Of a DNA stretch of 64,000 nt, positions 1-64,000 are shown piece by piece. This stretch comes from Gekko japonicus (Eukaryota), in NCBI RefSeq assembly GCF_001447785.1, contig NW_015177030.1:613082-677081 (forward strand), given 5' to 3'. The notes beneath the pieces are model-generated. The model was given only the letters and a program-made list of their open reading frames with translations. It did no database searches and was not told the origin of the DNA. The translations under genes and the position numbers were made by a program. Numbering within the stretch: position 1 is the first letter of the stretch; every line of letters starts with the position of its first letter.

Positions 1-510
1 TCTCCCCGCCCCATGATTGGCGGGAGTCCTTCGTCGGGGGCCCCAAGTCCCGTCCCAGGCGAGCCCCGCCCCTCCGACCGAGTGGGTGGAGAGCGGCTTA
101 GTCGCCGGCTGGGGGGGTCGCCGGCCCTGCCCCCCCCCCGTGGGGTGGTTCACACGGCGGAGGGGCCCGTCTGCTAGCGAGGGAGGAGGGCTCCGGAGCA
201 ACCTCGTTCACGCAGCAGCCCCATCCCTCGCGCAGGACTCTCATGCCCGCAGGGGCTCGCCAAGTACCATTTCTGCTCAGAGGACTCCACAGCTGGGAGG
301 GAGCATTGAGCGAGGCCCGTCGCGGGGGGGCTTTTCCGCCACTAGTTCCGCTCTGCGGAGACCTCCCGGCCGTCAGGGAGCCCCGAGGACCGGTGGATGC
401 CTCGATGGCTTCTGCCGCCCCGACCTGGCGGCGCCCCCTCTCCTCGGTGTTCGGGAGCCGAGCAGGGTCAGCCCCCCGGAAAGAGGTCGTCCCCGGGGGG
501 GGGGGGCCTG
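1..510 (+). promoter_or_regulatory. CpG-island promoter / 5' region of PCOLCE
   Basis: CpG-dense; GC boxes (CCCCGCCC near 4 and 64); inverted CCAAT (ATTGG, 16-20); directly upstream of the gap that precedes the signal-peptide exon. Confidence 0.55.
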
Positions 511-803
511 NNNNNNNNNNNNNNNNNNNNNNNNNNNNNNNNNNNNNNNNNNNNNNNNNNNNNNNNNNNNNNNNNNNNNNNNNNNNNNNNNNNNNNNNNN
601 NNNNNNNNNNNNNNNNNNNNNNNNNNNNNNNNNNNNNNNNNNNNNNNNNNNNNNNNNNNNNNNNNNNNNNNNNNNNNNNNNNNNNNNNNNNNNNNNNNNN
701 NNNNNNNNNNNNNNNNNNNNNNNNNNNNNNNNNNNNNNNNNNNNNNNNNNNNNNNNNNNNNNNNNNNNNNNNNNNNNNNNNNNNNNNNNNNNNNNNNNNN
801 NNN

Positions 804-904
804 GCCCTCGCCCCTCTGCTGCTGCTGCTGCTGCTGCTCTCGCTCGTGCAGCTGAGCCGGGCCCAGGAGAGCCCCCCGGCTCCCCCCGCCGGCAACCACC
901 CCAG
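804..904 (+). CDS. PCOLCE: PCOLCE exon 1 (partial; poly-Leu signal peptide [21 protein letters not shown]...)
   Basis: Hydrophobic signal peptide partly encoded by (CTG)n; donor AG|GTACCC, phase 2, matches exon 2. Confidence 0.85.
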
Positions 905-3900
905 GTACCCGCCCCCGCCTCCCACCCGACGGCCCCAGCCCGCTGGAGACCCCGCCGGAGCCCCGCGCCCCAGCAGCCGCCTCCCGTCCGGGCCCGGCTG
1001 CGGGGTGCCGCACATCTGGAAGGGCTTAGGCGGGCGGGAGCTGCGCCGGCTGCCAGCAGCCCAGACGCGCCGCGCGGATTCCCGGAATTCTTGGAAGGGC
1101 CTCCGGAGCTACTGGGCGGGAGCAGGAGGGGGGCGCCCAACCGCCCTCCCTCCCTCCCTCGAGGGGCCGCCGCTGGTCCCCGGCCAGGCCTGCCACGGAG
1201 CGCCTTAGCCACTCTCCTGGAGACCTTGGCCGGGGCCGGGGGAGCTCCTTTTGGAACCGGGGGAGGGTGGGTCCCTCCTGCCCCTGGACTGGCACTTTCT
1301 CTCTGTCTGCTCAGGCCCGTCTTCCTCTGTGGGGGCGACTATACCGGCGACACCGGCTACATTGCCAGCGAGGGCTTCCCGGGCCACTACCCCTCCAGCA
1401 AGAAATGCACCTGGACTATTACGGTAACTAGCAGCTCCGGTGGGGATCGGGGCCTCCAGAGCAGCGCCCGGGTTCAAACTGCCCAGGGACCCCTAGCTGT
1501 CCCTTCTCCCAGAGCTTGTGGGGGCTGCTTGTCCTTTCTGGCTGAGAAGAATAAAGCTCTCTGTGCATGCTCGGAAGCACTCTGCCACGCATAAAGGGAT
1601 CTCTCCTGAGTCTGGCCAGAGGAGCAGAATGGGGAGGGAGGGAGCTCACAGGGCGGGGGGGGGGGCGGGNNNNNNNNNNNNNNNNNNNNNNNTCAGGTGT
1701 AAAATGAGTCCCAGGAGTCAAGAAGCCCCCCCCCGCCCACGGTCCCTCAAGATACTTTTATCGGCAGGCAGCGGACAAAGGATGTTTACTTGTGTCCTCC
1801 TGGGTCTCAAGGGCTGTGCTTCAGAAATTGGCATCATGTGGAAGTGCGGTGTGTGTGTGTGAGGGTGGGGGGTGCTGGGGGGTGGGGAGTTTTCTGGCTG
1901 GGGTGCTGGCCCTCCCCCTCCGCAGCCTGACCGGGATGCTGGGCCGCCTGCTTGCCCCTCCAGGTGCCGGAGGGCCAGGTGGTGATGCTGTCTTTCCGGG
2001 TCTTCGACCTGGAGCCGGACCCCGTTTGTCGCTACGACTACCTGGACGTGTACAACGGACACCGGGCGCAGGAGGGGCAGCGCCTGGGCCGCTTCTGTGG
2101 CACTTTCCGCCCGGGGGCCATCCTCTCCACCAGCAACCGCATGATGCTGCAGATGGTCTCCGATGAGGGCACTGGGGGGCGAGGTTTCCTCGTGTGGTAC
2201 AGCGGCGGACTCCCTCACGTCAACGGTAAGCACCTTCTTGCCTTTCCGAAGCCCCCCCCCCTGTTGGCTCTGGGCTCTCGGGGCTTCTGCGGTCCGTCTT
2301 GCAAGATGCCCAGAATCCTTTCATGGCCCTTGCCAGGAACAGAGGGGATGCTGGGAAAAGAGGCTCCGTTTTCTGTGGCTCCTTTTATGTTTACTAGTTT
2401 GGGATTCAGTGAACGAGGCGTTTCTTGAGCCTTGAGGATGTCGATTGTGTCTGGAACGAACTTTCCCCTCTTTGCCCCCACGTGACTCATGTGAATTCTA
2501 GAGAAATCTTGAGTGTTCACATGCAGCCTATTTACTGGGTGAGCCAGGAACACAGTTCAGGGGCCGGGGAGCTTTTGGAATCTCTTACCCAACAGCTGGT
2601 TAAATCTGTAAATTGTCACATTCTCTCTCCATTCTGGAACAGTCGAAGCCCCCAAGGAGGAGTGTCACAAGAGACGCCACGACTTCCCCCCTCCCCACAT
2701 CACTGCCTAAAAACAAGGCCCTGAAGTGGGCGGGGCGAAGCTTCAGATCCACCCCACTGAGGCCACGCCTCCATCAGGACTTGGAACAGGAGGAGGCCTG
2801 GCAGGCAGGGGGAGGGGTGTGTGCGCTGGGACCCCCCCCCGTCTCATGCTGCTGCAAACCCCAACATCCTGGGCCCTTTTCTAGGACGCCCTCTGGGGCA
2901 GTGAAGATGAGGGGCCCATCGTATAGACTCTTGGGGGCTCTGGGAACCCTGGGACCATTGGGATGATAAGAGACCCCTGGGGACATCCCCCCCCCACTCA
3001 TGGTGCCTCTTGGCGGAGTCTGGGGGGAAGGCCCCAGGGGGTCCCCTGCTGTCACTGTGGGAGGGTGTCCGGAGGGGCTCGGGAAACCTGAGGGACAGTA
3101 GGGGTGGGGCAGCCTGAGGGGCCTGCTGGGACCTGCCCCCAAAGATCCCCTCTCTTCTGGGCCAGCCGCAGAGGCGGGCTCGCCCCCCCCCCCCCCTCTC
3201 GCCGCCGCGGCACGCGGGCGCCATNNNNNNNNNNNNNNNNNNNNNNNNNNNNNNNNNNNNNNNNNNNNNNNNNNNNNNNNNNNNNNNNNNNNNNNNNNNN
3301 NNNNNNNNNNNNNNNNNNNNNNNNNNNNNNNNNNNNNNNNNNNNNNNNNNNNNNNNNNNNNNNNNNNNNNNNNNNNNNNNNNNNNNNNNNNNNNNNNNNN
3401 NNNNNNNNNNNNNNNNNNNNNNNNNNNNNNNNNNNNNNNNNNNNNNNNNNNNNNNNNNNNNNNNNNNNNNNNNNNNNNNNNNNNNNNNNNNNNNNNNNNN
3501 NNNNNNNNNNNNNNNNNNNNNNNNNNNNNNNNNNNNNNNNNNNNNNNNNNNNNNNNNNNNNNNNNNNNNNNNNNNNNNNNNNNNNNNNNNNNGGGGTTTG
3601 CAGAGCAAGCAGCAGTCCCACCAGAGGAGGCCGGCCCAGCCTCTCCCCGCCAATCCCCTCCCTGCGTTTCCCGGGGGGAGGGGGGGCTGCTAGGGCTTGG
3701 ATCACTGGTGGGGCGCAGCCAGCCCGGAGAGGTGACCGGTCCCCAGTGCCCACACAGCAGGCCCTGGTGCGGAGGGCAGGACTGGAGACATGTTTGGTCT
3801 AGAGTCCTCCGTTCCAGGAAAAGGAAGACTCGGCCAGGAAAGAGGAGCGCTAGGCCTGCCCGCGAGCGAGCAGCCATTTCCCAGCCCACCGGTGGTGGCA

Positions 3901-6712
3901 ACCTTTTGCACGGGGGTCGAGGTGCCTGCGCAAAAGTGTCCAGAGAGTTTTGTTACAAAGGCCTAGATCGAGCAGGCAGCCTGGCCCTGCGTTTGCCACA
4001 GGAGGAGCGTGATGCAGGATTTGTGTGTCTCCTCGTGCTTCCTACCACCTCGTGGGGGGCTGGTTAATGCACGGGCGTGTCTGCTGGCAGAGAGTTCCAG
4101 CCGAGGGGACTGCACGCAGAGAAGGGCAGCTGCAAGATTAGGCTACGTTTGCTCACCTGTGGAGAAATCTCAGGGGCTTGTGCCGAAAGAGATGTGTTCT
4201 CCTGCACACTTTTTCCCGAACCTACACTGGATCAGGACAGTGGGCCGCATCGGTAACACTCCCTCCCCACCCCCACGCTCGAAGAGATTTGAGAGAGAGA
4301 CAGACAGCGGGGAGGGGGGGCAGGTTGCATGTGTTGCTTCGGCTTCCTTCCTTCCTTCCTTCCTTCCTTCCTTCCTTCCTTCCTTCACAGGCCCCCCCCC
4401 CCCGGCCTGCCTTCCCTCTTTGAACAAGAAGCGTTTGCCCCCGTGGGCTTCCGGGCTTGCCCTTGCGAACTCTTAGCTGAGCCTGCCCTCCACTTCCGCT
4501 CTTTCTTTCCGGCTGCAGAGAACCAGTTCTGCGGAGGGAAACTGGAGAAGCCCCAGGGCACCCTCAAGACACCCAACTGGCCGGAGACCGACTACCCCCC
4601 GGGCATCAGTTGCTCCTGGCACATCGTTGCCCCAAAGGACAAGGTGAGGGAGAGGGGAGTTGGCACCCAGCCTCCCCACCTTCTCACCCCTCCCCAGTTC
4701 CCGGACAACCCAGGGCCCTCCCCCTTTCACCTGCACTCGCCTCCCCTTCCCAAGGGCTTCGGGGGGGGGGCTGCACTGCTTTGGGACGGGAGTTGGACTC
4801 CTTGTCTCTGCATGGCCCAGGTGGTGGCATTGACCTTCGGGAAGTTTGACGTGGAGCCGGACACCTACTGCCGCTACGACTACGTCGCGGTTTTCAACGG
4901 GGCTGACCGGGACGACTCACACCGAATCGGCAAGTTCTGTGGAGACCAGTCCCCCAGGTAGGCCGGCATGTTCGTGGGCCAAAGGGCTCCTTGGGACCGA
5001 AGGCCTGAGCCTCCCAACTTGGGCCATGATGAGACAGATCCAAGGAAGTCTGAGAATGTGTATGAATAATAGCCATTAAACCCTCACCCTCACCCCATGC
5101 TTGGCCAAATGAACCGACGGAGGGGCGAGCAGCTCAGGCTTTGCCAAGGGATGGATGGGGGTGTCCTTTTGCAATCGCTCCTCCTCAGGGTTTCTGGGCA
5201 GGGGGAGAAAGAAGCCTTGAGGCTCGGGGGGGGGGGCAGGCGGCCTGCCAGAGGGAAGTCCTGGCTCCAGAGGGGGGACAGCGCCTCATTCCCTCTTCCC
5301 TCTCCAGCCCCGTCTACTCAGATGGAAATGAACTGCTGGTCCAGTTTGTCTCGGATCTCAGCGTCACGGCTGATGGCTTCTCCGCCTCCTACGTGGTGGT
5401 GCAGAGCCGCAACGAGCTGGTGGACGGAGCCCTTCCCAAGCCTCCCAGCCGCGTCTTCCCAGGCACCAAGCCGGCTCGGCCAGACGGCAGCAGACCTGCC
5501 CCACCCAAGCCCAAGCCCTCCAGCAAGCCAGCGGGGCGCCCCAAACCCCCACCCGTCCCGAAACCAAGACCCAACGGCGGAGTGCCCACGGTGGCCAGCC
5601 CCAGTAAGAGAGCCCGGCGGGAGGCACCGGCAGAGCCTGGCGAGCAGGCCGTGCTGTGTGTTGTGTGTGTGGGGGGGTTATGGGCAGAGGGAGGGGGGCT
5701 TTCTGGCTCGGGGGGCCCCCCAGTACGTGCAGAGCTCTGACCCTTGGGAGGGCCCTGGAGCGCTGCTGGGAGCCACCGAGTGGTCATGAAGACCTTCTCG
5801 CCACCCGCAGGTGATGCCGTCTGCCCACAGCAGTGCCGCCGGACAGGGACTCTGCAGAGCAATTTCTGCACCAGCGATTTTGGTGAGCTGTTTGGGCGCA
5901 TGGACGGGTGCCCGTGGATATATAGATGTGTGTGTGGGGTGTGTGTGTGTGTCTGTTTCACATACTTAGGTTTGAATTTATAGTGCGACAGTGCATGTGG
6001 ACACCCCCCCACCCCCCCAGCTCTGCCCGAGTGGGTGGCTAAGCCAGGCAGGGGCTGAAGCGGCCAGGGCATGGGAGTGGCCCCTACGTCGAGGCAGGCC
6101 TGCCCCTCCCGGAGGGCCCTCCTCATTCCCCGGCCTTCTCTTCTCTCGGCTGGTGCAGTGATCACGGGGACAGTGAAGACAGTCACGCGAGGGGCCGGGA
6201 GCAGAGTGACCGCCATGGTGCTGCTCACGAACACTTACAAGGCGGGCGGCCTGAGCCTCCCGCCCACCCCCGGCAGCGATGCCGTCCTCCGCCTGGAAGT
6301 GCCTTGCAGACAGTGCCCCGTCCTCAAGAAAGGTGAGTGCCGGTGGGGGAGGCACCCGGGAGCCTTTGGACCCCCCGCTGTGCTCCAGGCCTCCTCCTCC
6401 TCCGCAGGGCCCTGAGTCCTTGGGGTGGCCCTGGAGGGCTGCTGCTGGAGAGGGGGGTGGGCATCACAGACTGACCCCGCGGGGCACGCCCAGGACCGGA
6501 GGCCGTGCAGCTCCCTGGGCTGCCCTGAAGTGTCCCGCTTCTCGTCCCTTGCAGGGGCCAGCTACGTCTTCATGGGCAAGGTGGATGCCAACGGGCTGGG
6601 CCTCCTCCCACCCAGCAGTTTCGTGGTTCCCTCCCGTCCGCAGCAGCACCAGATCCTCACCAACTTCAGCAAGCGCCCGTGCAGCGCTCCCACGGCCAGG
6701 AACCGGACCTGA
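804..6712 (+). CDS. PCOLCE: Procollagen C-endopeptidase enhancer 1 (signal peptide-CUB1-CUB2-linker-NTR); join(<804..904,1315..1423,1964..2225,4519..4643,4821..4957,5308..5603,5811..5882,6159..6332,6555..6712); ATG hidden in gap 511-803
   Basis: Nine GT-AG exons with compatible phases give a 477-aa open frame. Motifs [76 protein letters not shown] match PCOLCE rather than PCOLCE2; neighbours FBXO24/LRCH4 as in human 7q22. Confidence 0.95.
1315..1423 (+). CDS. PCOLCE: PCOLCE exon 2 (CUB1 start)
   Basis: ctcag|G acceptor; [36 protein letters not shown]; ACG|GTAACT donor. Confidence 0.95.
1964..2225 (+). CDS. PCOLCE: PCOLCE exon 3 (CUB1)
   Basis: [17 protein letters not shown]...[11 protein letters not shown]; canonical splice sites. 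Confidence 0.95.
4343..4386. repeat. (CCTT)n microsatellite
   Basis: Directly visible in PCOLCE intron 3. Confidence 0.9.
4519..4643 (+). CDS. PCOLCE: PCOLCE exon 4 (CUB2)
   Basis: [42 protein letters not shown]; AAG|GTGAGG donor. Confidence 0.95.
4821..4957 (+). CDS. PCOLCE: PCOLCE exon 5 (CUB2)
   Basis: [27 protein letters not shown]...IGKFCGD; canonical splice sites. Confidence 0.95.
5308..5603 (+). CDS. PCOLCE: PCOLCE exon 6 (CUB2 end plus Pro/Lys-rich linker)
   Basis: [28 protein letters not shown] then PK-rich linker; A|GTAAGA donor, phase 1. Confidence 0.9.
5811..5882 (+). CDS. PCOLCE: PCOLCE exon 7 (NTR start)
   Basis: [23 protein letters not shown]; 72 bp; canonical splice sites. 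Confidence 0.95.
6159..6332 (+). CDS. PCOLCE: PCOLCE exon 8 (NTR)
   Basis: VITGTVKTV...YKAGGL...[10 protein letters not shown]; G|GTGAGT donor. Confidence 0.95.
6555..6712 (+). CDS. PCOLCE: PCOLCE exon 9 (NTR end, stop)
   Basis: [11 protein letters not shown]...PSSFVVP...[13 protein letters not shown]; TGA at 6710-6712. Confidence 0.95.
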
Positions 6713-6778
6713 GCGCCCTCTCCTGGAGCGCCTCACCTCTTGCCCCAACGTTCTGCTTGCCTGTGGCGCACTATAGCC

Positions 6779-6784
6779 AATAAA
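6779..6784 (+). terminator. PCOLCE polyadenylation signal
   Basis: AATAAA 66 nt after the stop codon. Confidence 0.75.
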
Positions 6785-7091
6785 AGGGGGAAATCCTGCT
6801 CCGGGACTCTCTGGCGTCTCACTTGCCCTGGGCCCACCCCGGTTCACTCCCACTCGCGAGCGCTCGGCTCTTCGGCCTGCCCTTGCAGCGTCACAGCAGG
6901 GGGGAGGGGGTGCTCCGCCTCTTCCCTTCACCCGCCAGGCAGTTGTGGACCGCATTCCTGAGTGTTGCGCAACTGACCACGCAGGGCGAGGGGCTGGCTG
7001 GCCCACTCCGAAGGACAGGGCTTCCTGTATGACTCCGTGGGGGAGGTGAGAGGCTGGCCAAGCAGTGGTGGGTCCAGGTCTGTCCAGGGCA

Positions 7092-7300
7092 GGAGGAGAT
7101 TGGATTTGTAACCTGTCCTTCACTACCCAAAGGAGTCTCAGAGCCGTTCACAATCCCCTCCCCTCAACAGGCACCCTGTGAGGTCGGTGGGGCTAAGAGA
7201 GCTCTCCCAAGAACTGCCCTTGGGAGAACAGCTCTGAGAGAACTTGTGACTGACCCAGGGGCCCACCAGCAGCTGCAAGTGGAGGAGTGGTTCTCCCAGA
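7092..7300 (-). mobile_element. Squam3-like (gecko Squam3C-type) tRNA-derived SINE
   Basis: Same body as the copies at 47015, 56260 and 58266 (GGAGTCTCAGAGC.G.TT.ACAA, CACCCTGTGAGGT). Confidence 0.75.
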
Positions 7301-8484
7301 TCACCACAACACCAGCCGGGACGGTGCGCCCCCCCCCCCCACTNNNNNNNNNNNNNNNNNNNNNNNNNNNNNNNNNNNNNNNNNNNNNNNNNNNNNNNNN
7401 NNNNNNNNNNNNNNNNNNNNNNNNNNNNNNNNNNNNNNNNNNNNNNNNNNNNNNNNNNNNNNNNNNNNNNNNNNNNNNNNNNNNNNNNNNNNNNNNNNNN
7501 NNNNNNNNNNNNNNNNNNNNNNNNNNNNNNNNNNNNNNNNNNNNNNNNNNNNNNNNNNNNNNNNNNNNNNNNNNNNNNNNNNNNNNNNNNNNNNNNNNNN
7601 NNNNNNNNNNNNNNNNNNNNNNNNNNNNNNNNNNNNNNNNNNNNNNNNNNNNNNNNNNNNNNNNNNNNNNNNNNNNNNNNNNNNNNNNNNNNNNNNNNNN
7701 NNNNNNNNNNNNNNNNNNNNNNNNNNNNNNNNNNNNNNNNNNNNNNNNNNNNNNNNNNNNNNNNNNNNNNNNNNNNNNNNNNNNNNNNNNNNNNNNNNNN
7801 NNNNNNNNNNNNNNNNNNNNNNNNNNNNNNNNNNNNNNNNNNNNNNNNNNNNNNNNNNNNNNNNNNNNNNNNNNNNNNNNNNNNNNNNNNNNNNNNNNNN
7901 NNNNNNNNNNCAATCACGGCTGTCGGGGAGGGCAGGGAGCCTCCCCCCCGCCCCGCCTTTCCAGGCCGCGAGACCAAACTGAGCCAGGAGCTCAGGCTGG
8001 GCACGCGGCAACGGCCCCATGCAACTAAAATATTAATCCGGACCTTTCCCAAAACTGCAGCCCCCTCTTTTGTAAAAGGGTGGTGCTTCAGCACGGCTTC
8101 GAAGCCCCTCCCCCATCCCCCCAAAGGGCCCTGCCCCTTCCCAGCGCTGTGAAGGAAGGTCTCTTTGCTCAGGCACCTGGAGGAGGCAAACAGGAGGGAG
8201 AGAGAAGAGCCAGGCTCCCAGGAGCACCTGACAGATTAACCACATTTGTGGCAGGGGAGGAGCTTTCCTGAGTCACTACTCACTTCTTCAGATACAGCTA
8301 GAATGGGACTCCGTCTGTCCTCTATACTGGAAAGTGGAGTCATTTCAGAGGCTGAATGAATGACATTAGCAGGTGTGATATGCAGAGAGGGAATAGGGGT
8401 GGAGAAATCAGCATTGGTAATGAGACAGGAAACCTAGGTCTCACTTAAGTCCAGGCGGATGGATTGTCTTGAGCTTCATTGTCA

Positions 8485-9580
8485 AACTATATCCAGGAAG
8501 TCTCCTTATGCCAATGACATGGTGATTGCAGTAAGGCATGAATCAGTCGAAACACCTGAGCAAATACTGACTGGAGACCTCAAAATTTTGGCTGACTACT
8601 ACGGTCAATGGCGGCTGATCCCAAGTCCAGGAAAAGCAGCATGTTCCTGTTTACATCTCAGTAGCGATCTTGCCAGCTATGAACTGAATGTCTACCTTAA
8701 TGCCACCTGACTTATAAACAGCCATACACCTAAGTACTTTGGCATTACCTTTGACAGGACCTTGTTGAACTATAAACACCATCTTGCCAATGTAGCAGTG
8801 CACACGGAACAACATTCTCCAAAAATTATGCGGCACAACTTGGGGTGTGTCTGCTACAACACTTAGATGCTCAGCTTTGGGGTTGGTGTCCACAAACGCA
8901 ACATCCAACTGAACAGAACAATGAGAGCCATCAGTGGATATATTGAACGTACTCTGACCTATTGGCTACCCACATTGTGCCACATCGCTCCCCCACATCT
9001 CCAAAGACAAAGACAATATAGAAAGATAATCGAAAACAGAGTTGCCCATCCACAAAGACATGACTGACGCGGACCTATCCAGACTAAGGTCCTGACACCC
9101 AGCAATAAGATCTGCACAAATCCTGCTGTCACAAAATTTAGATCTAGGGAATGAATGGCTGCAAACATGAATTGCAGTCAGTTCCACCTGATATCCATAA
9201 CCTGATAAACACCAACAGGAGGCCCGCAGGATTTGACTTGCCTTGTAAAGTATGGGAGACAGCTAATAAAATACAAACAGGCTTTGGTAGTTGTGCAGCC
9301 CTGTTGTTTAAATGGGGCAAAATACCAGGATCCGAATGTGATTGTGGTGCAGCCTGTCAAACTGCTTTCTGTCTGTCATAGTAATGTGAGCATCATGCTT
9401 TCCAGGGAGATGTGATGGAGATCTATGAACTCTCCCCAGCTGCAACTGAGTGGATTGAAAATTCAGATATTAGTATTTAGGGAGATTACTCAATTGGTCT
9501 GCAATGCCCATTATATCAACTTGGTTATGTATTTTGTATTACTATATTCTTCCTGTGTGTACTCTGCCATATGATAAATA
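8485..9580 (+). mobile_element. 5'-truncated Vingi/Ingi-type non-LTR retrotransposon
   Basis: Broken RT/C-terminal peptides YANDMVIA (YADD-like), YYGQWRLIPSPGK, PKYFGIT..DRTL, RNNILQKLCGTTWG, WLPTLCHIAPPHL, KWGKIPGSECDCGA; A-rich GATAAATAA end. Confidence 0.7.
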
Positions 9581-10086
9581 ATCAGTTGCAATTCAGCAGT
9601 CTCTCTTTCTAATCTCCCTCTGAAATTCCTTTGTAAGAGAATGGCTACTTTTAGGTCAGCAGCTGGATGTCCTGGAAGGATAACTGTTCCTCCACTGGTT
9701 TTTGAACATTGTGGTTCCTGATGTCAGACTCATGTCCGTTCATTCTTTGTTGGAGGGCCCGGCCCATTTGTCCCGCGCAGAGGGTGGGAGGGCATCGCTG
9801 ACACGTGACGGCATAAATCACGTGATTAGAGGATGAGCAGGCGTGGGAACCTGAGATGGTCTGGCTGATGGTGCTGCTGGGCCCACTGATGGTGCTGCTG
9901 GGATGCGTGTCTGAGAGCAAAGCTGGCGTCTTGGGTTTGCTGCAGGCCAGGCCTTGGTGCCAGAGTCCCTGTGACTGTTAAGTCCTTTGTCATTGGGGGG
10001 GAGAAGCTGGTTTAGGTCAGCAGGATCTCTGTACACAGAAAAGGTTGGCCCTCCAGTGCCGGTGTGAGGGAAGCCTGTGTTGTAGG

Positions 10087-10293
10087 CAGTGTTCCCTCTA
10101 AGCTGAGCTAGTGTGAGCCAGCTCCGTTTTTGAGCCTCCAGCTCACGCATTTCTATCTTAGCTCAGGAAGGGATGGGGCTCCAGAGCAAACTGATTAATG
10201 CAGTAGGCAAATCGCTCGCTCACAACTTTAATGCCAGGAGCTCACCAAGTAGAATTTTTGCTCACAAGACTCCACAGCTTAGAGGGAGCATGG
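10087..10293 (+). mobile_element. hAT-type MITE (~205 bp; TIR CAGTGTTCCCTCTAAGCT)
   Basis: Terminal inverted repeats; same body as copies at 24860, 30059 and 48642. Confidence 0.8.
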
Positions 10294-10439
10294 GTCAGTT
10301 AGGTGGCTAATAACGGGTTGGACTGGCTTGAGTTGTGGGCTGTAGGTGACCACCGGTGGAGTATCTGTGGTTCTGGGTTCAAATCCCTGGCGTCTCCGGT
10401 CGGGTGTATGTATATGAAGCTGCCTCATACCGCACCAGA

Positions 10440-11660
10440 CCGCCAGGGTCAGCGGCTGTGTCCAGGGTCTCCGGCAGGGCACGGGCGGCCTGGTCCTTTT
10501 CCGCTGGAGATGCTGCGGGAGCTGGGACTGGGGCTGAGCGGCCGGGAGGCCTTCGGAGAGTGGGCGCCGAGCGCCACCTGGCGGCAGATGCCGGATCACC
10601 GGGGCCGGCGGGGGGGGAGGGGAGCCANNNNNNNNNNNNNNNNNNNNNNNNNNNNNNNNNNNNNNNNNNNNNNNNNNNNNNNNNNNNNNNNNNNNNNNNN
10701 NNNNNNNNNNNNNNNNNNNNNNNNNNNNNNNNNNNNNNNNNNNNNNNNNNNNNNNNNNNNNNNNNNNNNNNNNNNNNNNNNNNNNNNNNNNNNNNNNNNN
10801 NNNNNNNNNNNNNNNNNNNNNNNNNNNNNNNNNNNNNNNNNNNNNNNNNNNNNNNNNNNNNNNNNNNNNNNNNNNNNNNNNNNNNNNNNNNNNNNNNNNN
10901 NNNNNNNNNNNNNNNNNNNNNNNNNNNNNNNNNNNNNNNNNNNNNNNNNNNNNNNNNNNNNNNNNNNNNNNNNNNNNNNNNNNNNNNNNNNNNNNNNNNN
11001 NNNNNNNNNNNNNNNNNNNNNNNNNNNNNNNNNNNNNNNNNNNNNNNNNNNNNNNNNNNNNNNNNNNNNNNNNNNNNNNNNNNNNNNNNNNNNNNNNNNN
11101 NNNNNNNNNNNNNNNNNNNNNNNNNNNNNNNNNNNNNNNNNNNNNNNNNNNNNNNNNNNNNNNNNNNNNNNNNNNNNNNNNNNNNNNNNNNNNNNNNNNN
11201 NNNNNNNNNNNNNNNNNNNNNNNNNNNNNNNNNNNNNNNNNNNNNNNNNNNNNNNNNNNNNNNNNAGCAGCCGGAGCCGCAGCATCGGCGGGCGGGGGGC
11301 GGGCGAAGGAGCGGGGGCACGGTCCCACGCTCTCCTTGCCGCATCCAGCTCGCCCAGCGGCACCTGCTCCTCCGGCCACCGACGCCCCGAGAGCGGAATC
11401 CGCGGCGGCTCCTGCTCCGAGCAGGCCAGGCCAGGAGACAGCCGTCGTCGTCGTGGTGCTCGGAGCCTGCAGAGCGCCGGCAGATTTCTGCCTAGCAACC
11501 GGGGCGCAGCAGCCTCCCCCGCCGCCAAAAAAGGCAGGCCGTCCTCCTCGGAAGCGCTTCCCTTTTTCCTCCTTGTCCCCCCTCCCAGCGCGGGGTGGGG
11601 GTGCGCGCCCGGGAGAGGGGCCAGAGGCTCCGCTCATGCCGCTGCGTTTCTCTCTCCATC
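10440..11660 (+). promoter_or_regulatory. CpG island / probable promoter and 5' UTR of the PAQR9-like gene (contains gap 10628-11265)
   Basis: High CpG and GC content, GC boxes; candidate acceptor tttctctctccatcag ending at 11662, upstream of the ATG. Confidence 0.5.
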
Positions 11661-11742
11661 AGGCCTCTCCAGCCCAAAGGAGGGCTGATTCCACGGATCT
11701 CTGGAGGCACAGGGACTGGCAGGGGCTTAGGCGGGCCACCCC

Positions 11743-12843
11743 ATGGGCGTGGGGGGCAAGATGCCCCTGTGGGCCCACAAGCCCCGGGCCTTGCTGCTGC
11801 GCTCCAGTGAAGTGCCTCCTAGTGTGACGGAGAGCTTCATCCTGAGTGGCTACCGCTGCCCGGGCTACACCTTTGCCCAGTGCCTGGTCTCGGCCTTCCA
11901 GCCCACCAACGAGACGGGCAACTTCTGGACCCACTTCCTGGCCGTCTTCGTCTTTGCTTTCCACTTCCTGGAGCAGTTCTGGAGCGAAGGCCCTGGCCCG
12001 AGGGAGCTGCTGGACCCTTTCTATTACCCACTCTGGAACTACTTCCTGGGCGTCTGCGGCCTCCTGGTTGCCAGCAGCATGGCGCACCTCTTCAACTCCA
12101 TGTCCCTGGTCATTCGGGAGATCTGCTTCTACATCGACTACGGGACCATCAGCGCCTACACGGTGGGCTCCTCCTTGGCCTATTTCTACTACATCCATCC
12201 GCGAGGACCCCCAGTGGCAACAGACGGTGCCACTAATCTCTCCTCCAGCCCTTGGCCAGGCGGCGAGTGCGTTGGCTGGCTTTCTGCGTTGATGGGCCGA
12301 ATGGGCACCTGGTTTGAGGCCTTGTATGTGCCCACGGCTTGCCTCATCGCCCTCTTCTGTACATTGGCCTGTTGCAGCACCCGCCACCAGTGGCAGCAGT
12401 ACCGCTACCTGATCCGCACGCTGGTTTTCTTGCTGCCTTTTGTGGTGGTCTCCATCCCAGTCTTCCACAAGATGTGGGCTGGTGGAGGCCAAGGGACCAG
12501 CCGCTTCTTCCTCCGCCACTGTTTCTGGCTGCTGGCCTCGGGGATCTTCAACGTCAGCAAGATCCCCGAGCGCTTCAGCCCTGGGAAATTTGACATCTGG
12601 GGCCACAGCCATCAGTGGTTCCACTGCTGCACCTTCATGAGCATCTTGGACGAACTCTACATGATTCGAGGGGAGATCCAGGAGCTGGGCATGGGGCCCC
12701 CACTGCTGCCCAGGGTGCCCACCTTCCTCTCCACCTTCGGAGTGATGCTGCTCTTGCTCCTGCTTCTGGCCAGCATTGTGGGCTGGTTTGGGGTCAGAGC
12801 CTACGCCAGGCAGCAGCACAGCAAGCTGAGGAAAGGGGACTGA
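11743..12843 (+). CDS. PAQR-family 7TM protein, PAQR9 (mPR-epsilon)-like, 366 aa, single coding exon
   Basis: Intact PAQR/CREST motifs: EVP..FILSGYR..PTNETGNFWTH, SSMAH, YIDY, FNVSKIPERFSPGKFDIWGHSHQWFH; multiple hydrophobic segments; in-frame stop upstream at 11686-11688; GC3-rich codon usage. Confidence 0.92.
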   Translation: MGVGGKMPLWAHKPRALLLRSSEVPPSVTESFILSGYRCPGYTFAQCLVSAFQPTNETGNFWTHFLAVFVFAFHFLEQFWSEGPGPRELLDPFYYPLWNYFLGVCGLLVASSMAHLFNSMSLVIREICFYIDYGTISAYTVGSSLAYFYYIHPRGPPVATDGATNLSSSPWPGGECVGWLSALMGRMGTWFEALYVPTACLIALFCTLACCSTRHQWQQYRYLIRTLVFLLPFVVVSIPVFHKMWAGGGQGTSRFFLRHCFWLLASGIFNVSKIPERFSPGKFDIWGHSHQWFHCCTFMSILDELYMIRGEIQELGMGPPLLPRVPTFLSTFGVMLLLLLLLASIVGWFGVRAYARQQHSKLRKGD

Positions 12844-12999
12844 CTCCTCCGGCGGCCTGATTTGCATGGGTGCTGCTGGGAGAGGCCCTGGGGACGGCGA
12901 GGACAGGGATCTTCGAAAGCCTGCCGTTTACAACTCACACCCTGGATTTGACTCTGGAGTGGGGGGGCGCTGAAGGGTGTATGAAATGCATAAGGAAGA

Positions 13000-13005
13000 A
13001 ATAAA
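13000..13005 (+). terminator. Candidate polyadenylation signal of the PAQR9-like gene
   Basis: AATAAA about 157 nt after the stop codon. Confidence 0.45.
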
Positions 13006-14539
13006 TGAGGAGCTGACTTGAAGTAAGCAGGGGCTTTTGGGGGTGTCCTGCTCCCCCCGTCTATTGGATGGAGCCGGGTACTACGTGATGATGGCTGGCA
13101 GTCAGCCAGGACCTCTGCGTCCCTCTGCAAATACTGCTCCAACAGGAAGTGGGAGGAGAGACAGAGATTGGATTCCAGGGATGATTTTCCAGCATGCAAA
13201 TCTGTGGCCCTGAGTGGGGAAAGCGATCGGGCTACATTTCCATTTGGGTTTGGTAGGCACGCCATAAGTTAGTGGAGGAGAGAAGGTTCCCCTTAGGAGC
13301 CAGGACGCAGAGCTTTCCAGGGAGGGCCAGGGGGTCAAGCAAGTGTGACAGCGGGAAGGGGGGATGCTCCGTCACAGCACTTCCCGTGGGGTTCGGCCTG
13401 AGCGCCCAAGCCCAAATCCTGCAGGGACTTTTGGGAGGCTGAGAGACTGGGGATCCCCCCCAGGCTTGGCAGTGGAGTTTGGAACTGTGGTCCTGTTCTC
13501 TCCACACACCCCACCGTCCTGCTTCCCTTCCCCTTCATTTTAGACAGCATCTTTTAAAAAAAGCAAAAACCAACCCAAGGTCTTCTGACAAAGTCACCCT
13601 CTCCTCCTGGCCTGGTTCTCCTACAATTCCCAGGGGCTCACAGAACAGTTTTTAATTCTTCCTAAATATATACATGCACACATGGCGTTGTTGTGCTTAA
13701 TGCACAAAAATAGGGGGTGGGGGAGGGGAGGAAGCCGCAGTAAAAATAGCCCGAGTGGAAACTTGTGCTGCCTGTTCAGCGGCTGATGGCTGCCCTGCCC
13801 CACCAAAGGGTGAAAAGAAGGGTGACTGGCCCCTTCCCTGGCCCTTCGGCCAGAAGGACATCTCCCCTCCCCTCCCCCAGAGAGGAATTGAGGTCAGCGC
13901 TCTGCTGTGCTGGGTGACAGCTGCTGCCGGAGGTGGGGGGGGGGACAAGCAGGCAGGGCGGACCCGGATCATCCCTTGCTGCTCTCCGGCTGCAGAGGGG
14001 GTGGGAGGTGGGGACAGGAGGGCCAGCATCCCCACTCCCTCCGTGCCATCCTTCCCTCTGGGATACTTCAGGTACCAGAGCTTGGTTTCTGAGAAGTGGA
14101 GGACCAGGGCTCCACTAGCAAGTGTCTTTCCCTGGCAGAGATGTGCAGTAATAAGGATGCCTTTGAGCATGTGTGGAGTGCCTTTGGGGGCTTGTGGGTC
14201 GATGGGGCAGGTCCTTAACTGCTGCCGCCTGGCACTTCCCAGAAGGGCTGCCCTGCTCTTGCATCCAGCCCCTCCCCTCTTTTTTTAAAAAAGGCCAAGG
14301 CGATAAGCACTTTTGACTTCTTCCGGGGCCAAATAACTGTTGGATTCTCTGGACTAGTACTGCCACGGAACCACGACGAGGAAAGTAGCAGGGTGCTCAG
14401 GGCGTAAACACAGCAACGTGGGCCTAGGTGTGGCTACAGACTTCCAGCAATACCCAGGCAGGCTGAGCTGGGGCATCAAGGGGTGGGGTTGTCCCATCTG
14501 TCTAAGGAACACTGGCTCCCCTAACTCTCCAGTGCTTTT

Positions 14540-16865
14540 GGACTCAGAACGTGGCACCGCCTGGGAACAGTGACCACAATGCTGTTGAGTTCAACATTTG
14601 TATAAATAGGGAATTGGCCAAAAAGACTGACACAGCCACTTTTAACTTTAAAAGGGGTAACTTCTCTGATATGAGGGGACATGTGAGGAGGAAACTGAAA
14701 GGAAAAGTAGAAAGGGTCAAAACAATTGGGGAAGCTTGGAGACTAAAACTATAATCCTAGAAGCTCAGAAAAAATATATACCGCAGGTTAGGAAAGGCAC
14801 AGATAGGTATAGAAAAAAGCCTGCATGGTTAACAACAAAGTAATGGAAGCTGTAAAAGGTAAAAAGGATTCCTTTAAGCAGTGGAAAGCTAGTCTCAGTG
14901 AGGCTGATAAAAGGGAACACAGGCTGTGACAAATAAAATGCAAGTCTGTGATCAGGCAGGCAAAAAGGGAATATGAGGAACATATAGTGAAAAACAGACA
15001 GACCAACCATAAAACTTTCTTCAAATACATTAGAAGCAGGAAACCAGCCAGGGAGGCAGTAGTAGAAGAAGAAGAGATTGGAAAAAAAAAGGTGCAAGTG
15101 GAGGAGTGGGGAATCAAACCCGGTTCTCCCAGATTAGAGTCCGCGCACACTACACCAAACATCCAAGTGGGGCCCTTGGATGACCAAGGGGTAAAAGGAG
15201 TACTGAAGGATGATAGGGAAATGGCTGAATGCACTGTGGAAGATGAGAAGTGCTTGCCCATTCCAGAACCACTGATTTCAGGAGGGGTGTTGAAAGACCT
15301 AAGTCAGATTGAGGTGACGAGAGAGGAGGTCCTACGACTGACAGACAGCTTAAAAACTGATAAATCACCAGGCCCAGATGGCATACATCCGAGAGTTCTG
15401 AAAGAACTTAAATGTGAACTTGTGGATCTCCTGACAAAAATATGTCATCTTTCATTAAAATCTGCCTCCATTCCTGAGGACTGGAAGGTACCTAATGTCA
15501 CTCCCATCTTTAAAAAGGGTTCCAGAGGAGATCCGGGAAATTACAGGCTAGTCAGTCTGACATCGATACTGGGTAAATTGGTGGAAACTGACTCAGCATG
15601 GGTTCTGTAAGGGAAGATCTTGTCTCACTAACCTGTTAGTGTTCTTTGAGGGGGTGAACAAACATGAATAAAAAACTGGCTAATTAATAGAATATAGAGA
15701 GTGAGTATAAATGGGAAATTTTCTCAGTGGAAGGTGGTAAGCAGTGGGGTACCGCAGGGATCAGTACTCTTTCCGATGCTTTTTAACTTGTTCATTAATG
15801 ATTTGGAGTTGGGAGTAAGCAGTGAAGTGGCTAAATTTGCGGATGATATGAAGTTGTTCAGGGTGGTGAAAACCAGAGAGGATTGTGAGGCACTCCAAAG
15901 GGATCTGTCGAGGATGGGCGAGTGGGCATCAACATGGCAAATGGGGTTCAATGTGGCCAAATGCAAGGTGATGCACATCGGAGCCAAAAATCCTAACTAT
16001 AAATACATGTTGATGGGGTCTGAACTGGCAGAGACTGACCAAGAGAGAGATCTTGGAGTCGTAGTAAATAACTCACTGAAAATGTCGAGACAGTGTGCAA
16101 CTGCAATAAAAAAGGCCAATGCTATGCTGGGGATTATTAGGAAGGGTATTGAAAACAGATCAGCCAATATCATAATGCCCCTATATAAATCAATGGTGCG
16201 ACCTCATTTAGAATACAGTGTACAGTTCTGGTCACCACACCTTAAAAAAGATATTATAGCATTGGAAAAAGTGCAGAAAAGGGCAGCTCGAATGGTAGAA
16301 GGGTTGGAACACTTTCCCTATGAAGAAAAGTTAATGCGTTTGGGGCTCTTTAGCTTGGAGAAATGACAGCTGAGGGATGACGTGATCGAGATTGATAAGA
16401 TTATGTGTGGGATAGAGCAGGTAGAGAAAGAAGTTCTTTTCTCCCTTTCTCACAATACAAGAACTCGTGGGCACTCCATGAAATTGCTGAGCGGTTGGGT
16501 TAGAACAGATAAAGGGAAGTCCTTCTTCACCCAAAGAGTGATTAACACATGGAATTCACTGCCACAGGAGGTGGTGGCGGCTACAAGCATGGACGGCTTC
16601 AAGAGGGAATTAGCTAAGCATATGGAGCAGAGGTCCATCAGTGGCTATTAGCCACAAGGTATGGATAGGGACTCTGGGGCAGGTGATGCTCTGTATTCTT
16701 GGTGCTTGGGGGGGGGTCAACAGTGGGAGGGCTTCTGGAGTTCTGGCCCCACTGGTGGACCTCCTGATGGCACCTGGTATTTCTGGCCACTGTGTGATAC
16801 AGAGTGTTGAACTGGATGGGCCTTTGGCCTGATCCAACATTGGCTTCTCTGATGTTCTTATGTTC
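14540..16865 (+). mobile_element. CR1 LINE, 5'-truncated with internal deletions (ORF2 EN end / RT plus 3' UTR)
   Basis: LGNSDHN-like EN end, KSPGPDGIHPRVLKEL, SGVPQGSVL, KFADD, RPHLEYSVQFWSP; 3' end TGATCCAACA..TGTTCTTATGTTCT. Confidence 0.95.
15063..15165 (-). mobile_element. Internally deleted Squam3-like SINE nested in the CR1
   Basis: GAAGAAGAAGAGATTGG tail joined to GGAGGAGTGGGGAATCAAACCCGGTTCTCCCAGATTAGAGTCC; interrupts CR1 AREAV|GPLDDQG. Confidence 0.75.
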
Positions 16866-18879
16866 TACTGTGGTGCTTCTGCACATGTCCAAGATATGGT
16901 TCTCATTATTTCCCAGGGCAAAGCCAAGCTGAAGAAGCTGCCTGGCACAAAACAAGCTCTTCTTGATTCATTGCTCAGACCAGATGCTTCTTGCTGGGAG
17001 GTAGGGTCAAAAATCTGCTGGGGTAGGATGGCTCCTGGGAGCCATGACGACCCTTCCCCCCGTCTTCCTGTGGGTCCCAAGAAAGAATCAGGGGCTGCAG
17101 CTTCCTGCTTATGGATGTCCTCTTCTTCCAGCTCAGATCCTGACTCCTGTGCCCATCCTGGCGCCCCAGAGCCTCCTTCACCTCTCCTCTCCCCTGGGGA
17201 CCTGGTTTCTCCGGCAAGGGATTGTTTGTGCTTCTGAGTCCAAACACTGGCCTGGAGGGATTTCTGAATGCACGAGCGCACACACACACACACACAAACG
17301 GCTGCTGATTCTTTTCCCGTTGTACCTGAGCACTCCATTGGGGCATTTCTGATTGGACCTAAGAAGATCCACGGAGAAAGGAAATATCTTGCATCTTGAG
17401 GAGTTGCCCGTGTTGTACCACAGGAAAATCTGATACTCCGCAGGTGAACATCTTAGTGCGAGTAAGGTCCATTCTGTGTATGGTCAGTTTTCTGTATGTT
17501 ATCGTTAAATTAATGGAGTGCTCAGTTTGACTTATACCTCTGAAGAAGGCCAGGTGCAGAAACGCGTTTGATATTGGTCCTTGCATATGGAGATAACGTG
17601 TATTTATATTTAAAATAGGAGTCGTCCCCCCCATCCCTCTTTTCCCCGCCATGGATGAAGGCTCCTTTCGTCACACCTTTGATGAAGGGAACTCTGCCTC
17701 ATGGCAGCTTGTACGGGAATATCTTTAAGGTGCTGTCTGCTTATTAAAGGAGGCTCTTTAATTAATGGTTACGTGTGTGTGTAAGAAAAGAAAAACATTC
17801 ACACAAAAACCAAGGGCAATCCAGTAAAGCACACAGTAGGTCAGGGAAGAAGGAAAGAAAGCCCATCTTGTGGAACTCATTGCCACAGGCTCTTAGCAGA
17901 ACCGGACCTTTACAAAAGGATTAGACCAATCTGTCTATCAGCCATGATAGCCAGAAAAACCACCTTCCTGTTCCAAGACAGTGCACCTCCAGTCGCTGCA
18001 AATCGATAGAGGGACAGGTAGAAACGTACGGACCTGCCTTATACGGAGGCAGATTCCTGAGCCACCTTCCTGACGATGGTCTTGTCTGACTGGCAGAAGG
18101 GCTCTGGCAGAGAGAGAGAGACCTTCCGCAGTCCCTGCTGGCATCACACTAGGGGCCTTGTGCACGCCATGCACCAGCCCGGGCCCCTCCCCTAAATTGA
18201 GTCTGCAGGGCTATCCTATTGGGCATCTACCTGGCTTCTCCTGTGGACTCTGACTCCCAGTGGCAGGGTACCTGCCTGCTTCCCGGATGCCGGCTCAGCC
18301 ATGCCCAGCCTGCGCATGGGCCTCCTTCTCAAGGCGGGCTGAGCGAAGAGAGAGTTAGCCTAGGGCAGGTGAACCTGGCCATGAACTTTCCTAGAAGTCC
18401 TTGAACTCCCAGAGTAGGCAAGGCCAAGCCAGGCCCTTCATTCTCCTGGGGAGCACAGAGCGACTGTGCTGACTGGTGGGGCCAGAGACAGGAGGAGGAG
18501 GAGGAAACTGACCATGCCTGGATGAGGGGTGCATTTGGGCGAAAGTGAAACCCAGACGCCTGTGGGAGAAAAGCAGGCACCTGTCCAGGGAAACTGGCAG
18601 CCTCTGAAAGGTGAGCTGGGGACCAGGAGTGGGGAGTCCTGCTCTCCGGAGGCGTGCAGGGGGCTCAGAGCCCTTCTCCCAGGACAAGTCCCTTACATGC
18701 CTAGGTGGGTCGATCTAGCCCAGTGTCTTGTTTCCCACAGCAGCCCACCAGATTCCTCTGGGAAGCATACAACTGGGCGAGGCAGGCAGGTGCACCCTCT
18801 CTGGACATGGAGGATCTATTGGGCCATCATGGCCAGGATCCTTTGACAGACCTCTCCTCTTGAAAGACCTCTCCTGTCC

Positions 18880-19062
18880 TTGAAAAAGAGCAGTTTCTGT
18901 CAAGAGCTCTCTCAGCCCCGCCTCCCTCACAGGGTGTCTGCCTGTTGTGGGGAGGGGAAGGGGAAGGAGTTTGTCAGCCGCTCTGAGACTCCCTTGGGTA
19001 GTGAAGGGCCATGGGGTATAGATCCAGCCTCTCTTTCTTCTCTTCTCTTCCTCCTCCTCCTC
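18880..19062 (+). mobile_element. Squam3-like SINE, 3' half
   Basis: GAGCTCTCTCAGCCCC..CACAGGGTGTCTG..GAGACTCC..CTT-rich tail. Confidence 0.75.
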
Positions 19063-19789
19063 CATGAGCCTGTCTAGTGCCCTTTTAAAGCCATCTAAGG
19101 TAGCAGTTAGGAGGACTACGCCTTGTGGCAGTGAATTCCTCAGGTTAATTACTTTCAGGGAAGAAGTGTTGCCTCTGATCAGCCCTGAAGCTGCCTCCCC
19201 ATCCATGTCACTGGGTGCCTGATCTCCCTTCAGTCCACCCTCTTTCTCTCTCCCTGTCCCCCCCCCCCCCGAACGCTGGGAACATTGAACCAGCAAAGCT
19301 GCTGGCTACCCAGAAGCACCTGCCAGGGTCCTTGGGCACTGGGCAGACTTAGTCCTGGGATCAGAGGGCAGTTCTCGCAGGGCCTTTGTCCTCCCCACTA
19401 CAGACGTGGCATGGCAGGCCCTTTAAGCTGAGAAAGCACGTTTGGAGCTGTTGCTGAGGAGATGAGCAGTGCCCCCAACACTGACACGCCCCCTGGCCCT
19501 TAAACCTCTGCGGGGTGGGTGGGTGAAAGGCTGCTTTCTTTCGTTTTCTATCCTGCCTTTCTCCCCAGTGAGGACCAGACACAGCTCGCACCCTTCTATC
19601 CTCCCAACAATCCTGTGAGGTAGGATGGGCTAAGACCGGCACCAGCCAGCCTCCAGGGCAGAGTAGGGGATTCGAACCCGGGTCCTCCCAAACCCTTGTC
19701 TGACATTCTGACCAGCAATCACTGGGGGAGGGGGCAGGAAGAGAGAAGCAGACTGCCACCAGCATTCTCCCGTTAATAATTGATTGGCT

Positions 19790-19955
19790 GGAGAGCTGGA
19801 TTCAAGCCCTGGAGCACCTCAGAGACCAGGGAGAGTTTTGGAGGAGAAGCTTCCGAGAATCAAGGCTCCCTTCTTCGTCAGACTCTCAAAGGCTCCTGCC
19901 CACCAAAAATCCTGTTGGGCTCTCAAGTGCTCCTGGACTTGCATCCAGCTGTCTG
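19790..19955. mobile_element. Penelope pLTR-derived inverted-repeat remnant
   Basis: Left arm reverse-complements the right arm (GTGCTCC.GG.CTTG.ATCCAGCT); CTGACGA on - at 19875-19881. Confidence 0.5.
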
Positions 19956-20188
19956 TCGCACAGCAGCCCGTGGCTTTGGCTGCCCTCTGAGGCTGACTGA
20001 CTAGAGGGACTCCAGAGAAGGTGTGCCAGAGATAGGGGGGCAGGAAGGGGAGGCCTGGTGCCAGCCACACGGTCGCTGGAGGGGCACCCCTCACCAAACA
20101 CTCCCTGTCCTTCTGATGGCCCCGTAGGGCTGTTTGTCACTTACCCCTGCATGGTCCAGTGGAAGCGGCATTAGATCTGTGCTTGTAG

Positions 20189-20198
20189 TTTATTTATT
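20189..20198 (-). terminator. FBXO24 polyadenylation signal (overlapping AATAAATAAA)
   Basis: TTTATTTATT on +, about 107 nt past the FBXO24 stop. Confidence 0.7.
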
Positions 20199-20304
20199 CC
20201 CAATTGTTCAGTCTGAAGTCTTCTCTATCTCTTAATCATGATCCATGATGTGTACAGGGGTGGGTAACGGGGACGGGAGGAATGGGGAGGCCACGGTCTG
20301 TGGG

Positions 20305-20634
20305 CTAGCTGGAAGGAGGGGAGCCTCGGAGTTCAGCTGCCCGCTGGATCATGTCCAGAGCCTCCCAGAAGAAGTCTTTCTGGAACGTCATGAGAGGCAT
20401 ACTGCCCACGGCTTCCTTCATCTTGGCCATGCGCCCCTCTAGCGTCCGGCACCTGTGCAGCTGGCTCAGGTACTCCTCACACGCCCGGGCGGCCATGGCC
20501 TCAGTGTCGCTGGGCAGCAGTCCTGCCTTGCTGGCCGGCAGCTCTCGGTAGGCAGGCACTTCCTCAATGTCGTGGGTGGACAGCATGTAGAGGCACTCGC
20601 GGGTGGAGCAGATGCGGCGGACACAGGGGGGCAC
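20305..20634 (-). CDS. FBXO24: FBXO24 last coding exon
   Basis: VPPCVRRICSTRECLYMLSTHDIE...CEEYLSQLH...QKDFFWEALDM; TAG stop. Confidence 0.95.
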   Translation of the reverse strand: MPPCVRRICSTRECLYMLSTHDIEEVPAYRELPASKAGLLPSDTEAMAARACEEYLSQLHRCRTLEGRMAKMKEAVGSMPLMTFQKDFFWEALDMIQRAAELRGSPPSS

Positions 20635-23600
20635 CTGCAGCAGGGGGGCGGCCAGGGTGAGACCAGCACGGGAGAGGCTCTGCGTGCCGGGAGGAGAAGG
20701 GCTTCTAGGGTTACGAGACACTCTCTTCAGCAGCGTGCAATCCACTGGGTCCCTTGGGCAACTCTGCATGTACCTGCGGGCTCTGCAAAAAGTGGGTGAC
20801 CCTTTTCCTTACTCAGTTTGGAGGAGTTTTTGTTTTATGCCAAATTATGTCATCTTTCTCCCATTCAATGGTGGGTAGAGAAAATATTTTGGAAAAATTG
20901 CAGGGAGGGGAGTGGGGGAGGGACTCAGTGATTGCCTCCACTTTCTGACCCATTAGAAGCCTCACTCAGACCGGCTGAAATGTCTTGGCCTGTACGGGAA
21001 AATGCTCTGCTTTTAACTTTGGAAAGTTGCTCTTTGGAGAAGCAGACAGACAAAAAGGAACAGCTGGCCGAGGGGGGGAGGGCAAAGCTCAGATTCTGAG
21101 GATTGCCCAGGAGTGCCGGACTTCCATACTGGGCGCTTCCATTGGCAAGGAGTCCCTGCTGCGCCAGGTTCCCAGCGGCCACCCTCCTGCCCCTGCCCTC
21201 CCCACAAGGGATTCCCCTCACCTTGATATGCAGCCGGACAAAAGAGGCATTGCCTTTTGGCCACCCAGGGAGGCGCCCTCCAGCGCCACAGCCGCAGCCC
21301 ATGAGGTCTTTCCCAAGGTCTCCGCTGTGGCTCAGCACCAGCGTGTGGTTGAGGCCACACCACAGGTCGATGGGGCACTTCAGGTAGTGCACCTGGATGG
21401 GAAGGGAACAGAAGGTGTCTGAGTAGGGCAGAGGGACTACTCTAGAGAAGGTGCATTTGGGAAGTCTCCTGCTACTAGCAGGGTTTAATCAGACTGAATG
21501 ACTCAAGACAGAATTGTGTTCCAACTCTCTATCTGATTTGCTGGCTTTAGGAGTATTCACCCCCCCCCCCCCCGTGGCTGCACAGCCCACAGAATGGGGC
21601 TGACTTGCCCCAAACCAGCATGAGCCCAAAATCCCACAGGTTGCGATGCTGTTGCAGGGAGCAAGGCTGACACTGGGCGATGGACAGGCCAGGCTCACCG
21701 GTCTTCTTGTCTCCCAGGACCACTGACCCCGTGGAAGAGGGAACGGGGACTGGGCAGTCTGCCGCTCCCCCTCAGCACCTCCCGCGGGCTGTGGGCTCTC
21801 CCCTCCCCCTGCACCTCACTTGGGTGATCTGCTCCCCGCCCCTCGCATCTCACCTGAGCAGGCTCCCCTCGGTCAATCTTGTCTCCTGTGCCAAGCTGGC
21901 CATAGCGGTTATTCCCTTGCATGAACATCCTCCCAAACTCATCCACTAGCCCCAGATGGTTGTAACCAAGGGCACAGGTGAGCACCTGGAGGTAAGCAGA
22001 GGTGGGGCAAAGGAAGGGCTGAGGGCTTGATTGGACTGCGGCAAGAGGCGTGAGGCATCCTGGGTCTTGGCCACCCGGCCTCACAGCCTGCTGCCGATGC
22101 CCAGCCTGGCTCCTAAAGAACGTCTGCCCATGTGCAGATTGCCGCTCCTCGGAGAAAAGGGGGAAGCGGTCAGGAGTCAGGACTATTAGGGGATGCCAGC
22201 CCTCCCAAACCTTCATTACAGAACTCGGACATGGAGGCCAGAGGGCCTGGTTTCTTTCTCTGCTGTGGCAGTGTTGGTGACCTACACCATGGCAAACATA
22301 CGGACTCCCTGGCTGCCCACTGCTTGCAATGGCTGTGGAGGCCAGAGTCCCCAGGTCCTCCTGAGGGTGGCTTGCCGCTGAGCCCCAGCAGCTGGAGGGC
22401 TCGAGGGCGGCAAGGACAGAAAGGGAAAGGAGACAGGCCGGCCGGCCAACTCTCCACTTCCTGGCACGGAAACCTCAGAGACCCGTCTTGTATACACTTC
22501 TTCCATTCATGCTACCCAAAGCTGGGGGGGTGCGTGTAGGGGGGGGGCACAGTCCCACTTTGTGTTACCTTCGCAGGAAGAGAGAGGGCCAGGGGCATCT
22601 GCTGATCCAGTGGGTCGAAAGCATGGAGGGTGCCAAAGAGGTCACGGTAAACACCGGGAGAGTGGACCTCGAAGTACACAGCCCCTTCATCTGCAGAGGG
22701 GAGAGAGGATCATGGCCGAACCATCTCAGCCGGCTCCCCCAGCGCAGAACGTCTGTGCCCGAGGCAAAACGGAAGGGGGCACCAACCAACTCGTGTGGAG
22801 GGCCCTCCATGCTTAGCATCAAGGTCAGGCTTCCAGGCCCCATTTTCAAAACTTCCCACCCCACGCTGCTGCACGGCCTCCCTCCTCTCCGCCTCCACCT
22901 GCGATTCCTCTCTGCCTCCGCCCACCCAGACCCTGCTGTCTCCTGCTCCCTCCTCCGTCACTGCACCTTGCATGAAACAGCCCCTCACTCCCTGCTCCTC
23001 AGGCTGCTTCTCCTCCTCCTCCTGCAAAGACCTTCCCTCCAGCAGCCGCTTTCCTAAACCTCCGGCTCCACCTGTGCTTTTCTCCCTCAGTGCCCACTGG
23101 CCATTTCTCAGCCCCCAATTTCCTCCTGCGATGGTGGCCACTTACGTTATGTACTTTACTTATATCCTGCTTTTCTCCCCACTGGGGACCCAAAGTGGTT
23201 CATGCAGACACCCTCCTTGCCTCTGTTCCATCCTCACAACCGCCCTATGAGGCAGATTAGGCTGTCGGTGTGTGCCTGGCCCAAGGTCCCCCCCGCCAGC
23301 TTCCATGGCAGTGTGGGGATCCAGTCCCGTGTCTCCCTGCCCCCCCCCCAGCACTTCAGCCACTACACCCAGGGCCGGCTCTGGCTGTGGACAATGCCAC
23401 TCTTAAGCGCTGTGTAGCATCTGCAGCTGAGTGACTGGGAATCAGCAGTGGCCGTGCTGTGGGCAAGACACACGACTGAGCGGTCTGCCTTTGGGCTGCG
23501 GGGCCTGGTCTTGCCAGCGGAGCAGCCAGTTACCTGTGAGGTAGAGCGCACTGCTTTGGTTGGAGTGCATGTGGCGGATGGAGACGTGGGGGAGGCACTT

Positions 23601-26600
23601 GGAGACTTTGCGCAGAGCCAGCTGCACAGTGTAGGAGCGAGGCTGGTCCAGTTGTGTCTCGTTCACCACCAGACTGTAGATCTTCCCTTCCTCTGCAGAG
23701 AAACAGCCCACCCCGCAAGGTGAACGTTAGGCTGCACTCACATGCACCAAACTGGCAGGCGTGGGCTTCTTTCTGGGAGGAGAGAGGACTTGCCTCTGGA
23801 AGGGCTGTGTGCGCACTGCATGCAAAGGCTCGTTTGTATTTTTCCTCGCAAGTCATAGGAGGACGTCTCAGAGCTCTCTAGTGCAGAAGGGCTCTCTCTC
23901 GGCAGTAGACAGAGGCTCTCTGGGAAAGGATGGTGGGTACGTGTCCCAATCTGGCAACATTATGAGATTAAGAGGTCTGGGAGCAATGGGCACGGTCCTC
24001 TTGGAAGAGGAATGAGAACAGAGCAGGTGTGAAAAGGCCTTTGCTAAACCGAAAGGTGTGGCTGCTCTCTGTCCCCAACCTTTGCTGACTCTGTGCCCAT
24101 TGGGGGGGGGGCAGCAGTTCTCCGGCTCTCTCTCCTCTCACCTGTCAGAAGTAAGAGGGTCCTCTCCGTCTCCTGCCCCACCAACACAATCTGCTTGAAC
24201 TTCATGGAGAAGTGGAAGGTCATCTTGAACACTCGCTGCCCACTGGATTGCAGGTAGACCTCCACGCAGTCACAGAGGCGGCTGCCAGCAGCTGTTCCAG
24301 CCTCACTGCGCCCCATCACTGTGGCTACCGGCTGTTCCCGGGTTGCCAGCACATACAGGTATTTACGATACACGGTGTCACTCCTGGGGTCTGTGGCAAA
24401 CTACGGACAGAAGAAGAAAGGATGCCAGGGAACTCAAAATCTTGCTGCAGGGAACTGTGTTTAGTGTTGCTCTAGAGAGGGAAGCGACTGGACCAGGAAG
24501 GTCACCTTCTGCATCTGAGGGCACTGGAATATCTCCTTCCTCTTGGCCATCCAAAGGTATTGAGGGGCTGCCAACTGCTATGGCAAAGATGACTGGTCAG
24601 CTGGCATACTTTTTATTGCAGCATGAGTCTCTGTAGGACTAGGCAAGGCCATGGCGCAATATACAGGGCACAGAGCCTACCCTCTATACTTGCCAATAGC
24701 TGAATATTAAAGGGGTTATGATTTCAATACCTCATCCTAAACTAGATGTCCCAAGTCCCTGCCCAGATTTCAGTCTCCATCTCTAACTCTTCCCCTGGAA
24801 TTCAAGACAATCAAAGCTCCAATTTTATTTAAGAGCAGGTGTAGCATAATAGCTGTGAGCTGTGTTCCCTCTAAGGTGAGTTAGTGTGAGCGAGCTCACA
24901 GTTTGTTAGCCTCCAGCTCACACAATTTTGCCTTAGCTCAGGAAGGATGGCTCCAGAGCAAACTAATTTATGCAGTAGCCAAATCACTCACTCACAACTT
25001 GAATGCCCAGGAGAGCTCACAAAGTAGAATTTTTGCACACCGGACTCCACAGCTGAGAGGGGAGCACCTTGGCTGTGAGTTGTTATATATATACGAAAGC
25101 TGCCTTATATTGAGTCAGAATGTTGATCCGCCTGGCTCACAGGGGTCAGGGCAGAGGGAGATGCCAGGGACTGAACCTGGGACTTCCTGCCTTCCAAGGA
25201 TGGGCCCTGCCATTCAGCTCAAGGATGGACTAATGGGTCTTAGACCAGTTCATTTCTCAGGCTCCATCCTCCATCATTCTCATGGGTTGAGAGATGAACA
25301 TGGATCCTTGAGTACATCCATTGGTTCTTCTTTTCCCCCTGTCTACACACTCCTTTTCCTTATTCAGGTCACATTCTTGTATCTGTTTTTGAATCATCCA
25401 GACACAAGAAACATGGTTCACGCAAGTGCTGCGGAAGCCTTCTTCTATTCTTGTCCTGCTTATACATGTAGGATGCACGAAGCCGCCTTCCACTGAATCA
25501 GCCTCTTGGTCCATCAAGGCCAGTATCGTCTACTCAGACCGGCAGCGGCTCTCCAGGGCCTGAGGCCTTTTACCACCCCCATTACCTGATCCCTTTAACT
25601 GGAGATGCTGAGGATTGAACCTGGAGCCTTCTGCACGCCAAGCAGGCTGAGGGACTTGGGAAAATTTAGTCTGAAGAAGAGGAGGTTGAGGGGGGACATG
25701 GTCGCTCTCTTAAAGCATTTGAAGGGCTCTCACTTAGAGGAGGGCAGGGAGCTGTTCCTGGTGGCAGCAGCGGAGAGGACTCGCAATCATGGGTTTAAAT
25801 TAAAGGTGAGAAGGTACCGGTTGGATCTTAGAAGAAACTTTTTGACAGTCAGAGTTGTGTAGCAGTGGAATCAGCTGCCTAGGGAGGTGGTGAGTTCCCC
25901 CCCACTGGCAGTCTTCAAACACTTGCCAGGGATGCTCTAGGTTGATCCTGCACTGAGCAGAGGGGGTTGGACTAGATGGCCTGTAGAGCCCCTTCCAACT
26001 CTGTGATTCTATGATCTACCACTGAGCCACAGCCCCTCCCCACTCTTTCACCCTTAGCCGATTTGCTTTCAGGCTCTTTGCCCATTCCTTCGATTTTAAG
26101 AGACTGTGTTTCTCCATTTTCTGTCGTGGAACAGAGGGGAAGTTTCCCCCCTGAGAGGAACTGAAAGTGCTGGGCAAAGTTTCATCTGGCAAATATCTGG
26201 CCACTCTAGGCCCAGTTCCTGCACAGCTCGTTTTGTTTCTCTTTCACAGGAAGATGCTGCTGCTCAGGACACATGGTGAGGCTTGCAGTAGAAGTGACTG
26301 AAAAGGCAGCAGGTAATCAAGGGACAGAAAAGGTTTCCCTGAGCTGAGGCCTTAGGAACACAGGACAGTCCTGGCGGCAGGAGGTCATGCCCCCAAGAGG
26401 GCTACGTGTGATGTGCCCCTGGAGAGCTCCTCTCTCTGGCAGGCCACCGCCACCATCGGACCTAGCTGACCCTGAAGAGGGCAGGTCCCCAGGAAGGGGG
26501 TTGAACTTCTCTGAGGCCCTTCCCCCCTAGAATAACCCTTCTCTGATGGGCAGCTAGGTATCTCAGAGATGGGAAAGCAGCAGTGAGGTGCTCTTTCTCT

Positions 26601-29339
26601 GGAACCCGCTAACAAGTGAGACTCTTTCCTCCATCACTTGCATGTTCTGGGCCATGCCTCTGTGCACCCCGTGAATGCAGCAGTGGCATGAAACCCTGTT
26701 TGGAACCGCGCTCCACCCCCTTTCAGCATCTGCTGCAAGGCAAGGCTTCCCCCACCCAGGCACCTACATCCTTGGCACTGCGGCACAGCACCACGTAGCG
26801 GCAGGCACGGCGCCACTGGACGTGGCCCATGGTGGAGGAGACCAGAGCGTTCTTGAGGAAGAAGAGGGTGCCATTGTAGTCAAGGATGAAGACGTGGTCC
26901 TTGGTGGGCAAGAACTTCCGGTAGCCATGCGAGAGCAGCGGGGCGACTGTCTTGCTGACGAAGTGCCGGCGGCCACTGAACATCTGGAAGTACAAGCCCT
27001 TGGTGTCTGTGGGACAGAAAGACCCCAGGGCAGGGGAATTGGGTCTCTCTGGAGGAGCTGACTCAGCAACACTTTCCCCTTCCCCGGGGGCGTTTGTGGC
27101 GGGGCAGGGGGCAAGACTCACTTTGTTTCTGCTCAGCCTTCGTAAGGACGCCACCCTCCCCCGTGCAAAGACCACCTCTTCTCGTGCACAGGACTCCCTC
27201 CCCCCCGTGCAAACGCCACCCTTCCCCCGGTTCTCTGAGCACCCCGTTTCACACCAAGCTATACTGACAGTTGAGGATGGCTGAGCGCTTCCAGGGCCGG
27301 CTGCCACCTGAGTTCTCATTCCGCAGCCGAGGGGACAGGCGACGGCAAATCCTCTGCCAGATCCCCTCGCTGTCGCACACCTCGTAGAAGTACCGGCAGG
27401 TCTGGCCCAGAGAGACCACGTCCTTCACTGGCAAGAAGGAGATGATGTAGTACAACTGGGCGGTGGCAGGGGGGAGAGAGAGAAAAAGAGACTCAGTCAC
27501 TGCACAGGAAGGACAGCTGGATCTGAGTCCGGTACTACTTCAGGGAAAGCAAGAGGAGTTTCGGGGCGTGTTCTTTCAAGAGTCAAAGCGCCCTTCGTCA
27601 GAGAGGAGGAGGAATGGAGTTCTCTCTCAGAATCCTTTTATCCCCGTCAGAAGGTGTGTGTGTGTGGGGGGGAGTCGTAAAGAAGGCTCGCAAAGGGTGA
27701 CTCTGGAATGCTCACACCCCAGAAACTCTCGTGGGTCTCTGAGGCACTCCTGGACTCGGATCTGACTGTTCCACCACTGACCCACACGGCCACCCTCCGA
27801 AACGATGCAGGAAGGTCCACCCACTCCCAAACCCCCCTCACCTACCAGCTCTGGAGGGAAAATCTGGATAGAGGTGGGGTCTCCGCCGTCCTTCGTTTCA
27901 GCGGATGAGCGGCGTTGCTTCTTCTTGGGCTGCTGAGGGAGGAGGAAAGGAAATGAGGGGAAAGGGTGAGCAGGCCTGGACAGTCTTATTTCTGGTGCTT
28001 CAACTGAAAAAAAAGAAGAGGTGCTGAACCCCAACTTCTGGCCAGGAGTCACTGAGTTTCTAGGACGGACACCGTGAGTTCCCTGGCACAGCTCTCCTGC
28101 CTTCAGCAGCTGCATGGGCAGGCCGTGTTTCAGTGGCTGCAGGCTGGAAATGATGGGTTTCTGGCTGCTGCCCCCCCCCCCCTAAAACGCACAGGCGGCT
28201 TGCCAGGGAAACCTCAGGTGTGGCCCAGAGGCTCCCGTCTGCCAGCTTCATTTCTTAAGTCCTAAGGAGATGCTCCAGCCAAGGGTTCTCGGGGCCCACT
28301 TGGAACAAGGGCTCCTGGGGTGCAGTGGGAGCCATCTAGAGTTAAAAGGGATTCACCCTAATTTAGTTTAGTTGGGCAAACGGAATAGGAGGAATGTGAT
28401 CAATGCTCTAAGAGAATGATGCACAAAATCTTTTTATTATTTTTACTCCCTTTATGCCCTCCTTGCTTCCCACTAGGTACCCAGTGGTTTATATCATTTT
28501 CCTCTCCTCCTTCCCCCTCACAACAACCCTGTGAGGTAGGTTAGGCTGCATGTGGTAGGTTAGACTGGCCCAGGATCTCCCTGTGACCTTCCAAGCCTGG
28601 ATCGTCTTCCAGGTCCTAACCTGGCACTCCACCACCACAGGATGCTAGTTCTTGGTGCATTTCCCTAGCTGTGCACCAGGGGGCAAGAATCCCCTTCTCT
28701 AAAGATAACAAAAATCACACAGCCAGAATCTTGACTGGTCAAAAAGTTTGATGCATGTGGACACTTAATGCTAGAAAGGGATTCTATTCCGTTACAGATC
28801 ATTCACGGGGCAATTATGAACATGGCAATGTAAGCAATATTATCTTTTCTCAGTGATTTTGTTCTTTTGATCCGTATTTGGAAAGTCCTAGGAGGACACA
28901 TCCCTACTGTGAACTAACAGATACAGCTCTGACTCACTTCTCCAAGATTTTGCAGGGCACGTTGAGTGCCAATGACATCATGGGCACAGGACTGAGTCAA
29001 GACAGCCAAACCTGCTAGGCAAAAAGGTCAACGTGTGTGCATTTTGCCCATTATTTGAAAGAATGCAAGCCTTGGCCTCAGTCTGATTGGGTTTAAATCA
29101 GGCTGTCTGGGTGCAACGGGGCCTGTGCCCCCGCTCAAGCTCCCTCTCCCACTGAGCCACCTTCCCCGACCCCTGCAGCAGACTGTGTCCTCCTCCTCCC
29201 CCAGTCCCTGCCTGCTCTGGGCAACCTTCCTTTGCAAATATAGCATGCTCACTCCAAGCGGTTCCTCAGTGCTAGAGATGTGGGAGAAGCGCTGGAGCTT
29301 TCTCCTCCTGAGCTTCCGAGCAATGCGCCTGTCGCTCAT
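20305..29339 (-). CDS. FBXO24: F-box only protein 24 (F-box plus RCC1-like repeats), ~590 aa; complement join(20305..20634,21222..21392,21854..21985,22569..22690,23534..23692,24142..24400,26768..27006,27269..27455,27846..27932,29253..29339)
   Basis: Phase-compatible GT-AG exons (1773 nt total). Strong recalled match to FBXO24: SIQIFPPEL..IISFLPVKD..LGQTCRYF, YTKGLYFQ, CDCVEVYLQSSGQRVFKMTF, EEGKIYSLVVNETQLDQPRSYTVQLALRKV, GNNRYGQLGTGDK, QKDFFWEALDM. First coding exon is inferred. Confidence 0.93.
21222..21392 (-). CDS. FBXO24: FBXO24 exon (RCC1-like)
   Basis: VHYLKCPIDLWCGLNHTLVL...GCGCGAGGRLPGWPKG. Confidence 0.95.
21854..21985 (-). CDS. FBXO24: FBXO24 exon (RCC1 repeat)
   Basis: VLTCALGYNHLGLVDEFGRMFMQGNNRYGQLGTGDKIDRGEPAQ. 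Confidence 0.95.
22569..22690 (-). CDS. FBXO24: FBXO24 exon
   Basis: DEGAVYFEVHSPGVYRDLFGTLHAFDPLDQQMPLALSLPAK, translated by hand (not in the ORF track). Confidence 0.93.
23150..23370 (-). mobile_element. Older Squam3/MIR-like tRNA SINE (similar copies ~19555-19710, 28440-28635, 42340-42470, 53130-53315 on -; 53508-53735 on +)
   Basis: CCTCACAAC.ACCCT.TGAGG.AG.TTAGGCTG..GGCCCAAGGTC core. Confidence 0.6.
23534..23692 (-). CDS. FBXO24: FBXO24 exon
   Basis: EEGKIYSLVVNETQLDQPRSYTVQLALRKV...SNQSSALYLT. Confidence 0.95.
24142..24400 (-). CDS. FBXO24: FBXO24 exon
   Basis: FATDPRSDTVYRKYLYVLATRE...FKQIVLVGQETERTLLLLT. Confidence 0.95.
24860..25071 (+). mobile_element. hAT-type MITE with 8-bp TSD GCTGTGAG
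   Basis: TSD at 24852-24859 and 25072-25079; degenerate TIRs. Confidence 0.8.
25478..26042. mobile_element. tRNA-derived SINE (- strand) interrupted by a CR1 3' fragment (+ strand, ~25645-26015)
   Basis: SINE GGATTGAACCTGG..CTTCTGCA resumes as TCTACCACTGAGCCACAGCCCC; CR1 peptide LGKFSLKKRRLRGDM and tail CCTTCCAACTCTGTGATTCTATGAT. Confidence 0.7.
26768..27006 (-). CDS. FBXO24: FBXO24 exon
   Basis: (Y)TKGLYFQMFSGRRHF...TKDHVFILDYNGTLFFLKNAL...RYVVLCRSAKD. Confidence 0.95.
27269..27455 (-). CDS. FBXO24: FBXO24 exon (F-box)
   Basis: LYYIISFLPVKDVVSLGQTCRYFYEVCDSEGIWQRICRRLSPRL...PWKRSAILN. Confidence 0.95.
27505..27772. mobile_element. Penelope pLTR-derived inverted-repeat element in an FBXO24 intron
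   Basis: Two inverted arms; hammerhead-like CTGACGA...GAAA on - (27601-27574). Confidence 0.55.
27846..27932 (-). CDS. FBXO24: FBXO24 exon (basic patch plus F-box start)
   Basis: QPKKKQRRSSAETKDGGDPTSIQIFPPEL; tandem CAGCAG acceptor; CTG|GTAGGT donor. Confidence 0.88.
29253..29339 (-). CDS. FBXO24: Candidate first coding exon of FBXO24
   Basis: MSDRRIARKLRRRKLQRFSHISSTEEPLG; phase-0 donor GGA|GTGAGC (alternative phase-0 donor after 29226); Arg-rich like the recalled human N-terminus. Confidence 0.55.
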
Positions 29340-29649
29340 GTCTGCCCACCCAGCCGGAGCCTGTGTGGTGGGGGTGAGCTCTCAGACCCACCCTTGTTGC
29401 TGGGCCCAGCATGGCCAAGGCTTTTCAATGCCTCTGTCCACATGGTCAATCGCCCTAGGGGACATGGCACTATGTGATAATAGCAGGCCTGCTGGCTTCA
29501 CAGAGACCCGGGTTCCCCTGGTAACTGGGGCACTGTGACATCAGTGCTCATCCAGGGCTGTCTTTGTTACCCGTGTGCCGAGGACCTTCCTGCTCCTGGG
29601 CACAAAGGCAGCCATGTTGTGTCCCAGGGATCCTTGACCATTGCACACG

Positions 29650-30565
29650 ACAGAGGTACTCTTGGTAAGTGGAAAGGCAGACCAGGGACTTGAGGTCTCC
29701 CCTGTCTTGCTTGGGGGTTGCACTCCTCTTGAAAAACCAGGTTTGCAGCTTGGGAGTGCTGCTTGACACGGGAGTCATCTTGGGCAACCTGGTGGCTGCT
29801 GTGTGGTTCAGCGTGCTTTCACCCAGCTTCGGTTGGTGCCCCAGTTGCGCCCATTCCTGGCTCAGTCTGACCTAACCACAGTGACCCATGCCTTAGTTAC
29901 ATCCAGGCTGGACTCCTGCAATGTATTCTACTTGGGGCTACCCATGAACAGTGTTTGGAAGCTGCAGCTCATGCAGAACACTATGGCTGGACTGCTGGTG
30001 GGGGCCAGCATGTGACCCAATATTACAGCATTACACTGGCTACCGGTCTGCTCCCAAGCAGTGTTCCCTCTTGAGCTGAGTTACTGTGAGCTTGCTCACA
30101 GTTTTTCAGCCTCCAGCTCACAGATTTTTGTCTCAGCTCAGGAAGGAGGGCTCCAGAGCAAACTAATTTATGCAGTAGCCAAATCGCTTGCACACAACTT
30201 TAATGCTAACAGCTCATAAAGTAGAATTTCCGCTCACAAGACTCCACAGCTTAGAGGGAGCATTGCTCCCAAGCCCAATTAAAGTGGCTGGTTTTGTCCT
30301 TTAAAGTCCTGTCTGGCTTGGGACTGGGGTGTCTGAAGGAGCCTCTTCTCTGTCATTCCTGCCCCAGGAATGAAGGTCACAGGGAGAGGCCCTCCTGACC
30401 GTCCCCATCAATCAGAGCACAGAAGAGAGGGGGCCTCTGTGGTGGGAGCCCCACAATTATGGAACACCCCCCCACACACAGATACACACACAGGGAGGAG
30501 CCCCTGGCCTTTTGCCCTTCAGGAGTCAGCTGAAGGTGGTTTTATTTAGGGCCACATCCCATTGA
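29650..30565 (+). mobile_element. L2 LINE ORF2 3' fragment, interrupted by a MITE
   Basis: QVCSLGVLLD, QLRPFL..DLTTVTHALVTSRLDSCN...KLQLMQN, LHWLPV. Confidence 0.8.
30059..30265 (+). mobile_element. hAT-type MITE with perfect 8-bp TSD CTCCCAAG
   Basis: TSD at 30051-30058 and 30266-30273; TIR CAGTGTTCCCTC. Confidence 0.88.
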
Positions 30566-30639
30566 GGTGCCAGCAGCCTGACATGGTGGTGTTCTTTGAT
30601 GCATTCTGTCTTTATGAACTGTACCTATATTGCCAGCCG

Positions 30640-30793
30640 TTCCGTGCGCCTTGGTGTCTAGTCATGCCGGCCACATGACCACGGAAACGTCTTCGGACAG
30701 CGCTGGCTCTTCGGCTTTGAAACGGAGATGAGCACCGCAACCCTAGAGTCGGACTCGACTGGCTTTCGAGCAAGGGAGACCTTTACCTTTACC
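30640..30793 (+). mobile_element. Sauria SINE 3' part
   Basis: GCCGGCCACATGACC..GGCTCTTCGGCTT.GAAA.GGAGATGAGCACC..CCTTTACCTTTACCT tail. Confidence 0.8.
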
Positions 30794-30799
30794 TAGATT

Positions 30800-32069
30800 G
30801 CCAGCCGCCTGGAGCGCTGCAAGGAAGCGCGGGGGGGGCGGGGCGGGGCGGCGTTTCAAACAAGGAGGGTTGCCAGAGCCTCCAGGCGGGGCCTGGGGAC
30901 CTCCCGCTTTCACAACTGACCTCCAGCTGACAGAGACCCGCTCCCCGGGAGAAAGAAAGCGGCTGCCTTGGAGGGCGGGCTCTGTCGCCATGGTGCCCCT
31001 GCTGAGGCCCCGCCCCAAGCCCCGCCCTCTCCCGGCCCCACCCCCAAAGTCCCCCGGTATCGCCCAGGCCTGGCAACCCTAGATCCAGCAGAGCTCTTCT
31101 GGGGGGTCTCCTTAAGGGCCAGCAGTCCCACGTGCAGATGGGGGGGGGGAATCAAGGGCGAATGAGTGCAGATGCAGTTTTCAGGTCTGCCCCCGCGGAC
31201 CCCTCCGGTCGGCCGCCCCCCGGGGCCCACCCGACTCCTATTGGCAAAGCGGTGTGCCACTCAGGGATAAACGGCCCACTCTCCTGTTACTGATTGGTCA
31301 GGCCCCTTATCTTTCAACGTTGTCGGACCCGCCTCCCCCTGAGGTAACTTTGACCCTGATTGGTCTGCTCCCCCAAGGAGATTTCCCCCCCCTCCCCGGT
31401 GGATTTGCCCTCTAGCTGTCACTCTTCCCTTTCCGGGCCGGCTGTTGCCCCAAGATGGAACAAACGCCTCTCCTCCCTCTCCCAGTCTTTCAATCGTTGC
31501 CGCCGAAAGCACCGGGAGGCGTCACTTCTTGTCTGATTGGTAAAACGGCTGTCATTCACATGCCAGGACACGCCTACTCCCGTAGGCTGCACGCTGTGAT
31601 AAGGCCAAGGCCTGTTTGGCCGCTGACTGATTGGAAAATAGTTACACCACCCCGCCTTCTTCGAATTTCATTTGCTGAAGAGGGAGGACGCGCGGCGGCG
31701 CGAGGCGCCGAAGGAAAAAGGGGGCCGGGCGAACCTCCTTCTTTGCCGGTGATTGGTTTAAGTGGCAGTCAGTGCTCTTCAGGAACGACTCATTGGCTAG
31801 AAGCCCACTAACGTCCTCTCTCTCTAGCCTCCGGCACCGGATTGGAGCGGAAAGAGGAAGACCTGACCCTCATGCGTCCATTGGATTGGCTACCGGGTGT
31901 TAAGGGCCTCGCCAGCCTTCCTGCGATTGGTATCGTGCCTCGTGCCGGGCTTCTGATAGGCTACGGCGCCGCTTCACGGCCCGCCCCCTTTGGCAGGGGT
32001 CTCGCTGTGTCCGCCTCAGAGCGTTCATTCGGCCAGCGCTGCCGCAACGGAAAGAGCGGAACCTGCGGC
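30800..32069. promoter_or_regulatory. CpG-island bidirectional promoter between FBXO24 and LRCH4 with 11 ATTGG (inverted CCAAT) boxes
   Basis: ATTGG at 31240, 31293, 31359, 31536, 31630, 31752, 31792, 31841, 31880, 31885, 31926; GC boxes; genes are head-to-head. Confidence 0.8.
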
Positions 32070-32250
32070 ATGGCGGCGGGCGAGGGCGGGGCCGAGTCGC
32101 TGCCCCCGCCCTCCCCCTTCCTGCCGGGCCCCGAGCGCGCCCTGGAAGAAGCGGCGGCCTCAGGGAAGCTGAGCCTGGCGGGCCGGCACCTGAGGCACTT
32201 CCCCGGCGGAGCAGCCCGGCGCTGGGACCTCAGCGACACCACGCAGGCGG
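32070..32250 (+). CDS. LRCH4: Leucine-rich repeat and calponin homology domain protein 4, exon 1 (rest of gene beyond the window)
   Basis: MAAGEGG...ERALEEAAASGKLSLAGRHLRHFPGGAARRWDLSDTTQA; G|GTGAGA phase-1 donor; matches recalled LRCH exon 1; synteny with FBXO24. Confidence 0.9.
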
Positions 32251-35200
32251 GTGAGAGGCGTGGTCGGAAGCCTTGGCCCCTCCCGCAGCCTCCCTTTCGC
32301 CCCGCCCCCAATCCCCTTCCCACCGTCTTCTCCTGGCCACGCCCCTCCCTTGGCTCCGCCCACTCTTCCCTCTGCGCCCTCCGGGTAGACCCCCCTCCTC
32401 CGTCGGATTTCTGTATTTGCCCTCCAAGCCCCTCCCACTTAATAACTGGGTCTTTTGGCTCCCCTCGTTAAGTGCATAGAGCCCTGCCAGGTAGGCCACG
32501 TTGCAAGGGGCTGGAGTGAGGCGGGGGGCTTGAGTGCTAGTTCTCCGTGGCTCTGCTTTGGTCTGGCTCTGCAAGGCCTGGCTCTGCGAGGCCTGCGGGT
32601 CCACGGATGCCTCTTGGTTTCCTTTCCTCCATCCCTGCGCTTGGCTTCCTCTGCAGTCTTTCATGGGGGTAATTCCAAGGCGTTTGGGCTGACTGGGAGG
32701 TTCTTGATGTGGAGACCCCCCTTCCCCTGGGGAGAAGCCGGAGTGGCCGTGTGGGTTATCTCCTCGCTCATGGACAGGCCCCTGCAAGAGCCTGGGACGC
32801 CACACAGGAGGGAGGGACTGCTAAATGCCCTTTGCGGAACAGAGGGGGTTTGCACTGGAGGGGGGGGATGTCAGCTGTCCTGTCTACGGAGAGATGGCCT
32901 CCTGCGGAGCCAGAGGGGAATGCAAAGATTTTTTCCAGCTCCTCTTTGGGAGGAAGAGGGGGGCTCTGGAGGATGCAGATCTCTCAAATGCCAAGAAGGT
33001 GCAAAGTGGGTGGGTGGGTGTTCTAGTCTGCCACGAGGGAGGAAGAGAGAGAGAGAGAGATGGGGATCCACCGTGGGTTTCTGCAGTGTAGGTTTGATTG
33101 GCAGGAAGATTTGCGAGGGGGAGGAAAGCGGCTGAGGAGTGAGGCAGAATTTCCTCTGCTCCCTCTGCAGCTGGTTCTGTTAAGGGAGAGAGACCTGCTA
33201 GGCTTCTGCCGGGTGTGACTGACCTTGTAGGGGGGTGGTGCTGTGTCCTGGAGGGCCGGGAGGACAGGTGGGGTGGCGGGGGGGGGCCTTGCCCCGTTTT
33301 GTTCTCTTCCCTCTGCTGCTGACTGTGGCGGCAGTGGCGCTGGGCACTGCACGCGTCAACTTCTCAAAGAGCAGATGTGCCCACGCACACAGATTGGCAG
33401 TCTAAATACCCCTGACGCTGAGGTGCCCAAAGTGAGTGACGCCTGGAGCAGTCTGTAGAAAAACTGATGGGGGGGGAGGGAGGGGCTGAAGGTCGGGTTT
33501 GCAGCCTGGCCATGGATAGCAGGGCTGGGGCTCCCTCACCAGGACCGTTAGAGTTAGGGAGGGCTGCCTGGTGTGTTGCGGGAACCTCTGTCAAGGCTGC
33601 CTGCCTCCTTCCCCCGTGGGTGAGCTTTTGTGCGCCTCTTTCTGGAGGAGGAAGTGGGTGGAGGAACCGGTCTCTCCAGAGAGCTTCTTAGGCGGCAGCT
33701 GCAAAAGCAAGGCGGGAGGGAGGCAGTTTATGGGGGGTGTTTCTGTGCCGCCTCTTCAGACCCCTGCTTGAGGTGGCGAGGGAGGCGGGGAGACCTTGCC
33801 TTGGTCGCTGTTCCTTGGCTGTTGGATTCCCTTGCTGGGATGCCTGGGGGACAGGCAGGTGTGCTGATGTTTTTGAAAACTGGCTGCCTGTTGTGGGGTG
33901 CAGCAGCAGGTCCTCTTTGTGGGGGCTCCCCTGTGCCTCATGATGAGGAGGCTGAAGCAGAAACCAGCCGGGGGTGGGGGTGGGGGCGGCCAGTGTCTTA
34001 TGGCATCTTAAAGGTGAGCTACGGTCTCCACTGTCAGGTTCATGACATGAAACTTGTGGACCAGAAGCCACAAAAGCATCTGCTGGAGTAAATCTGTTGG
34101 TTTTTGCAGTGCCACGGTACGCCTCTTTGCCTTTTTTTCCCTGCAGTGGGCTTGTGTGGCTGAACCGATTGGATGTTCAGTCGGAGGGCTGGAAGGAGGT
34201 TGGTCTGTGGCTGCCTGAAGTTCAGATTTGTGGGGGAGAGTCTGAGGAGACGAGGAGTCTTCGCTCTTTCCTGCGCTCTGCGAAGCCTCTCTCTTCCTGT
34301 GCTGCTCTGCAAATGTTCCTTGCCGGCTTGTGCAATTGTGACAGTCGGTCGGTGGTCGGGGAAGAGCTCCGGGGGCCGCCGCAGATGGTTGACTTCTCCC
34401 CCCCCCCCCCCCCCCCCTCTGGATTGAGGATGTCTGGCATAGTCCACGTGCTTGCTTGGCAGGGAAGATACTGACAAGGACAACTTGTGGGGTGGGTGAG
34501 GAGGACGGTGCAGACGCCGCGCTCTTTGGAGGCCTTGTGATGCGTCTGTGCGAGCGGGCGGCTTCTGGCTTCCTGCTCAAGTGACAGCTGACTTCCCTGC
34601 TGCCGGAAGTCCTGGCTCCGCTGGGCAGCCCGGGTGGATCAGGCCCAGGCTCCGCGTTGCCCTGGCTGCCAGTTTCCCAGGGCAGCCCGCCAGGCGCCTC
34701 ATAAGCCGGGCACAGCGGCAGTGGCCTTTCCCATAGCTCCTGGGGCTGAGACGCATGCGGCGTTTGGAAACGGCGGCTCCTTTTTTCTGCCCCTGCCCCG
34801 GCTAAGTAGCTGTTGATGGGGCAACGAGCCCGCATAGCCATCGCCCCATCGCGTGGTGCTGAACTGCACAAGTGAAAGGCGTGTTTTGGGGAGCAGAGTT
34901 TCCGTGGGGAGCTTTGGCTAACGAGTCCCTCATGAGAGGAGAAGCAGCCTGGAAGAAGTCGGCTCTTCTGGGCAGCGGAGGCAGCCCCACCCCTCTCCTC
35001 TGCACCTGGAGGCCAGGTGCTCTGGGTGTGGCAGGTGGCGTTCTTTGGCTGTTTGTGCTTGGACAGGTTGGCAGGGACGCGCCCGCTGTCTGCACTGCCA
35101 TGCTTTCAGGGCCCCAGCTGACTCCATCCCTGATCACGGCCTCTGCCCGGAGACAGGGGTCACAGAGGTTCTGTTTGTAAGTTTTGCAAGAGAGAGGACG

Positions 35201-35566
35201 GTTGTGGGTGATGGGCCGGCAGAGTGCTAAAGAGCTTCCTTTTCCCGTTGCTGCCGCCCGCACAGGTCATGCTGGGCGGAGCCAGAATGCCTCCACTCTT
35301 CCTCAGTGCATGAAGGCCGGCGTTTCCCTTGAGAAGAGCCCCTGGTCAGGCGGTGCTCTGGTGCTTCCTGGCCGGTTTAAGCCCCCGTGCTCAGCCTCCG
35401 GTTGGGCTTCTGAGCGGGCTGGCCAGCCGCATCCCTTTCCTGGGTCGAGTCCGACTCTTCGCGACCCCATGGGGCAGTTCATGGCAAACGATGGCTTCTC
35501 GAAGTCGGTATTGTGCTAAGCCACGGTTAGCTCTCCCGAGCCCCAGTTTTGGTGTGACTTCTGGTT

Positions 35567-35958
35567 AGTTGTTGTTGTTCAGTCGCACAGTCGAGTCCGA
35601 CTCTTCGCGACCCCATGGACAAGATCTCGCCAGGCCCTCCTGTTTTCCGCCGTCCTCTGAAGTTGGCTCAATTTCATGTTCGTTGCATCGATGACACTGT
35701 CTACCCATCTCATCCTTTGCCGTCCCCATCTTCTTTGACCTTCAATCTTTCCCAGCATCAGGGTCTTCTTCTCCAGTGAGTGCTCCCTTCTCATTGGGTG
35801 GCCAAAGTATTTGAGCTTCAGTTTCATTATCTGGCCTTCCAGGGAACAGTCAGGGTTGATTTCTTTTAGGATTGACTGATTGGATCTTCTTGCAGTCCAA
35901 GGGACTCTCAAGAGTCTTCTCCAGCACCATGGTTCAAAAGAATCTATTCTTCAGCGCT
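35567..35958 (-). mobile_element. BovB (RTE) LINE 3' end
   Basis: RVPWTARRSNQSILKEINPDCSLEGQIMKLKLKYFGH...RRAWRDLVHGVAKSRTRL; (CAA)n tail. Confidence 0.9.
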
Positions 35959-36024
35959 AGTTAGACCGCTATGTAAAATAAAGTTGACCAATTAGATCGC
36001 ACTTTTTCTCTGTCTCTCTGTGCA

Positions 36025-36056
<32 letters not shown>

Positions 36057-37304
36057 CATGCATACATGCATACATATAAAATAGTTTTGAGGTGGAAAAT
36101 GTTTCTTGGAAAGCTGGAGCGTTTTGTCAAGGTTCTGGATTAGGTGCTTATGGGCTCAGCTAGTGGCGAAAACCCCAGCTTCCCCCCACACACACACAAT
36201 GGTCTCCCTGCCGAAATCTTTGCCTGCCCTCTCCCTCCCTTTCTCTTTGGGCTGCAGAGCGTGGCCCTGTCCTCAGAGCGGCTTGTCAGCCTGGGGCTGT
36301 CATCGCCCGAAGCACGGAAGGTTCTGCCCGAGCCCCGCCAGACGTTCCCGTGGGCGTGGGCGCCGTCTTGGACTCCAAGCTGCCAGCTTCCCTAGCAGGC
36401 AAGGCCCGGCTGGCTCATGCAGACGCCGCTTTCTGGAGGTGACTCTTATGGGGAAAGGCTGACAGGGAGCAGAGCAGTGGGAGAGAGAGAGAGAGTTCAG
36501 CCCCTCTTGCTCAGCCCTGTGTTAGGCAGCAACACTCCAGCGCCAGGGGTTGGCTTGGAGTTCAGCACTGTGAGTTAAACCTCATGGCTCCTCTCTTGCC
36601 CACCCCCGTGGGAAGTGATGGGCCTGCTTTCCTAACAGTTCGCCCTTTCCGGAGACCTGCATTTGCACACTTGATGCTGAATGCACCCTTGATCCTCTCC
36701 GGATTTCTTGAATTTTGTTAACCTGGCCTAGAACAGAAAGCGGGAGGCAGCTGTTTCAAAACCGGCTGGTATAGATTCAGGGGCCAGTGTTGGGAATGTC
36801 CTTGCCTCGGGCCGGATGGCCGCTTGGTCTTTTCCACTGCTGGCTGCCCTTGAGGAGTCGATGCTGCTTCTGTCGGAATGCTGCCTCCAAGGGCGCCGTC
36901 TCCATCCCTTTGGCACTTGGAACACTTTCCACGTGAGGAGCGCCTGACTGACCGAGGAATGGCTCTCCGTGGCTGGCCGGTGGTACTGCAGAGTCGCTGG
37001 AAGAAGTGGCTGCCTTTGGTCGTGGGGCACTCCGTGCAAAGTGCAAGAAACCCCCCTGCGTGAGCTGTCAGTTGCTCTGGTGGAGGACCCTCGAAGGAAC
37101 GTCTTGAGCTAGCCCATGAGGCCTGGGGAAACTTGGGAGAAGGGGGGCTGTGCTCCTCCTCTCCTCTCCCTTTTAAAAGCAGGCCTGATATGGAAGCATG
37201 CTGCTCTGCTCTCCGGATCTCCTTGGGAGACTTTCCATTCCTTTTTTTAGGCTGCTTAGCCGATTCAAAGCCTAGTAGTTCGGGGGAGGGGGAAGTATGT
37301 GTAC

Positions 37305-37525
37305 ATGTGGAGCTGCCTTCGGCTGAATCAGCCCCTCAGGGTCCATCAAGGCCAGTGTTGTCTACTCAGACTGGCAGCAGCTCTCCAGGGTCTCAGGTAG
37401 AAGTCTTTCATATCACCAACCACCTGGTCCTTTTTAGCGGAAGGTGCTGCCCCGGGGTTGAACCTGGGACCACCGTCAAGTATGCTGAGCAGAGGGTCTG
37501 CCCTCGATCCACAGAACCACGCCAT
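37305..37525 (-). mobile_element. tRNA-derived SINE with CR1-like tail (same family as 25478)
   Basis: GGTCCATCAAGGCCAGT..TCTACTCAGAC.GGCAGC.GCTCTCCAGGG shared with ~25510-25560. Confidence 0.6.
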
Positions 37526-37674
37526 GGAGAGGACACTGTAGGCTGAGCTGCAGTCAAGTGCTGGCCGCTGTTGATTGCTTTCTACCGCAGGAGGTCGTGC
37601 CCTCGACTCCTCACCGTTTCCTGATGGGCCATCTGAGGACCGCCTGGCTAAGGATCCACAGATACTTAGCGTCT

Positions 37675-38617
37675 GTCAAGGATGGGCGAGTGGGTGGCAG
37701 CATGGCAAATGGGGCCCAATGTGGCCAAGTGCAAAGTGATGCACATTGGAGCCAAAAATCCTAACTATAAATACACATTGATGGGGTCCGAACTGGCAGA
37801 GACTGACCAAAAGAGAGATCTTCGCATCGTAGTAGATAACTCACTGAAAATGTCGAGACAGTGTGCGACTGCAATAAAAAAGGCCAACGCTATGCTGGGG
37901 ATTATTAGGAAGGGAACTGAAAACAAATCAGTCGGTATCATAATGCCCCTATATAAATCAATGGTGCAACCTCATTTAGAGTACTGTGTACAGTTCTGGT
38001 CACCACACCTCAAAAAGGATATTATAGCATTGGGGAAAGTGCAGAAAAGGGCAACTAGAATGATCAAAGGGTTGGAACACTTTCCCTATGAAGAAAGGTT
38101 AAAGCGCTTGGGGCTCTTCGGCTTGGAGAAACAACGGCTGAGGGATGACATGATAGAGGTTTATAAGATGTGTGGGGTAGAGCAGGTAGAGAAAGAGGTA
38201 CCTTTCTCCCTTTCTCACCATACAAGAACTCGTGGGCACTCCATGAAATTGCTGAGCGGTCGGGTTAGAACGGATAAAAGGAAGTACTTCTTCATCCAAA
38301 GAATGATTAACACATGGAATTCACTGCCACATGAGGTGGTGACGGCTTCAAGAGGGAATTAGTTAAGCATATGGAGCTGAGGTCCCTCAGTGGCTATGAG
38401 CCACAAGGTATAGATAGGAATTCTGGTGCAAGGGATGCTCTGTATTCTTGGTGCTTGGGGGGGCAACATTGGGAGGGCTTCTGGTGTCATCTGGCTCCAC
38501 TGCTGGACCTCCTGAGGGCCCCTGGTATTTTTGGCCACTGTGTGAGACAGAGTGTTGGACTGGATGGGCCACTGGCCTGATCCAACATTGGCTTCTTTGA
38601 TGTTCTTATGTTCTCTT
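37675..38617 (+). mobile_element. CR1 LINE 3' end (same subfamily as 14540-16865)
   Basis: 226-aa ORF2 C-terminus KCKVMHIGAKNPNYKY...RTRGHSMKL; tail TGTTCTTATGTTCT. Confidence 0.95.
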
Positions 38618-39779
38618 ATCTGCCTTGGCTTGCAACACAGCAGCAGCCTCTGTGCCAAGGTGGGTCACGGGTGGCACAGCCGCAGCCTGGCGTAAAGTCA
38701 AAGTGCTCTCCTTGGCACCAGCTGTGGACTAGGAGCCAGCCTTAAAGGTTTTTAAGTTCACCGCTGAAGTCTTAGGTCTTAACCTGGGGGGCTTGTGTAG
38801 TTGAGCAGAACACCTTGGGGGTTCCCTTCCTTGAGACGCGGCTGGTCACTGGAGTAGAAGAACAGGTTGCTAAAAACGCCACTCGCTCTGGGATGTGGAA
38901 GTGGATTTGGTGGAGAGGGGAGGCAAGCCGCATCCAGTCTTTGCGCGCGCCTGTGCCTGTTCCGTTTGTTGTCGGATCCTGCCGTGAGTGATCACTCCAG
39001 AAGGTTGTTTGCGCTGCAGAGTGATCTGCTAAGCTGCCTGGGGCAGCCGTGGGGGGGAAATGAGCATTGCTGTTTTTGATGTATATTTATTTTGTATTGT
39101 TCTCTGCCCAAGACGCCTTGTGTGAAGCTTGTCGCCTTTCCAAAGCTGCTGCTGAGGAAGGAGATAACAGGAGGTTTGTTTTCCCGCATTGCTGCAGCTT
39201 TTGCCTGGGTGGGATGCTGCCTCCCAGGGCAGCCGAGCCCCATGCCCGAGTGAGCGCCCTGACCAGTCCGGGAGCCTTATGGGATGCCTCGTGTGGGCCT
39301 GGGCTGGGTGGCAGCGAGTCAGAGTCCTCGCTCTCACGGAGGAGTGACTCTTGTGGTGTCCTGGTGATGGGGGGCACAGCCCCCTGTTTGTTTCTAGGGA
39401 TTAATTGAGTCATGCGAGTAATAAAACCAGGGGATGGATGTCATGGCAGTGTTAATCAGGCATGGCCATTTCAGAGCTGTAACCCGTGCTTTTGAGGTGC
39501 CTGTCCTTTCTGTGAGAGAGAAGCACGCCTCGCCTCCGTTTCACTGGCCTGTCCATAGGAGAGGAGGAGGGTAAAAGTGGCAGCCGGCAGGTGCAGAAGG
39601 GCCCTCACGTCTCAGCCGATGTGCGGCCGCCCGTGGGGTTTTCGAGGCAAGAGGTGTTCCGAGCCGACCTGCCACCGCCTGCTTCTGCGTGGCCACCCAG
39701 GGCTGGTCTCCCGTGGTCTCCCATCCAACTGCCAGACTGCCTTTGAACTTGGAGGTTCCACTGAATCGCTGACAGGCTT

Positions 39780-39952
39780 TGTTGTTGTTCAGTCGCACAG
39801 TCGAGTCAGACTCTTTGTGACCCCATGGACCAGATCACGCCAGGCCCTCCTGTCTTCCGCCGTCCTCTGAAGTTGGCTCAACTTCATGTTCGTTGCATCG
39901 ATGACACTGTCTAACCATCTCGTCCTTTGCCGTCCCCGTCTTCTTTGACCTT
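39780..39952 (-). mobile_element. Short BovB 3' end with 10-bp TSD TGACAGGCTT
   Basis: TSD at 39770-39779 and 39953-39962; near-identical to ~35570-35740. Confidence 0.88.
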
Positions 39953-41266
39953 TGACAGGCTTATCCTCCACAAATCTGTCTATAATCTTGTAAATTCATC
40001 TGTCAGCTGGTGGAGTACTTTGCCTCTCGTGGAAGTGGGTTCCATTAGTTAGTTACGCCTTGATGGGGCTTGGCTTTGCTTTCATTTGGTGCCGCTTCAG
40101 CTGGAATTTCTCGACTCTTGGGTGAAGGAGGGTTGTGAGCGGCGATGTTGCCATTGACAAGGGGCAGGGGGCACTGGTGCCCGCTAAGCCCTGCTCATTT
40201 ACTGAGTCTTCTGTGGTTCTTGGCGCTTCCACTGCAGGTCTTCCAGGCCCTCCTGGGCACGCAGGAAGCCGTGGCTATCCGCTGTGGCCTCTGTGGCTCC
40301 CAGGTTCTCCTCCAAGGATGTTTCCCGTTGCTTGAGCTCGGAGAAGATCAGGGCTGTGAACTCGGTTTGGTAGAAGAGAAAACTTTATCTCCTTGCCCCT
40401 TCCCTAGAAAGCGGTGTGGACTCCTAGTGCTGCTGCGGGTTCTTGGTGGCTTCTGTTGACTTCAGCCCTTTGAGTGCAGAAACTGGCCAGAGCTTGAAGG
40501 AAGCCGGCTGGGCTGGAGGTGGCCACCGTCCCCGGGGAGCTGTGCAAGCCGGCCTTTGGGGATTGTGTGCCTGGACCCGGAGGGGTGACCCCGAGGCTGA
40601 TCCCTGTGGCTGGCTCAAAATGCCTGTGGGTTCTTGTGACCAAGGACGGGCCGTAACCCGAGGAGGGCGTGGATGGCCGGGCCCCAGCAGTCCTTGTCTG
40701 AGGGCCCGGCTGACGGCAAAGGGAAGGCGGCTCCCCCCCCCATGCGTGCGCCAAGCCTCCGTGCTCCTTTGGGCTTCTGTGTGCCACTTCTGCAGACCAG
40801 GGGCCCTGGAGAAGCCTGGTCCACAGGGCTCTCTTTCTGGTCAGAGAAGTGCCCCTGCGGTTCAAGAGGGGCTCCAAACCAGCCCGGGGGGGCTCCCTTT
40901 CCCTCCCCCCCTGTGCTGCTTGCCCTTGAGCTCCCCCCTTCAGTCCTGCTGCCAGACCACTCGATGGGGGCAGCAGCAGGAAGCCTCCCTGCTTCTGCTC
41001 GGCAGCCTGTCTCATGCCAGGCGGGGGGTGGCCAGCGCAGGTGCCCCAGGCAGCCCTTTGGGGGTCAGGTTGGCTTCCCTGTGGCTACAGGAGGTGGAGA
41101 TGCTGGGCGGCAGCGATAGCAGCCTTTGTGGAGCTCCTTTCTGTCTCTCCAGATTGCCTGCCCTATGGTAGGGGAAAAGGGGCGAGGGACCCAGCCAGCC
41201 CCCTTCCCATATGCCGAGAAGGGGGCCTGGAACACACCCACACCTCGAGAAGGTCTCTGCCCTCCT

Positions 41267-41540
41267 GAGAGCCAGTCTGGTGTCGTGGTTAAGTGCGCAG
41301 AGGACTCTCATCTGGGAGAACCGGGTTTGATTCCCCCACTCCTCCACTTGCACCTGGCTGGATGACCTTGGGCAAGCCGTAGTTCTGACAAGAGCTGTCC
41401 TTGCAAAAGAGCAGTCTCTGTCAGAGCTCTCTCAGCCCCACCCGCCTCGCGGGGTGTCTGTGGTGGGGAGGGAGAGGAGTTTGTGAGCCACTCTGAGGGG
41501 GAGGGCCATGGTGTATGAATCCAGTCTCCTCCTCTTCCTC
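41267..41540 (+). mobile_element. Squam3-like SINE, full length
   Basis: tRNA head GAGAGCCAG..TGGTGT.GTGGTTAAGTG..GGTTTGATTCCCC, body and tail. Confidence 0.8.
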
Positions 41541-42769
41541 GCCCTCAGAGCAACCTGCTGGGGTGGCAGGGGGAGCCAAGGCACCGGGAACTGGCCGCCT
41601 TCCTCAGGCGGTGCCTAGGAGGAGGATCCTCCAGCTCTTGTCCTACTTTGGATCGGGGCCTGGTTGCTTTGGGGTGAAGGGGGGGGTAAGGGCTTGGGGC
41701 CGGAGTCTGGGGCCGGTGCTGATCTCTTAGGGCCAGCCCTGGCCAGGCCCCCGCTGATGGGGCAGACACTGACAGCCCTCTGCTAAATTTGGGCTCCAGG
41801 GGGGGCTCTGAGTGAGTCCCGCTCTTCCCTTCCTGCGCTGAGCCCTGCCCGAAGGCACCCCTGTTGCCCGCGTGGGAAGGTGAGCTGTGGTTGGGGCTCC
41901 TGCACGTGTTCCTGTGTGGCCTTCTCCTCCCCCTCTCCTCCAGTGCGCTCTAGCCAGGCTGGCGTGCCGTGGCAGCCACGCGTCGTCCTTAAAGCCACTG
42001 GACCCCAGCATTGTGTCTGACAGCGGTATAGAACTGTGGGCCTCGGAGGTGGTTTCCCCTGCTCTTGGTCCTCCCTCTTCCCCCTCTGGGCTGCCGGTTT
42101 GGGGGTGGGGGATCTTTCCTGGTGGCTGGCCTGTTTCCCCGGGCTGCCTGCGCCTTGGCACCGCTTTCCCTTGGGGAGGGCCGGTGTGCAGCCTGGCCAG
42201 GAAGCCAAACCGGTTTGGTGGCTTCCTCAGTGGGCACGCGCCACTCCTCTTCGAGACGCGAGGGGATGAGAATGCTTGGAGTGGGAGGATCGGTCACGGG
42301 CCAGGAGAGGAGAGGAAGGCAGCTGCAGGCTCCTATGCTCCTCTCCACTTTATCCACACAGCAACCCTGTGAGGTAGATAAGGCTAAGAGGGTGTGGCTG
42401 GCCCAAGATCACCCAAGGAGCTTCCGTGGCGGGGGGGGGGTTTCCAATCCAGAGTCCCTCCGATCCTCCTCTGACGCCCACCCTGGATCCCTGGCCTGTA
42501 ATGGCCGGGCAGCCTCCCAGGGGCCGGCAGCAGCCCCCGCATGACCCCCCTCTTCTCCCAGCCTGCTCCGTTAGGGACAGAACGATGATGGCCTTTTAAG
42601 TACCGCGAAGGTGTGGCAGGAAAGGTTCCCGGGGGGGGGGGCGCCCTGCTTTTTGGGGCGCGTGCGAGGCTGTATGGTCACCGAGGCCATTTTGTGGAAG
42701 GGGATGCAGCTGCTGGAGGGCTTCATCTTAACGCGTGTTTGTGGAGGCTTGTGTGGTGTGGCGATTTAG

Positions 42770-43127
42770 GCTCCAGCCCGATCTCACCAGATCTCGGGAG
42801 CTGAGGGGGGGGGTCCAGGGTGAATCGCCGGAGGGGGAGGACGAGACCACCGAGGAGGTCCAGGGTTGCTGCGACACAAAGGCAGGCAAGGGCAGACCCC
42901 CCCCTCTCTTGGCCTCCACCCTGACCTGGACGGCCCACTCCGGCCTGACCTCACCGGGTATCAGAAGCTAAGCCGGGTCGGTTCCAGCCAGTGCATAGGT
43001 GGGGAGGACGCCAAGGGCATCCGGGGTTACTGCGCAAAGGCAGGCAAGGGCACACCACCTCTGGGCGTCTCTTGCCTTGAAAACCCTCCAGGGTGGCCCT
43101 AAGGCAGCAGCGGTTGGCTGGCACATT
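42770..43127 (+). mobile_element. Two tandem 5S rRNA-derived SINEs (5S-Sauria-like)
   Basis: 5S-like GCCCGATCTC..GATCTCGG.AGCT / CAGAAGCTAAGC.GGGTCGG followed by CCACCTCTG..TCTCTTGCCTTGAAAACCCT tail. Confidence 0.65.
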
Positions 43128-44784
43128 CTGCCGTCACCAATTTATGGTATTATTGCCCCATGGTTACCGTTGGAGAAGCTGAGGCTTCTGTTTGGACTGC
43201 TGCCTTAACGTTGACGCTGCCCTCTTAAGCGTTGGGCAGGTTCTTGCAGCCCCCTGGCGTGGAGCGGATGCCTGAGGACCAGGTGCCAGTCTGCGAGAGC
43301 AGGGGCTGTGGCCGAGGGGGGCGAGCCTGCCTGACTTCCGCGCCGGAGCGTGGCCATGGGCTGCGGGGCCAGGCTGCACGGCTGCCCTGCGGAAGCCGCC
43401 CTCTCGGAGGTCAGCCCGTTGCTTCTGCTGTGGGGAAGGGATGGAAGCGGCAATAGGAAATCCTTTATTGGCCAGGGCCAGAACGGGGCTGGCGCGGATT
43501 CTGTGAGGGCCTCCCCCTGCCACGTGGGCAGAGCTGGCCAGGTGTGGACCTTCTTGCACTGTGGAGGGTGGGGTTGTGGCTGGGGGGGGCTGGGGGCCCA
43601 GGGTGAACACAAAGCACCTTTGGAGCAGAGTCTGAGCAGGCAGTGCGCCAGACTCACTGGCCGTGGTGCAGCCTCTGCCTCCAACCGGCCCTCTCCCTTC
43701 CCACTGACCGATGGCCACCTCCCCCCTGCAGCTGGCCACCTGGCTTCTTGGCGGAGAGCTCCCTTGGCCTTCATCTCCCTGTGGCCCTCCGTTGGAGCCA
43801 AGGGGCGGAGCGGGGCGGGCCCTTGCCAAGGCAAACCGGCCGATCGGCGGAGAACGAGCAATCCTTTCTGGCCTAATCGGATTAGGTGGGCATGGGGGGG
43901 GGGGCCCTAGGGTGAAACTTGAGACCCAAATCTCCGTCCCAGAAACCTGCCCGTGTGCACTCTGTCCGTCGTTTCCGTGCCACTGAAGGCGGGCGAGTGA
44001 GTGTGAGAAGGGAAGGCTGGGCAGGGCCTTCTTGCCGAAGGAGCCGGCTGCCTCTCTAGGGATGAAGGGCTGGGGGGCTCAGCCTTTCACTTTTGGGGTT
44101 CAGGAGGGATGACGACATTTTTTTCAAGGGCTTAAACATTTCTGGGAGTTTTGCATCTCTGTTCAGAGGGTGTTAGGAAGCTGCAAAGGTGTGCCTTGCT
44201 GTGCCCGAGTGCCAGGGCGCAGTGTGCCGTGTTGGTTCCCAGATGTGGCTGAAGGAGCATAGTGGGGGGGGCAGCTGCCTGGCCTTTGGGGAGCCCCTCC
44301 CCCCTTGAACCAGCTGCAGCGTCTGGGTTGTCTTCTAGGACAGCCAAGGGCAGAGCGTGCTACAGGAATCCAGCCCGTGAGGCGACAGACGTGGTCAGAT
44401 TGGAGGAGATCGAGCGAGGGCTGGAGCGTTGGCAAACCAGGCGTGGCTGGGCGGGAGGCGCTCTTGGCCCCTGTGCCAGCCTGCTTTTCAGGCACTACAG
44501 CCGGGATTGTGAGCACCCCCCAAGCTCTCCGCCTGCTCTGCAAAAGCCGTTTGGGACATGCTGTCTGCTTTCCCCCTCTAGTTAGTTTAAAATTGGCTGA
44601 GAACCGAGAGGGTCTGGTGCCGACAGAAACTCACACACACACACACCCCCGCCCCCCCACCACCTTTGCCTGGGGGGGGGGGGGGGGGGATCTTCCACTG
44701 GCAAAAGGGATGATTATGTTCTTCTGCTCCCTCTGGTAGCAGAGACCCTGGAGAGCCACCGCCAGTCTGAGTGTACAAGACTGA

Positions 44785-46035
44785 CCTTTTTCTTTTAATT
44801 ATCAAATTTTTATTAGAAGATTTCAAGCAATAACAGCGATTAATAGCCAACAAAATACCAAAAATAAATAGTAACAATACACTGAAGAGCTATAATAAGC
44901 ATAAACAAGCGCCTAGACTGACCTTGGTGGGCCTAGGGGGCCTGATTGAGTATAAAGAATACACCGGAAGGATTGCAGTGTGGATACAGACGCAGCACTG
45001 ACACATACACCGTAATAAAACACAAAATTATTTTAACATAAGTTATGTTAGCCCACCAAAATAAGCAATCTGTCAAGGGACTTTGCCAGTTTAGCCAAAG
45101 GGTGGAAATTGAGACTAGGCTTTTGTTTCCGAGCTCAGTCGATGGCTCTAAACCTGTTTCTCCCTTTCCTGGGACTTATTCTAGGATCATAATTGCCCCA
45201 TTCTTCCAAAATAGCGTGTGCTATTAAAAAAGAACACACATCCTTTCATGACAGGTACTAAAAGTAATCCTAGAGTAATTTAAAGTAGGAACCCAGGGAG
45301 GTAGTCAGAGCCAAATGCTTCCTCCAGCAGCCCCACATATTTGAGTTGGAGCTAAAGGGAAGGGGGGTGATGTGGATGTCTGCGGGGTTTTGTTTGACAA
45401 ACCATATTTTCTAGGGAATCCGTCTGTTCCTTCCTTGTGTCCAGCTATACGAGTTCTTTGGGGTTCTGTATTGTTGGAATATGATGCTGTTTTTAACTGT
45501 ATGATTTCCCAGTATAACTGGAAGCAGGGAGCTCCCAGTCGTCCTGTACTGTGAGGCCTGTAGAGAATGGGAGGTTTTAATCTGACTTTTCCAAGCAACT
45601 TTTCCAATCATTACTCATTCTCCAAGCTGATACTGACTAAAATAAAAATAGGGGGTTTTAGGAGTTGGAGGATTTTAGCTGTTGTGATTCTACTGAACCA
45701 AGAGAGGTTGAGGATTTCTGCTGCTCTACAGCCATCTTAATTTTGTCATTCATTTCAGGTTTGTTTTTTAAAATCATTTGTTGTGATTTGGATCCTCCAG
45801 TATTTCCAGGATGAAGTAATCCAATTATGGCCGTCTTTTGATCCAGAGCTCTCTGGCTGGACTAGCTGTGTTAATTGGTATGAGTTCAGATTTTTTTGTA
45901 GTTTTATTTTAAAGTCTAAAACCTTATAGTAGCATTTCTGTTCCTTTTTGACTTTGGGGAAGAGCACGTTCTAGGAAACAGGTGTAAAAGTGCTGTGTCA
46001 TCGAAGAGGCTGGCTTATATGGTCATAATTCCAAA
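44785..46035 (-). mobile_element. Old L1-like LINE fragments (AT-rich)
   Basis: Sharp shift to AT-rich sequence; broken minus-strand frames (LYWEIIQLKT, FKIKLQKNLNSYQLTQL); T-rich tail near 44787. Confidence 0.45.
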
Positions 46036-47014
46036 AATATTAGGGTTGTTCCTGATCGCCAATGGCTGCTGTGACATAAAGGATGGGAAGGGGCGGAGGG
46101 GGGCATGTTTCCCGCTGACCTTTATCCCTCTGCCATTATGTGAGTTGCCCAGTGGCAAGATAAAGCACTGACTGACCAGAGAAACTCTGGTCTGAATGTT
46201 ATAGTCTGTAAGTTCTTAACTATCTTATGAGTGTGGCCTTTGCAAACATTATTAAAAACATTATTTGCTTGCTGCGGTGACCCTGTGGTGGGACTGGGGA
46301 GGCACTATGTGTGATCAAACAGTTCTGAGAGACTGGATGCGGCAGTGTGTCCCTGTCTTGCTTGGCTGTCTCATTTGTTGTGCACAGTTCAGTGGGAAGC
46401 CCCATCGACCTGTGTAGGAGCCATCCAGGAGCGTGATGGGTGGGGCTGAGACACCTTCCCTGCTGGCTGAAGGGGAGTCCCTGCCTTCGCTGGTATCTGA
46501 CGAAGTGAGCGCTGATGCTCCACAGCCTCCGGCATGCCATGGCCTGTTTCTATCCTGCATTCCTGATCAGCTGGGGCGGCTGGCGGGACTGGGAGGGGCA
46601 GGGGACAGGTCTTCCTTCCCCAGAGGCGTTCTGGTCCACGGGAGGAACTCTGATGCGTTCTTCTGGGTCTCACCCCCTGTGGCTTAGCTGTTTGGGTAGG
46701 TGCCAGGGGTTGCCCTGGGCCACGCATTCCCGGGTGTCTGTCTCTGCAGGGTTCTGTGTGCTCTCCTGATGAGATCATTGCAGTCGACGTGGGAGATGCG
46801 GCAGCCAAACCGAATGCGCCGCCCTGTGAGGAAGGGAGCAGCGGCTCTTGGGCGGAGGCCTCTCTGCCGGTGACACTGGAGTTGCAGGAAGGGGCCGGGG
46901 GTTTGTCCCAGAGCCAGGACAGCATTTCTCTCAGCCTCTCGGGAGGTGGGTGTGCCATGCCTGGAGCTCGGTCCGTGGCCCGCGCAGTGTCCCGAGGAAA
47001 TGAACACCACTGAT

Positions 47015-47297
47015 GAAGAAGAAGAAGAAGAGATTGGATTTATACCCTGCCCTTCACTTGGAGTCTCAGAGCGGCTTACAAACTCCTTTCCCTCCCCTTC
47101 CCCACAACAGACACCCTGCGAGGTAGGCGGGCTGAGGGAACGCTGACACAAAGTGCTCTTTTTCAAGGACAGCTGTGCCAGAGCTTGTGACTGACCCAAG
47201 GTCACATCAGCAGGTCCAAGTGGAGGAGTGGGGAATCAAACCCGGTTCTCCCAGATTAGAGTCCGCCACACTTAACCACTAGACCAAACTGGCTCTC
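47015..47297 (-). mobile_element. Squam3-like SINE, full length, young
   Basis: (GAA)n tail on +; head CTTAACCACTA.ACCAAACTGGCTCTC. Confidence 0.85.
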
Positions 47298-47302
47298 AAT
47301 GA

Positions 47303-47440
47303 ACAATACTCCCTCCAAGCTGTGGAGTCCCGTGAGCAAAAATTCTACTTTGTGAGCTCCTGGCAATAGAGCTGTGAGCAAGCCATTTGGCTAAAAAACT
47401 GTGAGCTGACTCACACTAACTCAGTTTAGAGGGAACACTG
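47303..47440 (-). mobile_element. Internally deleted hAT-type MITE
   Basis: TIR ..TTAGAGGGAACACTG; body matches the 48642 copy. Confidence 0.7.
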
Positions 47441-48641
47441 CTGATGAACTGGCGTTCTACAACTTAGTAGTTCTCCTGCTGATCCACTTTGCTCACAGAT
47501 CTCAAGGAGTTCTGGCTTTCTGAGAGGGCCGTCTTTCTCCCTCCCACATTGTTATCAGGATCTTGCGTGTGTGTGAACCACAAGAAGAGGTGTGGGATAT
47601 AAATGTTTCAGCAAATGAATTAATAAATACAGAGAGCCCCGTAGCTCCCCACAGATTGGGGCTGCCGTGGCGAGTCAGTTCCCACCCCACTTTTCCAAGG
47701 CACTTGCTTCCGGATGCCTGGAAACATGTTATCTCGTTTTCTTTTCCTGCCTCTTGCCCCCCTCCCCGGTCTCTGGAATAAACACGCCTTGTCCTTTCCC
47801 CCACATTTATGCAATTCCTCCAGTTTACGTGCTGCTTCACACTTTCTGGCTTGTAAGGAGAAGAGGGCTTGCTCTGTCCAAACCAGCCAGAAGGAGGGAA
47901 CGCATCCTGTGCTGGTGGCAGCGCTGAGTGCAGGAGGCTGGTCTTGCACGCGCACCTTTTGCACATGAGGCCCACAGATATCAGCCTCTCTTTTGGTGCG
48001 CACTATATGCCTCAGCGTGCTTAGAGCGGAGATGGCGGTTTCTCTTACTTGCTGTGGGGATCTGGTGAGGGCAAGAAATAGCAAGAGACAGTAGTGTGAT
48101 TTTTTTACCTTTTCTGGAACACAGCACCCATGCGCCCTCCTGCCTCTCCCCCAGGGCTTGGTTGATGGATTGGGCATAAGACATACCTCAAGGAAGGCCC
48201 TCTGGCCTTCGGGGTCCGGGCTCAGGATTATGCTGTACTTGGAGCTTCAGAGGCCAAAAGCAGCGCCTTGTATGGAGCCTGGAGACAGGTGGGGTAGCCA
48301 GGGCAGAAGGTTTCAGGCTAGTTCAATATGGTCACTGTGGCTGATGCCTTTAAGACTTTTGGGTTGGACCCAGTGAGCTTTGCCCCCTCGGCCCATTCCT
48401 GTCCTCTCTGCATCCCCGGCCCAGCGTGGCTCTTGTCCGTGCAGGTCCTGTGATCCCCACCACAGCATTTGTTGACCTTCCCCCACTTTTCTGCCAGCCA
48501 AAGAGCTGGTGGGATCCAGCCCATCGCCCACCGCATTTGCAGAGAGAAGCCGTTTTTAGCTTAAGACGGAGTGTTGTGCTTAATACGTTTGCATGGCCTC
48601 CCAGCCTCTTTGAGAACCAGGTTAGTTTCACGGGTCGCGGG

Positions 48642-48845
48642 CAGTGTTCCCTCTAAGCTGTGGAGTCTTGTGAGCAAAAATTTTACTTTGTGAGCTACTG
48701 GCATTAAAGTTGTGAGTGAGCGATTTGGCTACTGCATCAATTAGTTTTCTCTGAAGCCATCCTTCCTGAGCTAAAACAAAAATGTGTGAGCCGGAGGCTA
48801 AAAAACTGAGCTGGCTCACACTAACTCAGCTTAGAGGGAACACTG
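48642..48845 (-). mobile_element. hAT-type MITE with perfect TIRs and 8-bp TSD GTCGYGGG
   Basis: CAGTGTTCCCTCTAAGCTG...CAGCTTAGAGGGAACACTG; TSD at 48634-48641 and 48846-48853. Confidence 0.9.
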
Positions 48846-49426
48846 GTCGTGGGCATCTTACTCCAAGACACACACACACACCCACTGCTAGTCCGTGTGG
48901 TCTGCTGTCTCAGCAGGGAAAAGAAACGCCAAAAAAGGTTCCAGCTCCAAGGAGTGGTGAGCATAGCAACCACACTGGAGTCCATAGCAACACCACCCAC
49001 AGCCACCGATTACAAAATGGTGCCCCCCCCCCCAAGCAGCCGCAGATAGAAACAGCCAGCCAGTCTATGGCCAAGTGTGCCACCCGTGCCGCATCGGGAG
49101 CGGCGATCTGAGAGCAAATACGCTGCCCGGGGCTGCCCTTGCCTTGGGTTCCTGCGCTTGGCCGAGAGCATTCTGCAGGCTGTAGAGTCGCAGGTAGAGC
49201 TGTACTTGCTGTGGGCACGAAGCCGTGGTGGTTGGACAGGGGTCAAACTGACGGCATTGGGTGGTGCAGGAGCCAGCACAAGCCAGGGCAGGAAGCCACG
49301 GGGCCCTGCCACGGCGGTGCATTTTGCGGGCTCAGCAGCTGGTTGGCCCCGCACTGGGAGTGAGGTCTGTTGTTTCCTTTCCCCATATCGGTGGGCTCCC
49401 TAATAAGAGCCACCTGCTCTAGGAGC

Positions 49427-49699
49427 AAGAAGAGGAAGAGGAGATCGGATTTATACCCCGCCCTTCACTACCCAAGGGAGTCTCAGAATGGCTTACAAAC
49501 TCCTTTCCCTTCCCCTCCCCACAACAGACACCCTGAGAGGTGGGCAGGGCTGAGAGAGCTCTGACAGAAACTGCTCTTTTCCAAGGACAGCTGTGCCAGA
49601 ACTATGGCTTGCCCAAGGTCATCCAGCAGGTGCAAGTGGAAGAGTGGGGAGTCAAACCCGGTTCTCCCAGATTAGAGTCCGCACACTTAACCAAACTGG
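49427..49699 (-). mobile_element. Squam3-like SINE
   Basis: Full body matches the 47015 copy. Confidence 0.85.
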
Positions 49700-50329
49700 T
49701 GTCCTGAGTCCAAGCCTTCCACCCGCAGTGTGAGCGATGGGTGTGAGAGAGCGGCCCCAGCTTAGGTGCGCAGTACATTCCCCTCTGAGGGAAGGGGGGC
49801 CGATTCGGTCCCTTGCTCTCCCCCCCCCCTTGGAGGATCCCTGCTCCCATTCCAAGAAGGCAGGGGGACCCTCGCAGTCGCTCCCACGTTAGCTGAATGG
49901 GGGTGAGAGGAGCTCCCCGGCCCTGCTGCTTTTGCAGGGGATTCGCAGAGCCCCGTGGGGACTGGGATCCCTGTTTGTGCCACGCAGCATTTCTCTAAAC
50001 AGTAGTTGTTGTTTTTTTTTAATGAAGACCTGTCGTTTAAATCAAAGCACACTTCTTGCCTTAATATGATCCTTGGGATTTTGTCCATGCTGGGTGGTTT
50101 CCGTTTCCTTGGTGCTGCTCCAGGCAAGTGCCAGCCATCCCTCAGTCTATGTTGGGAAGAAACTACAAGCTAATATTTGGCTGGGCGAGTAACCATAGAA
50201 ACCTGCTGGAGGGCAAGGCCATCCCCAGAGCACAGGAGTTTCTGCTGTCTGCGATTTGGGAAGGTGTTTCCGAAAGCCACTGGAACGTAACCTTGGAGCT
50301 AGAGATGGGAAGGCCTAGGAAATACTGGG

Positions 50330-50655
50330 GGGGGGAGAGATTCACACATACCTCCCCCCCCAGTGACCCCTGCTCTGTGCCCAGAAGAGGGGGAGGGAAC
50401 CCTCCAGGTTCTCCGGCCAAACTGGCCTGGAGAAAAATTGCTTCCTGACCCCAGAGTGGCGATCAGCATTTCCCTGGGCATGTAAAAAAAGGGCCGCAAG
50501 GACTAAGCCCTGAGGCAGCCCTTCCCCCCCCCCCTTCGAGTTCACAGAATCAGCACTGTTGTCCGATGGGCCCATCTAGCCTCTGTTTGAAAGCCTCCCA
50601 AGAAGGAGAGCCCGCCACCTCCCGAGGAAGCCTGTTCCACGGAGGAACCGCCCTA
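50330..50655 (-). mobile_element. CR1 3' end / UTR fragment
   Basis: Minus-strand peptide WNRLPREVAGSPSWEAFKQRLD. Confidence 0.65.
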
Positions 50656-50764
50656 GCTCTTGTCGTCCATGGTTCTGGAGTAGGCCGTGGGTGGTCTGGT
50701 GCTGACACCCAGTCTCGCCCTCTCTCTGCTTGAATCTCCTGGGGGATCTGAGAAAGCTCTTGAG

Positions 50765-51320
50765 CCGCTGATGGACTGCTGTGGCTCAGCAGCTCAAGCT
50801 GAACAAGCTGAAGCTGAACCCTGACAGGATGGCGGCAGTGCCCGTGGGGAAGGCAGAGGTCCCGGAGGTCCCAAAGGGCGTGCCACTTACCCACCTCTGG
50901 TGGGGTCCAGCAGGTGCCGCCAACGATCTGGCGCTATTCAGTAGCAAGAGGTGCTTGACCTGGTTGATCTGGCCGTGTGGATCCCTGCCAGGGTGACCTC
51001 GAGACTTAGACTACTCTAATGCACCCTGCGGGGGGTCTGTCTGCCCCTGAGGTCAACTCGGGGAAAATCCAGCGGATACAGAACGATGCAGCTCGGTGAC
51101 TATCAGGAGGTGGGAGCTGGGGGGGGGGGTAGTGACTGCAGTGGTTGCTGGTCAGTGACCGGGTTCAGTTCAAGGCCGTGGCTGTCCCACAGCAAGCCCT
51201 CCTTGGCCTGGGACCCACAGCGCCTGTTCTCCGCCACGGCAGCTGTGCTTCTGATAGACGTGGTCGTTCCAGTGGGTAAGATCTGCAGTTGCCCGTCCTG
51301 GGGCGCCTTCTCCCTTGTGG
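50765..51320 (+). mobile_element. Degenerate L2 fragment
   Basis: KLNKLKLNPD, TSRLRLL/YSNA remnants, TTCTCCCTTGTGGCCCC. Confidence 0.5.
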
Positions 51321-53853
51321 CCCCCGCCGGGGCATCAGGGAGGCTGTCACGCTCTGGTCGCTCTGCAGACCGTATAATGCGGAATTGTTCTTTCCGTAGT
51401 AGAATGGAAGGCTTTCTCCTGCCCTCGCTGCATCGTCTTCTACTTTTGTAGCTCCACTTTCTGAATGGTCTGTGACAGACCATGTCCACGTCCGATACTT
51501 TTTTCTTTTTGCACTGGTCTACGGGATGTCCTGTGCTGTCTGATTACCTTGTTTTATATTGGTCGATCTGCCTTGAGTCTCGGCAAGGAAAGCTGGGCTG
51601 TCAGTAAAGTAGGTAAATAAAGATGTGTCGCCCTGGCCAACAGAAGAGAGAACAACCCCAGCAGAGGGGGAAGCCAGTTGGAGAGGGGAGGGCACCACTT
51701 GGAAATGGGGCCACCTCCCTCCCTTGGGAGCGTGTATTGATCATCGTCTGGCAGCTGGGGCTGTTTGTCAGAAGGGAATGGGGGGGGGAGGGGGGGAGCA
51801 GCATCTTTTCCTTTTGGGCCAAGCGCAGGACCAGACAGAAGTCGGTCAGGGATGGGAAGGCCACGGTCATGCCAGTGTTAGTCTCTGGCTGTGGCTGTGG
51901 CCACGCATGTTTCCGCAGCAGAAGGAGGAAGAGGCCACTTCGTTAGCGTTCCAGGGGCTCCGTATTGCCTTCCTCTCCCACCCTTTCTCCCCCCCCATCC
52001 CCCCCATTGTGCTTCAGTCTTCTCAGTCCCTGTGGAAGCATTCTGAATGAAGCCTGCTGGCATTTGCCTGGTGCCCCCCTTCTGAACGTGCTCTGAGCGG
52101 AGTGGGGGTGCCTCTGCTTGGCACGCCAGAGGTCCCAGGTTCAGCCCCCGACATCTCCCGTTGAAAGAGGGCCAGGCAACAGGTGAGGGGAAGGACGAGA
52201 CCAGCCTCCATGGTGGTTTCACGTGTGCTGCTGCCCCTTTGTTCTGCAGTGCCCCCCCACACACACACACACTGTGGCTGGCCTTCCCTCAGAGCCCCAG
52301 GCCTCGGCTCGATTTCCCCTGTCAGCTCCCCCTGGGGTCTGAGGCCAGGGCTTAGGCCGGACACACGCACCCCATGCCCCCCTCCCCCAGCAGTCTCTGT
52401 CTGGCAGATTGGCCTGTTCCCCTTGCAGGAGAGAATCCTGGGATTCCAGGCAAGGCACAGCTTCACAGATGCGGCTGTGAAATAGGACCCCCTCGCTTGG
52501 CTACAGCCCTTGGAGGGGGGAGGGGGCCGACAGCCGCTCCTGCTGCTGCTGTCAGGAAGGCACCGAGAGGCGCTGCAAGGCCCTACCGGCCTCCAGAGAA
52601 CCCTGCCTGCTGGCTGGGGCAGGGGTCCTTTTGAAATCTCCACCCCTGCCAGGAAACCAGGGCCGCCCAGCTCCTGCCCACGGGTGAGCCTCAGCCTGGA
52701 GGGGGATCCCTTGTGTGGGCAACCGTGTGCCCAGAGCAGCCGCTGCCCCAGTGGCCTGTTCCTGGCTGGGACCTGCTCGGAATCCTCCTTCCTCCCGCTG
52801 GCTGCTGCCTCTCCTGGCTTAGGATCAAGTGGGGCTCTCCTCCCTGGCTGGTGCAGTGCCAGAATGCCTGGGGGGGGGGACTTGCAGGTTCTCTTGCAAC
52901 CGGTTGAGCCCCCCCCCCTCCGTGGGCCATGAACTGTGTTTGAGAACAGCTAGACTGGAAGTCCAGGAGCACCTCAGGGGCCGAGAATGAGGGTGTGAAC
53001 TTTCAAGATTCAATGCTCCCTTCCGTTGATGAGCCATCACCAGTTCTAGCCTTAAAACTCTCTTGGGGTTTCTTCAGATGGCTCCAAACCTTTGACTAGG
53101 TATGAAATTTCAACACTGTTATTTATTTATATTTTACTCTATATCCTGGCTTGTAACCCAGCGGGGACCTAGAGTGGCTTATGTCATTCTCTTCTCGGTT
53201 TTAACCTCACAACAACCCTGTGAGGTAGGTTGGGCTGCGAGCACGTGACTAGCCCAAGGTCACCCAGCAAGCGTCCGTGGCACAATTCGAACCTGGGTCT
53301 CCATTGGACTACACTGGCTGACATGCTGCGCTAGAGAGGCCTGATTTACCCAGCACCTTATTCTCCCCGTGGTTTAGATAGATCAAGGGGGATCACATCC
53401 AAGCTTCCTGTCTGTCTAGTAGCACCTTTTCAAGCCCACTGTTGTCTTTATGGGCCTCCCTTTTCAAAAAGTACCAACCGCCATATGATGCCCAGTGCAA
53501 ACACCAGTGAGGCAGTGTGGGGGAGTGGCTAGAGTGTCGGGCTAGGATCTGTGAGACCCAGGTTCGAATCCCCACGCAGCCATTGAAGCTTGCTGGGTGA
53601 CCTTGGGCCAGTGACACATTCTCAGCCTTACCTACCTCACAGGGTAGTTGTGAGGGTAAAATAAAGGAAAGGAGAACGATGTAAGTTGCTTTGGGTCCTC
53701 ATTGGGCAGAAGGGGGGGGGTATAAATGAAGTGAAGAAGATGAAGAGTTGGATGTATACCCCATGGCCCATCACCCGGGAGTCACAGATCGGCTTTCAGC
53801 CTCCTTCCCTTCCTCGCCCCACAACAGACACCCTTGTGAGGTCTGTGGGACTC

Positions 53854-54624
53854 CGTGTTCCCTCTAAGCTCCACAGTGTTTTGAGCAAAAATTCTACCTC
53901 GTGAACGGGAAAAGGCTTGTAGCATTAAAGTTGTGAGCGAGTCTACGTTTGACTATTGCGTAAATTAGTTTTTTAGAAAATGACTTCTGTACCCTTGTAA
54001 AAATCTCAGAATGAATTCTTTTAAACTACATTTTAAGTCCACTCGGTTTTTTAGTGAAATATGAAAAATTACAGGCCACGTCTAACAGAGGAGGAAGAGC
54101 AATCACTGTCAGAACCCTCTGTGTAACCTAACAAACAGGAAGTTGCTTAAATTTTATCAGCCTGCCCAAACTACTTATTCAAATATTTATATCCTCTTTT
54201 CCCATGTGACTCAAGGCAGCTTACAAATCATACGGTAAAACATAATATGAGTGTGCAAAAAAAATAATGATTTCCCCCCCAGCTCCATTATAGCCTCTGG
54301 GAACCATTATAGTCAATGGGCCCCATAGGCTGCAATGGAGAATTGATCTGGGGCTCTTGAGGCGGCTGTTTTTTGAGGTAGAGGCCCCAGCTTTGCAGCA
54401 CAACTGCTGGCGCCTCTCCTAAAAAAAACAACACCCAAGTTTCAAAAAGATTGGACTAAGGGGTCCAGTTGTTTGAGCCCCAGAAGGAGCTGTCCCCATT
54501 CTCCATTGTTTCCAGGGGAGGGGGAAATGGCTTATCGGTTTACTTGTGAGCTGAAGATAAAATCGCTGAGCTGCCAGCTAAAATTTTGTGCGCCAGCACC
54601 CCCTAACACAACTTAGAGGGAACT
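53854..54624 (-). mobile_element. Longer (~770 bp) member of the hAT MITE family with extra internal sequence
   Basis: Left TIR GTGTTCCCTCTAAGCT at 53855; right TIR CTTAGAGGGAAC ending at 54623. Confidence 0.6.
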
Positions 54625-54629
54625 CTACC

Positions 54630-54789
54630 GGGCTGAGAGAGCTCTGAGAGAACTGCTTTTGACAGAACAGCTCTGAGAGAACTGTGACTGGCCCAAGGTC
54701 GCCCAGCTGGCTGCATGTGGAGGAGTGCGGAATCAAACCCGGTTCTCCATAGTAGCGTCCACCGCTCTTAACCTCTACACCAAACTGGA
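54630..54789 (-). mobile_element. Squam3-like SINE, 5' half
   Basis: GGAATCAAACCCGGTTCTCC..ACACCAAACTGG. Confidence 0.75.
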
Positions 54790-56259
54790 TCAACACCTGT
54801 TGCCCAGCGACTGTGTTTTTGTGGTGCCCCAGAACTGGAGGGCTTCCCCCACCCCATCTTGCTCCGTCCCTTTTTGTCAGGAGCCTAGCAACAGACTCCT
54901 CGTGGGTATTTTGGCTCACCCAATCTTCAGTGGTGGAGAAAATCAATCTATCTTTTACCTGGCGCTGTTCGTTAAGCTGCTCGCGGGTTATCTATCACTG
55001 TATGCGGCGACTGCCAAGGAATTCCGTGCCGAAGCTTTGCATGGCGTTCGTTTGATTTGGTGTGCTTCTAGGGCTTGGGAGTTTTAACCTCACTCTTTTT
55101 TTAATCTGCTTTTACTGTTGTTGCTGCTCTTGATTTTTTGGGTTACTATTAGCATTGGATGTGTTGGTTTTTAATATTAAGACTGTTTGGTCCCCGGCAA
55201 TAACCTTTCCTGCTGCAGTTCCCTCCATGCGGTCCTCCTGTCCCGCTGATGCCTCTCTTGAGGGCTCCCCCGGCAGCAGGCCTGGCTTAGTCCTTGAGTG
55301 GGGAGGGTGGAGCCCCGCAGGGAGAGCCTCAGCCCCCCCCCCCCGAATATTTTCAGCTGGCAAGAAACCTCAAGGCAGCAGCTGTGGCATTGCCAGTCTT
55401 AACACTCTTGAGTGGGGCGGCAAGGACTTCCTGTTTCCTCCCCCCCCCCCCAGCAACTGTTGGCCTCAACGTGAGGCTTTGTAGGCGGGTCGGCCCTGCC
55501 GCTCCCCCTGGGGGGAAGCCCCCCCCTCCAGCTTTCCACCTGCCCCTGCTGACAGCTGGAATGTGCGGAGAGCCTGAAGGAGCCATTCCTGTTCCCAAAA
55601 ACCCTCCTTTGTAGCCAAGAAAGGAAACATCTGGGTTTTTTAAAAAGGAATTATTTTTAGCTAGGGGTCTGGAGCTGCCCCCTCCCCGATGGGGATGGGT
55701 GGGTTGGCTCTGCCTTTCTCCTTCCCCCTTCTTCTGTGGTCTTGCTTCTGGGGGGGGGGGCAGCTGTTTGCTCCTTTCGGGCTGGTGGTGGGGGTCTGCC
55801 AAGGGTCAGCTTCTTGCAGCCGTGTGCTTTGGAGGTGGGGGGGCCCCTCAGGCCACATCCAGGCGGGGGCCCTCCAGCCAGAGAATCTGCACAGCAACAC
55901 CAACTGCAGGTGTGTGTGACACTGAGAGTGGTCAGCCTGAGCTGTTGAGAGCTCTGGCCACGTGGGTCTCATATCACACACAGTTCAGTTTTGCAGCCCT
56001 CAGTGGCACTGTGCAGTCAGTCCTCGCCAAGAGAGTCCCAAATCACGTGGGTGGGGGCAGGTGGGATCCCCAGGAGAAGGAGCCATTTTGCCAAATAGGG
56101 AGGCGGGGGCACGGATCTCGGCCCCCCGGAGTTTGTCTCTCGGCCCATCAAAGCCGCCTCTCCTGCCACCCCTCCCAGCCCCTTCCGCTGAGGTTCCCTG
56201 TGTCTGCCCTGAATTCAGCAAAATGGTGTGGCTCTTTATTCATTCATTTATACCTAGGT

Positions 56260-56540
56260 AAGAAGAAGAAGAGGAGGAGACTGGATTTATACCCTGCCCT
56301 TCACTACCCAAAGGTGTCTCAGAGCGGCTTACAAACCCCTTCCCCTCCCCACCACAGACACCCCCTGTGAGGTAGGTGGTGCTGAGAGAGCTCTTTCAGG
56401 GACTGCTCTTGAGAGAACAGCCCTTATCAGAAATATGGCTTGCCCAAGATCATCCAGCCAGGTGCAGGTGGAGGAGTGGGGAATCAAACCCGGTTCTCCC
56501 AGATCAGAGTCCGCACACTTAACCACTACACCAAACTGGC
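56260..56540 (-). mobile_element. Squam3-like SINE, full length
   Basis: Complete head, body and (CTT)n tail. Confidence 0.85.
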
Positions 56541-57087
56541 GTACCCTGCTTTTTCTCTCCATTGGAGACCCAGAGCAGTGGAAAGCTGCCTCCTCCTCCT
56601 CCTCCTCCTCTCTGCCCCGTGAGGTAGGTCAGACCAGGAGAGCATGTGACTGTCCCAAGGTAACCCAGTGAGCCTCCTCAGTTAGAGGGACCATTGGAAC
56701 CCAGGGCACCTCCACCCTGTGGCCTCTCATCCTGCACTGTTCGGGGGGGGGCTGTTTTCTTGTTGGACCGCTCAGAGGAGAGTCCCCGTTGCAGCTCCGC
56801 TCTGGGTGTCCTGAGTGAGGAGTTCACTTTTATCCAGTGGTTAGTGGAGAGTCGGGGTTTCCCAGGCGTCCCAGGTGTAGCTGTGGAGGGAGGCCGTCTG
56901 GCCAGGGAAGCACAAAACAGTGGCTGGCTGAGAACCAGTTTCTTTGGTCTCCACGTCGGGCCGGGGGTGGGGGGGAAGCACCGTCCCTGTCTTTCTGGTC
57001 CCCCCCAGGACGGCAGGTTCCTGGAGAAGCCAGTTATGATCAGGCGTAGTACGGAGGCAGCAACCCTTCTCTGTCTCACGTAGTGCA

Positions 57088-57127
<40 letters not shown>

Positions 57128-57567
57128 TTCTGAAGAAAGAGTGGAAGGAATGAAGTTCACAAAGAGAGGCCTGGCAGGAAGTCCTCTGCGGGGTGTGTGT
57201 GCGTGGAGTCTCCTCCTTCCTCTCCATGAGCGGTTTTGACCGAAACCTCTTTCTCAAAGCGCTCTTTTGTTCTATTTAATTGTCTGGGACCGCCCAGAGA
57301 CAAAGGTGTGTGTGTGTGGGGGGGGGGCAATACCCGGGTACCTCCAAGGTCTGGTCTCTGCCCCTCCCACTGGATCTCTTCCAGCTGCTCAGGGAAGCCG
57401 CTGCTTCTCGTGCCTCCGGGCTGCTCGGTGGGCCAGGGGAGGGTTGTCCTCAGGGCCCATCGACCCCTGTGGGGTCCCTGGACTCGGTCCGCTTGCCTCA
57501 GTGTGTTCAGGAGCAATGTTGACTGGTGACATGGTGGATCGGGCTTGGGATGGGCCCACTTTGCCAC

Positions 57568-57833
57568 TTTGGTGTCGTGGTTTAGTGCGCGGACTCTAAT
57601 CTGGGAGAACCGGGTTTGATTCCCCCACTCCTCCACTTGCAGCTGCTGGTGTGACCTTGGGTCAGTCACAAGTTCTCTCAGAGCTGTTCTCGAAGGAGCT
57701 CTCTCAGCCCCACCTACCTCACAGGGTGTCTGTTGTGGGGAGGGGAAGGGGAAGGAGTTTGTCAGCCGCCCTGAGACACCTTCTGGTAGTTAGGGCGGGG
57801 TATAGATCCAATCTCTTCTTCTTCTTCTTCTTC
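57568..57833 (+). mobile_element. Squam3-like SINE, full length
   Basis: Head, body and (CTT)n tail. Confidence 0.85.
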
Positions 57834-58265
57834 ACTTGAACACAGTCGTTGGACTCAGAAAGTCCGGCTGCCCAGTGTCCCCTGGTCTGCGATGCTGCAT
57901 AAGCTGCACTGTCACTTCAAAATAAAAGCCAGCAAACGGGGAGGCCTGGGACAGGTTCCCTCACGAGAGTCGTGGGCTAAGGACAGGCCTGGGGGGCGAG
58001 GAGGACCATGGAACTTAGAGGGGCCCAAATGGAAAAGTGGCCTAAGCAGGCATGATAAACTGCCCCATACGCAATGCAGAAAGTGCCTTCCAAACGTCAA
58101 AGGCAGTGCAGTGAAAGCACGAGGATGCACACAGTGGTCGCTGGGACAGGCTACTGTCCTGGTGCCCTGTTTCACTGCAGCTCTAATCCCTTTATAAAAA
58201 CACCCTGCTAAAGAACTGTTTCACTCCTCCTGTGGGGTGACAGGAGCCTTCCAGTTTGGTTCAGT

Positions 58266-58555
58266 GAGAGAGCCAGTCTGGTGCAGTGGTTAAGTGCACG
58301 GACTCTAATCTGGGAGAACCGGATTTGATTCCCCACTCCTCCGCTTGCACCTGCTGATGTGACCTTGGGTCAGTCACAAGCTCTGGCACAGCTGTTCCTG
58401 AAAGAGCAGTTTGTGTCAGAGTTCTCCCAGCCCCACCCACCTCACAGGGGGTGTCTGTTGTGGGGAGGGGAAGGCAAAGGAGTTTGTCAGCCACTCTGAG
58501 ACTCCAAGTGAAGGGCAGGGTATAAATCCAATCTCTTCTCTTCTTCTTCCTCTTC
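58266..58555 (+). mobile_element. Squam3-like SINE, full length
   Basis: GAGAGAGCCAGTCTGGTGCAGTGGTTAAGTG...TATAAATCCAATCTCTTCT. Confidence 0.85.
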
Positions 58556-58614
58556 CTGGCCCCCTTAGGCAGGCTTTTCCACAAGGTGTGTGTGTGGGGG
58601 GGGCGCTACGCAGC

Positions 58615-58990
58615 ATGAGCGCATACAGGCAGGAGGCATTCTCAGCCATTGGCTGGGTGGCTCCTTCAGGAGGCTTGGCTCAGGTGAGTGAAGCAAGAAA
58701 GGTTACCCTGTACATCCATGAGTCCAGGCCCTTTGTAGCTGATAACCAGTAGCTTGAATTGAACCTGGTAGCCAGGAGGTCGCTTATGGAGTGACTGCAG
58801 AATGGGTGTGAGATGCACACTCTGTGACAGAGCCATGGGGCATTCTCTGTGCCAAGTGGAGTTTCCAAGTTGACTTCAAGGGCAGACTTGTGTAGAGTGC
58901 ACTGCGGTAGTCTAGAGCCGAGGTAAGGGTAGCCTGGCTCCTTGGGCCAAACCAGCCAGGTGACAAGGGTTACTTCTGGAACCTCCATGG
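58615..58990 (-). mobile_element. Degenerate L2 fragment
   Basis: Minus-strand remnants TSALDYRSALY..LPLKSTWKLHLAQ. Confidence 0.6.
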
Positions 58991-59149
58991 AACCTCTGGT
59001 GTCTCTGAATGCAGATTGCTGGGGGGGGGGGGAGATGTTGGCTCCCTTGCCAGGACTGGGACTTCAGCGCAGCAGAAACGGACGGATTGCAGGTTGAAGG
59101 GAGGCTGCTGCCCTGCCGGTCAGAGTGGCCTGCACGCCAAGCAGAGCAT

Positions 59150-59340
59150 CACGGCCCCAGCTACCCCAGCCCTTTTAGGTCTCAGAAGCAAAGCAGGGTC
59201 GGCTCTAGTCGGTGCTCAGGTGGGAGACCACCGCAGACATCCAGGGTCGCCACGCAGAGGCACCCAGCGACCGACCAACATCTCTCGCCTTGAAAGCCCT
59301 GCAGGGTCGCCGGAAGTCGGCTGTGACTCGGGGGCACCTC
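59150..59340 (+). mobile_element. 5S rRNA-derived SINE
   Basis: TCTCAGAAGC.AAGCAGGGTCGG..TGGGAGACCACC..GCCTTGAAAGCCCT..GGGTCGCC. Confidence 0.65.
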
Positions 59341-60547
59341 CCGTCGCCACCGTGTGCGCAGCCTTTGACGCGTGGCTCTCAGGGCCTCCCCCAGCCGAGC
59401 GCGTGCACTCCTCCAGTGCTGCAGTGGGCAGGCGCAAGGGTTGGCACAGCCTGGCATGACCGGTGCATTGCCAGGAAGGTGGGGCTGTGCTTGCCTCTGG
59501 CACGTGGCTTCCCGGGCCGCAAGCGCTGTGTTGTCCTCTTAACCCGAGGGGGCCGTGTCTGCTTCAGATACCACCACCAGTGCTTCCGGTTTGGTGCCCT
59601 TGCAGGCGGTGAGGGAGGTCTTGTGTGCAGCTTTGAGAAGCGAGTTGTTGGCGCTGCCATTTTTAGCAGGATGTAGCCTTCGGAGCGAAACTGGCCACTG
59701 GGCAAAGTCTTGGCGGGGTGGTGGGGGTGGTTTTTTTTAACACGAGGGGAGCCGCCACCCAGGTCTGCCCAGGTCAGCCTTCTCTCCTCTGACAGGCCCG
59801 ACCACCTGGTCCCTCCCCACGTGCCTGCCAGCCCCTGCTCTGCTACTGAGCCACGGCCTCACGCCACGGATTCTTGCTCAGAGTGGCCTACCTCGCAGTC
59901 TTGCTGTAAGGATCAAATGAAAAGGGGGAGATCCCCGTGCACCACGCTGAGCTCGGTGTAAGGAGGAGGGCGGCAGGGAAGAGCAGAAGGGCTAACCAAG
60001 GAGGCATTTGTTTCTCCCCCTGCCTTCCCACATGCGTGGAACGGGTGGTGCCGTGTCTGGATTGGGGGGTGGGGAGGTGTTTTGTCCTGAGAGCGTTGCT
60101 TCATTTTGCTTTTTCCCCCTGGCAGGGCACAGTTGCTCTCATTTTGCTGTCGGCAGTTGCAGGGCCTCGTTTCCAGGGGTGTTTCTTTAAACTGTTGTTG
60201 CCTGGCGAGTTCTGAGGAAGAGACAGCTGCAGCCGTTGGTGGGGCGGGGCGGGGGGGGGAGGGGGGGAAGGGTTCCTCGTGAGTCCAGAAGCCGAGAAAG
60301 GAGGAAGCCGAAGCCGTTCAGAATGGCCGGAGGTCAGAGAGGGGAGGTGTGTTTCTCTGCGGACTGCCCTAGCGCCGTTCCTCCATCTGCTTGGGAGGCA
60401 GAGGACGGGGTAATCCGAAACTGGGGCCCTGTGTTTTCTTGGCCCAGGAGACAGGGCGTGGTGCCAGCCTGGATCTCAGGGCTTGGGGACACTATGTCGA
60501 GGCCACACAGATTTCCCTGGTTGATCCCCAACAGTCGGCGTGGACAC

Positions 60548-60686
60548 AAGAAGAAGAAGAGAAGAGAAGAGATTGGATTTATACCCTGCCCTGCACTTGG
60601 AGTCTCAGAGCGGCTTACAAACTCCTTTCCCTTCCCCTCCCCACAACAGACACCCTGTGAGGTGGGTGGGGCTGAGAGAACTCTCA
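60548..60686 (-). mobile_element. Squam3-like SINE, 3' half
   Basis: Near-identical to 47015-47140. Confidence 0.8.
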
Positions 60687-63219
60687 AGAAAAGAAAAAGG
60701 TTTCAGTTTTGGTTTTGCATGTGGGTGGGTATTCTGTTTGTAACAATTGTTTGGATACACTGTATTTTTAATATACTAGTTGTGATAATTTCATGCCAAG
60801 TAAAAATGTCCATAGTCATATTTTATGTTCCTAAAGTAACAGAATGACTTTCAATCTAGAAAAGACAAAAGAAATGCTAATGTAGCTTTTTTTTCAAATT
60901 TTTCTGAAAATTTCCGTTTTTTCCCAAGTTTCAAAATTTCCGGAAATTTTACATGTCTATTCCTACCCATCATAAAAACCTTCTGGGTGCGGGGGAGAGT
61001 GGCAGCGAGTTGAGCCCTATTCACAGGGAGCCACTGCAGCCCGGACAGATCTTGGCAGGGCAGGAACGGTGGGTCTGTCCCCACGGCGCACGCAGCCGTA
61101 GCCTGGGCGCCCGTTAAGTACCATGGGCATGAAGGGGGAAATGAATGCCCTAGTACGGGACCAGTTCTGTGATCCTGAATGTGTGGCTGGGAATGATGTA
61201 GGTTTTAAAATGGATGAGCTCAAGAGGGCCCCAAAGCCCCTGTTGTTGGATGTCACTCTGTTGCAGTAGGAGCAGAGCCGCTCCAGAGGCCGGTTTCAGA
61301 CACCATGCGTCGTCCTGGGCATTCTGAAAGGGGGACCCTGGACAGTTTAATTGGTGTGGGGGGGCAGCACATCACACACACACAGAGTCTGTGTGTGTCC
61401 CCTGGCTCAGGTGGCGTTGCTGCTCCTAAGGCAGGCCTCGATCTCCAGACCCCGGCTGAGTGGGAGAGGGCTGCCCAAGAGAAGCGGCCGTCCCGGTGCT
61501 GCCCTTGTGACCGTGCGTCTCGCCGGCTCCCCTCGGGCTCTTGCATCAGGCCAGCTGGGAGAACAGACGTGCTTCTGAGAAGCCGAACGCCGTCCTCTCT
61601 GGATCATATGGCCGGCAAAAGGTTTACCCGGCCCGGCAGGCGGGGCACACACACAGTCGGGCTCTGTCTCCCCGAAGGGTCACATGGGCCGGCGGTCCGG
61701 TCACCAGGGAGGGGAGCCTGGCTCTGTCCTGCCATCTGCCAGGCTGCTGAGTCCTCCCCCCCCCTCCCCGAAAAGATTGCCCTTCGTTCCTCTGCTTGTG
61801 GGTGGGGAGCGGAACAGCTGGAGCCGCACGTGGAACAGCTGGAGTTGCACTGGGGGCACCTTGCCGAGGCCCTGCGCCTGGCACCATCACACAGCGCCTG
61901 GCACGATGTCGTCTCCACACTCCCTCCCCAGGCGTCTCTTGTGTTTCTTGATGGCTTCCCAGCCTTTGGCTGCTGCCCGTGGAGGCTCCAGCTTCCTGGC
62001 TTGCATCTGCCGGCCAACTGCTGCGGGCCGCATTCCGGCCTCTGCTGGATCACAGTGGCATCGCGGTAGTATGGGGGGCCACCGCAGATGGGAAGGCCAC
62101 GTGGGAACGATTCCTGCGTGCAGGAGAAAGGACGGTCCGGCTCCCCTGTCTTGCACTCCCTGGCTCTGGCTGTGGGGCAGGGCCAGCTGGTCTCTTCTCC
62201 TTCTCCTCCTCCTCCCCCTCCGCCCCCCAGGAGGGTCTTTGGAACACTTTGCCTCCGTCTCCCGCCTGCTCCCATCTCCTGTTCCTCCTTCAGGGCCCAG
62301 TTTGAAGTCCCCTGCCAAGCCTGGCCTCTGGACATTCCAGCTGTCTGGTCCTGAGGTTCCTGTAGGGCTGGCGTTCAGGAAGCCTTCGGGTGGGGTCGGT
62401 GTCCGTGTTCCTCCATTTAACCAGACCTCCAGGGGCACAGTCTGGTGGGTGGGAGACTCTCCGGCCCAAGCCCCCCTGAAGTAACCAGGCACCGTGCAAG
62501 AGACCCCGTTGGGTCGTGGGCCCGTGTTGATTGGTGTGTGCGTGCGCAGGGGTGGGGATGCCGCCCCCATGGGTTTTCCTCCCGAGGCAAGGAGCATTGC
62601 GAAAACGTTGCCCCCGTCCTGAAAGGAGCAAGAAAAGGAAACCTGAACAGGAATCCGGCAGCACCGGGTTTAAGCTTTCCTTAGTCAGACCTGATTTCGT
62701 CTGACGCCTGTGGCGTGGGAGGTCTTTTGACTGGACGTCTTTATAACCAGAATCACAGGGGGGGGGGGGGTGGAGGGAGAGGGGGGAGGGGGGGAGGGGG
62801 GGGTGGGTGGGGGGGGTCCCTCTGCAAGGGACTGGGGGACATGGGTGGTTGTTAGGCTCAATGAACGTGGAGGGAGGGCAGAGGTCCCAGCCCCTCCCTC
62901 CCTCCCTCCCTCCCTCTCTCTCTCTCTCAGGGTGCAGGCCGACAGAGTGTCATCAGGCAGGATCAGCAGGTTCTCATCAAGGAAGAGGTCATATGAAATA
63001 TGGGGGTGGGGGGGCACACGCAACATTTGTACAGGTTTAGCCATGTCAGTCTGCATTAGAACGGCAGAAGAGCAGGATCTGAGTTCAGTTGCACCTTGGG
63101 GGGGGGGCAGGAGCTTCCGAGAGTCAAGCCCCCCCCACACATACACACAGATTTTTTATCCTGTCAAGTTCCAGCCAATTCACGGTTGACCCTGCAGGGT
63201 TTTCGAGGCATTTATTTCT

Positions 63220-63660
63220 TTATTGTTTTATTTCGTTGAATTGATATTCCGCCCTCCCTGCCTGGACAGGTTAAAATACAACACAATAAAACATAGATGC
63301 CTTTAAGCAATGCAATAGTATAAAATCAGACAATCAGTCAAATTTATATGTAAAGTGCTGTTGCCTGTAGATGGCGACCGCGTCTTATAAGGCCATTTTA
63401 TGATGGTACTATGTGGCCATACCGGTATCATTAGCTGTTCTCATTACTGTTAACACAGGGCCTTAAACAATACAGTTGTTGGCAATTCAGATGTTGTCGA
63501 TATATTAGTGGCGGCTCCTAATCAAAGGCCTGGCGGAAGAGCTCCGTTTTATAGGCCCTGTGGAACTGTAGGAGGTCCCTTAGGGCCCTGATGTCTTCCG
63601 GGAGCTCATTCCGCGAGTGTGGAGCCGCCACTGAGAAGGCCGTAGCCCTGGTCGATGTAT
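63220..63660 (-). mobile_element. L2 3' end
   Basis: AAAGGCCTGGCGGAAGAGCTCCGTTTT..GAGCTCATTCC..GCCACTGAGAAGGCC, the reverse complement of an L2-type C-terminus. Confidence 0.6.
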
Positions 63661-63667
63661 GAGACGG

Positions 63668-63815
63668 TCAGAGGTGGTTTGCCATTGCCTAACTCTGCGT
63701 AGTGACCGTGGACTTCCTTGGTGGTTTCCCATCCGAATACTAACCAGGGCCGAGCCTGCCTAGCTTCTGAGATCTAACGAGATAAGCCCGGCCTGCCCCA
63801 TCCAGGTCAGGGCTC
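63668..63815 (-). mobile_element. 5S rRNA-derived SINE (5S-Sauria-like)
   Basis: Reverse complement GATCTCAGAAGCTAGGCAGG.TCGGCCCTGGTTAGTATTCGGATGGGAAACCACC matches the 5S box A/C region, then GCAATGGCAAACCACCTC. Confidence 0.75.
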
Positions 63816-64000
63816 TGTGAACGATAGAAGTAGACAGGAGGAGAGGGGTTGCTGAATTTCTTCTGTGAGTTCTGATTCGGCACATTCGTGTTAGATTCGC
63901 CCTTCGAAGTTTTGGGGTAGGTTAACAGTGACAGATCTGCAGCAGCACGTGCAGGGAAATTAAAGTGTTCTCCCGCTGGTTTCTGAATCCTTTGGTGTTT

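What the first reader, a model, noticed from the sequence alone, without database searches (positions are those of the whole stretch)
11743..12843. Intact PAQR9-like gene next to PCOLCE: a probable extra PAQR paralogue (ohnologue) not recalled at this locus in mammals
Seen: a clean 366-aa single-exon ORF with all PAQR/CREST motifs (ExxNxxxH, SxxxH, conserved D, HxxxH), an upstream CpG island and a downstream AATAAA. Known (from memory): its signatures (FILSGYR, PTNETxNFWTH, CTxACCxxR, FNVSKIPER) are those of PAQR9/mPR-epsilon; human PAQR9 lies beside PCOLCE2 on 3q23; the human 7q22 PCOLCE-FBXO24-LRCH4 block has no PAQR gene. Inference: the protein looks too divergent from recalled PAQR9 to be its orthologue. 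A PAQR9-type gene beside PCOLCE mirroring PAQR9 beside PCOLCE2 suggests an ancestral gene pair duplicated in early vertebrates, with this copy kept in reptiles and lost in mammals. It would be an uncharacterised membrane progestin receptor or lipid hydrolase candidate.
Basis: partly seen in the sequence, partly recalled or inferred. Interest (0 to 1): 0.85.

Follow-up and report, generated by a model that had tools for sequence, protein, structure and literature searches.

The report
Second PAQR9-type gene beside PCOLCE
This lizard-type genome carries an intact second membrane progestin receptor epsilon (PAQR9-type) gene beside PCOLCE; it is an ancient sister of mammalian PAQR9 that mammals, birds, turtles and frogs appear to lack, and it appears to be the same gene that fish researchers call "paqr9".

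Summary
Window 11743-12843 (+) is an intact single-exon 366-aa PAQR gene: Pfam HlyIII E=4.6e-34, all eight motif residues present, an AdipoR-like predicted fold, a CpG-rich 5' flank and AATAAA at 13000. It lies 5 kb downstream of a PCOLCE(1)-type gene and faces an F-box/RCC1 (FBXO24-type) gene.

It is not the orthologue of mammalian PAQR9, to which it is only about 39% identical. In ML trees the PAQR9 family splits into two groups:
- Clade A holds lungfish and tetrapod PAQR9, and groups with the cyclostome genes.
- Clade B holds this gene, the squamate, salamander and lungfish "epsilon-like" models, and every coelacanth, ray-finned fish and shark "PAQR9".

Ten species carry both genes on different contigs. 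A recent duplication in lobe-finned fishes is rejected by AU tests (p=0.005 and 1e-4). A published map puts zebrafish paqr9 beside pcolceb and mammalian and lamprey PAQR9 beside PCOLCE2, which fits a block duplication early in vertebrate history.

Among reptiles only squamates were seen to keep the gene. The gene is also not unstudied, because fish "paqr9" belongs to the same clade. Gene models exist in databases, but the papers I could search treat mPR-epsilon as single-copy. I had no expression data, no dN/dS and no view of the rest of this genome.

The parts
11743..12843 (+). Single-exon coding sequence (366 codons plus stop) of the PAQR9-type paralogue, clade B ('mPR epsilon-like')
   Evidence: ORF list. 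Pfam HlyIII 4.6e-34. 79-89% identity to squamate 'epsilon-like' proteins. Placed in clade B by ML trees. AF2 model pLDDT 82.6 with AdipoR1/2 as best PDB folds.
11266..11742 (+). CpG-rich 5' flank, a probable promoter and 5' UTR, truncated upstream by the assembly gap at 10628-11265
   Evidence: GC 0.72 and CpG o/e 0.76 overall; 0.91 in 11266-11500. Promoter function is inferred, not shown.
13000..13005 (+). AATAAA polyadenylation signal candidate, 157 nt after the stop codon
   Evidence: It is the only AATAAA or ATTAAA in 12844-14500. Its use is not shown because no read data were available.
1958..2200 (+). PCOLCE-type gene, exon for the second half of CUB domain 1 (inside ORF 1931-2425)
   Evidence: Pfam CUB 1.3e-17. 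Best named hits are PCOLCE1 of turtle (80%) and cobra (81%), against 59-65% for PCOLCE2. The exon falls outside the starred PCOLCE2 clade.
4548..4955 (+). PCOLCE-type gene, two exons of CUB domain 2 (about 4548-4670 and 4815-4955, inside ORF 4293-4958)
   Evidence: Pfam CUB 7.5e-17 in two stretches. The exon sequence was read.
5294..5392 (+). PCOLCE-type gene, end of CUB domain 2 (inside ORF 5066-5737)
   Evidence: Pfam CUB 0.0066, profile positions 78-110.
5741..6712 (+). PCOLCE-type gene, three NTR-domain exons (inside ORFs 5741-5980, 6059-6412 and 6416-6709) and the stop codon
   Evidence: ORF 6059-6412 matches the human PCPE-1 NTR domain, PDB 1UAP, E=3.6e-12. The other pieces were read and have no Pfam hit on their own.
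27339..27455 (-). F-box exon of an FBXO24-type gene on the opposite strand, convergent with the PAQR gene
   Evidence: Pfam F-box-like 6e-11 and F-box 1.6e-6.
21842..21988 (-). RCC1-repeat exon of the same FBXO24-type gene
   Evidence: Pfam RCC1 5.3e-5 and RCC1-like domain 4.4e-6. F-box plus RCC1 repeats is the FBXO24 architecture (established knowledge).

Best explanation
Window 11743-12843 encodes a functional, intronless class II PAQR membrane protein. It has seven core helices, an eighth C-terminal helix and an intact His3-Ser-Asp zinc site. It is the PCOLCE-linked sister gene ('clade B') of the PCOLCE2-linked PAQR9/mPR-epsilon of mammals ('clade A').

The two genes arose when an ancestral PCOLCE-PAQR9 gene pair was duplicated before the jawed-vertebrate radiation, most likely in an early vertebrate whole-genome duplication.

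Losses then went in opposite directions:
- Sharks, ray-finned fishes and coelacanth kept only clade B, which is annotated there as 'paqr9'.
- Mammals, birds, turtles, frogs and caecilians kept only clade A.
- Squamates, salamanders and lungfish kept both.

By inference from its family, the protein most likely acts as a zinc-dependent lipid hydrolase and/or progestin-responsive membrane receptor, as proposed for mPR-epsilon. The step from sequence to this biochemical function is inferred, not shown.
For: Real, constrained gene:
- Intact 366-aa ORF with Pfam PAQR E=4.6e-34.
- GC3 is 0.83 against GC1 0.53 and GC2 0.46. Among 15 squamate orthologues, invariant sites are enriched in helices (Fisher p=0.002), and the motif blocks are 90-97% conserved.
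- Full-length orthologues run from sharks to geckos.
- The eight motif residues are invariant in 48 sequences.
- The AF2 model has pLDDT 82.6 and pTM 0.85. Its best PDB folds are AdipoR1/2, prob 1.0 and TM 0.74-0.76 on the target.

Distinct paralogue:
- In the exhaustive search of 50%-identity representatives, the full-length vertebrate matches were gar 'PAQR9' (which represents this gene's cluster), lamprey mPR-epsilon and the true PAQR9 of the gecko Heteronotia, at 43%. The FastTree found no third vertebrate clade.
- The search with gecko PAQR9 recovers tetrapods plus lungfish at 57% or more, then drops to 37-39% for every fish.
- ML trees (LG+C20 PMSF): clade B 96/99 and 100/99; clade A 100/99; cyclostomes with A 94/81 and 99/95.
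- AU tests reject 'clade A plus sarcopterygian clade B as one clade': p=0.0049 with dlnL 55, and p=9.7e-5 with dlnL 53.
- Ten species hold both proteins on contigs of different length.

Synteny:
- In the window the order is PCOLCE1-type gene (+), PAQR gene (+), FBXO24-type gene (-).
- Ren et al. 2019 (PMC6604198) report zebrafish paqr9 beside pcolceb and lamprey paqr9 beside trpc1-pcolce2, matching genes found beside mouse Paqr9.
Against: - Clade A is seen only in lungfish and tetrapods. The ancient-duplication model therefore needs three independent losses of A (sharks, ray-finned fishes, coelacanth) and several losses of B.
- Clade A sits on a long stem (1.1-1.3 changes per site). At most clade-diagnostic columns the cyclostome genes share the clade B residue. 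Long-branch attraction of A towards cyclostomes or outgroups is therefore possible, and the AU test shares that bias.
- Timing relative to cyclostomes is unresolved. A plus B as one clade gives p=0.048 with dlnL 6.7.
- Synteny of clade A and of the fish genes rests on one paper and on memory.
- Absence from turtles, birds, mammals and frogs rests on predicted-protein databases, not on genome searches.
- The biochemical function is untested.
Confidence: 0.8

Rival explanations
1. Recent duplication with runaway divergence. The PCOLCE-linked gene (clade B) is the one ancestral PAQR9. Clade A arose from it in the common ancestor of lungfish and tetrapods and then evolved very fast. Its position outside jawed-vertebrate clade B would then be a long-branch artefact.
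For: Clade A occurs only in lungfish and tetrapods, so this model needs no losses of A. The clade A stem is long. At most of the 30 clade-diagnostic columns the cyclostome genes share the clade B state, so A is the derived form.
Against: AU tests reject clade A joined with sarcopterygian clade B, p=0.0049 and 9.7e-5. Sarcopterygian and tetrapod clade B form supported groups that exclude A, 95/89 and 97/94. The new copy would have had to land beside PCOLCE2, the paralogue of the parent gene's neighbour. Lamprey paqr9 also lies beside trpc1-pcolce2 (PMC6604198).
Confidence: 0.13
2. The window gene is simply this species' PAQR9 orthologue, fast-evolving or misjudged, and the only PAQR9 in the genome.
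For: It carries PAQR9-family signatures and is intronless, like PAQR9. The rest of this genome could not be searched.
Against: It averages 39% identity to clade A against 79-89% to squamate 'epsilon-like' proteins. Eight squamate species, including the gecko Heteronotia binoei, have both genes on different contigs. Its neighbour is PCOLCE1-type with FBXO24, not PCOLCE2.
Confidence: 0.02
3. A lineage-specific retrocopy or a decaying pseudogene whose open frame is a by-product of GC-rich sequence.
For: It is a single exon in a GC-rich region. The antisense strand also carries a 402-aa open frame.
Against: Orthologues from sharks to squamates have full-length ORFs. All catalytic-motif residues are invariant. 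Conservation is uneven and focused on helices. The gene has the strong GC3 signature of coding sequence. The antisense ORF matches no Pfam family. PAQR9 itself is intronless, so one exon is the ancestral state (established knowledge).
Confidence: 0.02

Closest known systems
Mammalian PAQR9 / membrane progestin receptor epsilon (clade A)
   Same: Same PAQR subfamily, supported at 100/100 against the gamma and delta groups. Both are intronless, about 350-380 aa, share the eight motif residues and have an eighth C-terminal helix. Each lies next to a PCOLCE-family gene.
   Different: Only about 39% identical, with 30 columns fixed differently between the two clades. It forms a separate clade in every tree. 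It lies beside PCOLCE1 and FBXO24 rather than TRPC1 and PCOLCE2. It is absent from mammals in the databases searched.
Fish 'paqr9 / mPR epsilon' (zebrafish, gar, bichir, sturgeon, sharks) and coelacanth 'mPR epsilon'
   Same: Same clade as the window gene, 96/99 and 100/99, at 52-64% identity. Zebrafish paqr9 lies beside pcolceb (PMC6604198), which mirrors the PCOLCE neighbour here.
   Different: These genes are named as if they were orthologues of human PAQR9. The trees here say they are orthologues of the squamate 'epsilon-like' gene instead. The zebrafish knockout phenotype (reduced chorion elevation, cited in PMC13562381) has no tested counterpart in tetrapods.
NCBI automatic models 'membrane progestin/progesterone receptor epsilon-like' (squamates, axolotl, Pleurodeles, Protopterus, Acipenser)
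   Same: Direct orthologues at 61-89% identity.
   Different: The protein encoded here is not in the database at 100% identity. The '-like' label carries no statement about orthology or origin.
Adiponectin receptors AdipoR1/AdipoR2 (PAQR1/2), solved structures 5LXG and 5LWY
   Same: Same fold, Foldseek prob 1.0 and TM 0.74-0.76 on the target. Same zinc-site motifs, aligned.
   Different: About 22% identity. The window protein has an extra eighth helix (329-365) and a different N-terminal region. It belongs to class II PAQRs, not class I.

Membership tests
PAQR / HlyIII superfamily (Pfam PF03006; CREST hydrolase-type 7TM proteins) | Significant match to the family profile above the curated cut-off | tested here: met
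   E=4.6e-34, 118.5 bits against a cut-off of 26.2, profile positions 1-219 of 224.
PAQR / HlyIII superfamily (Pfam PF03006; CREST hydrolase-type 7TM proteins) | Conserved ExxNxxxH, SxxxH, Asp and HxxxH motifs (His3-Ser-Asp site) | tested here: met
   E57, N60, H64, S111, H115, D132, H290 and H294 are present and invariant across 48 family members. They align to the AdipoR1 motifs.
PAQR / HlyIII superfamily (Pfam PF03006; CREST hydrolase-type 7TM proteins) | Seven-helix AdipoR-like fold | tested here: met
   AF2 model pLDDT 82.6 and pTM 0.85. The top eight PDB matches are all AdipoR1/2.
PAQR / HlyIII superfamily (Pfam PF03006; CREST hydrolase-type 7TM proteins) | Zinc binding and hydrolase or receptor activity | not testable with these tools
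   This needs biochemistry.
PAQR9 / mPR-epsilon subfamily in the broad sense (clades A, B and cyclostomes) | Groups with PAQR9-type proteins to the exclusion of the gamma and delta groups and of invertebrate relatives | tested here: met
   Support 100/100 and 96/88 with closer outgroups.
Orthologue of mammalian PAQR9 (clade A) | Nests within tetrapod PAQR9 in a gene tree | tested here: not met
   It falls in clade B. Clade A is 100/99 and excludes it.
Orthologue of mammalian PAQR9 (clade A) | Lies beside PCOLCE2 (and TRPC1) | tested here: not met
   The neighbour's CUB exon is 80-81% identical to reptile PCOLCE1 and 59-65% to PCOLCE2, and falls outside the PCOLCE2 clade. An FBXO24-type gene follows.
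Orthologue of mammalian PAQR9 (clade A) | Is the only PAQR9-type gene of the genome | tested here: inconclusive
   The source genome could not be searched. Eight other squamates have both genes.
Early-vertebrate ohnologue pair (PCOLCE-PAQR9B / PCOLCE2-PAQR9) | The duplication predates the jawed-vertebrate radiation in the gene tree | tested here: met
   Clade B includes sharks and excludes clade A. The later-duplication topology is rejected, p=0.0049 and 9.7e-5. The long-branch caveat applies.
Early-vertebrate ohnologue pair (PCOLCE-PAQR9B / PCOLCE2-PAQR9) | Both copies are flanked by paralogous neighbours in duplicated chromosome blocks | tested here: inconclusive
   The clade B side is shown in the window. 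The clade A, zebrafish and lamprey sides come only from PMC6604198. No paralogon-scale analysis was possible.
Membrane progestin receptor (functional class) | Specific, saturable progestin binding and G-protein or downstream signalling | not testable with these tools
   This rests on homology only.

The most novel reading that the evidence does not exclude
Vertebrates ancestrally had two PAQR9-type genes, one linked to PCOLCE and one to PCOLCE2. What is called paqr9 in zebrafish and all other fishes is the orthologue of the PCOLCE-linked gene found here, not of human PAQR9. Fish knockout and expression data would then describe a gene that mammals have lost. Mammalian PAQR9 would be a fast-diverged copy with no counterpart in ray-finned fishes or sharks. 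Squamates, salamanders and lungfish would be the only jawed vertebrates in which both can be compared in one animal.
Probability: 0.75. Interest if true: 0.62.

Novelty: new member of a known kind. Interest (0 to 1): 0.58.

Why it matters
The PAQR family is usually counted as eleven vertebrate members, with mPR-epsilon as a single-copy gene. Ren et al. 2019 (PMC6604198) say so explicitly. A 2026 review (PMC13562381) lists the zebrafish paqr9 knockout phenotype and the mouse PAQR9 phenotypes in one row, as if they concerned one gene.

If the two-clade picture is right, that pooling mixes two paralogues separated since before the jawed-vertebrate radiation. This would change three things:
- Fish progestin-receptor work would need to be read differently when transferred to mammals.
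- The family would gain a twelfth ancestral vertebrate PAQR.
- Lizards and salamanders would become the systems in which to ask what each copy does.

This is a correction within a known family, not a new kind of system.

Tried and rejected
Tools that gave nothing:
dN/dS was therefore not computed.
- The search of earlier findings gave nothing for this window or for the words PAQR9, PCOLCE2, PAQR or PCOLCE.
- The ESM Atlas search on a CUB exon returned only generic 'CUB domain' clusters and could not separate PCOLCE from PCOLCE2.

Searches with negative or weak results:
- The Pfam scan found nothing in the NTR exon pieces, in two further FBXO24-region ORFs, in the antisense 402-aa ORF or in seven other ORFs.
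- A pattern search for LRR motifs beyond 28 kb found no LRCH4-like exons. LRCH4 is therefore not confirmed in the window.
- The tree of PCOLCE fragments is poorly resolved outside the PCOLCE2 clade.

- I did not scan a large batch of ORF references, to avoid a long repetitive call.
- PCOLCE and FBXO24 exons were searched one by one by reference.
- N runs were left as they are.

Readings rejected: orthologue of PAQR9, retrocopy or pseudogene, and a coding antisense ORF.
Full report
**1. Observation**

The ORF list gives 11743..12843 (+), 366 aa, starting at ATG. An in-frame stop lies 12 nt upstream.
- Pfam assigns residues 52-300 to HlyIII/PAQR (PF03006), E=4.6e-34, 118.5 bits against a cut-off of 26.2.
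- The best solved-structure relatives by sequence are the adiponectin receptors: AdipoR1 at 1.4e-13, with the ETGNxWTH, SxxxH, DY and SHQxFH blocks aligned.
- The motif residues are E57, N60, H64, S111, H115, D132, H290 and H294.
- The 5' flank between the assembly gap (10628-11265, left unfilled) and the ATG is CpG-rich. GC is 0.72 and CpG o/e 0.76 overall, rising to 0.91 in 11266-11500.
- The only AATAAA in the next 1.6 kb is at 13000.
- GC at codon positions 1/2/3 is 0.53/0.46/0.83.
- The 402-aa antisense ORF has no family match. I read it as a by-product of the GC3-rich frame.

**2. Neighbours**

I searched exons one at a time by reference and built no joined model.

Upstream, on the same strand:
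- ORFs 1931-2425, 4293-4958 and 5066-5737 carry CUB-domain pieces (1.3e-17, 7.5e-17 and 0.0066).
- ORF 6059-6412 matches the NTR domain of human procollagen C-proteinase enhancer 1, PDB 1UAP, 3.6e-12.
- The last coding piece ends near 6712.
- The CUB1 exon finds PCOLCE1 of painted turtle (80%) and king cobra (81%) as its best named hits. PCOLCE2 proteins reach 59-65%.
- In a tree of the named fragments, this exon lies outside the well-supported PCOLCE2 clade.

Downstream, on the opposite strand:
- An F-box exon at about 27339-27455 (6e-11) and an RCC1-repeat exon at about 21842-21988 (5e-5). This is the FBXO24 architecture.

The order is therefore PCOLCE(+), PAQR(+), FBXO24(-). A LINE reverse-transcriptase fragment lies between the last two. 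I found no LRCH4-type exons beyond 28 kb.

**3. Which PAQR**

The search with the window protein gives:
- 71-89% identity to 'membrane progestin receptor epsilon-like' models of many squamates: Euleptes, Podarcis, Sphaerodactylus, Python, Heteronotia, Sceloporus, Anolis and Rhineura, among others.
- 61-64% to axolotl, Pleurodeles, Protopterus and coelacanth.
- 52-61% to sturgeon, bichir, sharks and a long list of teleost 'mPR epsilon/PAQR9' proteins.
- No mammal, bird, turtle, crocodilian, frog or caecilian among the 120 best.

In the exhaustive search of 50%-identity representatives, the full-length vertebrate matches were:
- gar PAQR9, which represents the cluster that holds the window protein;
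- lamprey mPR-epsilon at 44%;
- 'membrane progestin receptor epsilon' of the gecko Heteronotia binoei at 43%.

That same gecko also has the 'epsilon-like' protein at 79%.

Searching with the gecko PAQR9 recovers squamates, turtles, birds, mammals, caecilians, frogs, Pleurodeles and Protopterus, all at 57% or more. It then falls abruptly to 37-39% for gar and teleosts. No shark, ray-finned fish or coelacanth protein belongs with it.

Ten species appear in both lists: Heteronotia, Podarcis, Rhineura, Sceloporus, Phrynocephalus, Salvator, Pogona, Anolis sagrei, Pleurodeles and Protopterus. Where contig lengths are listed, the two proteins of a species lie on contigs of different length. The two genes are therefore separate loci.

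**4. Trees and tests**

A 56-row ML tree (LG+C20 PMSF, ultrafast bootstrap / SH-aLRT) gives:
- the PAQR9 family at 100/100;
- clade A (lungfish and tetrapod PAQR9) at 100/99;
- clade B (the window gene, the squamate, salamander and lungfish 'epsilon-like' models, coelacanth, ray-finned fishes and sharks) at 96/99;
- cyclostome genes with clade A at 94/81.

A FastTree with 34 more cluster representatives shows no third vertebrate clade. It also supplies closer, invertebrate-type outgroups. With those outgroups:
- clade B is 100/99;
- cyclostomes plus A is 99/95;
- sarcopterygian B is 95/89 and tetrapod B is 97/94.

The rival topology, a duplication inside lobe-finned fishes with clade A joined to sarcopterygian clade B, is rejected by AU tests. 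The results are p=0.0049 with dlnL 55.4, and p=9.7e-5 with dlnL 52.5.

Holding A and B together with cyclostomes outside costs only 6.7 log-likelihood units, p=0.048. Whether the split precedes or follows the cyclostome divergence is therefore open.

One caveat applies. Clade A has a long stem, and at most of the 30 columns fixed differently in A and B, the cyclostome genes carry the B residue. Clade A is thus the derived form, and long-branch effects cannot be fully excluded.

**5. Synteny outside the window**

Ren et al. 2019 (PMC6604198) report the genes flanking PAQR9 as identical in human and mouse. Of the genes that flank mouse Paqr9, they find one match (pcolceb) 5' to zebrafish paqr9 and two (trpc1-pcolce2) 5' to lamprey paqr9. 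Human PAQR9 beside PCOLCE2 at 3q23 is also my own recollection.

This gives a PAQR9-type gene beside PCOLCE here and beside pcolceb in zebrafish, and another beside PCOLCE2 in mammals and lamprey. That pattern is what a block duplication predicts. It is hard to reconcile with a later single-gene copy. It also matches the tree's grouping of lamprey with clade A.

**6. Constraint and structure**

- All eight motif residues are invariant in the 48 clade A, clade B and cyclostome rows.
- Among 15 squamate clade B sequences, invariant sites are enriched in the predicted helices: 116 of 236 against 42 of 130, Fisher p=0.002.
- Conservation is 0.90-0.97 in the motif blocks. It is about 0.6-0.7 at the N-terminus, in the 161-200 loop and at the C-terminus.
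- The AlphaFold2 model built on a 42-sequence alignment has mean pLDDT 82.6 and pTM 0.85. It shows seven core helices plus an eighth helix at 329-365.
- Its eight significant PDB matches are all AdipoR1 or AdipoR2, with TM 0.74-0.76 on the target.

Codon-level dN/dS and expression could not be tested.

**7. What it does**

Shown: an intact, conserved PAQR with a complete His3-Ser-Asp site and the eight-helix layout described for the mPR group (PMC13562381).

Inferred: it acts like mPR-epsilon, as a zinc-dependent lipid-processing enzyme and/or a progestin-responsive membrane receptor. I put this at roughly 55-60%.

The only functional data for this clade are from zebrafish paqr9, whose knockout shows reduced chorion elevation and abnormal embryos (cited in PMC13562381). 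Mouse PAQR9 phenotypes in ketogenesis, glucose handling and arachidonate-containing lipids belong to clade A.

**8. Known or new**

Automatic gene models named 'epsilon-like' exist for relatives. The exact protein of this window is not in the database; the best match is 89%.

In the open literature I could search:
- There are no hits for PAQR9-like, paqr9l, paqr9a/b or PAQR12. The only hit for 'receptor epsilon-like' is an unrelated clam gene-expression paper.
- Ren et al. state that mPR-epsilon 'contained only one copy' and score Anolis as having none.
- The 2026 CREST review lists zebrafish and mouse phenotypes under one gene.

I rate this as a new member of a known kind: an unrecognised ancestral paralogue, with a case of hidden paralogy in the fish nomenclature. 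Subscription-only papers were not searchable, so prior description cannot be excluded.

**9. Verdict**

The interpretation, a PCOLCE-linked ohnologue of PAQR9 lost in mammals, is supported with these corrections:
- Among reptiles only squamates are seen to retain the gene.
- Salamanders, lungfish, coelacanth, ray-finned fishes and sharks retain it as well.
- It is the gene studied in fish as paqr9.

Confidence in the overall reading is about 0.8. The main rival, a lungfish-tetrapod duplication with runaway divergence of clade A, is at about 0.13.

Noticed in passing
window 1-6712 (+) and 20300-27540 (-): The gene order is PCOLCE(+), PAQR(+), then FBXO24-type(-), so PCOLCE and FBXO24 converge. 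From memory, human has FBXO24 and PCOLCE in tandem on one strand. That would imply an inversion of the PCOLCE(-PAQR) segment in one lineage. I did not check this against any other genome.
   Followed up: partly
window 15698-16648 and 37672-38397 (+): Two copies of a LINE 3' fragment, 89% identical over 745 bp. The first carries a reverse-transcriptase match, Pfam RVT_1 3.1e-12. One copy lies between the PAQR gene and FBXO24.
   Followed up: partly
window 7093-7290, 15090-15148, 18885-19052, 41267-41546, 47012-47297, 49423-49693, 53506-53852, 56262-56540, 57563-57833, 58264-58605, 60547-60684: A SINE-like repeat of about 290 bp in at least 11 copies on both strands, at 73-95% identity. It explains many of the long spurious ORFs that share peptide strings across the window.
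   Followed up: partly
window 11659-12867 (-): A 402-aa open frame lies antisense to the PAQR coding sequence. It has no Pfam match. I take it as a side effect of GC3-rich codon usage, not a gene.
   Followed up: yes
window 511-803, 1670-1692, 3225-3592, 7344-7910, 10628-11265: Five N runs. Three fall inside the PCOLCE gene and probably hide its first CUB exons. One removes the distal promoter of the PAQR gene.
   Followed up: no
related proteins P0126-P0159: Many unnamed proteins from sequencing-run and metagenome assemblies form sister groups just outside the vertebrate PAQR9 family in the trees. I used some as 'invertebrate-type' outgroups without knowing their organisms. If they are invertebrate, a PAQR9-type gene existed before vertebrates. 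Ren et al. 2019 left the origin of the gene unresolved and proposed loss in invertebrates as one of two scenarios.
   Followed up: partly
window 28000-64000: I found no convincing protein-coding exons in the distal 36 kb, and in particular no LRR exons of LRCH4. The region is repeat-rich. Exons shorter than my ORF cut-off would have been missed.
   Followed up: partly
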